Below, in pieces: positions 1-40,160 of a DNA stretch of 40,160 nt. The notes under the pieces are model-generated. The model did no database searches and had not been told where the DNA came from. It saw only the letters and a program-made list of their open reading frames with translations. Numbering within the stretch: the first letter of the stretch is position 1; the number at the start of each line of letters is the position of its first letter. The DNA comes from Asterionella formosa (lineage: Eukaryota), in contig NKIB01014858.1 of the NCBI GenBank assembly GCA_002256025.1, positions 1 to 40,160 of the forward strand, written 5' to 3'. The translations under genes and the position numbers were made by a program.

Positions 1-122
1 CGGTGATCAGACCAAAAAAACCGTTGGTGATACACAAAAAAAAACCAAACCGCCATTTTTGTATCATATTTCGGCGATGATACACCAATGACAACAAATA
101 ACAGAATGATAAGAACGGCCCT
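1..122. mobile_element. Right end (TIR and subterminal region) of a PIF/Harbinger-family DNA transposon that extends off the left edge
   Basis: 105-122 AATGATAAGAACGGCCCT is the reverse complement (1 mismatch) of AGGGTCGTTCTTATCATT at 38584-38601, which precedes a Harbinger transposase remnant. It abuts TTA/TAG. Subterminal TGATAC/GTATCA motifs at 28, 61 and 78 match those at the other end. Confidence 0.7.
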
Positions 123-640
123 TAGCTTATAATTTAATTTGAGATTTAGATTATCAACCGAGGAAACAGTGTGTTAATTGACAGGAAGGTCAATTACCGG
201 TAGTCTATCTAGCAGGAAGGCTAGAAGCAGAGACAAGAGAGAAAGTGAGTGGTACTAGGTAGTACTACGATCACGTAAGAGTCTACGTGAAGAGAGTCCC
301 AACCCGCGGGAAGGAGTACGGACCATTTCAACAAACGTGGTCGTTGCAATGTTGAAAGTTGAAACTACATACTACCGTACATATCAGGTACCGGTACTCA
401 GGGATCAATATTTTATTAATAGCTATATAATTATATAGAGTGCGATGACAATAATACCACGAGGAAATACGTGAAAGAGTTCGCAATTCGTGAACAAACA
501 ACAAGGCAGAACCGAGGAGCGAGTGGCAATGGTGTACCGATATACCGGTATATGAGGATGCATACCGGTAGACTAATAAAATAAATGCTGCGCATAAGAA
601 ACTTAAATAGCGGTGTGCCGCATGGTGAATCTGACCGACA

Positions 641-2305
641 ATGGCGAAGATCAACAAGAAGAAAGGGCGCATTGCTCTCCATTTCGACCAGAACCGTATT
701 GTAGTAGTGGGTGTGTTCTTTCTATTGTGTCTTTGCCTATTGCTTAGTACCCTAAATTCAGTTTGGAACCTGCCATCGCCTCTGGAACAACATGCGTTCG
801 CCTCAGCTCCAATTGCCTCGGAACGTTCGCTCTTTGACTCTGCGGCAACCGAATCTGCGATTGAGCACATAACGCATAAATTTCCTGTTCATGTGGGTCA
901 AGACTTGGAAGAAATCGACCATCCTGGCGTATTATTCTCCAAATCTGCTCCGATGGACTACCCGAAGAAAATGATGGTTCCCAAGTTCTGGGACTCGTCG
1001 GCGTATGGACCAGGAGGCGCTAGAGTTTATCTAGGAAACTACGGAGAGAGACTTCCAACTCCAGAAGAAGCGGCGAGTATTGGAAGCTGGATCAATGGAT
1101 TAGAAACGATTTACATTTCTGTTGCTAGTTACCGCGATCCGGAATGTGGACCTACCATTGAATCTATCTATGCAAGGGCGAAACATCCCGAGCGAATTCG
1201 TGTGGCTGTAATTAGTCAAACAGATCAAGCTGTCGACCCTGACTTTTGTGGTCCTGAAACTCCCTGTGATCAAAATCCATCGCAGGCATACTGCAAGTGG
1301 AAAGATCAGGTGGATATTTTTCATGTCGACGCAAAGTTGGCAGTCGGACCCGTCTTTGCCCGACATCTTGGACATCGTATGTTTCGTGGAGAGTACTTTG
1401 CGATGCAAGCGGATTCTCACATTAGATTTGTCGATGATTGGGACGAAGATATTATTTTTCAGTGGAAATCTGCAAGAAACGAAATGGGTGTTTTGACTAC
1501 TTATCTCTCTGACATTATTGGTAGTATTGACCCGGTGACCAACAAGTCAAAACATCCTGGACGACCGATTATGTGCCAGAGTGACTATGAGGGAGAAGGC
1601 CAGCTCAAGCACTTGAGACATGGGCAGCAACCGGAAGGACCGCCTGGTATCAAGGGCCAGCCAACTTTGCACCCTTTCTGGGCTGCTGGGTTCTCCTTTG
1701 CTCGTGCCCATTTTGTAGTTCAATGTCCGTATGATCAGTATCTTCCCATGGTATTTCAAGGAGAAGAGATCAGTATGGGATTGAGAGGATTTTCTTATGG
1801 CTATGACTACTACGCTGCTGAACGATCTGTTTGTTTTCACATGTACGCCATTGCTGAAAATAAGGAAAAGCGCAAGAATATTCACCTGTTCTGGGAAAAT
1901 ACGAGAGCGTACATCGGAGCTGAATTGAGAGCTATGAAGCGACTAAATGGTATCATTCATTTTACGACCGATCCTTATGATACGGTCGACGAGCAGAAGT
2001 ATGGTCTCGGGAAGGTTAGGGAAACTCAGAAATTTTTCGAAACGTTTGGAATTCACACCGAGAAACAAGAAGTCGAACAGAACCTCTGCAAGTTTGTGGG
2101 AAAACCTATGATGAAAGAGTTCATGCCGCATCTGCGACCCAATCGCATGGGTATAAACTATGATGAAATCACTTACCGGTTTGTGGATCCCGTTCACACC
2201 AAGAAAGTTGCAGCAAAACCAGTCAACCACAAGCTGCACAAGTTAGACGACAAGGAAAAAGTTGCGGAACTTATTCGTAAAGCAGCACAAAAACGCAAGG
2301 GCTAA
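641..2305 (+). CDS. GT60-family polypeptide/hydroxyproline N-acetylglucosaminyltransferase (Skp1-GlcNAcT-like), type II membrane protein, 554 aa
   Basis: Motifs TIYISVASYRDPEC, GPVFARH, QADSHIRF..DWD, FWAAGFSF and PYDQYLPMVFQGEE. A short basic N-terminus followed by one TM helix gives a Golgi-type topology. Confidence 0.88.
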   Translation: MAKINKKKGRIALHFDQNRIVVVGVFFLLCLCLLLSTLNSVWNLPSPLEQHAFASAPIASERSLFDSAATESAIEHITHKFPVHVGQDLEEIDHPGVLFSKSAPMDYPKKMMVPKFWDSSAYGPGGARVYLGNYGERLPTPEEAASIGSWINGLETIYISVASYRDPECGPTIESIYARAKHPERIRVAVISQTDQAVDPDFCGPETPCDQNPSQAYCKWKDQVDIFHVDAKLAVGPVFARHLGHRMFRGEYFAMQADSHIRFVDDWDEDIIFQWKSARNEMGVLTTYLSDIIGSIDPVTNKSKHPGRPIMCQSDYEGEGQLKHLRHGQQPEGPPGIKGQPTLHPFWAAGFSFARAHFVVQCPYDQYLPMVFQGEEISMGLRGFSYGYDYYAAERSVCFHMYAIAENKEKRKNIHLFWENTRAYIGAELRAMKRLNGIIHFTTDPYDTVDEQKYGLGKVRETQKFFETFGIHTEKQEVEQNLCKFVGKPMMKEFMPHLRPNRMGINYDEITYRFVDPVHTKKVAAKPVNHKLHKLDDKEKVAELIRKAAQKRKG

Positions 2306-2338
2306 CATTATAACAATAGACACCAGTGTGAAAATAAT

Positions 2339-3934
2339 CTATCGTTGCACTTGTGCTAGGGCCTTCCAAACTCCCGTTTTGGATTTGAATCTAAGGAAAC
2401 TAGTAACGACCTGAGTAGCCATAAAGGCCGCAAGAGCCATCCATATTTGGTTCAATGAAACCATGTTGCCTCCTTTGCCCCAAAACTTGAGGAGTCCAAC
2501 ACAAGCAAAGTTGGCTAGCCACATACACCACATCGAAAACTTCCAGTCCAGTCCGCCCATGATAATTCCGTTCAAGGGATAAGCTAGACCTTTGAGAACT
2601 TGCGTTAGCAAGACGACAGGAAATATAGTGGATGCCGCATTTCGAATGTCCAAGTTCGTCGTCAAGCCCATAAGAATAGAATTTCTTTGCAGGTATGTTG
2701 TCAAGGACAACAAGGTAGCGACTCCTCCGCCAATCCAAATGGATTGTTGGATTAAGTGCTGAATCAATTTGGCTCGCACCGCTGGCGAATGCGACTGTTT
2801 GTCGGCAATTTCTCTGGCCAATAAGGTTTGAACGGACACAGCGACTGCTTCACATATTTGCGTCGTGGCAAATCCAAGTTGAAAAGTCAAATTGTAGGCT
2901 GCTGCAGCCACAGATCCCAGCATGGCAGCTTGACGAGCACAGACGGAGTAGGCCAGTACTTTGCCAAGCGTTCTAAACAGGACATATCCTCCCGCTTCCA
3001 TGTATGACTTGAGCGATGTTCCCAGTGCTTTGAGTTGTCCAAGAATATCAATGGAAACTTTTCGATTCAATGCCAGCATCAATGGAACTAATGCAATATA
3101 TTGCGCCAGGGCAGTTCCCGCTGCTGCTCCACTAGCTCCAAAGTTAAGTGTGAATATAAATAAAGGATCAAAAATCGCATTAAGCAGCGTAAAGCCAAGA
3201 CTGTAGATCAAAGGTGTTTTAGTATCACCAAGGCCACGGAATATGCCATTGGTAACCAACCAAAGAGTTGCGGCTGGGGTTCCAAGTGCCCGCACACGAA
3301 GGTAGGAGACCGCCGAATGCCACATGAGGTTCGAAGAATTCACACCCATGCCCCGAATAATTCCATTCGTCAGAAGAGAGTATACTACCATTTGAACAAA
3401 TCCAACAACAAATGCCAAGAGCAGAGCGGAGGAGACAGCGATCGATAGGTCCTTTTTGGCATCCTCTTCAGTAGTCTCTGTTCCCCTAGACTTTCCGTCC
3501 TGAGACGCAACGAGAGATATGGAAGTGCGCAAAAGGGGATCATTGTATAGCTTGGAAACTGCGTACTGAGCCGAAATAGCGACACCGGCTCCTCCCAATA
3601 CTTCAGGCCCAAGTCTTCCGAGATAGGCCGTGTCAACTAAACTTGCAAGGGGTTCGGCTGCTAGCTGAACGAAAGCAGGAAGTCCAATGGATAGAAATTC
3701 TCGAGATAACTTCTTCTTTAGGGCTGGGATATTTTCTTCTGGTTCAGTAGCAACATCAACAGCTTCTGCTTTCAACTGTACTTGTCGCTGTCGAGGAGAG
3801 GGAAAGCGAGGAACTGTCGTTGACAGCTTGTGTGGTATCCTTGATCCCGCCGGAATCACAAGAGCTTCTGATGCCGAGAATAGCAGCAAATTGGAGATAA
3901 TATGGAGAAGCACGCATGATGGTGGAAACTTCAT
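2339..3934 (-). CDS. MATE (DinF-like) efflux transporter, probably plastid-targeted, 531 aa
   Basis: Motifs EPLASLVDTAYLGRLG, GIFRGLGDTKTPL, FGASGAAAGT and GIIMGGLDW, with multiple TM helices. N-terminal signal peptide (...ASEA|LV) followed by a basic transit-like stretch. ATG at 3934. Confidence 0.92.
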   Translation of the reverse strand: MKFPPSCVLLHIISNLLLFSASEALVIPAGSRIPHKLSTTVPRFPSPRQRQVQLKAEAVDVATEPEENIPALKKKLSREFLSIGLPAFVQLAAEPLASLVDTAYLGRLGPEVLGGAGVAISAQYAVSKLYNDPLLRTSISLVASQDGKSRGTETTEEDAKKDLSIAVSSALLLAFVVGFVQMVVYSLLTNGIIRGMGVNSSNLMWHSAVSYLRVRALGTPAATLWLVTNGIFRGLGDTKTPLIYSLGFTLLNAIFDPLFIFTLNFGASGAAAGTALAQYIALVPLMLALNRKVSIDILGQLKALGTSLKSYMEAGGYVLFRTLGKVLAYSVCARQAAMLGSVAAAAYNLTFQLGFATTQICEAVAVSVQTLLAREIADKQSHSPAVRAKLIQHLIQQSIWIGGGVATLLSLTTYLQRNSILMGLTTNLDIRNAASTIFPVVLLTQVLKGLAYPLNGIIMGGLDWKFSMWCMWLANFACVGLLKFWGKGGNMVSLNQIWMALAAFMATQVVTSFLRFKSKTGVWKALAQVQR

Positions 3935-4161
3935 CACGTTGCTGAGATTTGGAGAGTGCGAAGGCAGAGTTGTGGGTGGGCTTACAATAGCAGAGGAAAC
4001 CGATACCGTACCCGGTACTGTATTTTATCCGGGTATTTGTTCAGGTATTATTATCGCTGGTATACGACGATGGTGGTGTAATAATGATCTTGTCCTGCCT
4101 GATTATCTAAAGATTGACCACTCAAACGGAGACCTGTCGTTGGGCCATTTATCTTCATATA

Positions 4162-4947
4162 TAGGGGCTCACAACTAAATCGCAAGTCCCCCCGAATACG
4201 AAGAATAATCCTGGTTGTTAACCTAATGAATATTTTTTGGGGTCATCCACGAAATTGACCCAATCCTCTTATTTCGATGAATAATCCTCGAATACTGTAC
4301 GAGGATTGGAAAACGTGGATTGTTCCACCAATCAGAGCCTTTTAAATGTTCATAATCACACCCGGATCAATAGTGAATCGTCATCACACACTGGTAATGC
4401 TATAGCATATCATATATTTGTTGTTTTATATCATTATAATTGTAACATGAAACGAGTACTCCACTGTCATTGTTCTGAATATTTCTTGAGTAATATCAAC
4501 AATGTGTCAAGCCTTGGAAGCAGCAGTGGTTGTCATGGCAACTACCAGCTGTGCGCTGTATTGCGCAATGAGCTCGTATCCCAGTTCTTTTCCAGTTTGG
4601 AGATAAGCTCAACTGCGAAAAAGCGCCAAATCGATGATCTTCACAACCAAACAACAAGGCTAAAGAAAATAGAAAGTAACATGCTCATGCTCCAAAGCAA
4701 GACTCATGATGGTGGAAGAAGTTCCTCACTGCCAGATGAAAAGTGCATTGTACAGATGGACCATGCAACATTGGGGAGCAAGAGATTTTTTGCAAATTTT
4801 TGGGTTGTATATAATGTATTCTGTTTGATGTATGATGTGACAATCTCAAAGGAATCATGGTTTGATCCATTGAAGGAAGATTGCACTATTCTTCTTGTCT
4901 GCAACAAGGATCTCGACTTGGTGCTCTTATTTGGTGCTGTACTATGA
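4162..4947 (+). mobile_element. Possible degenerate hAT-like transposon left end and transposase remnant
   Basis: TAGGGGCTCACAAC at 4162 resembles hAT termini and is followed by repeated AATCC/GGATT/GAATA motifs. The segment KKRQIDDL..LKKIESNMLMLQS loosely resembles stramenopile hAT-like proteins. No matching right TIR was found. Confidence 0.3.
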
Positions 4948-6769
4948 TATTCAATTAGTAGCAACTGGTGCTTCCCATTTGCATGTGTTTATCAAAACTG
5001 ACATCTGGCTCCCTGGGCGGAGGTACACCGAAAATTTTCCTTCTCATGCTGTATGCTCCACAATATTCTATTATACAGTGATAGTTGCTCACCTTGACTT
5101 TGTTGCAGGTTTTGACACACTGCATGTTGCATATACAGTGCAAGGTGACTGCACGGAATTACATGTTCCTAGCTAAGTACTACACACAGCAACTTGAATG
5201 AAACAGCTGCTGATTAAAAAACAATGGTGGAATCAAGTGCATCTAGCTTCTTGTAGATCATTATGAAAAATTTCGTAAAAGAGTAAATTAGCAAGATAGC
5301 TTAAAAATATGTACAGTAGTATTAGCCCAAGTATCTACATGATACACTATATTCATGGGTATTAAGTATGTTGCCTACTTTGTTCCTGCTCATCTGAGCT
5401 GTGCATAGAAAAGCATGAACCACAACATTAAATGCTCATTAGATTTCTAATTCCATCACATCAAATGGAACAGACAAATTTGTTGCAATCAATGCAAAGG
5501 TGTTCACTGGCTGCTGATGACTTGCCAGTCAATGCAAATCTCACCAAGTCCTTAAGAGTTATCAAACTCATCTTTACGAGCAGTACAGGGAATTGATGTT
5601 GTATTTGCTTGAGTTTGGAAAGGAGCCACATCTTCCAAAACGCTTTCTAAACTCGCTCATGACACAATTGTCAGTCATATCACTTGTAGGGGACAGACAG
5701 GCTTAGTGGTTACTACTAGCACACTTTCTGCCATGGCGAGCGGATTCGATTACTGCATTCTCCACCTGTCTTTTCATGTAGTACTCACTAGGGCTCCAGG
5801 GGGTGCGTGTGGCAAAAGACAGGTCCCGTTGTACCGTAAGGACAAATAAAACCAGTACTAATTGTGTCCATTTATTTGGGCCCAAGTGCGATTTTTGGAT
5901 AACTTTGAGATACTATAAAATTAAATTGAAAATTTTTAAGTCATAACACTTGCACTCTCGATTCAATAAGTTTGCAAGGAAGGTTAATGTTCAAAGCAAT
6001 TCAAATCAGCGGCTTGTTATCTGTCTTCAGTTATTATCTGCTTGAACCTCTTGTATGGCTAGCTAGGTGTCAAGATAAGCAACAATCTCATCGGCTTTTC
6101 CCTTTTTTCAAGTTTGCGCTGCTTGAAAATTAAGCATTTTCATATCTATCATGGTTGGGCTTTTTGTTTTTCTTGGCGATGAATTATTATTATCATTAAT
6201 TATTCCTTCTTTGAGAAGATTTTGAATCGCTTTCTTACCTCCGTCACTTGCAGCTCCAATAAATCTTGCAGCGGGCGACAACATGGCAGTAATATTGCAA
6301 GCCGATGCAAACTGACTTTTCGTCACTGTCACACGGTGCCGACTTGACTTCTTTCTGCTGACTTGGATCAAACAAGTATGATAATCAGCTGCAGTCAAGA
6401 TGTAACCATCTTCGCTATTGACCAAATATTCCAGTCCTTGGTGGCAAGCGACACAGTGTGAGAACTTGGGAACGATAGTTTGAGTTGGCAACGTCTGCTC
6501 CTTGTTGTTGCAATCCATGCACGACTTCTTTGCCAAGAAGCCACCTAGCAATCATTTCTGTCAAGAGAAGTTCAACCGTCAAGGAACTGAAGGACCATCT
6601 TATATAGCTGCCGGCATCATTCAAAATTAGTTTAATATTTGTCTACATTAATGAGGAGTACATTATATGTATTGTAATTATGTATTCACTCATTAAACCA
6701 TAAATGTTAGGCTGCCGGCGCGAGCCACAATCTAAACCAATAGAAATGCTTCTTTTATGTTGCTACGGT

Positions 6770-7054
6770 CGGAGTCTAATCGACCATAACCTGCAAGTGG
6801 CGGTAATTTTGCTAAACTAAAGATTTAGCTATTTTTATCCAAGATTTAATTGTTCATTTAAGCAAAATGACCGCAACTTGTTATTATTTGGTCGATAAGG
6901 GGGTCATCTTCAAACAAGACCAAAGCATATTTGGTCTTGGTCGATGTGTTGGCTAAAATATTTTTGCTTTTTCGACCAACACAACAAATCATGATGTGTA
7001 ATGACCCGCAACTTCAATTGGCTTGATATTTGGTCGATGCGGTGGACATGCTCT
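6770..7054. mobile_element. Probable DNA-transposon end (Tourist/Harbinger-like TIR with subterminal repeats)
   Basis: The terminus reads GAGCATGTCCACCGC on the minus strand, similar to Tourist-type GAGCATCTCCA. Five TGGTCGA/TCGACCA motifs occur at 6780, 6889, 6938, 6972 and 7031. The partner end was not found. Confidence 0.45.
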
Positions 7055-9550
7055 AGATACTAAGTGCAACCAATAATAATCCCTGCACATGTGCCAGACC
7101 AGCTGAAGGATCATGATGTGGTTGCAAATTCTGAGGTATGATACCAGTAGCCTGGTACCTGGTACCGGTACCAGAATATATTCTGCTTGGACTTTCTAGA
7201 AATTCTTGGATGTTACTCAGAGTAGCTGTTTTTCCTTTGGTAAGCAAACTTGAATTAGGAACTGAATCTCTGCTGGTGACCCTACCGTAATACCGGTTCG
7301 CAAAGAAAAGTACTCCCAACCCTAATGTACCACCCCTCTGCTGCTACAAATCATCAAGTACTGGTATCCAACCCTTATACTCCTAGCTAACCCTATATAA
7401 AGTACCATACCGTTGCTGAAGGCAAGAATACACGCCCTTGGTGGTCTCATGCCTGCGAGAACACATGTGTACGAGAAGGCGTGTAGCCACCGAGTAGGGT
7501 ATTGCTGAGGCAATTCACAAACTAGCTATCGTCACGCCATTTGCTTACCTACTGCCCACTCATCGAGTGTAAATGTCAATTTTAGCTCACTATAGTCCAT
7601 CATATAAGATATATTTCGTATATTTCCTATCTTCACATCGAAATTGGCAATGGGTCCGATATTGCCCATAGTTAAAATATATTTTGTGCATTTCCTATCT
7701 TCGCATTTTGGCATTACAATTTGTAGCAATTGCCCCTTGGTTTTCCAGCCCTGGGATTGCCGAAATTGGCAAGGGGTCTACTTAAGGAAGCCATTTTATA
7801 TACTCTGCAGATTTCAATAATTTATATCTAGAATTCACCTCTTTTTTGGTTGTCTCCTGAAAAGTGGTGGACTCTGGCAATTCACCTTTCACCATGCCGA
7901 TTGTCGTCCATCATGACCGGGTTGAAGCGAAATCAGTTCTAGTGATGACACCAGTAGCGATTCATTGTCTAACGGATATGGTTGGTTGTTGGATTGTTTG
8001 TCTTCTCGAGGGATTCATGTAGTCGCATCGTCCATATTTCGTCGGACGAATGATGATATTGATACATCTGATGTTGGCGGCAAGTTTTTGCTCCGGTCAT
8101 GCATGTGAGATGCTTATCGGACATTATACCAGTAGTCATCTAGCCTACATATGTACGTGGTACTTGAAACAACCATGGATGGTTTAAGCTAAACTTTAAC
8201 GCTTACTTTAAGCACATAATAATATTATCTCTGTAGACTCGGTATTATTTTTACGAGACCTGAATGTTAAATTGTATTGTTTACATATTGATTGATTCTA
8301 TGTACTAGCTATATGCCCGATTTCGTCCTCACAATTATAATTCTCGCTCTATCCTGCCTGCCGTTGCTCAATTTGGGCTTGTTGCAAAAGGAACTTTCGA
8401 CTTTCTTATGAGCCCATCGTCTGCTGTGTGTTACGCTTGTTAGAGCGGATCGGTGAGAACAACAGTGAATCACTGAATGTGATCATAGATAGTACTAATT
8501 GTCGAATTTCCGATTTGATTGCTTCCATGGTCCGTTTTGATCACTTCCATCGTTGTTTGTCGTTCCGCACTGTCGTTTTGTTTCGATTGTATCTATCTAC
8601 ATAAGAACCAGTGTATTTATCGAGGACTAGTACTCTTTGATGACATATTGTTGTTGATTGTATTTGTTGATGTGTATAGTCATTTCTTACCATGATGTCA
8701 ATCATATTGCCACCAAGCAATGCTTTTCTTGTACTAACGCGCTTTGCTAAATTTCTAATACGAGTTCGTATCACAAGCTACATAAATACTCAGCTAGAGG
8801 GGATCGATAGTAGTGCTGGAGCAGCTTGGCAATTACACTTGCTCAGAATGGAATGATCAGTGTTGTTTGGTGGGAGGAAGAACGACTGTGTGTGGAGGAA
8901 GCACTGCAAGCAAATTGGGTCAGGCTTTACAATGCAGATTTCAATTGGGTTGAGTTTTTTTCTTATCTGTTTTGTTTTGCTCTTTGATGTTGTGATGGAA
9001 AGTCATTGTTACCTGTGTACTAAGTGCTACAATGCATACGTTTCCATTGAAACTCCTATTTTTTACGTCATTTCTAACCCAAATTTTTTTCTATTTCTCA
9101 TTTGACACTACTCATTACATCGCATTTCATACTTTGGTTGCTCCAAACATCACGTTCAATTTTCATTGATGTTGCATGTTACAATCATTCTCGTGTGTTT
9201 TACGCTCGTTGTTCCCTTTTTATGTATTTTACCGTTATTCTGGTTGTCATGCTAAAAACGGCAATTTAATGCCGAAAAATTCGATATGCCCCATATTGCC
9301 CCTAAAAAAATTTCTTAACAAATTAGTTAGAGCCTAAAAATTACTTAGAATTACCCGAATGGCAAGACGATATGCGTAGCTTGAGCGGGAATTGCTGGCA
9401 AAACTGAAGTAGTCTACCACCCACACCCCTACAAAATATACCAGCGTACGATTGTGGATGCCCAAGCCAAGCAAGTGTTACACCTTTTTTTTTCACCGCT
9501 CTTTTCTTTCATTATGTTTTACTCCACGATTTATGCATGACACTGTGACG

Positions 9551-10588
9551 ATGAAGGCTTCAACGGTGGCAACTCGACCATTTTTGTTATTTTGCTTCGT
9601 CGTCTTACTGCTCCACCCTTTGCATGTGTCGTCTTTTTCCTTTCGATCTGGAGCTGGCCCGGTTCGACGCAGCGACAAGCGAGATCAACCGCGGTTACCG
9701 GTAGCAATGGCAAAAAATCCTGCCGATAAAGAGAAGTTGCAAACTCCCGGTACCAGTACTACCGTCCTCTCGAAATCCTCTCAAAGAGGAATTGTGTGGA
9801 AGGTCGCCTTAGGATCATTATTTTCGGTTTCCCTGGCTGCCAAGGGTGGATTGCTTGGTAGTGACTATCCCGATGCTACAATTTTGCAGGATCTCAAAGC
9901 TGCCTTGCTTTGTGGCGTGTTGGGATTCCTTTATGTAAAACTCGTGTCTTGGTTGGTGAGCAAGGAGGTGCTGCAACCAAAGGTGTCGCGCAAAATCATT
10001 CATATTGGATCCGCACCACTTTTCATGTTATTTTGGCCTCTCTTTTCGCAAAGTGGACGTTTCTTTGCCGCCTGTATCCCCCTCATTACGGCAGTGCGAC
10101 TTTATCTTGCAGCGACCGGAGAAAGGAACGAGTCGGAATTTGCCAATGCAATATCTAGAAGTGGCGATGTCAAGGAAGCATTGGGTGGTCCCTTTCTGTA
10201 TGTCGTTATTTTGATTCTTAGCATCCTCTTGTTTTGGACTGACAACTGCGTTGGTGTTGTTGCCATGTCCACCATGGCAGCTGGTGATGGTATGGCTGAT
10301 ATCATCGGAAGACAACTAGGAAAGAATAATAAATGGTTCTTTGCACCAGACAAGTCAATAGCAGGGTCGGCAGCATTTCTTGTCTCGGGGACAGCGGTTA
10401 CCATTGGCATATTGATATGGCTGTCAACTGCTGGTTGCTTGACACTTCCAATGCCAATACCAGAATTGGCGACACAGGTTGCATTAATCACATCTGCGTG
10501 TGCATTGATAGAGCTACTTCCAATCGGGGACGACAATTGGACTGTTCCGTTGAGTGCTGCTTTATTATCATCCATATTTTTAGTGTAA
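9551..10588 (+). CDS. VTE5: CTP-dependent phytol/farnesol kinase (VTE5/FOLK family), plastid-targeted, 345 aa
   Basis: Motifs SRKIIHIGSAP, SRSGD..EALGGPFLY, GDGMADIIGR, KSIAGS and ELLP.GDDNWTVP. Signal peptide followed by VSS|FSF. The VTE5 versus FOLK paralog assignment is not resolved. Confidence 0.88.
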   Translation: MKASTVATRPFLLFCFVVLLLHPLHVSSFSFRSGAGPVRRSDKRDQPRLPVAMAKNPADKEKLQTPGTSTTVLSKSSQRGIVWKVALGSLFSVSLAAKGGLLGSDYPDATILQDLKAALLCGVLGFLYVKLVSWLVSKEVLQPKVSRKIIHIGSAPLFMLFWPLFSQSGRFFAACIPLITAVRLYLAATGERNESEFANAISRSGDVKEALGGPFLYVVILILSILLFWTDNCVGVVAMSTMAAGDGMADIIGRQLGKNNKWFFAPDKSIAGSAAFLVSGTAVTIGILIWLSTAGCLTLPMPIPELATQVALITSACALIELLPIGDDNWTVPLSAALLSSIFLV

Positions 10589-11047
10589 GAAGCCGCTCTC
10601 AGGTTCAACGAGGCAACCGTTTCCTTTGCTTTCCTTTTCATCGTGCTATTGTGTCTACCGGGCTTTAAAATAGACGATAGTAACATTTTGTTGCGGCAAG
10701 CATTAAACATTAGACGACATTCGCGGCCAATTCGTTTAGGACTACATTTTTGCCAAGAACTCCGAATGAAAATCCCTGCAGATCAGATTCGCCCCTTTCT
10801 CACAACTCTAAAATGGTCACAACTGGACGAACCGTTGCCATGTGCTCAGATTTAAAATAAGAAAGCCCTTCGAGTCAAGACATACACATATATCTGGCAG
10901 AACATTGCTACTCTGAAAGTGGCAAGTATCATAACCATGATGGTGTTTGCAATTATATCAGTCCACGACAGCACGTCTTGATGTTAGGATGTTCACGAAA
11001 CAAGCGAGGCAGTAACCATTGCTGGGGACATGAAGATAGTGGAAAAT

Positions 11048-12601
11048 TCATTGTTCCTCTGTAAGGAAAAGGGTTGGCATCATGTCGATTATCTGTTGGT
11101 AGTCCCTTTGAAAGGCATCTTCGTCATCATTTATCAGCTGAACCCATCCAGCATCCGATCTGATATCGACAGTGGGAGAAATTTCACTCCCCATTTCCAG
11201 AAAACGAGGGTAGATCTCCATATCCAAGAAACTATCCAAACGCTGTATTTCGTTCAGTGCTTCTCCGTTCAGTCCGGACAATTTTCCTGTCGCGTGATTG
11301 ACGAGATGAACCATTGCTGCATGCGCTCGGCTAGAAGGGAGCGTGGGGTAATCTTCCCAAGTAATTTCTTTCACTATTGGGCCATCTCCAAGGTAAGAAT
11401 CCAGCATCATGTCAAGTGAATTGTAGCCTATACACGCCATTGTAAGGGGAGCAAAGTCCATGTTGTGTTGACGACAATTGACTTCTACTAAGCGTGGGCC
11501 ATCACATGTCATGATCACTTCTGTGTGTGTTGTACCCCATTTCAAACCAAGGGAATTGAGTACTTTCATTGCATATTCGCAAATAATATTCCCAATCTCT
11601 GACTCGTTTGCTTCAATTAGCTCGGTACCATGATAGACGAACGACGCTCCATTTACCGGTCGTTTATCATACCTCCACAGTGCAGCAACTTTGTGCTCGC
11701 CGTCTTTTGACACTGTATCCAGAGCATACTCCGTCCCGTACGCAAATTCTTGTACCAAGACAGCGTCGTGTTTTTGACCGGGTGAACCAAAAATAGTATT
11801 GCCATGGATTTGGTGAAAAGCATGCTTCACGCTAGGTAAGTCTCGGCACAATGATACTTGCTCAGATGCCACGCCTCGAATAGGTTTAACGACGCAAAGG
11901 TGAGAGCTCGCAAGTGGAGTGTTGCATCCACTTCCGAGAAGCCCAGTTGCTGTATTGATACTGTTTGAAGTTGATTGCCGCTGTTGTTGTTCACTCTCTG
12001 CCGAATCCGTCAATCCCAATTCAATAGCAAACTCTATGGCCTCCTCGACAGATCTGCAGATTCGTTGGTTAACAACAGCAAGACCAGATTGACTCACAAC
12101 TTGGTTCATGAGATACTTGTTTCGTCTCGCTTCGTTGAAGCCATTCTGTTTCTGTATCTTCAAAAGTTCGGCCATTCGTTCCCCATCGGCTAGCCCCGAA
12201 TCAGACTCGCAAATGATTCCTTCGATAACATCGACATGCAGTGCATCCAACCATCCTTGCAGCTGCTCTTGGGTAGGGATACTCATCGACTTAGGTTCCT
12301 CCATTTCCGGATGAAACTTTTGAAAGTATCCAATCATGTAGTCGGATAGAATGTTGATGCACGCGATTCCATAAACTTCTCGAGCCACTTTCGACATGTA
12401 GCCACCGTGATACGCACTGAACTTGTCCATGAAGACAAGTGCGCGTCTTGGCCCTGGAGCCCATTCATCAGGAATATCCACGTGAGGCACGGGATCGACA
12501 GATCCACCTCGTGGGATAGTCTGCGCTACTTTCGAAAAGAAACAATGGGTTTGCCTTGCTCCGGCAAGCAATGGAACGATCCAGAGTCCTATTGGCTTCA
12601 T
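11048..12601 (-). CDS. ATP-grasp domain protein (L-amino-acid ligase/carboxylate-amine ligase-like), 517 aa
   Basis: Motifs ARRNKYLM, CVVKPIRGVAS, VLVQEFAYGTEYALD and GTTHTEVI..DGPRLVEVNCR. N-terminal hydrophobic leader ending HC|FF followed by PRGG. Confidence 0.85.
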   Translation of the reverse strand: MKPIGLWIVPLLAGARQTHCFFSKVAQTIPRGGSVDPVPHVDIPDEWAPGPRRALVFMDKFSAYHGGYMSKVAREVYGIACINILSDYMIGYFQKFHPEMEEPKSMSIPTQEQLQGWLDALHVDVIEGIICESDSGLADGERMAELLKIQKQNGFNEARRNKYLMNQVVSQSGLAVVNQRICRSVEEAIEFAIELGLTDSAESEQQQRQSTSNSINTATGLLGSGCNTPLASSHLCVVKPIRGVASEQVSLCRDLPSVKHAFHQIHGNTIFGSPGQKHDAVLVQEFAYGTEYALDTVSKDGEHKVAALWRYDKRPVNGASFVYHGTELIEANESEIGNIICEYAMKVLNSLGLKWGTTHTEVIMTCDGPRLVEVNCRQHNMDFAPLTMACIGYNSLDMMLDSYLGDGPIVKEITWEDYPTLPSSRAHAAMVHLVNHATGKLSGLNGEALNEIQRLDSFLDMEIYPRFLEMGSEISPTVDIRSDAGWVQLINDDEDAFQRDYQQIIDMMPTLFLTEEQ

Positions 12602-12799
12602 GCTTCGTCAATTATTTGATTTCATACCACGAAGGAGTACCAGGTACCAGGTTACTGGTACCAGGTACCAACAGTATGTACTGGTATCAAGAATCCACAC
12701 TACCAGGGTACCTGGTGCCATACCGGTATGAATATACGCGGTGTTTCTACCGGTATTGTCATTCATATTTCTTTGTTCATAGCAAATATATAACATATC

Positions 12800-13420
12800 C
12801 TCCCCCCCCCCTCAGATACCACCCTCCAGTTCTGTCTTTACTGCTTTCCTCTAACAATTCTTGATTGGATGGAACCACCTTCTTTGGGGTCATATCCCTC
12901 TATCCTGGGGCCATGCAATGCACATGTACAAATCTCAACAATTCCCAGAGTAAAAGTACTGGTACAATCCCACTGATTGGTCTTGTCAACTCTTCACATT
13001 TCTTCAAACTTACTCAATGGATCAATGGAAATTCTGGAATGACTCCATTCATGGGGCCTCTGTAGCAGCCACCAATACCTGTCAAACCTGCACACTGACC
13101 TCCTTTGTCACTTCAGCTTCCTCACTCAACTCTCTGTCCCAGCAGACAATGGGGTACCTGTTTCATCTCGCCCTATCCACTTGCATTACCCACTCCTCCC
13201 TCTCTGTTTTGGCAACATGGTTGGAGATCCATAAAGCTGGTCAAATTTGCCTAACTTGCCAACTTTGTCAAGATCAATGCCAGCAAGGCTCAATCCACCA
13301 ATATCTGATTAAACGTGCCCTTCCCCATTGTCCCTCCACTCCTGTCTAACCCCTTATAATCTTTGGAGCAACTGAACAAACTCCACACACTACCATAGTC
13401 GAGGTCCATAAAGTGTACTT
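12800..13420 (+). mobile_element. 5'-truncated, decayed non-LTR (LINE) retrotransposon 3' end
   Basis: One frame reads *QFLIGWNHLLWGHIPLSWGH...*...DWSCQLFTFLQTYSMDQWKFWNDSIHG, matching the Q..IGW..(R)G....W / W..RN..HG C-terminal pattern of diatom LINE ORF2. In-frame TAA stops, C-rich composition, strong CpG depletion and an AT-rich tail. Confidence 0.65.
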
Positions 13421-13791
13421 AAAAAATTTATTTAATTATTATATTTGTATTCATCTATTAGTATGTATAAATACAAGGTAAACAACGGTATCTATACGTA
13501 GACGCCAATAACGGGATGGACATGTGTACGGTAGGATACATGATGTAGATACCGGTACATCATGTACTACATATACTATTATATACCAGGTAGTGTAGAG
13601 GAACGAGCGAAAGATTCCTTCATGAAGATCGAAAGAATGGCAGCATCAAGTAATATCGCCTACCGGTAGTCGCATGATCCCTATTATTTCTTTTACAAAA
13701 TACCCCTTCCAACGCTTCGCTTCAACACGAGGATCATTATCTTCTCATCCCTTGATCGACGTAGCTCCATCATTTTTCATTCATCGATGCC

Positions 13792-14557
13792 ATGAGATTC
13801 CTTCGCGCCATCGGTACTGTAATGCTATCGTCTCTTTGCGCCACATCAAGCGCCTTTATTATGCCTCCCTTCAAGAATGAAGCCACGACGTTCTCCACGG
13901 CTCAATTTGCGTTCTGGCGTCACTTTGTACCACGTGACAAACGCATGGGTCTCATTGTCGAGAGCACTGATATATATAGTGGGGAGAAGGCTGTCTTCTC
14001 TCCCTCGATCGTCATGTTGTTGAGCTTCATGTTGGCGTTGCCCTTGGCATGCAACGCTGTAAGTGGCGGAGGTCTTGACTACGCAAATATTGATATCACT
14101 GGGCAAGATTTTAGTCATCAAAACTACAAAGGAAAGGATTTTACGCAGGTGATTGCCAAGGGCACAAATTTCGCTGGGTCGAACTTGCAAGGATGTCGAT
14201 TTTACAAGGCTTTCTTGGTGCGTTTCTACGCTGCGACTGCCGAGGCGAATACATTTGCATTTTGAAATTTGTCACTAACACCATTTCTACCAGGTAAACA
14301 CTGACTTTACTGGTGCTGATTTGAGAGGGGCATCGTTGGAAGATACGAGCATGGATGGAGCTTCCTTGAAGGATGCAAATGCTGCCGGGGCTTATTTCAG
14401 CGCTTCGTTGTTAGATGCCAAGTCGCTGGAGAATGGAGACTTTACTGATGCAGCTTTGCCAGTGAAAACGCAGATTTTGGTTTGTGGACGCGACGATGTC
14501 AAGGGAACCAACCCAGTGACTGGTGTCGATACAAGAGATTCCCTCATGTGTCCATAA
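13792..14557 (+). CDS. Thylakoid-lumen pentapeptide-repeat protein (TL17-like), 2 exons (13792-14217, 14294-14557), 229 aa
   Basis: A(D/N)LXX repeats continue across intron 14218-14293 (GTGCGT..CTAAC..CCAG). C-terminus C...GTNPVTGVDTRDSLMCP. SSA|FIMP plastid motif plus a second hydrophobic segment ending ACNA. Confidence 0.9.
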
Positions 14558-15049
14558 TCACTCGTTCAATTATGCGTGTCCACTGTCTTTTGGCTGATGC
14601 TAATGCCAATTCTAATGCTATCGCGCCCAACTATATTGTCATCACCATTTCATGAACACCCTTTCACCGACATGCAAGCACTCAGCGATAAGAGACAAGG
14701 GTAACTACGAGTTTTAACCGACTTGACCTTTGTCGCCGAAGCATGTTATGATAAGATCACTTGTCGCTTTATACATGCCAGAATCGCTATTGACCTATAG
14801 AAAATAACTATTACACTTCCTCCCTCTCGAACAATTCCTTGATTTGTTCAGTCATTATCTTTAGAATTCATTTGAAAATTCAAGTGAGAGTTGCCAGGTC
14901 TATCTGCAATTCATAGGCTTCTACTCAAGAGCCAAATCGTAAATATGGTTGAAACTGTAATGCGGCAATCGGTTGTTATATTGTTTTACTGGTAGCAGAT
15001 GGGGATGAGAAGTATGGAAAAATTATACTATAGATCAGGAACTTCTTCC

Positions 15050-18000
15050 TCAATCATCTTCATATTCGTCATCGTCAAACCCGAGCTCGTCCTCAACGTC
15101 CTCATCGTCAAGGTCTCCAAAGCCGTTACGTTGGTTTGCTTGCTCGCTTTTTACTTGTTCTTCGTATTCATCAATAACTCCTTCGATGCCTGCTCCGAAG
15201 CCAGAATCAACGAATTCATTCAAGTTTTCTGGATTCACCACTCCTACTTTCATCAGAAACATCATAGCGTTATCGACCTTTTGTATCAACGCCTTTAGTT
15301 CGTCCCTTGTAAAATCTTTGCTGCCAACAAGTTCACAACGGAAGAATTCAAGTTTCTTTGAGAATTCACTCTTTAGGTCACCACTCATACTGCCCTCGCT
15401 TGTGTACCCTTGCAACTCCTTGAAGCAAATATCAATTTGTTCGTACAATCCTGGGCCGTATTTTTCCTCATGTTCTGCGGCAAGCATAGGGAACCCTGAA
15501 TTCCGCAGGCGATACGGAGTATCTCGAAAGCCATTATCATACCAAAGATCTTTTACATATTCGTAATTGTAATACTCTCTCCACTTCTCCTTGGGGTCGT
15601 CAGTCTTGAAAAATGGTCCATCAGCTTGCAACTTTGCCATTGCTTCTTCTGGTAGGGGAACCATTTGATAGATGTCAGGGTGCCCATATCGAATCAAAAA
15701 CTGCAACTCTGGTGTCAAATCTGCTTCATCTGGATCGAGGGGGAGAGCAAGAGTGGGGAACCAGACGAAATCAAGGGCGCGTAAAAGAATAACCTTCTCA
15801 GGGTGGTAGGCGTCCAAAAAGTTTTGGAGTTCTCTAATTCTCTTGACAGATTTACCAATTTCATAACCAGCCAATGCTTCCGGCCATGGATCCTCATCAG
15901 GCATTACAAAGTCATCATTGACAAACAAATCGCCTCTGACAAGGTAGTATGCATAAAAGGCACACATTGCCTTCTCGAAGGGAATCTCCAAAAAGTACCT
16001 TGCATCACCCCAATCAAATCCAATCTTATCGAGCATTTTCTTTCTTTCGGGAATGTGTTTAACTTCTAAGCTTCCGTCACGAATGCGTTTAACAATACCA
16101 CCAAGAGGCATTCCGCTCAAGTGCTCAGGCCAGACACTTGTTCCTACAGTCATGGGTTTGGCCATGGTAGCCACCGCGACGCGATTCTGCACTGCGACCT
16201 GAGATTGAACCTCTTGCTGAAGGCGCTGGATTTCGAAAGCAATCAAGTCTTCGCTATCACTAAGACTTCCTGCTTCCTCAAAAGCAGCGATTGCGGCAGC
16301 TGCTCTTGCAGAGGCTTCGCTGTCAAACAATGACGAATCCTCTTCACCGAACAAGCTCGTCTCAGGAGCTGGAACCATAAAGTCACTACCTTGAACAGTT
16401 AAGTTAGAGAAATCCCCGTACATTTCTTTATAGACGGTCAGTGCTTCAACAACATCCTCAAAAACAAAGTTATCGCCAAAATCATCATTGAACCAGGGAA
16501 CGTCTTTCTTCTGTTTCCCCTTCTTCATTAGGCTAATATCATCACTGTATGAAAAAGAAAAAGAGGGGAACGTTAGAAATGATTTGTGCAGTGAAGCGGA
16601 AAATGACACCAATATCAAAAAAGCGCCTCACCCTGTATCCAAAATAATACCAACGGAAATTGCACGCGAGCGAGCTATTGCGAGAGATTCTTCCAGGGTT
16701 TGGGGAGGTACATATTCTACCTCTGTTGGGGGAGGTACTTCAGTAGGAGTTGTTCTTGATAAGGACGCCATAGATTCTCCAACAATGCCCCATGACGGCG
16801 TGCCGTTGTCATTCTTGAATGGATCATTGGACCCGAAATCAAATGAGGGGCCAAAAATATTCTCCATGGCCGATTCGGTAGTCTCCCAATCATATTCATT
16901 GTCATCCTCCATTGCAAAAGAGTCAGCAGCGGGCATGTTGGCCGTTTGCTCCGCATCAGCGGCCTCTTCTGCATTTGTTTTGCGGCCTCGTTTTCCTGCC
17001 CGATCCGAGGGAGGTGGGCTCCAAATAAAGCCAATGGAGTCTAGATCTTGTCGTCGCTCTGGGTTTGTATTTACAAACGTCCCTTGGCTTCGGATAGCGT
17101 TAACTCTAGCGCCAAGGCGCAGTCCCCAAGTCCTCTCTGGCCATTCCGGTGAATCCTCTGGAACGAAAAATGGTTGAGGCACAAGCAAGTCTCCGAAAAT
17201 TTCTTTATAACGCTTGAGTGCATCAAATACAATATCGAATCGAGAGTCGCTAGTAGCAGACTTTGTTTCCAGCTCCAGACCAAGATTGATTAACTTTTGT
17301 TCCGCCCCGGGATTCGCCTTGAGAAAAGATTTGGATCGCATTGAAACAATCGTTTTTCCAAGAGGGAGTCCTCGTGTTGACTGTGGCCATGGATCACAAT
17401 CTGGGACAATAAAGTTTGGAGGAATATGGAGCGTACTTCCAGTTGGGTGCTCCTTCCGATAGGTAAGGAGCGCTTCATAAATTTGGTCAAAGGTAACTCC
17501 GTCCATTTCCTCCTCCGCTGAGGCCGTTGTCCGGAGCCTCCACAAAAAGCCCAATCCATCTAGTAACTTTCTTCGTTTTTCATTATTTTGAATATGTTTC
17601 CCCGTGGCTCGTATGGCCGATACCTTGATGCCAAGTTTCATGCCCCAAGCTTTCTCTGTTTTTGGCAGTTACAACACATCCGTGGTGGCGTGAGTTAGTT
17701 AGTTACGGTGTCCGAGCAAGCGTGACTGTGCCAGCTCCTACAGGTAGAACGAACAAACACACACACACACACGTACCTGGCCATGGAGGCAAGGATGGTA
17801 CGATGAATCGGGAGGGTACTTTCAAGTCCCCATAGGCAGCCTTGTACATTTGAAAGGCTGCCACTAAGGCTTTCCACTCGTCGTCGTCCGCTTGCGCTTC
17901 GTTATTGTTCGTGGCTAGCAGTCTGAGAGTCCGTTGATGCGATACGGAGAATATGGAGGGCGGCCTCAGCAAGGAACCCATCAGGTCCACGCCTCGTGAC

Positions 18001-18095
18001 GCCGAGCCTGGCTGATGCAAGGAAAAGGCCGCAGCACAAGTGGCAGCGCAAACTGCTGCTGATGTAAACATTCCCACCGTACACCGAAAGCTCAT
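15050..18095 (-). CDS. Helicase-associated (HA)-like repeat protein without a helicase domain, probably plastid-targeted, 3 exons (18095-17777, 17655-16632, 16544-15050), about 945 aa
   Basis: Five repeats of type AL..YK..YGDL.VP..F.VP...WP....G..LG..V..IR......R...LD.IGF.W. Introns 17776-17656 (GTACGT..CAG) and 16631-16545 (GTGAGG..CAG) join the three ORFs in frame. Signal + AAA|FSL and an acidic C-terminus. Alternative start at 18071. Confidence 0.82.
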
Positions 18096-18742
18096 GCTTG
18101 TAGTCACATGCTCATGTCGCCTCGGAGGTATTCTCGTGTTCCTCTGTGTTTGTTGCCGTGTGTGCTCCATCATTGGGGTCAAGTCGGATTCCGGAAAATA
18201 CCGGTGGATGATACCGGTAATCAATTCAGTGGATGATGTCAATATTTAAAAGGGTTATCAGCCGGCAAAGGATACGGGCGCGTGCGTATCAAGGAGGGTT
18301 AAAATTGAGGCGCCAATGGGAGGGTCAAGCAATCCAAGAATTCGTGAGCTGCTCTACCGAGTTTTTGGATCGGGCTCTGCTGACATGGAGTGTTCAAGGA
18401 GCAACTGGAAGGACCAAAAGGCGGTGCCTTCAACAATCTGATGGAATTATGGTACCGTTAGTACCAGGAACGAAGCAAATGCGATGCGCGCCACGTTCTT
18501 TTCCTTTGGCTTTTTTCCAGACCGCCACAGCATTACTGTCGTCGCAGCCATCATCAGCATCAGTCCGAGGAAGGTCGATAAAAGGTTGTTCTATTGAGCA
18601 AAGTAAGCTAAATATCTCTACCGGACCTTCCAGCATGACAGTCATAGCGTCGGTACCGGAAACCTTGTATGTACATGCTGAAATGTGATTATATATTTTT
18701 AACCATGCTTGGAAATATATAAATATTCTCATCATGTTCATT

Positions 18743-19108
18743 TACGGTACCTGGTACCTGGTACCAGGTACTGTATGCACAGGGTATAGCGTTGAATTGA
18801 CTGGACCAGTACAATTTATTGCGATGACGACTGGGCGGAGCGAATAACAGCTGCTTGATGGGTCCCTGTCCGCCGACCGTTTGTCATACTGGACACCGTA
18901 CGAGTTCATATGTAGGTGCACACAGTTATGCGCTGGTACCTGGTACCGTACCAGTTTGATGTACCAGCATGCGTTTGGTGCTCCTGCTTCGGTACATACC
19001 GGTACCAGGTACCAGGTACTATCTGGTACCGTACCAGTCCTTTCCTTGCATACTGCCGGGTACATAGGAGTGTACGTGTTACCGGTACCAGGTAAAATAA
19101 GTACCAGG
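18743..19108. repeat. Dense array of TA-bounded CCGG/CCWGG/CGG/CTG units
   Basis: For example, 18743-18775 parses as TA-CGG-TA-CCTGG-TA-CCTGG-TA-CCAGG-TA-CTG-TA. Similar concatemers occur at about 18935-19035 and 19080-19108. Confidence 0.9.
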
Positions 19109-19377
19109 TTCTATGATACTAGCAGGCAGTAGGTATCATGGATCTTCGATTTTCGAAATCCATCGTCATGGTCATGGTGCAGCCATGCGTTGGGACGTTT
19201 TTGCCTCGACTACGAGATTTTATGATCTGCACAGTGGTTCCCAAATTCAAAAGGTTACGCACACAAGTATCATTTGCTTACACAGTACCGGTATTATTAC
19301 TATTCTAAATATAACTATAGACTGGCTTGACCCAATTCTTACAACATAGTAAAGAGGGAACTGTTCTATCTACCGGT

Positions 19378-20250
19378 ATGCCCACGACCACGGAATTTAG
19401 CAGCCAAGGCTTTGATCTTGACGTACTTCCATCAGAAGGAGGTCATGATGATGTGATATTGGAGCTTGGTGGGGGCGTAACAAGGTCGGAAACGAAAACA
19501 GAACAAGCGTCCAGCATTAGCAACTCTGATGAGGTTGAATCACCCATTGCCGTGTCGGAAGGCTTCAAAACACAAGGAAATGAACAATTTAAACTGGGAG
19601 CGTACCTAGAAGCCTACGATATGTACACGGAAGCCATAGATGCTTGTCCTGGAATGACAGGAGCACACATTTTGACTAGCAAAGACGAATATGAAGAGAA
19701 ACGTCATCTAGAAGCTGTCAATCGACACCGTCTGATGGAGGAACAGCGGCTTAAGATGAAAGAAAAAGGCGAAAAGGGAGAACCAGAGCATCCTCCACCC
19801 CCACCACCGTTTCAACCTCCACCACATGAATTTGGCCACCAGTTGGCTGTCTATCATTGCAATCGCGCGGCGTGCTTGCTGCATTTGGCCAAGTACGATG
19901 AAGCCATTAAGGACTGTACTGTAGCAGTTCTACTCAATCCGAATTATACAAAGGCATGGATGCGACGATCAAATGCTTACGAAGCGACGGAGCGAACTGA
20001 AGATGCATTGGAGGACGCCAAGAAGGCACTGGACTCAGATCCTGCGAATTACAAGATACGACAAGACGTAGCAAGGCTTCAAAAGATGGAAGACGCACGG
20101 CTCGAAAAATTAAAGGAAGAAACCCTGGGCAAACTGAAGGAGTTGGGAAATTCTATTCTCGGAAATTTTGGGATGAGTCTGGACAACTTCAACGCTGTCA
20201 AAGACCCGAATACCGGATCCTACAGTCTTTCATTCAATTCTGCCAAATAG
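19378..20250 (+). CDS. TTC1: Tetratricopeptide repeat protein 1 homolog, 290 aa
   Basis: TPR motifs KTQGNEQFKLG.Y.EA...YTEAI, NRAACLL and NPNYTKAWMRRS. Characteristic C-terminus LKELGNSILGNFGMSLDNF...KDPNTGSYSLSF. Confidence 0.88.
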   Translation: MPTTTEFSSQGFDLDVLPSEGGHDDVILELGGGVTRSETKTEQASSISNSDEVESPIAVSEGFKTQGNEQFKLGAYLEAYDMYTEAIDACPGMTGAHILTSKDEYEEKRHLEAVNRHRLMEEQRLKMKEKGEKGEPEHPPPPPPFQPPPHEFGHQLAVYHCNRAACLLHLAKYDEAIKDCTVAVLLNPNYTKAWMRRSNAYEATERTEDALEDAKKALDSDPANYKIRQDVARLQKMEDARLEKLKEETLGKLKELGNSILGNFGMSLDNFNAVKDPNTGSYSLSFNSAK

Positions 20251-20316
20251 TTTCAATTGGACTGCTTTTTATCATCTAAATGTAGACAACTCAACTCGTA
20301 AATGGTAGGGTGTGGC

Positions 20317-22485
20317 TTATTTCTCATTAACGACATTCGCGGTCCATTCTGGTGCAAAGTTTTCTTGTCTCCAAACAACTGGCCTTTTAGATAACTTTTC
20401 CGCATTGGATTCTCCAACTAGATCAACAAGAACACTTCTGGATACCCCTTCCTCTAGCTTTTGAGTCACGTAAAAATGAACGCAACCTTCCTTACAAGCC
20501 ATCTCAAACACCTCCCGAAGCTTCTCGTCTCGTTTCGTCCCAGCTGGGAGATGTTGATTGTAAACCTCCATGATAAGCACAAAAACAGAGTAGTGAGGCG
20601 GCGCTTCGTGACACATCTCCTCGGCAATACTCAACGCCGTATTTGCATCATCATCGTACAAACAAGCTCTCAGCACCGCCGTGTAGCATTTGGTATTGGG
20701 CTTGGCTACTCGTCTCAGAATTCGTTTGGCATTGACAGCCCGGTCTTGCAAATTGGGATTATTTGGATTTGCCCAAGCCAAAATTGTGGCCACGTACTCA
20801 TAGCACTTATAGTGAGGGTAATGCGTCATGCGGTCCAAGATGGCTTCGCAGCGTTGAGGTGCATCTGGGAGGCTAGATTTACCAATAGCTCGAATGGCTC
20901 TGCTGAACCAATTGGACATTGCTCCTGGTTTTACATTATGGTTGTCGCCTTCGAACAAGCGTTCCATTCTTTCCACTGTGACTTCTATGTATGACACAGC
21001 TTCGTTGTGATTAGGGTGGTGGCACCATGACTGTAGCAATCCACCATTTGTGTAAAGATCGGGAGCTCCTTCAATGGCACCCTTTTCACACTCCATTTCA
21101 AGTCGAAGAGTAAGGGAGGTTGCAAGTGGAGCCGGAGCCAAAGGACCAAAATCTTCACCGTCGACCTCCATCCGTGCTTGGCCAAGAGCACTTAATACCA
21201 AGTTATAATTGTTCACCGTTTGCCAAATATTTTGTCCATTTCTGCGTCGTTCCTCCATCTCGTATAGAACCTGTAATGCCTTCAAGGCTGGATGTTGTTC
21301 ATTCTGGGGATGATACAAATCATTTGTACTGACTGCACTCAAAGCATGTAACACTGTACTAAATGACTTCGAATCAATGGAACCGACCTGTGAATCCATT
21401 TTGACCATGATCTCATGCGCATTATCAGCACCCTCTAGAGTCTCGATGGTGGACCAAGCTGTTAGTACGGCCTTATAACAATGCAAACTAGGAGGAATCG
21501 TCTTGCCGTATGCATGACGTGTCTCCATGTGCAATAACAACCGATCTGCACCTTGAGCAGTCGTCAAGCCGAGATATGCGAGATGATCTCGGTCGACTTT
21601 GCTAGTTTTCCTGGCAGCCTTAATAGCAATTGCTGCTCTTGCATACCCACTCAAGACGGCAGTGTAAGCAAGCGATCGATCGGGCACCATATGCTTGGAG
21701 ACGACATCTTGACGATCCTCCAACGATCTCAGCCAACGCTCTGCTTCGGTAGCGCTTCTCATCAAAACTCCAATGGCTCCAATGTCCAAGTTATTGGTCT
21801 CATAGATTGCAATATTTGGCGTATAAAGTTGAATAACAATCTGATACAAGCTCTTCAGAGCCTTGTTGTCGGCGTTCAATCCATGGGAATCAATCATCTC
21901 GAGAAGCATCTGCAGCACTTTCCCCGCCTGTTCGGCAGCCGCATATCCCGTCATCTGCTGCAACCGGAAGATGACTCTCGAGTATGCTGCAAAGGTAGGT
22001 TGGATACACAAGGTGGGGCTCTCTATCCATGCTTGGTGCCAATCTCTTAGAATATCAATCGCAGTGTCCAAATGTCCCGACAGCATGAGACTCTGTTCTA
22101 TTTTCCCTTCAAATTCCCCATCACCCAGCCTTATTTTTGAGAAGACAAATTCCTTTCGTGCAGTAGCCACTGTCGATTTGTTACTGTCATCAGTTCGTGC
22201 TCTATTGGCCCCGGAACTGAGAAGGTTGGTTTCAGCAGTGTCGTCTGCTGTTTTATTCGTATCCCAATTTAAATCCTCCCAGAATTGGTTCATCTCAGCT
22301 CGGCTCAGATGGATCCCTCCCATTTTGCGTTTGGAATCAACAGCGCCGGCTATTATTGCTAATGATTTTGTGGATGAGTGCAAGCCACAACATCGTTGTT
22401 GATGCAAAATTGTCCGTAGTCGCTGAATATTAATTGATACTGGCTTGTGCCGCAGTCCTGACGCCATCAATGACGTTAATGACAT
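20317..22485 (-). CDS. Pentatricopeptide-repeat-like helical repeat protein, probably mitochondrial, about 722 aa
   Basis: Degenerate PPR motifs AYTAVLSGYA, CYKAVLTAWS, NYNLVLSALG and PNTKCYTAVLRAC. Diatom-type tail VFEMACKEGCV...PEWTANV. Arg-rich N-terminus. The start codon is uncertain. Confidence 0.8.
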   Translation of the reverse strand: MSLTSLMASGLRHKPVSINIQRLRTILHQQRCCGLHSSTKSLAIIAGAVDSKRKMGGIHLSRAEMNQFWEDLNWDTNKTADDTAETNLLSSGANRARTDDSNKSTVATARKEFVFSKIRLGDGEFEGKIEQSLMLSGHLDTAIDILRDWHQAWIESPTLCIQPTFAAYSRVIFRLQQMTGYAAAEQAGKVLQMLLEMIDSHGLNADNKALKSLYQIVIQLYTPNIAIYETNNLDIGAIGVLMRSATEAERWLRSLEDRQDVVSKHMVPDRSLAYTAVLSGYARAAIAIKAARKTSKVDRDHLAYLGLTTAQGADRLLLHMETRHAYGKTIPPSLHCYKAVLTAWSTIETLEGADNAHEIMVKMDSQVGSIDSKSFSTVLHALSAVSTNDLYHPQNEQHPALKALQVLYEMEERRRNGQNIWQTVNNYNLVLSALGQARMEVDGEDFGPLAPAPLATSLTLRLEMECEKGAIEGAPDLYTNGGLLQSWCHHPNHNEAVSYIEVTVERMERLFEGDNHNVKPGAMSNWFSRAIRAIGKSSLPDAPQRCEAILDRMTHYPHYKCYEYVATILAWANPNNPNLQDRAVNAKRILRRVAKPNTKCYTAVLRACLYDDDANTALSIAEEMCHEAPPHYSVFVLIMEVYNQHLPAGTKRDEKLREVFEMACKEGCVHFYVTQKLEEGVSRSVLVDLVGESNAEKLSKRPVVWRQENFAPEWTANVVNEK

Positions 22486-22801
22486 GATAATGAATGAATG
22501 AAATGGATAATAGCAAACCGTAGAGGAGACAAAGTCAGTTGGTTTGTAAGGTAATGAGTAAATGAGCTTTTTCATACGACACTGCAAAAGTCGACATGAA
22601 TTTGTGCGGTCGGCACTTGATTCATCCGATTCCAGAATTCCGCCATCATCACACAGCAGACGACGACCCAAGAAATCCAGCAATTCGATAACTCACCGGA
22701 CCGGTACCAGGTACTCTCAAGATCAACATCATAAAAGCCTTTTCTCAACCCCTTCTCCCAATCATTTGAAACTGAAGACACTAAACATACTCGCCGCTAT
22801 C

Positions 22802-23638
22802 ATGTCTGACTCTCACAAGAGCCATAGTACCTTGTCAAAGGATGCACTGTACGCTCCTTTAGCAGCATATGAACAAGACAAGGTCTCTGCCTCGCACTAT
22901 TTAATACACAAGAAACGTGTCCCTGAAAACATCAAGGAGTCGTCCATGGTTGAATTTCTGGTACAAGTAAGCCAACATGTCAACCGGAACCGATTGTTAA
23001 CTACTGGCAAGAATAACGGTAGTAAGGCTCTTTCTCAATCTGACGTTGACACGAGAATTAGACAACGAGGATTGACTCTGATTGGTGGTGGCATCAATAA
23101 GGAATGGGGACACGGCAAGCGAGCAAACACAAACAAATCAACCATACCATCCAATCGCAAGAGAAAGAGAACTTTATTAGTAGCAGCAACGAATAACAAA
23201 ACCTCATTTCCTTTTGATCCTGTCACTGGCCATCATTTTTCTCTACTCAACAACTTGTGGAACGATTATTTCCTCCTGCTCTTGCCAACCATTACTGACA
23301 TGATGTGGTGTGACCCCACTACAATATCGTCCCTCAGTGTGCGACTTGCCCCAATAATGGATCGCGTGGAACTTGTTGGAGCACATGTCACGATTGTATC
23401 TTGTAACAGTCAAAAAGGAGTGACAGGCACGTCGGGATATGTTGCGAAAGTGACAGCAAACACATGGACAATTGTAAAATTAGCAACCTCGAAAGGAACG
23501 CATGATAAAGTTCTAGTCGTTCCGAAGAAAGGCTCCATTATATCCTTGCGAGTTACTCTGGCGAATGCGAAGGAGGAAGGGACTGCCGAAGCGTCAACTG
23601 CGCCCAGTGTCCTGTGCATTGCGGTACACGGAAAATGA
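22802..23638 (+). CDS. POP4: RNase P/MRP subunit p29 (POP4/Rpp29) homolog, 278 aa
   Basis: LNNLWNDYF precedes the Sm-like domain ELVGAHVTIVSC....GTSGYV...TANTWTIV....VVPKKGSI. Basic NLS RKRKR. Confidence 0.78.
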   Translation: MSDSHKSHSTLSKDALYAPLAAYEQDKVSASHYLIHKKRVPENIKESSMVEFLVQVSQHVNRNRLLTTGKNNGSKALSQSDVDTRIRQRGLTLIGGGINKEWGHGKRANTNKSTIPSNRKRKRTLLVAATNNKTSFPFDPVTGHHFSLLNNLWNDYFLLLLPTITDMMWCDPTTISSLSVRLAPIMDRVELVGAHVTIVSCNSQKGVTGTSGYVAKVTANTWTIVKLATSKGTHDKVLVVPKKGSIISLRVTLANAKEEGTAEASTAPSVLCIAVHGK

Positions 23639-23744
23639 AGAAACTGACTTATTTTGCAACATTGAAGTCCAGTCTAGATGGTAACGCGAATGAGTTTTGT
23701 AGTTTTAATGAATATCTTTTTATTGCTTTACTGCGCGTCCCGTC

Positions 23745-24059
23745 TCAATACTGATGACCAGATTCCGCCTTCTTGGCACCGAGCTCGAAATGCTTGGTAC
23801 GCTTGAGACAAAGCTGCTTCTTCGTCTTACATTTCTTGCATTCAAGACGAAGAACAATCTTACGAGTTGTCTTAGCCTTTTTGTGGAAGACGGGCTTTGT
23901 TTGACCTCCAAAACCCATTTGCTTGGAGTCGTAACGTCTCTTTCCCTGAGCAAAGTTCGATGCCTTACCAGCCTTGTACTGGGTCACCTTGTGGACCTGG
24001 TGCTTCTTGCAGTTTGATCCTGCACAGTAGGTGCTGCGCTCTTTTGGGACGTTGACCAT
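23745..24059 (-). CDS. RPL44: 60S ribosomal protein eL42 (L44/L36a), 104 aa
   Basis: MVNVPK..TYC....[51 protein letters not shown]. Confidence 0.98.
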
Positions 24060-24078
24060 TGTAGAATTTTATTTTCAA

Positions 24079-24336
24079 CTGTGCGGCATTGAGATAAAGA
24101 GAAAGACACTGTGAGCAAGCGGATCGAACTGAAATGCTGTGTCAACTATCTAATGTTCAAAAAGTCTGACCGCCCCAAAATGACACCATGATGCCAAGCA
24201 GGATTGCGTCCCTCGCGCCGTCGTCAGATACTGTTGCTGCATCATCCTCTATATCACATCTGTACTCAGGGAATAATGGGCGTCATTGGCCAGGCTATCT
24301 CATCATGCTAATTCAACTTCACTTCACTTCACTCAC
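24079..24336 (-). other. Predicted 5'-UTR intron of RPL44 (258 nt)
   Basis: Donor GTGAGT at 24336-24331, branch-like CTCAC at 24115-24111, pyrimidine tract and CAG acceptor at 24081-24079, 19 nt before the ATG. Confidence 0.65.
24222..24308 (-). ncRNA. Candidate intronic box C/D snoRNA
   Basis: Box C ATGATGA (24306-24300), D' CTGA (24269-24266), C'-like ATGATGC and box D CTGA (24227-24224). The C-to-D span is 83 nt, inside a ribosomal-protein intron. The terminal stem is weak and no target is confirmed. Confidence 0.42.
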
Positions 24337-24370
24337 ATCAACAACAACAAGACTTGAGCAACAACGAAAT

Positions 24371-24381
24371 CAGAGAGAGAG
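24371..24381 (-). promoter_or_regulatory. Polypyrimidine (TCT/TOP-like) putative transcription start of RPL44
   Basis: CTCTCTCTCT on the minus strand about 35-45 nt upstream of the predicted donor. Such tracts are typical of ribosomal-protein gene starts. Confidence 0.4.
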
Positions 24382-24877
24382 TCGGTGTTGCAGGCAAAGT
24401 AAGCGGTAACAAGAGGTAAGTTGGATCGACGTCTGTCCTCCATCCCCAACTACTTTTCAGGACGGTGAGCGAGACAGCAATGCATCATCATCATGTGATT
24501 CTTGTTCTACTTCCGGCAACTACGGGTACTGGCACATGTGAACGCCTACAATTATTCCCTCGTTTCCGATTCCCCTCAAGGGGCTATATACCGTTACATG
24601 CAAAGAAAAAGAAGCATTCTGATGATCTATGTGCGTATCGTCGTCTCATCTCACCCCGTATGTAGAAATCCTCATCATTTGGAGCATTATGTAATTATAT
24701 GCAGCGTGTGATGCAACAATACCGTCTAGGGGACATACTGTACCAGGTAGCGGTGCCAGGTACCGGTACCGGTATATCTACAGGATGAATAGCTTCATGT
24801 TGTCCCACAATGACGGCATGTCTACCGCTTGCTGAGTTTGACTCCAAGTTCCATCTCCTGTTCATCAGCTAATTACC

Positions 24878-26194
24878 ATGCAAGCTTCAGCCAAGTCAAC
24901 GTTAAGCTCTCTAGTGGAAGAGCACTTGAGCTTGTTGATTCGCGAAGCAATCTCTGTTCAGCGACACGCGAAACGTGCTCGCTTCCACCAAACCACAGAA
25001 CATGATGGTGTCCTCCGCAAGCGCTTACATGCCGAAGATATCAATCTAGCGCTGCAGTGGAGAGGAAGCGAGAAGCTATACGCTACTGGTACAGTGGTAC
25101 CAACAGTAGAAGGCTCAACTAAGAAGGTGGATTTGAATGCCTACATCAAGTCAGAAATGCAACTCAGGGCCCCAAGCGAAGTGGCTCTGACTATGCACTG
25201 GTTGGCGGTAGATGGAAATCAACCGGATATTCCACAAAATCCATCTCAAGTGAATTCTATTGTTCACCGTATTACAGACGATGACGATGATCTTGAGGGG
25301 GTTCGCGTCAGACAACTCTTGCCGAGACTGCTGTCCGAAGAACTGCAGTTGTACTTTACTCACATTACCATGGCAGTCGAGCAGGGAGGGGCGACTCCCG
25401 ACGATCGGCGGTCGCAAGATTCTGTGCTGGACAAGGTGGCCCAAGATACTGGCTTACAGGAATTGGTCCCATTTTTTGTTAGTTATCTCTGTAAACAGTT
25501 GTACAGCTCACTTGGGAATCCCGACCATTGTCGTATCTTGATTCGATTGACGAGATCGCTCTTGCTCAATCCACATTTACACCTAGAACTTCATTTGCAC
25601 CAATTGTTCCCGGCATTGATGACATGCGTTGTGGCGAAGAAATTGGCGAATCACCGGACGGATAACCACTGGGCGTTACGCCAAGAAGCAGCATCAACCT
25701 TGTTGCAAGCATGTAATCTGTAAGTATTGCAAGCAAGGAACATTTGAATTTTAAACATTGTGTACACCCATTAATCATATTTCTTATGCTATTTCAGTTT
25801 TGGTGAAGAGTATGCATCCCTTAAGGCTCGCGTCTTGAAGGCGCTTTGTGAAGCAACTGCGCCTGAAAAGGCATTAACCACGTGCTTTGGCGGTCTTGTT
25901 GCCATTACTCTATTTGGAATTAAGGCAGTGGATGCGTTTCTTTTGCCTCTTGCTATTCCATATATTCAGCAATGGGACAAGGCACTAGAATCTTCCGACA
26001 CGGACTTGAATGAATGTATTGAGATTGAACGGTGTCAGTGGGCGCTATTGAATGGCTTGACCTTATTCCTAAGCAAAGCTGATATTGGCGTGCAAGCAGA
26101 ACGGTTCGACTACGAGCCGTTGGAAGAGGCATTCGGGGAAAGATTAGTACCACTTCGTAGTGAACCAGATGAGTACGCGATATGCTTCATATAA
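24878..26194 (+). CDS. TAF6: TFIID subunit 6, 2 exons (24878-25719, 25798-26194), 412 aa
   Basis: Histone-fold segment LIREA...RHAKR...L.AEDINLAL, then HWLAVDGNQPDIPQNP, LSEELQLYF and LLLNPHLHLELHLHQLFPALMTCVVAKKL..HWALRQEAA. Intron 25720-25797 (GTAAGT..TTTCAG) restores the frame. Confidence 0.93.
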
Positions 26195-26386
26195 ATGGAC
26201 CATCGTAGATTCGAGCGATTGTGGTCATTGAGAGTATTAAGTTGCATTGTTGACATGTGATTGGAGGGCAGCTGCAGTAATTAAAAATTGGTAGTTTACT
26301 CTACTCCTTTTCTGTGCTAAGTTTTGCCACTACATGAAGGTTCTTAGACGCTCATGCCATCTTCAAGCAATCTGCATATTTCGTCC

Positions 26387-27634
26387 TCAGCTCGTTTGAT
26401 CCTCAGGAAGACTTGGAGTACTGGTGAAGAGTAGTCTCGGAAGAACTGACCCAGATCGTTCATCCTTAGTCGCCTCAAGAGCAAAATATGCCATAAGAGC
26501 TGTTCGCGCGAGGTGGCCATCGAATACTTCTCCTGTCTCTTGAACACGCATTGCGGGAACGATTGTTGTCTGTTCGAGCCACGTGTTGAGCTGATTCTTC
26601 ATTTCCTCCGTGCTTCGCCCAATTGTTCCAATTAGGCGAGCGTTGCACGCCTCGACAATATCATTGTTGCTCAATTTTTCTAGGTCGATTTGCTGGTTGA
26701 TGAGAAAGTCATCAGCTTCATTGATCTTTTTGAGATGCTCATCGATGTAAGCTCTCACAACAAAGCCTGGCAGCACGCGATCTACAAAAGAATTCCGACC
26801 AGTGATGACTGTGTTTAAATTCTTGAGAAGGGGCACGGGAATATCTTGTAGTACCACTTTTCGGTGCTTTGTTCCTTCGAAGTAGTATATGTCTTCGTTG
26901 ATGCAGCCAAGTACTGTACTAGGGTCGAAGTTGCCCGATTTCAAAAGGTCGACTGCGGTGGCTGCAATCCTCTTGAAAGTGTTGGTTTCGGCAGCCTTTC
27001 CACTAGCAAATGGATTGAGATTCAAACCTGAACCTATTACATTGAATGCTTTATTTTCAACGTTGATGATCATATCAAGGACTCCGTGAGATCGCTGTCG
27101 GGACAATGCCTTCAAAATGGTTTCATCCATGACATTCACGGGTTTCTCAAAATGTGAAGGCATTCCATTTGGAAGGTAAAAAATCATGTAAGGGAAAATT
27201 TTTGGGAAGAACAAGGCGCACGCTACAATGCGGATCACTCTTATACGGTCTTCTCGTCCCTGTTGGAGGAAAACAAACTCATCAAAGTTGATGCCTCCAT
27301 TGACTTTCTTGAGTCGCTCGGAAATAACTTTATTTTCCAAACCGAGAACTTGCCATTCACTACGCAGTGACTCGCGAAATGATCTTTGTTTAGATCGAAT
27401 ATCGTTGCAGCGAATGTGAGCTCGAAACGAATTTTGGGTGGCAGATACTGTATGGGATATTTGATCCTTTATAAACATAGCACTCTCAACAAGAAAGTTG
27501 CTTCCCTGTTTCCCTTCAGAAACCACCGCTAACGAGTTTGAAGCTGATGATCCTATTGGTGTAGATGCTTGAATGCATGATAATATAGCCAACAGGCTGA
27601 GGAAGAGCGCTAATTGGTTGAAAACTCTCGGCAT
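26387..27634 (-). CDS. LETM1-like domain protein with an N-terminal signal peptide, 415 aa
   Basis: Pattern EFVFLQQGREDRIR + one TM segment + LPNGMPSHFE, and HLKKINEADDFL....LEKLSNNDIVEACNAR.I......EMKNQLNTWL typical of LETM1-RBD. Confidence 0.68.
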   Translation of the reverse strand: MPRVFNQLALFLSLLAILSCIQASTPIGSSASNSLAVVSEGKQGSNFLVESAMFIKDQISHTVSATQNSFRAHIRCNDIRSKQRSFRESLRSEWQVLGLENKVISERLKKVNGGINFDEFVFLQQGREDRIRVIRIVACALFFPKIFPYMIFYLPNGMPSHFEKPVNVMDETILKALSRQRSHGVLDMIINVENKAFNVIGSGLNLNPFASGKAAETNTFKRIAATAVDLLKSGNFDPSTVLGCINEDIYYFEGTKHRKVVLQDIPVPLLKNLNTVITGRNSFVDRVLPGFVVRAYIDEHLKKINEADDFLINQQIDLEKLSNNDIVEACNARLIGTIGRSTEEMKNQLNTWLEQTTIVPAMRVQETGEVFDGHLARTALMAYFALEATKDERSGSVLPRLLFTSTPSLPEDQTS

Positions 27635-28599
27635 GATGAATGATGAGCTCGCTCAATCATTTGATGCAATAGTTGTAATATTTGCAAAAGATGCCAATCA
27701 GCCATCTTCATACTTGGTAACTTTTCGTCATGAAACTTCCACGTGGTCGGTGAACAAAGGTTATTTTAGGTTGGAACTTTTCATGTCCACATTTCCATTA
27801 CCTAACTACCGGTAATTTTACCCGGTGACTATACTGCACCACCGGGTGTATATAGCATCACATGCATGTCTTTTGCTCCTGCTTGTTACATCAAATCTCA
27901 TCGAAGAAAGGATGCAAGGGACAAAAAATCATGCATCAGCACAACTGTAAGGTAATTGGATGTAATTCAAGGTACTTCACAAATTCGACAAATTATTCAT
28001 GATGTTGTCACCAACCAAGGGTTTAGGTGACCTCCAGTGCAACATGAACTGACTAAAATAGGATTAATATAGCATATGAGCAATAACTGGAGGAAATTTT
28101 ATTCAAAGGAAGTAGCAACTAAAAATAGAAAGATAATTGCTATAGAGAAATATAATTGCTATAACCTAAGTGTTTGATGCATCTGGGATTTTTCAGAATT
28201 ATCATCCAACAAAATATTGGCAGGCACTGGCAATGAAAAAGCCGACAATTGGGAAGGAGATGATAATTTGGAAGAATCTGTACTGAAATCATTGCAAATA
28301 TCTTCTCTGGCGGAAGAATGTTGCTTTGATAAAAATTTGAAACTCACTTATGATGCCTTTCTTAGACCATGGAGTTCCAGCATGTGGAATTTCATAGCAC
28401 AGGAGCCTGCTGAAAAGTCCATGTGCTTCCCTAGTTTTGTGAGCATTGGTGAGTACCTAACAAACCATCTTTCGAAAAAGGTGATCATCTTGGCAGCAAC
28501 GTTAGGGGAAACTCCGACTGCCTCGAAAGGTGGCACACTGCTTGTAGGGGGGGGGGGGGCAACCCACTTTTCCTTGCACACCACCAAGACTGCATGAGA

Positions 28600-28717
28600 T
28601 GGTGAGGAGTGTGTGAGTCGAACCCAACAAGCAATTCCTTCTCAAAAAATTGCGGGAATTGAACCACACAACTTCAAATCAATGGCAACATGCCCAACCA
28701 ACTGAGCCATTACCCTA
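28600..28717 (-). pseudogene. Degenerate tRNA-like relics (one A/B-box unit plus a 3' tRNA fragment ending CCA)
   Basis: A-box TGGCTCAGTTGG (28710-28699) and B-box GGTTCAATTCC (28665-28655) at tRNA spacing, followed by T6. A second fragment GGGTTCGACTCACAC-ACTCCTC-A-CCA lies at 28625-28600. No intact cloverleaf. Confidence 0.5.
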
Positions 28718-30397
28718 ATGTTGCTTTGATATTAAATGAGGAGACTTCCTTGTTGACGATTCAGGAGTTCCATTTCTTTTCAGATACCACTGCTTCAGTT
28801 GTTTGGATGACTTATTGTTGTACCCCATCATATCTTGAAGGTCAATAGCATTTAACAATTTCTTATTGAGTGTAACAGTTATGCCTTGGTTTTGTTTCAG
28901 TATCTGGTGACTTTAAAGCAAACACACATATGCCGAAGTCGTTTGAGGGATATCTGTTGAATGGGTAGTATGTCTTTTATCATTGTCCATTGTCTTCCTT
29001 CCTTTTTCAATGAAAAAATCAGCAGGAGTGGTACTTGCAATTCACTGATCATCCAGTTTCCTTGGTGCAGAGTATCTTTCATTGTCTGAAGAATCAAATG
29101 ATGCCATGATGAGAAGTATTAGCAGCAACAACAAATAGCAGCAGTCATTGTTGAGTGATGACAACAAGCATAATTGCATTAGTAGTGATGATAATTGCTG
29201 TTGATCCCTCCTCCCACTATTCGTTTCTGTTGTTGCCATTAGAGAAAAAAATGGTGTCTTTGTTGATTATTTTAATTTCAAAAAATAAATGAAAATTAAA
29301 AAATAAGTGTTGCTTAATGCTGTATCTGCAGCAGCCAATACACAGAGCAGATACACATTTTGGAGCAAAAAAAGGGTTGCTGGAAGCATCATACCACCCA
29401 AATGTGTGCAATACAAAAAATTGGGCCTAACTACATTTTTAAAATTTTCATCCCCTAAGATTGTATATATGTCAAGTACTGTAATGAATCAAAATCGTTA
29501 ATACAACTCATTTCACAGTTCATGAAAAATGTGCTGTACTCAATTCTTCTTCAAACCCTGCCAACGTTGAGCTACTATCATCATCATAAAGTTTGACAAA
29601 ATCGGCCTTTTCAATTGTCCCCAAAATTCCGGAATCAGAATGACTATTCGCCGAAACGTCATCATCGAAATGGTAGTCTTTTGCTAAAAATTTTAGTTGT
29701 AAAATCTCCTGTACAAAAAGTTCCATTGTAAGGCCTGCTGCATTATTCATATTCTGATTGGTTATACTTACGTCTGTTCGATTGGCCTGGTTTGCGAGGT
29801 CTGCTTGCAATCCCACACCAGCCACACTGGATGCACATGCATTATTTTCATTGGTGTTGGCTGATGCTACTTGTATATCTACTACCTGGTACCAGTAGCT
29901 GGCTGATCATCATTTGTTATACTACGTAGTGAACACATACCAGCACATTACTAGAATGAACTTTCAAATATTTTTTCAAGCCGCAGGGTCATACATATGA
30001 AAAATATTGGTTGATCATAGAGTGGATATATGTACATTCAGTGATGAAGAATCTATACACATAAAGCAGTCCTTGTGACTGATGGTAATTATGCCCTGGT
30101 ATGCCATCTATGGGAACCTCATGTAGGCCAATGGTTACTTAAGGCATTTTCTATTTTCATTTCTTCACTTTTCTCTCTCTATATATATAAAGAGTTCTCA
30201 GTTCCAGGGAACTTTGGCAACCCTAAGCAATATTTTAATTTTTGCCTAGGGGTTGAAATGCTGGAACCTAAAGGGAAATAACAAAGTCAACTGTGAAAAT
30301 GATTTGATTCTCATCCGAAAATTAATTCTTCATTGCTAGAGTGATCCCCAACAATGTTCATCCCAGGGAGGGAAATCATGGAGAGCCTTTGGATCGA

Positions 30398-31486
30398 CTA
30401 CTTCCTTGTCCGTGCTTTCTTACCAGCACTTCCATTTTCTTTTTTCAAATTTCCCTTCCTGCTTGTCTTCTTTGAACTTTTAGAATATCCTAGAATTGTC
30501 TCTTCATCGATTTCTTCTTTAAATGAATCAAAGTTGTTTGCAGTTGTCATTTCAACTGTTGCAGTCATTTCGTTATCGCCAACATAAATCCTCTTGTCGA
30601 GGCAACTTTTAACATCGATGCTTTCAACTTTCACAGGTTTTTGAGATTTCAAGTTCTTCTGGATTTCTGGTACAATAGCTGAAGTCCGTCCTGCTGCAGT
30701 CAAAAAAATTATTTTTCGTCCTTGGTGATCCTTAATAATTTCCCCATTTGTGGCAGCTCGTTTGCCCCAACGAACATGAAACAACCAGTCAGGGGGAAGA
30801 TTTTCATCCTTGCCATAGAGATCGATGGCTGTGTTCAGAATTGATTTCAGTTTTTGTAGAACAATTGTTGCCTGCATTTCATTTAAATATGATTGCTCAG
30901 GGTGAATTTTACTTTGATACAATACTTCGTCTGCCACCCAGTTACCAACTCCAGACATTATTCGCTTCTGGTCCAATAACATTGCCTTGATTCCCGTTGA
31001 TTTACCCATGAGTTCATCGGGACTGTCTACTTCCAGCGCATCTGGAGCAATCGATTCAAAACCCTCTTCCAAAGAAGTACGAAGAATTATGGATCCAAAT
31101 TTACGTGGGTCAGAAAAACACGCCTCCGCAGTGCCTGTCGCAAACTTGAGATATGTATAGGGAGGTGGGTAATCAGATGATGCTAAGGACTCAAGACCTG
31201 GGACGTGATCTGGTGTGGAAATGCGTCCTGTCATTCCCATATGCACAAATAAGTACAGCCATTTTTGCTGTTGAATGTTTCTTCGGCATCTAAGTTTAAT
31301 GGCAATCAATTTGCCTTTCCGTAGAACTTCCTCGACGAAGCATGCGCCGCTCAACTCTTCCACTTCTTCAGAGGTAAGGAACTTCTTAGGGGGATTCTCC
31401 TTCATTAACGTTAGCGTTAGGGTGTTTTTCGATATTAACGGCAGCAACAGCTGGCGGAATCGTTCGACCTCGGGAAGTTCTGGCAT
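30398..31486 (-). CDS. FPG: Formamidopyrimidine-DNA glycosylase (Fpg/MutM, eukaryotic zincless-finger type), 362 aa
   Basis: MPELPEVE N-terminus, RKGK, HMGMTG, DPRKFG, H2TH LLDQ..MSGVGNWVADEVLYQSKIHP, and GRTSAIVP without zinc-finger cysteines. Basic C-tail. Confidence 0.95.
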   Translation of the reverse strand: MPELPEVERFRQLLLPLISKNTLTLTLMKENPPKKFLTSEEVEELSGACFVEEVLRKGKLIAIKLRCRRNIQQQKWLYLFVHMGMTGRISTPDHVPGLESLASSDYPPPYTYLKFATGTAEACFSDPRKFGSIILRTSLEEGFESIAPDALEVDSPDELMGKSTGIKAMLLDQKRIMSGVGNWVADEVLYQSKIHPEQSYLNEMQATIVLQKLKSILNTAIDLYGKDENLPPDWLFHVRWGKRAATNGEIIKDHQGRKIIFLTAAGRTSAIVPEIQKNLKSQKPVKVESIDVKSCLDKRIYVGDNEMTATVEMTTANNFDSFKEEIDEETILGYSKSSKKTSRKGNLKKENGSAGKKARTRK

Positions 31487-32161
31487 AGATCAGTCTACTG
31501 TAGCAAATATAATATCACTGTTCGATGGCCATGCTAACGTAGCTAATTTCAAAAGTTTTGATTCAGAGACATCAATGCCTTAATTATCGTGGGTGACAGT
31601 AGTGTGAATGGTGCCGGCTGTGTCGCTAGAAATAAAACATTCGACATCTTCTTTCATCGAGGCCTTTATCACGGAGCGAAAAAGTTAGAGATAACAAAAT
31701 AATAAAATGTATTTTTATTTATACATGTATATCCGTATTTATATTTTTGTATTTACTTAATACAGATTTAAGAAAATACCGTCAAAAACCTGTTAATCAA
31801 TTATTGTTCACCAGAATAAAAGTTGTTGCTTCGTCATCATGCCATTGTCATAACGTCTGTCACAACCAGGTAATACAAGTGAAGGAGTCCATTGTGGACT
31901 CATCTAAGAAGCTAGGGTAACGACTTAAGATTTCCGAATCAGAATGTCACTACTGGTTTCATTTGTAAAAGCAGTCTTGAAAGTATAGATTTTACATTTT
32001 TATTTTTATTTTTGTCACACTCGATGGGTGGCTGACAGCATTTATGTTTTCCCAAATAGCTAGTGATAGCACAGCTTTTCCATCTGTCAGACTGAAACCT
32101 AAATCTGAACAAAATGATAATTTTGGGGTTTTTGGTTCATCATTAGCACCAGCCTAGTATT

Positions 32162-32905
32162 TTAAGAATGACTCTTAACCTCTGATTTTTCTAAAATCAC
32201 AGTCCAACTTTGTAGTACTTCATCAATGTCTGCTCGCATTAGCGTGCCACACCCTCCCCACACCATGCGGGCAGGAATATCACGGAAATCATCTCCAACA
32301 TACTTTATGATCTTGAATCCTGATCTAGCATAATAGTTGACCAACTTTTTGTGTTGCTTCTCATTATCATCAATCGCCAAGAACTCTGCTTGATAGTACC
32401 CATTATTTTTTCCATGTAACAAACAAAGGAAGCCAAGTAACAATCCAGGTCCAAAGATGCTCCCACCACCTGTAAAAACATTTCCATTCTCTAGCTTTGT
32501 CTGTAGTACCATTTTTCGAAACACCTCCATTTTGTCAAGGTGCAGTGGTTGACCAGGTGGGCGCAAGAACCCTTCGCAGTATCCCAAAATTTGACTGGTG
32601 TTATGTTGAGCTCTAGCGACAGCTCGATATCCAGGTCCCAACGTCGACAACGATAGGATCATTCCTTGTTTCTCGGCATAGTCCAAAAGTCGACTTTCTG
32701 TCCAGATTTGGACAAGAGGCGCATTACCATCTGTGGAGGAAGTGGATGACAACCTGAGCGACGTCCACGGCCGGAAAGTACTTAACGCTGATGGCCCATA
32801 ATTGTCAGGGAAGACTATTAATGCAGCTGCAAATGATAACGAAGGCTGTGATGTCAACCAAAAGATGACGGCTCGAAGAAAGGGAAAAGCGACCAGTCTT
32901 TTCAT
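32162..32905 (-). CDS. Conserved plastid-type protein of unknown function, probable GNAT-like fold, 247 aa
   Basis: LHLDKMEV...G.GLLLG...AEFLAIDD.EKQHKKLVNYYARSGF...RMVWGGCGTLM resembles a cyanobacterial/plant conserved family. Signal + SLS|FAA. Confidence 0.7.
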   Translation of the reverse strand: MKRLVAFPFLRAVIFWLTSQPSLSFAAALIVFPDNYGPSALSTFRPWTSLRLSSTSSTDGNAPLVQIWTESRLLDYAEKQGMILSLSTLGPGYRAVARAQHNTSQILGYCEGFLRPPGQPLHLDKMEVFRKMVLQTKLENGNVFTGGGSIFGPGLLLGFLCLLHGKNNGYYQAEFLAIDDNEKQHKKLVNYYARSGFKIIKYVGDDFRDIPARMVWGGCGTLMRADIDEVLQSWTVILEKSEVKSHS

Positions 32906-33538
32906 CTTTCTAATAACTGATGCTGGATGATAAATTCTGTAAGATTTATGTGTTTGTACTGTCAACAAGAGCTGATCTCAATCTACTGTAATGGTCTTTA
33001 CAGAGACCATACGCTTGAAGCAATCACCAAAAAACGAGGACAGGGGGATATGTGCGATAAAATAATCTGGACTATGATGTTGTGTGCCCCACTCACGAAG
33101 GGGAAAATGCATGACTTTTTCTCCTCGTCACCCTCGTTTCATTATATGCATTGTTCCATGCATTGTTCTAATCGAAAATCGAGCTCGTTTGCCTTTTAAA
33201 AGTAACCTTCCTAAATCGATGTTATACTGTAGAGAGGACGAGTCCTGGTGATGCACGGTGGTACGACGCACTTGCTAAAATGTGAAATATGAATTATAGG
33301 AGTATAGGTAAATACCTACCGGTATCTGGCAACTGGTTCCAGGGTACCGGCACTGGAACCCTGGTACTCCTACCTACTTCCCATCATCAGTAGCAAACGG
33401 TACCACCGGGTACACTGGTATATGATCGAATATATGATGTCATACGAGTGCATGAATAATATCATATAAAATGATACACCGGTGCGGTGCGTATGTAAAA
33501 ATGATTTGAAATCATTACAAAAATCAAGCAGGCTGCTC

Positions 33539-34432
33539 ATGACGACGACCAATATATTTATGCTCTTGTTCTCCCTGACCTTGTTCGCACAGACCAGAGC
33601 CTTTGTTCCACTGGGTTTTCCCCACGGACGGTTGCTTGGTCAAACAACTCATCCAAACGCAGTCACCGACATCAATACGTCTTGTGTCATCACTGTCCCA
33701 GAGCGAATTTCATCGGACGAAAGCGGTATCCTGCTTGATTGCGTCATTCTGCCCCAAGGAAAGTACGGTGAGCGCCTAGGATATGGTCGAGATGCTCAAG
33801 GCCTGATTGACCTATCGTCCGCGGTGAAGGCGGATGATCCTAGAATGGCATTCACATACGGGGAATTCCCAACTCATTCCTTTGACACACTTGTGGACAT
33901 GGCCCTGACCCGTTTGCCGCCTGAGAGTGCAAAGGGACCATTACACTTTGTAGACATTGGCTCGGGGTGTGGCCGGCTGGTTTTTCATGCTGGACTAACT
34001 AGAGGAACCGACGAAAAGCCATGGCATATTCATGGCATGGAAATATCTGAGATTTTGCATCGCGAAGCATGGAGAGGAATGGAAATTGGACTGGAAGAAG
34101 AATTGTTTACAAAAGAGTCGATCTCTTGTGCCAACACCATGGTGTTGCACTTGGGTCCTGCGGAAGAAATGAAACATGTTTTCGCCGACTGCAAACTTGC
34201 ATTTGCTTACAGCACAGTGTGGTCGTGTAGCGGCTTTTCTGAGGAACTAGGTGCCATGGTCCTTCACAGCGACTGGTCGGGTTTGCTTTCCAAGGCATGC
34301 CCTAAAGGTTGTGTGGTCGTAACTACCGACCGTGCTCTAGATCCTGAATATGGTTGGGAGCTTCTTGATAGAATCGACGTGGATAACAGGGAAGTTATGG
34401 GAAGCACTGGGTACATTCAGATCCTAAGATAG
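33539..34432 (+). CDS. Class I SAM-dependent methyltransferase (DOT1-like), plastid-targeted, 297 aa
   Basis: FTYGEF, motif I FVDIGSGCGRLV, HGMEI and CPKGCVVVTTD. Signal peptide + TRA|FVP. Confidence 0.82.
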   Translation: MTTTNIFMLLFSLTLFAQTRAFVPLGFPHGRLLGQTTHPNAVTDINTSCVITVPERISSDESGILLDCVILPQGKYGERLGYGRDAQGLIDLSSAVKADDPRMAFTYGEFPTHSFDTLVDMALTRLPPESAKGPLHFVDIGSGCGRLVFHAGLTRGTDEKPWHIHGMEISEILHREAWRGMEIGLEEELFTKESISCANTMVLHLGPAEEMKHVFADCKLAFAYSTVWSCSGFSEELGAMVLHSDWSGLLSKACPKGCVVVTTDRALDPEYGWELLDRIDVDNREVMGSTGYIQILR

Positions 34433-34477
34433 ACATTAAATTCTTCCATTTCTAAACCCAATGTGTTACCATTACAT

Positions 34478-35704
34478 TTACGCTTGGGAATTTTTTGCGG
34501 CGTGCTCCATTTCAATCTCGCCAAGATACTCATCGACCTTTGCGACAAAGTTTATAGCCGACGCAACGTTTCTATTGATCAAGTTAATGTTTGCAGCGTC
34601 CTTCGATCTGGCAAAAGTCGCCAACGAGGATGATTTCCAAAATCGACCACAGAAAAATCGAAAGTAGTCGACAACAGCATACCGAAAGTGACGAGTTGCG
34701 GCTTCCTTGGAATAAGGTATGGCAGCAGGGTTAAATTCTTGTCGGGAGCTATTCAAGACGTGGAGATAGTATGAAATTAAGTCGTCTTCGTCCAGATCTG
34801 TTGGTTTCAACGCGTGGTACACGTGCATGGCAACGTCGGACATACCAATGCCAACGCCCGTGGAAGCAAAATCAATCATGACGGCATCCATAGACGGATC
34901 TATCGGGATGAAGACATTCATTGACTTGTAGTCACCATGTACAAGAGTAGCATATCGGTCAGTTGGTGTAGGCATTGTCTGTCTTGAAATGTAGTCGGCC
35001 AAAATGTAAGTTCGCTTTCCTAGCTGCTGAATGGATTCTTTCGCAAACAAGTCCGGAGCCTGGTCCCTAAAGTTTTCCATAAAATTCTCCCATGATTGCA
35101 CCAATCCTTGATACTCTTTTGGGTTTCTCATCTGAAGTGAATAAGATCCACGAGAAAGTCTAGCATCAGCTTTTGCTAGCAGTTCTTGATCCTCCCATGC
35201 AGCCGCATGAAGCTTAGCACAAGCTTTCAGGCATTGTTTGGCTTGTGTAGGGGTTAAAGGGGAGTCTTGAAAATAGTCATGATGATCCATACAATCCAGA
35301 ATCAATGATCCACCCTTTCCTTCTAGGAATCCATCCCCGGCTGGGCTTGTTTGAGAAACTTCGATGGATCTATCAGATTCCGCAATAAGTCCTTCAAGAT
35401 CATAGGAAGCGCGATAGCAGTTAGGTGCCATACCTTTCAAACCCTTGGCTTCCAGCATTGGAAGGGTCTCATTGTAAAATCTGGCTTCCGTTCTCATGTA
35501 AAGCAAAGTTCTCCTTAGATCAGACCAATTCTTATGAGCATATGCTTGAGCTAACACAGTTTTGATAAAGATGGTTTTGCCATTATCGACCTTCAGGATC
35601 CTCCCTTCAGCACCTGCTTGAGTAATAACTCCGAGCGTTTCATACTTCGTGGTATTAGGCAAGACTTCTTGAAGGACACGCAACAAGTCGTCTTCTTGGC
35701 TCAT
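34478..35704 (-). CDS. Choline/ecdysteroid-kinase-like (APH superfamily) phosphotransferase, 408 aa
   Basis: TEARFY, AKLHAAAW, Brenner motif TLVHGDYKSMNVF and VMIDFASTGVGIGMSDVA. Confidence 0.85.
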   Translation of the reverse strand: MSQEDDLLRVLQEVLPNTTKYETLGVITQAGAEGRILKVDNGKTIFIKTVLAQAYAHKNWSDLRRTLLYMRTEARFYNETLPMLEAKGLKGMAPNCYRASYDLEGLIAESDRSIEVSQTSPAGDGFLEGKGGSLILDCMDHHDYFQDSPLTPTQAKQCLKACAKLHAAAWEDQELLAKADARLSRGSYSLQMRNPKEYQGLVQSWENFMENFRDQAPDLFAKESIQQLGKRTYILADYISRQTMPTPTDRYATLVHGDYKSMNVFIPIDPSMDAVMIDFASTGVGIGMSDVAMHVYHALKPTDLDEDDLISYYLHVLNSSRQEFNPAAIPYSKEAATRHFRYAVVDYFRFFCGRFWKSSSLATFARSKDAANINLINRNVASAINFVAKVDEYLGEIEMEHAAKNSQA

Positions 35705-35954
35705 CACTGATATGAAACCTATACCCGGTGTTACCGGCAGTGTACCGGTAGTCTGGCTGCAAATAATGACGAAGGTGTTAACTCATTTGGTGAAAAGTGA
35801 TGATCGTGGAGTGTTTTGCGAGGCAGTGGCAGGTTGTCAATAAGAAATGAAGAAGGAATCTTTCATGTGCACACGGAAGAAATGTTTTATGTACTTATTC
35901 ATATATGTATAAAATTAATATGGAAATGAAATTGTCTGAATTAGCCACTACCAC

Positions 35955-36144
35955 TGATACCTTTTTTGGAGGGGGTCGAAAAAGGTATCAATTTGGTATC
36001 AATGATACTTACTGCATTGATACCACTAGGGTAGCTGCTGCAGCCTACCTAGTATCAGGTACCAAAATTGATACCAACTGTCATTTTTTGCTCAAAACCC
36101 GGAAATGATATCACATTGTGCGAAAAATGCTGAATGATAAGAAC
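35955..36144. mobile_element. Degenerate non-autonomous end of the same Harbinger family, with an internal foldback
   Basis: GAATGATAAGAAC at 36132-36144 is identical to 104-116. Multiple TGATAC/GTATCA motifs and an imperfect palindrome at 35984-36075. Confidence 0.5.
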
Positions 36145-36324
36145 ATTAGAATCACTTTGTTTAAGTTTTTTGGTAGTCCTCAACTTAATTTATTTGACTA
36201 GTAGTAGGGTTAGCCATCATGAATCTCATTGATGATAATGATTGTTTTACTAAGAAGAACATTAAATGCTAAAAAATATCAAATGATCCAATCCTCCACT
36301 AATTGACTAGATAAGAGCAGCAAA

Positions 36325-36890
36325 GCCTCAAATCCAATGCTCCTCCAGGTATTGGTAATTGTTTGAACTGTGACTCTGGCCCATGCCATTTCTACGCTTC
36401 CGCAACTAGCATAGAATTAGTTAGGTGCAAAAGTATACATACTCTAGAAATTACTATTGAAGCCATCACGAAGATTGGGCATGTCAGTGCACCAAAAATC
36501 GAAATTTGATTTATCCTTGAAACTGTTTAAACCTACATACTGGTAAAACAATATCTCTTTTAAATGTCATTGCTTATTTATGTTTTTGACCATGGAGAAA
36601 ATGGTGGTGAAGTTGGTTTCTTCATAAAATTGGCAATAGAAGACAGCGGTGATGTATTGCATCCCCCTCTAAATAAAATCAATCGTGGCTATGTATACAT
36701 TGAGGGGTACTCCCTCTGTTCATGTATAGTTACACCCAAACTTTGTGGCTTGGCAGATCATGAAGTGGAAGCTCCAACAATTCTAGAATTAGATAAACAT
36801 GACCTCAATTTTTTGGCGCGTTTTTCCTAGAATCGTGCCCCGATCGGAATGTTTGCTCTGGACTCCCCATCTGCAAATAGAAAGCATCTA
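36325..36890 (-). pseudogene. Decayed pogo/Tc1-mariner (DDE_1-like) transposase remnant
   Basis: Minus-strand fragments in the expected order: LFADGES, then QYVGLNSFKD (cf. QPLDVG.NKPFK), then MAWARVTVQTITNTWRSIGF (36389-36330, cf. AW..I....I.NSW...G). Many stops and frameshifts. Confidence 0.45.
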
Positions 36891-37182
36891 ATTCGTGTGA
36901 TGCATCTTATGATGGCGATCATATGATCATAAAAATTCGATTTATCATCTAATATGAGTAATATTTATTCTCAAAGAGAATATTGTGTATATATATATCG
37001 ATACATATATTTTTGTATGTTTACCATTACTGGCTGCAAACATCAACAACCGCTCAATGATCTGAATTTGAATCATTCGTGTTGCATTAGTTGGACAGTC
37101 GTACATGGGTATTTGTACGTCTCTGCTGTAGCAATCTATAGTTTAAAGGCATGATAGACATCCATACATGCATATGCATGGT

Positions 37183-37417
37183 ATGTAAAGTATGTACACG
37201 ATTGATTTGAATTTTAATCATGCCCGTCATAGGGACACCTATATATGTAGCACACATATTTTTGCATGTAAAAGTATGTACCAGTATACGATTGATTTGA
37301 ATTTAAATCATGTCCATCATAGTGACACCTATATACCGGTATATTGCACAGATATTTGCATGTAAACGTACTACGTGTACGATAGATTTGAATTTGAATC
37401 ATGCCCATGATAGGGAT
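37183..37417. repeat. Imperfect tandem repeat, about 2.7 copies, period about 90 nt
   Basis: The anchor AT(T/A)GATTTGAATTT recurs at 37201, 37291 and 37382, each followed by ATCATG.CC.T.ATAG.GA. Confidence 0.9.
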
Positions 37418-37533
37418 AGGGTTAGAATTAGGGAGTGACTTTGGTATATCTATGTAAAGGGGATTGAGAGGGTACGCAATATCACGTACCAATAGTCATA
37501 CAACAATGTGGCATTGCTATCTGTTGGTTATGA

Positions 37534-37736
37534 AGGGGACGCAATAATACTTTCTCGTACAAACAAGGTGACATTGGTACCTATTGTCACCTCGTACTCA
37601 AGCTACAACACGTACTTGTACAGACAAGGTGACGACATTGTATCGTCTATTGGTGATGGATGGGACGCAATAACACGTTGTTCTTGCTTGTACAAAGAAG
37701 GTGACATTGATGGCTATTGTCACCTCATACTTAGCT
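37534..37736. repeat. Imperfect direct duplication containing an AGGTGACA..TGTCACCT hairpin
   Basis: GGGACGCAATAA...AAGGTGACATTG...CTATTGTCACCTC.TACT occurs at about 37536 and 37662. Confidence 0.8.
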
Positions 37737-37738
37737 AG

Positions 37739-37951
37739 GTTAAAAGTAAGATCAAACGAGCTAAAAGTTTTTACCTGTGATCTTATTTATTGGCAATCAT
37801 ATCTAACCAGAAAGTATGATCTGTAATTTTTTAGTAGTAAGATAAAATCCTGTTAAAAGTAAGATCAAAAAAGCAAAAAATTGTTATCTGTGATCTTATT
37901 TATGCATTGGCAATCATTTCTAACCAGGACGAGGAGAGATGATCTGTAATT
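37739..37951. repeat. Imperfect tandem duplication, period about 113 nt
   Basis: GTTAAAAGTAAGATCAAA...CTGTGATCTTATTTAT...TGGCAATCAT.TCTAACCAG...ATGATCTGTAATT begins at 37739 and 37852. Confidence 0.88.
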
Positions 37952-38980
37952 CATAACGATTGATTCAAGCGATTCATCTGCCAGTCAATTTGTACCATAT
38001 GAAAAAGGTCGTATGACTCCCGCTTATTGAGGGGCTTAATTAAATTACTTACTTGTAGGTACAAGAATTGATGCGGAAAAATTCAAAAACAGTACATCAG
38101 GTCATGGAAAACAATGATATCCTCATACATTGTATATATTTGAATAATGAATAAGCTTAATTGATGATTGTATCCACATTATGTGTTTATATTTATACGT
38201 TTTCAAAATTTTATAAATGTATACATAGGCTATAAAAACATTTGAAATCATGTTTAGAGGTTCCTTGTTATGCATACCGGTAACACATGATCCTGAAATG
38301 AAAGATCATCTCTGCACTGTGACAAGGAACACTGAAAGAACGACGCTTCAACACACACAATGATGATAAACCTTGCGGCTTAGAAGGATTGAAAATGGAA
38401 AAGTGAACTGAATCTAGCTATGGTATAAAACAGTAAAAAGTAAAATTACAATCCATTTCAACGTATTTTTAACAAATATTTCAATTAGGGTTACCATCAT
38501 AGAAGGATAGATATATGATAAAAGAATGTACATCATAGGATAATGTTTTGATAATTATATGGTGGTTTGATTATTATGAGTAAAGGGTCGTTCTTATCAT
38601 TTTCGATTTGGTATCATTTTTTTTGAAAAAGTATCATGTAACGGCTACTCGATTTAAACCAAAAAAATCCATTCTCCACAAAAATAAAAATGAAATTGTA
38701 TCACCCAAAAAGTATCACGAAAATTCAACGGTTACGGGCTGGCTACAATCATGTGCATATCCCTCCAGGCTTCCCTCCAGATTATTTCGATAATTTTCCA
38801 TTACTAAAACCATGTTGGAAAACTACGCGTATTATGTAGCAGTATGGAATATATAGCTGACATACCTGCTTAATTCTTGATTTGCCATGAGTCAACACAG
38901 ACATGCAAGATCCTCTATACACTTCTTCTTACACTTCCGCTTGCCATCATCCCCTTTCAAGTTTACAAGCAATCAGCACC

Positions 38981-39668
38981 ATGTCATCATTGTCAGTGCA
39001 CAATGACGAACAAGTGGATCAACATTGGACTGAAAAAGGTGCCGTGAATATCAACGATGGCAATGATGATGATGGTAATGATGTCATCAGTAATCAATTT
39101 TTTGATAATGAAAACAACCATCAATTCTTTGATTACGATGACCATGATCAATTCTTTATCCTTTGTCATCTGGCTCTGGAGGCTGAAACGAAAGTTAAAA
39201 AGAGGAAGGCGAAATGGGAGCATGAGAGAATGTCATGGCATTCTCATGTCAAGAAGCTGTGTCATGAGGACGCATTTGAAAAGACTTAAAGAATGTCCCT
39301 TCGAGCCTTTAAGAAGTTGGTTCACTTACTGGAGAGTGATGTCATTGGAAATTTCTCCAAGTGCGGTACAGCTACTCCCATTTACCCAGAAATTGTGCTG
39401 GCCATTGGCATTCGATGGTTGGCTGGAGGCAGCTACATTGACATTCGTCATGCCTATGGATGTAGCATAGCTTCAATCTATAGATGCCGAGATTTATTTC
39501 TTGAAGCCGTGCTTAACTGTGATTTGGTGAAATTGGCTATAGCCTTTGAACAAAAGAGCACAGAAGGGTTGATCAGAGGGTGTGTTGGTGCTATTGATGG
39601 GTTTGCAAAGACCTCCAAGTAATATTGAAAGAAAAAGCTTGGAATTACATGAATTAAATTTAATGTAG
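38981..39668 (+). pseudogene. Harbinger (HARBI1/DDE_Tnp_4-like) transposase pseudogene
   Basis: FEKT*RMSLRAFKKLV, EIVLAIGIRWLAGGSYIDI...YG and GCVGAIDG. Premature TAA at 39287. The sequence jumps from GAIDG to a C-terminus-like GLQRPPSNIER in another frame. The start is approximate. Confidence 0.85.
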
Positions 39669-39744
39669 ATTATAATTGATTGTTGAAAAAAAATATTCAT
39701 TTCAATGTGTCACCTTGAGACAAGAGATTGAAGACCTGATCACG

Positions 39745-40160
39745 CTATCTTTTACACAATGCAATTTCTAAACGAGCTTGGACAATGTCAGAACTTGAAG
39801 AGTCATAATCTTTATTTTCGAGTTCTTCCAGTTCCTCCCGCGCAACTCTTAGTCGGACCTTATACTTATCCAAGACATCCAGTAGATCATTTTCTCTGCG
39901 TGGTGCAGTTGTAGACTCTAGCAGTCTGAGTTTTGCAACATTTGACTTCTCAAATGATTCCAATGCAATTGCAAGATTTTGAGAAGATGATGTAGGTTTT
40001 TGCGTCAAGATTGCATGTCTTCCCTTCTTTCTAACACTGAAATTGCTTGAAGATTTTGATTTTGATGACAATGTGGTGGCAGTATCGTCAATGTCTATAC
40101 TCTCACGGAAGGCATATTTTGGTAACAGTGGTACAGCCAAATTCAATAGATGTGGAACTT
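39745..40160 (-). pseudogene. 3' part of the probable Harbinger accessory (Myb/SANT-type partner) gene
   Basis: Convergent with the transposase, as in two-gene Harbingers. Ser/Lys-rich linker then a coiled-coil-like tail. The Myb domain would lie outside the window, so the identity is inferred from position. Confidence 0.45.

Follow-up and report, generated by a model that had tools for sequence, protein, structure and literature searches.

The window, by which we mean the whole analysed stretch of 40,160 nt on contig NKIB01014858.1 of Asterionella formosa, is intron-poor eukaryotic (diatom) nuclear DNA. We built 16 gene models for it from open reading frames (ORFs), Pfam hits and one RNA-supported intron, and the spans of these genes make up 51% of the sequence. 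The Pfam families assigned to the ORFs include MatE, TAF6, LETM1, RNase P p29, ribosomal L44, Fpg and the HA domain, among others. Rfam and tRNA scans of the window returned no match. In terms of protein relatives, the ATP-grasp protein (11048-12601) has diatom relatives at about 46-51% identity (in Seminavis, Cylindrotheca, Nitzschia and Chaetoceros) and metagenome relatives at up to 72-74%.

The arrays described here occupy positions 18743-19108, in a 1.2-kb spacer between two divergent genes. The left one encodes a helicase-associated (HA) domain protein (15050..18173, minus strand, Pfam PF03457), with its first ATG at 18173. It contains an intron at 16545-16631 on the same strand, seen as an RNA contig joint from 16544 to 16632 with CT..AC ends, which are GT..AG on the minus strand. 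The right one encodes a TPR-repeat protein (19378..20250, plus strand, Pfam TPR_1/TPR_2), with its ATG at 19378. An ORF adjoining the arrays (18233-18688, plus, 151 aa) was left out of the gene set, having a single database relative (82% identity over 63%) and no Pfam family, and a further one at 18745-19110 (minus) is an artefact of the arrays.

The arrays are composed of the palindromic octamer TACCGGTA and of its +1-spaced form TACCWGGTA, and 18743-19108 is the densest local cluster of this lineage-specific, highly iterated palindrome. Its first member (array D, 18743..18775) had been parsed in the initial annotation as TA-CGG-TA-CCTGG-TA-CCTGG-TA-CCAGG-TA-CTG-TA, which is right. It holds 3.7 copies of GGTACCT (tandem 18746-18771, period 7), with a central W that varies between copies (T, T, A), and forms a 33-nt near-perfect palindrome. 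Next, array E (18933..18954) is the tandem repeat CTGGTACCTGGTACCGTACCAG, and array F (18997..19038), also a tandem repeat, reads TACCGGTACCAGGTACCAGGTAC, a gap of 4 nt and then CTGGTACCGTACCAG. The cluster closes at 19080..19109 with TACCGGTACCAGGTA followed by the partial unit GTACCAGGT. Three lone copies of TACCGGTA are found around it in the same spacer. One lies at 18212..18219, 39 bp upstream of the first ATG of the HA-domain gene (18173, minus). Another is at 19286..19293, 92 bp ahead of the ATG of the TPR gene, and the third, at 19371..19378, ends on the A of that ATG.

Similar sites are present elsewhere in the window. Arrays and two lone octamers occupy 12637..12755, 37-147 bp upstream of the ATP-grasp ATG (12601, minus). 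An array at 24736..24776, with TACCAGGTA and two overlapping copies of TACCGGTA, lies 111-137 bp upstream of the ATG of the TAF6 gene. Three lone units (starting at 13550, 13584 and 13661, thus spanning 13550..13668) precede the ATG of the pentapeptide-repeat gene at 13792, and two divergent genes have TACCAGGTA between them, at 22705..22713, where the surrounding sequence reads CCGGTACCAGGTAC. Finally, the array TACCAGTAGCCTGGTACCTGGTACCGGTACCAG (7142..7172) is in gene-poor DNA. Tandem Repeats Finder reported six short arrays with a unit of 6-7 nt and 2.1-5.5 copies, at 7151-7172, 12637-12670, 18746-18771, 18933-18947, 18997-19019 and 24740-24774. As single-stranded DNA the arrays have a strong hairpin potential (z = -6.2 and -4.6); the first of these values belongs to 18740-18778, which folds into a 15-pair stem at -13 kcal/mol.

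In terms of numbers, the window contains 22 copies of TACCGGTA, and all 22 positions given in the initial annotation are exact. They start at 195, 389, 543, 563, 7163, 9696, 12721, 12748, 13550, 13661, 18212, 18997, 19080, 19286, 19371, 24761, 24767, 27807, 33317, 35743, 37334 and 38275. Base composition predicts 0.56 copies. In 100 dinucleotide-preserving shuffles the mean was 0.22 and the maximum 3, with none of the 100 reaching 22. TACCWGGTA occurs 15 times against about 0.3 expected. The enrichment is thus about 40-100x for the octamer and about 50x for the longer form.

We also surveyed all words made of TA, a core of 1-6 nt and TA, retaining those with at least four copies and a 4x enrichment. 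Besides the octamer, the survey retained TACCAGGTA (10 observed, 0.16 expected), TACCTGGTA (5 observed, 0.16 expected), TACTGGTA (7 observed) and TACCAGTA (5 observed), as well as TAAAAGTA (5 observed), which is unrelated to the motif family. A survey of k-mers gave the same family, with all strongly enriched 6- to 8-mers belonging to it (GGTACC, TACCGGT, GTACCAGG and so on). The set of cores proposed at the outset is right in part: CCGG and CCWGG are enriched, while CCG/CGG and CAG are at or near background (TACCGTA, 6 observed against 2.65 expected; TACGGTA, 2 against 2.6; TACAGTA, 1 against 3.4) and CTG is raised on one strand only (TACTGTA, 12 against 3.6). Between two TAs the core CCATGG has no occurrence in the window, compared with 22 for CCGG and 15 for CCWGG. 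All 37 exact units (TACC(W)GGTA), and the arrays, resolve as TA-core-TA.

As for the anatomy of the unit, the bases immediately outside the 22 octamers are near-random (A8, G6, C5 and T3 on the left, with the mirror image on the right), and the conserved unit is therefore exactly 8 bp long and bounded by TA. One-mismatch variants of TACCGGTA are at background, with 0-3 copies each. The exceptions are TACTGGTA (7) and TACCAGTA (5), the two words that a transition at the central CpG of the octamer yields. In the window as a whole, the observed/expected ratio of CpG is 0.79 and that of TpG/CpA about 1.22. Approximately half of the 22 octamers are solitary, with unrelated flanks. The TACCWGGTA form prevails within arrays, where adjacent units have a TA in common. 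Since neighbours share this TA, a chain amounts to (GGTACCW)n or (GGTACC)n and comprises 2-5 units.

The units are strongly biased with respect to genes. Only 2 of the 37 exact units fall within gene spans, one where the gene at 9458-10588 encodes a presequence and one across an inferred intron-exon border, and the other 35 lie outside. Most of these 35 (22) are at most 300 bp upstream of one of the 16 annotated ATGs (binomial p = 4e-7), in zones that represent 4426 of the 19530 non-genic positions (23%). Units within one array are not independent, so we also counted by cluster, where 15 of 23 are within 300 bp upstream of an ATG (p = 1.6e-5). At least one exact unit is present in the 300 bp upstream of 11 of the 16 genes. 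The lower-GC, gene-poor non-coding DNA (about 4200-9400, 27700-30400 and 36000-40160) has 6 of the 37 units.

The position relative to transcripts is more variable. At two genes, RNA contigs begin 31-32 nt downstream of a unit (at 13699 for the unit at 13661 and at 24806 for the unit at 24767). A contig of run X12 begins at 19376, inside the unit at 19371, which is a weak hint, as contigs cannot define transcript ends. At two further genes, contigs cross units (one extending to 18506, another covering 12025-13353), placing the unit at 18212 and those at 12637-12755 in transcribed leaders. With some units in leaders and others upstream, there is no fixed position of the unit with respect to contig ends, which again do not define transcript ends; we discarded these ends as transcription starts as too unreliable.

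We compared the window with contigs from four runs (three of DNA and one of poly(A) RNA) over 11000-25500 (14.5 kb). Seven indels were listed over this region. One of them is an insertion of TACCGG behind 14249 in run X5, with a depth of 37.1 out of 37.1 in X5 and of 0 out of 393.7 in X2; it is also missing from the window. The window has a single TAC at this site (14249..14252), in the context GAA-TAC-ATT. With TACCGG added, X5 reads GAA-TACCGGTAC-ATT, a whole octamer at an otherwise lone TA. The site lies within a probable intron (14218-14293, 76 nt), deduced from the reading frames and from Pentapeptide-repeat hits to its left and right. Since the window, X2 and X5 can only be compared as an unrooted trio, the difference fits a gain as well as a loss. 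A 6-bp deletion between two TAC copies, with 3 bp of microhomology, would yield an identical pattern. The suggestion that strains should differ by a core plus TA at a lone TA is therefore borne out in one case, for which microhomology deletion gives the same picture. None of the 40 base differences listed (of 77) is inside a unit. The comparison shows that copies of the unit turn over between strains by a process other than point mutation.

Two array-rich bins have a depth of 4-20x the neighbouring baseline in all four runs, and the contig joints there are short-sided. Many contigs match the arrays alone and then diverge, with a loose-end agreement of 0.37-0.6; the loose ends listed are all at array borders. 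These array-only matches suggest that there are many array-bearing places. The extra depth is not proof of dispersal in this diatom, since part of it may stem from other organisms, among them bacteria that carry such heptamer arrays. Joints between arrays, such as that from 18771 to 18997, have sides of about 20 letters and were rejected as local deletions, being cross-matches from other places.

To place the unit in a wider context, we scanned metagenomes with an alignment of relatives of the ATP-grasp protein, obtaining 49 loci (about 250 kb) from other diatoms, with at most 61% protein identity. TACCGGTA is not enriched in these loci (3 observed, 3.3 expected), and it is found upstream of the ATP-grasp gene in 0 of the 49. 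A per-locus search for enriched 8-mers in the 16 loci of at least 6 kb gave no other enriched palindrome, TA-bounded ones included. With no enrichment in about 250 kb of other diatoms, the feature is lineage-specific and not general to diatoms. Viral contigs had no match to a 20-letter array pattern. Contigs of bacterial genomes matched it in at least 110 loci, as plain direct heptamer arrays that often lie beside other heptamer arrays. These arrays lie in bacterial DNA, and we discarded the idea that they are diatom contamination; they add no diatom loci. Since bacteria carry such plain direct tandem arrays, (GGTACCW)n does not need a TA-targeting transposon and slippage is enough to produce it.

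The closest parallel comes from another stramenopile lineage. In the available text of PMC3597505, the promoter motif M94 of Phytophthora infestans has the sequence TACCGGTA and is classed as a binding site predicted with high confidence, and the palindrome listed beside it, M93 (TACATGTA), has 4150 occurrences in the promoters of this species. In Plasmopara halstedii, ATACCGGTAT is given as motif streme-5 upstream of 206 genes, where it is taken to be the same as GTACCGGTA from previous work on Phytophthora (PMC10031896, in the part available). The oomycete motif (M94/streme-5) is thus a palindromic octamer identical to the diatom unit, and it is over-represented upstream of genes. A further likeness is a slight preference for A/T at the flanking base in the diatom (8 of 22 on each side). 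There are also differences. According to the same excerpts, the oomycete motif is linked to stage-specific gene sets and was identified by clustering of expression, whereas the diatom unit precedes 11 of 16 unrelated, housekeeping-type genes. Arrays, the +1-spaced form and indels of whole units are features of the diatom, and the available text of PMC3597505 and PMC10031896 does not describe them for the oomycete motif. Among the sources accessible to literature searches on the octamer together with diatoms, no report of TACCGGTA in a diatom was found.

Short words upstream of a large share of unrelated genes, near the nucleosome-free region, are known from yeast, as sites of general regulatory factors (Reb1- or Abf1-type), and from the promoter palindromes of apicomplexans. 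For the diatom they offer an analogy only, for how the unit might work. We propose, with a probability of about 0.5, that the unit is a lineage-amplified palindromic promoter element, the putative site of a dimeric DNA-binding protein, with arrays produced by slippage of 6-7 bp. A dimeric sequence-specific protein would bind two half-sites, TACC and GGTA, that are either directly adjacent or one base apart. Once bound, it may mark or open promoters, and the unit would have a general role at promoters or in regulation. In the arrays, homotypic clusters of sites would putatively have grown by local slippage of the 6-7-bp unit. Copies would decay chiefly through CpG transitions to TACTGGTA or TACCAGTA, and whole 6-bp units could be gained or lost between flanking TA(C) repeats.

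The promoter element is favoured by the bias to promoters together with the avoidance of coding and gene-poor DNA, by the identity of the octamer with an oomycete promoter motif, by the lack of any element among the inverted repeats and ORFs of the 40 kb, and by units that are more uniform than documented excision scars. Some observations point the other way. The usual support for a binding site, conservation in orthologous promoters, is absent among the 49 loci without enrichment, all of which come from distant diatoms. The boundaries of the unit are unusually sharp and weak variants are nearly absent, which one would not usually see in sites evolving by point mutation. Dimers, moreover, cannot occupy all the overlapping sites of a 6-7-bp period simultaneously. 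The strain indel is a whole 6-bp unit in an intron rather than in a promoter, and it indicates a process that makes or removes complete units. The evidence for such a whole-unit mutational process comprises the TA boundaries, the scarcity of weak variants, the lineage specificity and, above all, this intron indel.

The initial annotation had attributed these arrays to repeated transposon excision. Its view that units come and go as whole TA-bounded pieces agrees with the indel at 14249; the transposon in it finds no counterpart in the window. As formulated here, a Tc1/mariner-type element that duplicates TA, has CC(A)...(T)GG ends and prefers open promoter DNA would on excision leave TA, 2-3 bases per end and TA, with repeats of this process and slippage stacking the arrays. 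We consider this origin arguable but improbable. To our knowledge, transposon excision is the only mutational process that inserts a TA-core-TA. TA bounds every unit, with near-random outer flanks, and the strains differ by TA(C) against TACCGGTA(C) at an otherwise lone intron TA, in 1 of the 7 indels of 14.5 kb. The counts agree with a simple model where 2 bases remain from each end (probability about 0.8) or else 3, with 0 CCATGG cores against 1.5 expected, and a burst of one element family would give the lineage specificity. According to the accessible part of PMC7827188, the cuts made by Sleeping Beauty and mariner fall three bases within the element, and Tc1/mariner excision leaves the short 3' overhangs of the element ends between the duplicated TAs. 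Such footprints (the canonical one of Sleeping Beauty, for example) resemble the diatom unit in having a short core between two TAs, palindromic or with a central A/T ambiguity, and the strain indel adding a core and TA at a lone TA extends the likeness. The diatom cores are 4-5 nt long, as against 3 nt for Sleeping Beauty and mariner (PMC7827188, same part), and the units, at about 1 per kb, are extremely dense, besides being uniform and biased to promoters, with no donor element in the window. The TA-targeting element with matching ends that had been postulated was not found among the inverted repeats and 64 ORFs of the 40-kb window: Pfam assigned no transposase or reverse-transcriptase domain to these ORFs (17 long and 47 short), no terminal-inverted-repeat element is present in the window, and the inverted repeats that bear the motif are the arrays themselves, with no terminal inverted repeat beyond them. 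With the defining donor element sought and not found in the window, the units are not a demonstrated member of the class of excision footprints. In rice, natural excision scars are heterogeneous (a simple pattern in 8 of 94), insertions outnumber excisions about 2-3:1 (2.6-2.8:1 for mariner) and the families have thousands of resident copies, according to the portion of PMC4423477 at hand; the window has 37 uniform units and 0 resident copies. Stacking would demand extreme re-use of the same few bases, and the bias of 15 of 23 clusters to the 300 bp upstream of ATGs would need a strong extra assumption on targeting. CpG decay explains TACTGGTA and TACCAGTA, so that a second element is not needed, and the skew of TACTGTA over TACAGTA on the plus strand (12 against 1) is not predicted by symmetric scars. 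The indel at 14249 could equally be a microhomology (TAC..TAC) deletion. The promoter bias and the match to the oomycete motif fit a cis-regulatory element at least as well as scars. A more specific version would derive the units from a Tc1-like transposon that targets TA, ends in CC(A)...(T)GG, inserts into open promoter DNA and is excised efficiently, each unit being the scar of a donor site; the oomycete words TACATGTA and TACCGGTA could share this origin. We regard it as doubtful. The oomycete word TACATGTA reads TA + CA + TG + TA, which we take to be the scar expected from Tc1-like elements with CA...TG ends. The accessible literature on the genome-wide accumulation of footprints gave no account of excision scars that are enriched as words in promoters.

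Three further explanations were weighed. The first is a functionless, self-propagating repeat, a palindromic unit of 6-7 bp that spreads, and shrinks again, in nucleosome-poor promoter DNA through slippage, repair at hairpins and joining at microhomologies. It would agree with the six short tandem arrays of period 6-7, their strong hairpins (z = -6.2 and -4.6), the whole-unit indel between strains and the plain (GGTACCW)n arrays of at least 110 bacterial loci; the CpG-decayed copies suggest weak constraint on some units. The diatom arrays do resemble heptanucleotide slippage arrays, being head-to-tail, with a period of 6-7 and 2-5.5 copies, and the bacterial ones have the same unit. However, about half of the 22 copies of TACCGGTA are solitary with unrelated flanks, and slippage cannot make lone octamers at new sites; the central W also varies within arrays. 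The background level of non-CpG one-mismatch variants would be left unexplained, as would the over-representation of the same octamer in oomycete promoters (PMC3597505, as excerpted), and we find a neutral repeat unlikely. We judge it very unlikely that a methyltransferase or a repair bias keeps the octamer frequent, as proposed for HIP1. Both cores, CCGG and CCWGG, are classic target palindromes of cytosine-5 methyltransferases, and the CpG-transition products are the only abundant variants. HIP1 (GCGATCGC) is a cyanobacterial palindrome of 8 bp that occurs at very high frequency and is linked to orphan methyltransferases (PMC4390886, in the text available). Like the diatom unit, it is palindromic and 8 bp long, exceeds expectation tens of times within a single lineage and has a core that resembles a methyltransferase target. 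Neither the invariant TA flanks nor the promoter bias is predicted by methylation. HIP1 is bacterial, spread through coding DNA and frequent inside genes, whereas the diatom units avoid coding DNA (2 of 37 in gene spans) and chain into arrays. Finally, 18747-19019 might be one relic of a miniature inverted-repeat element with terminal repeats of GGTACCW units, as its 19-nt arms (18747-18765 and 19001-19019) are 100% complementary and 235 nt apart. This complementarity is trivial, since both arms are arrays of a palindromic unit. The left arm has no direct TA flank, the 235-nt interior has no other match in the window, and where contigs from other array-bearing loci enter this interior they lose similarity immediately (loose-end agreement 0.37-0.6). 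We therefore rejected this candidate, which is hardly credible.

Over-represented palindromic promoter words are already known, and this very sequence is listed for oomycetes. What is new is the octamer in a diatom, its position ahead of most genes and not of a stage-specific set, the +1-spaced form, the overlapping arrays of 6-7 bp and the strain indel of a whole unit. Diatom promoters are poorly understood, and an octamer before most genes in a lineage would give a handle on how promoters are marked, besides offering a practical element for expression constructs. If it is merely a binding site with slippage arrays, then it is an ordinary promoter motif, unusually clean and lineage-specific. 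If the turnover were due to transposon excision, mobile DNA would have a new way of generating regulatory sequence, transposition would go on adding fresh palindromes to promoters, at a density of about one unit per kb, and the palindromic promoter motifs of oomycete plant pathogens would deserve a second look.

Lastly, in terms of its occurrence in public data, DNA near-identical to the window is present in 20 of the 24 listed runs, from 13 studies of freshwater, lake water and algae metagenomes.

Exact heptamer arrays of the form (GGTACCW)n are found at 110 or more loci (at least 110; L050-L159) in bacterial genome contigs, compared with about 4 expected by chance. These arrays have from 3 to 6 or more units each, and several of the loci fall within single MAGs, of Acidimicrobiia, Gemmatimonadaceae, Planctomycetota and a Chitinophaga MAG. 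They are often found next to tandem arrays of other heptamers, for example CTGATAC, GGGTTTC or GGTCCCT.

A 7408 bp locus from another diatom (L001) has three copies of TACCWGGTA, the form one base longer than the octamer, at 4482, 7097 and 7253, with about 0.03 expected each. The same locus holds 14 copies of TCTCCTAA and none of TACCGGTA. It may belong to a related lineage that carries a variant of the word.

Within the Asterionella formosa window, the only octamer in coding sequence lies at 9696-9703, in a membrane protein gene (9458-10588) with no Pfam family, where it falls in the N-terminal, presequence-like part of the product (MKAST...HVSSFSF). The copy of TACCGGTA at 37334 is located inside a degenerate tandem repeat whose units are about 90 bp long. 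This repeat has 2.5 copies with 80% matches at 37194-37416, and similar copies of the unit continue to 37927, for a whole repeat region of 37194-37927.

In terms of strand, TACTGTA is found 12 times on the plus strand of the whole window, against a single copy of its reverse complement, TACAGTA (3.5 expected each). Several TACTGTA copies, at 4016, 18769, 24736, 31496 and 32984, adjoin arrays or sit directly upstream of start codons.

The pentapeptide-repeat gene (13792-14554) has a putative 76-nt intron at 14218-14293, reading GTGCGT...CACTAAC...CTACCAG, whose predicted 3' splice site is spanned by TACCAGGTA at 14288; one public sequencing run (X2) lacks a single base within this intron, at 14236. 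In the HA-domain gene, a joint in an RNA contig confirms an 87-nt intron at 16545-16631, with GT..AG on the minus strand. Two runs (X5 and X7) carry a deletion of 4 bases at 17693, a site located between two more of this gene's ORF pieces. Lastly, upstream of the ATP-grasp gene there is a run of about 12 C (12803-12814), which has two additional C in an RNA contig from run X12.

Follow-up and report, generated by a model that had tools for sequence, protein, structure and literature searches.

Repeated DNA of the diatom Asterionella formosa carries two classes of short insertion: TA-CC(A)G(n)-TA at TA sites and, in greater numbers, NN-G(m)C(n)-NN, which occurs at nearly every dinucleotide. We read both as scars left by the excision of cut-and-paste transposons, with untemplated G residues added during end-joining, and put the probability of this reading at about 0.6. 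The window, i.e., the whole 40,160-nt stretch of contig NKIB01014858.1, holds examples of both classes within a tandem repeat and its surrounding element:

37183 to 37416, plus strand: internal tandem repeat of a ~90-nt unit in 2.5 copies, seen in all 30 family copies examined.
37279 to 37286, unstranded: site A, TA-CCAG-TA, fixed in the family (CCAG in 29/30 copies, CCAT in 1/30); units 1 and 3 are without the word.
37334 to 37341, unstranded: site B, TA-CCGG-TA, fixed in the family (25/30 CCGG; the single-base variants CTGG, CCAG, CCTG, CCCG and CCGA occur once each); the local units do not polarise it.
37369 to 37373, unstranded: TA-C-TA in unit 3, which is 3 nt longer than unit 1 there; a putative family-fixed scar of the G(m)C(n) class.

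The earlier note on this DNA had described a duplication in which the second copy carries two hexamers missing from the first, and had taken this as empty-site/filled-site evidence that the motifs arise by insertion at TA. The extra words were placed correctly (CCAGTA at 37281-37286 and CCGGTA at 37336-37341), and each consists of a 4-nt core plus TA, directly 3' of a TA. A third, partial repeat unit, which that note did not use, is present as well (TRF: period 90 nt, 2.5 copies, 37194-37416). Unit 1 is without the site A word in every family copy that aligns there and, since unit 3 is also without it, the simpler view is that unit 2 gained the word; site B is unpolarised, because unit 3 stops before it and an upstream partial unit has TA-CCAA-TA at the matching place. 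That upstream unit has been removed from the window copy by a 104-nt deletion. The internal comparison polarises site A and not site B, and as both hexamers occur in unit 2 of all 30 copies, they are older than the spread of the family and provide weaker local evidence than was stated. As a general claim, insertion at TA stands: aligned family copies contain TA-core-TA insertions, with 7 of the 14 minority insertions of 6-7 nt among the 30 copies reading TA-CC..-TA, and the genome has source elements with TA duplications and CC...GG ends. The larger scar class at non-TA dinucleotides and a length series of G runs were absent from that note; the G-run series suggests that the cores are in part of non-transposon origin. 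On a tree of 27 of the 30 copies (the truncated L011, L018 and L019 were omitted), a subfamily insertion in unit 1 takes three changes.

Words of this kind are strongly over-represented in the window, where TACCGGTA occurs 22 times against ~0.35 expected under an order-2 Markov model; in a 236-kb sample its density is about one per 3 kb. CCGG and CCAG/CTGG are the two commonest of the 224 TA-N4-TA words in the window, and only 7 of 49 occurrences of the three commonest TA-CC..-TA kinds lie inside long ORFs, which span roughly half of the sequence. CTGG and CCAG are minority variants at three CCGG sites of the host family, so that some CCAG/CTGG words can be attributed to CpG decay of CCGG; site A is never CCGG.

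The element that carries the tandem repeat is present in the window in two pieces:

36868 to 38426, plus strand: 5' portion of a DNA transposon of Plavaka type (CMCT clade), non-autonomous and ~2.85 kb long in its complete form, beginning CATCTGCAAATAG (family CGTCTGCAAATA).
38436 to 38583, plus strand: remnant of the 3' subterminal region of this element, which has lost ~0.8 kb internally and is truncated by another element, beginning GGGTCGTTCTTATC at 38585.

A search of the 68-Mb assembly gave 40 scored matches to this host family among 81 candidates, and 30 copies were examined. The window's DNA is also found in public sequencing runs with freshwater and algal labels. Full copies are ~2.85 kb long, with ends CGTCTGCAAA...TTTGCAGACG, and their 2-bp target duplications vary in sequence, the two sides agreeing in 8 of the 9 full copies; for a nested member of the family, the 2-bp duplication was verified against empty sites. 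Larger elements with the same ends (L100, L102) have DNA 87-90% identical to the PF18759 (Plavaka) loci L131 and L107, and the shared ends together with this identity identify the host as a non-autonomous Plavaka derivative. A Pfam search with the broken ORFs of L100 and L102 gave no Plavaka match. One of the larger elements, of 15 kb, has a Ty3-like LTR retrotransposon nested within it (L100-L101, G000:C1251).

Other elements and genes were also seen. The one that truncates the host (window 38585-39470, end GGGTCGTTCTTATC at 38585, plus strand) follows a TAA-like site, as does an element end GGGCCGTTCTTATC at 105-122 (ending at 121, minus strand). The broken ORFs at 38891-39470 gave no Pfam match but contain a motif that makes them look like a PIF/Harbinger transposase. 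Three consecutive minus-strand ORFs at 15050-18245 share a repeated 'F..P....WP....G..LG' motif and are presumably exons of a single protein with helicase-associated-domain repeats. A TTAA-flanked family with GGTTGC ends (L098 582-1185, L205 3818-5020, L069) is probably Kolobok-like.

Comparison of the 30 host copies with the family majority gave 193 distinct indels, made up of 123 insertions and 70 deletions. Insertions of 3, 4 and 6 nt number 47, 26 and 13, against 2, 3 and 4 deletions of these lengths. Among the 3-nt insertions, 43/47 read as a duplicated dinucleotide around one base and 17/47 are perfect duplications; in the unambiguous ones the core is C or G in 23 of 26 (p=2.5e-8). At 4 nt, 14/26 are NN-GC-NN and 1/26 NN-CG-NN. 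The long allele is the minority state in 47/49 three-nt and 26/29 four-nt events. Scars of both classes account for 63 of the 123 host insertions when plain duplications that fit the pattern are included, and private scars stand to private substitutions as 56 to 1007, or about 1 per 18. Four private NN-class scars and one of the TA class were found in the window's copy:

37057 to 37061, unstranded: AT-G-AT insertion, private to the window copy (1/22).
37487 to 37494, unstranded: TA-CCAA-TA insertion, private (1/28), probably a mutated TA-class scar.
37684 to 37689, unstranded: TT-GC-TT insertion, private (1/24), which a plain 4-nt duplication also fits.
37732 to 37737, unstranded: TA-GC-TA insertion, private (1/23).
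37902 to 37907, unstranded: AT-GC-AT insertion, private (1/23).

A private 6-nt insertion at 37419-37428 produces TA-GAAT-TA within a telomere-like TAGGGTTAG stretch and fits neither scar class.

The same pattern is found outside the host family. With that family masked, 793 unpolarised indels from other repeats gave C or G cores in 77/84, GC in 64/135 against 3 CG, and TA-CCGG-TA in 6/40. The whole sample of 1404 indels was drawn from ~0.9 Mb of the 68 Mb, picked around queries and repeat-rich, and perfect duplications were excluded from the main counts. In this set, cores of the form G(m)C(n) make up 142/230, 92/192, 6/37 and 2/89 of the indels of 3, 4, 5 and 6 nt (null expectations 15, 5.8, 0.27 and 0.2); those at 5 nt are GGC and GCC and those at 6 nt GGCC and GCCC, the counts of long cores being small and two of the six 5-nt cases also readable as a 3-bp duplication plus GC. 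The reverse order, C(m)G(n), was seen in 0 of the 37 five-nt indels. Among 164 four-nt indels there are 79 GC and 5 CG cores, while simulation produced GC parses in 1.0% of random insertions, 1.6% of deletions and 15% of slippage events. The 89 non-perfect 6-nt indels include 19 TA-CCGG-TA and 6 TA-CCAG-TA. In repeat DNA, 3-nt indels are as frequent as 1-nt indels or more so; the near-identical contig pairs L013/L014 and L140/L142 (99.95-100% identical) have no allelic indels.

That Plavaka elements are the main source of the NN class is on balance likely. The terminal motif of the host's family (CGTCT) occurs 600 times in the genome (control 2) and that of a young family, CATCTAAG (CATCT), 751 times (control 1); a member of the latter, L143, matches PF18759 at 1.3e-10. 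Young-family targets at 33 junctions are TA (13), CA/TG (8), AA/TT (7) and other (5), compared with TA 26, AA/TT 21, CA/TG 11 and other 21 for 79 GC-core scars. The two distributions do not differ significantly (p=0.35; p=0.17 with both Plavaka families pooled), whereas GC-core targets are far from background (p=5e-21). The targets of single-base cores fit weakly (p=0.053 for the young family, p=0.044 pooled), and both kinds of NN scar differ from the targets of the host's CGTCT family (p=0.002-0.004; GC cores p=0.004); pogo elements may add TA-C/G-TA scars. No allele pair of a filled site and its scar was found for either class: unfilled paralogues, 209 sequences in all, were available for 56 of the 154 insertion sites, and these gave one candidate, a TA-C-TA where Plavaka is inserted, from a copy with no more than 85% identity, with about that many expected by chance. 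Scars greatly outnumber resident elements, so that long and repeated hopping would be needed, which counts against the excision reading. That the terminal C might be a flap retained in some cases only is contradicted by 751 ends with the C against 5 without, and CCTTCAATCTG, considered as a second inverted-repeat family, proved to lie inside the coding region of the young Plavaka family. In L143 an intact ORF of 461 aa (7038-8420), with no Pfam match, adjoins the transposase of that young family, and L135 contains a ~1.5-kb element (3143-4652) with near-perfect inverted arms of >230 nt.

The TA-CC(A)G(n)-TA words are very probably excision scars of pogo-like elements. DDE_1 has 93 matches in the genome, and two pogo-like families have CCGT...ACGG ends between TA duplications, one of them with copies that are 99-100% identical; a third ends in CAGT...ACTG. 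Genome counts of CCGT and CCAC ends are 415 and 227, with controls across the four end motifs counted of 0-2. A CCAC...GTGG family is inserted at TA in 27 of 31 cases, and its broken ORF has no Pfam match, its nearest relatives being DDE_1 clusters (score 0.95). Genome searches for a mariner-type source with DDE_3 and Transposase_1 gave 0/16 candidates and one weak match below the cut-off. A young pogo-like family of ~2.46 kb (L034-L043, L050, L051, L056) has many contigs that break at one internal position, and its recent copies have probably been collapsed in the assembly. Leucine-rich-repeat-like coding fragments, possibly captured host sequence, lie next to or inside CCAC and Plavaka elements (L241; L064 2651-3309).

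CCAC insertions adjoin an existing scar at 14 of 27 TA sites, compared with 786 of 25,999 background TA sites (3.0%), while such adjacency was seen in 0/24 CCGT and 0/13 Plavaka insertions. CCAGG words are mostly stacked (isolated in 48/283) and CCGG words mostly isolated (244/327), and the re-insertion bias and the stacking together connect the CCAC family with CCAGG words and GGTACC arrays, and the CCGT families with isolated CCGG words. We infer a feedback loop in which CCAC scars would build up into GGTACC arrays. One CCAC copy (L030) lies at the edge of a scar array common to its sister copies. A stacked array in the window is:

12637 to 12755, unstranded: stacked scar array, including TA-CCAGGG-TA at 12701-12710.

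GGTACC-rich intergenic scar arrays are found in the window at 7140-7179, 12637-12755, 18746-19110, 22695-22714, 24741-24777 and 29870-29897; they are often near gene starts and are consistent with re-insertion of the CCAC family.

The composition of the cores indicates that the extra G residues are probably untemplated additions. In the NN class the cores include G, C, GC, GGC and GGCC; retained ends of C...G elements would give CG and not GC, and these cores cannot come from such ends, whereas dG added to the 3' end of each flank places G before C. At TA sites the series CCA+G(n) is represented by 191, 241, 44 and 4 sites for n=1-4, and the full fill-in, CCATGG, by 3. After clustering by flanks, CCAGGG occurs at 22 independent sites against 0 for its mirror CCCAGG, and CCAGGGG forms 3 clusters against 1 for the mirror word. 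The opposite element end supplies GG at most, and the proposition that TA cores hold retained terminal bases only failed, because CCAGGG and CCAGGGG exceed what CCAC...GTGG ends can supply; CCGG, CCAG and CCAGG alone would be compatible with it. Derivation of CCAGG from CCGGG by CpG decay was rejected, since it should yield CCCAG equally often (5 against 113 clusters).

A candidate for the proposed dG-tailing enzyme, judged from its sequence, is the one Pol X gene found, L262 (G000:C14752:8651-10912), which is lambda-like with a long N-terminal region and a long basic palm loop ~28 residues longer than that of human Pol lambda. It is closest to Pol lambda, has a YF motif, and carries Gly at the diagnostic position, without the His of TdT and Pol mu. 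The marks of the TdT/Pol mu branch, as set out in the part of PMC12828229 available, are a His before the catalytic Asp, a GW motif and a long loop 1, of which the Asterionella protein has the long loop only. The same source links long loop 1 to terminal transferase activity, which is also present in one fungal Pol X that has Gly there.

The scheme that we propose starts from abundant families with C...G ends and 2-bp target duplications, some of them young: pogo-like CCGT, CCAC and CAGT elements at TA, and Plavaka CGTCT and CATCT elements at many dinucleotides. Insertions in which a short core is flanked by a duplicated dinucleotide distinguish one repeat copy from another, and the longer allele is usually the minority and derived state. 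By known Tc1/mariner chemistry, pogo excision would leave CC or CCA 3' overhangs on both flanks and, by kinship with RAG and Transib, Plavaka excision would leave flanks ending at the duplicated dinucleotide. A polymerase would then put 0-3 dG on each 3' end. Such dG tails would produce NN-G(m)C(n)-NN where Plavaka has left; where a pogo element has left, the tail could pair with the opposite CC overhang to give TA-CC(A)G(n)-TA, which would also explain the rarity of full fill-in. The observed preference of CCAC elements for TA beside old scars would finally cause their own scars to stack as GGTACC arrays.

TdT prefers G/C in its additions. As a whole, we tentatively liken the system to a heritable, genome-wide analogue of the V(D)J coding joint, a comparison that may well prove too bold, in which a RAG-related Plavaka transposase would make the breaks and a non-vertebrate polymerase would add almost only dG; the same tailing would create microhomology at pogo breaks, between them the two processes would explain roughly one in two distinct small insertions of the repeat DNA examined, and landing pads would be built by one pogo family from its own scars.

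Several other explanations were weighed against excision with G tailing. All cores might be left-over transposon ends, the NN class coming from an unseen GG...CC-ended family with 2-bp duplications (ISL2EU/PHIS-like) and CCAGGG from another whose two ends differ. G-ended elements do exist in the DNA sample (GGGTCG, GGCCGT and GGTTGC starts), and 1-3 terminal bases left behind are the textbook route (as given in the accessible part of PMC3878927), but these families are inserted after TAA/TTA-like or TTAA sites, which cannot yield CA/TG, AT, GA and AC targets, the 1404 indels contain no TAA/TTA-duplication class with G/C cores, and the families with unconstrained flanks in the sample, which is biased to the queries, all end in C. 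As two separate unseen families would be required, this explanation seems unlikely. Replication slippage, or microhomology deletion from longer ancestral words, could account for the 17 perfect duplications among 47 three-nt host insertions and is compatible with the unpolarised site B. Perfect duplications were left out of the main counts, however, and slippage predicts ~15% GC and 11% CG parses, and random deletion 1.6% GC, where 48% and 3% were observed; the minority status of the long alleles (47/49 and 26/29) and the 0 against 22 clusters for CCCAGG and CCAGGG, which slippage should make equally frequent, leave it hardly credible.

Breaks of a different origin are considered rather improbable as the source of the NN class. 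Spo11-type cuts leave a 2-nt 5' overhang, and non-transposon breaks of such a stagger, filled in and G-tailed, would give NN-G(m)C(n)-NN. In favor of this, no scar allele could be linked directly to a Plavaka copy, and the ratio of scars to private substitutions (56 to 1007 in the host family, ~1 per 18) is high for transposition; against it, the dinucleotides at scars agree with those hit by the young Plavaka family and are far from background, and the genome has >1300 Plavaka ends (CGTCT plus CATCT). Alternatively, a hairpin at the Plavaka flank might hold the terminal C, with opening on the 5' side and fill-in inverting C to G to produce G, C and GC cores with no untemplated synthesis. The excess of GC over CG (79 to 5 among 164 four-nt indels), the C...G ends of every Plavaka family seen and the position of Plavaka within the RAG1/Transib clade, as stated in the portion of PMC12730594 at hand, speak for it. 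Yet hairpin opening cannot produce GGC, GCC, GGCC and GCCC (8 cases), nor the CCA+G(n) series at pogo sites, and plant CACTA scars instead carry inverted flank bases, to judge from the supplement of PMC6379663; we regard it as quite improbable.

Scars of the TA class belong to a type already known, TA-bounded Tc1/mariner scars being standard in the part of PMC3878927 available, and what goes further is the Plavaka-type scar class together with the proposed dG tailing. Of the 123 distinct host insertions 63 are scars, which would make 3-nt indels so frequent in repeat DNA, and half of the scar lengths preserve the reading frame. For Plavaka, a RAG1-related clade of which we found no account of the chemistry, the reading predicts what excision products should look like. 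If dG-specific tailing does occur in algal end-joining, it would bear on the origin of terminal transferase activity, and G-biased outcomes of genome editing would be predicted in such diatoms.

Among open-access papers and preprints, no description was found of Plavaka excision scars, diatom excision scars or G-biased repair in diatoms, and the portions available of PMC9674265 and bioRxiv 447870 contain no scar sequences. The footprints of Tc1/mariner elements (Sleeping Beauty C(A/T)GTA, Himar1 ACTA; PMC3878927, in part) are alike in having a TA duplication around a short core that starts with the terminal bases of the element, and the resident elements here are DDE_1 (pogo-like) with TA duplications. 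They differ in that the core in Asterionella extends as a variable G run beyond the supply of the opposite end (TGG or CGG), full fill-in is rare, scars are dense and one family re-targets its own scars. An active CACTA element, ATENSPM3, is a major source of indels in Arabidopsis lines (PMC6668482, in part), and Pack-CACTA1a leaves varied scars at an AAG duplication, mostly inverted flank bases or deletions (PMC6379663); in contrast, both target copies are intact here, and G precedes C in the core irrespective of the flanking sequence. Fungal PlavakaB, according to the section of PMC12730594 available, has CATCA ends and 2-3-bp duplications and is grouped with EnSpm, Transib and RAG1. The Asterionella families share with it the PF18759 transposase and the 2-bp duplication and have CATCT/CGTCT in place of CATCA ends, while the host copy here is a non-coding derivative; Plavaka also occurs in the red alga Bostrychia, from a source available in part. 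The N-addition that TdT performs at breaks, among them V(D)J coding joints (PMC3458542, in part), is alike in that untemplated, G-rich bases stand between ends that would be joined after cleavage by a RAG-related enzyme. It differs from the additions proposed here, which are almost pure G, 0-3 nt long, heritable and genome-wide in a unicellular alga whose sole Pol X found is lambda-like and not TdT-like.
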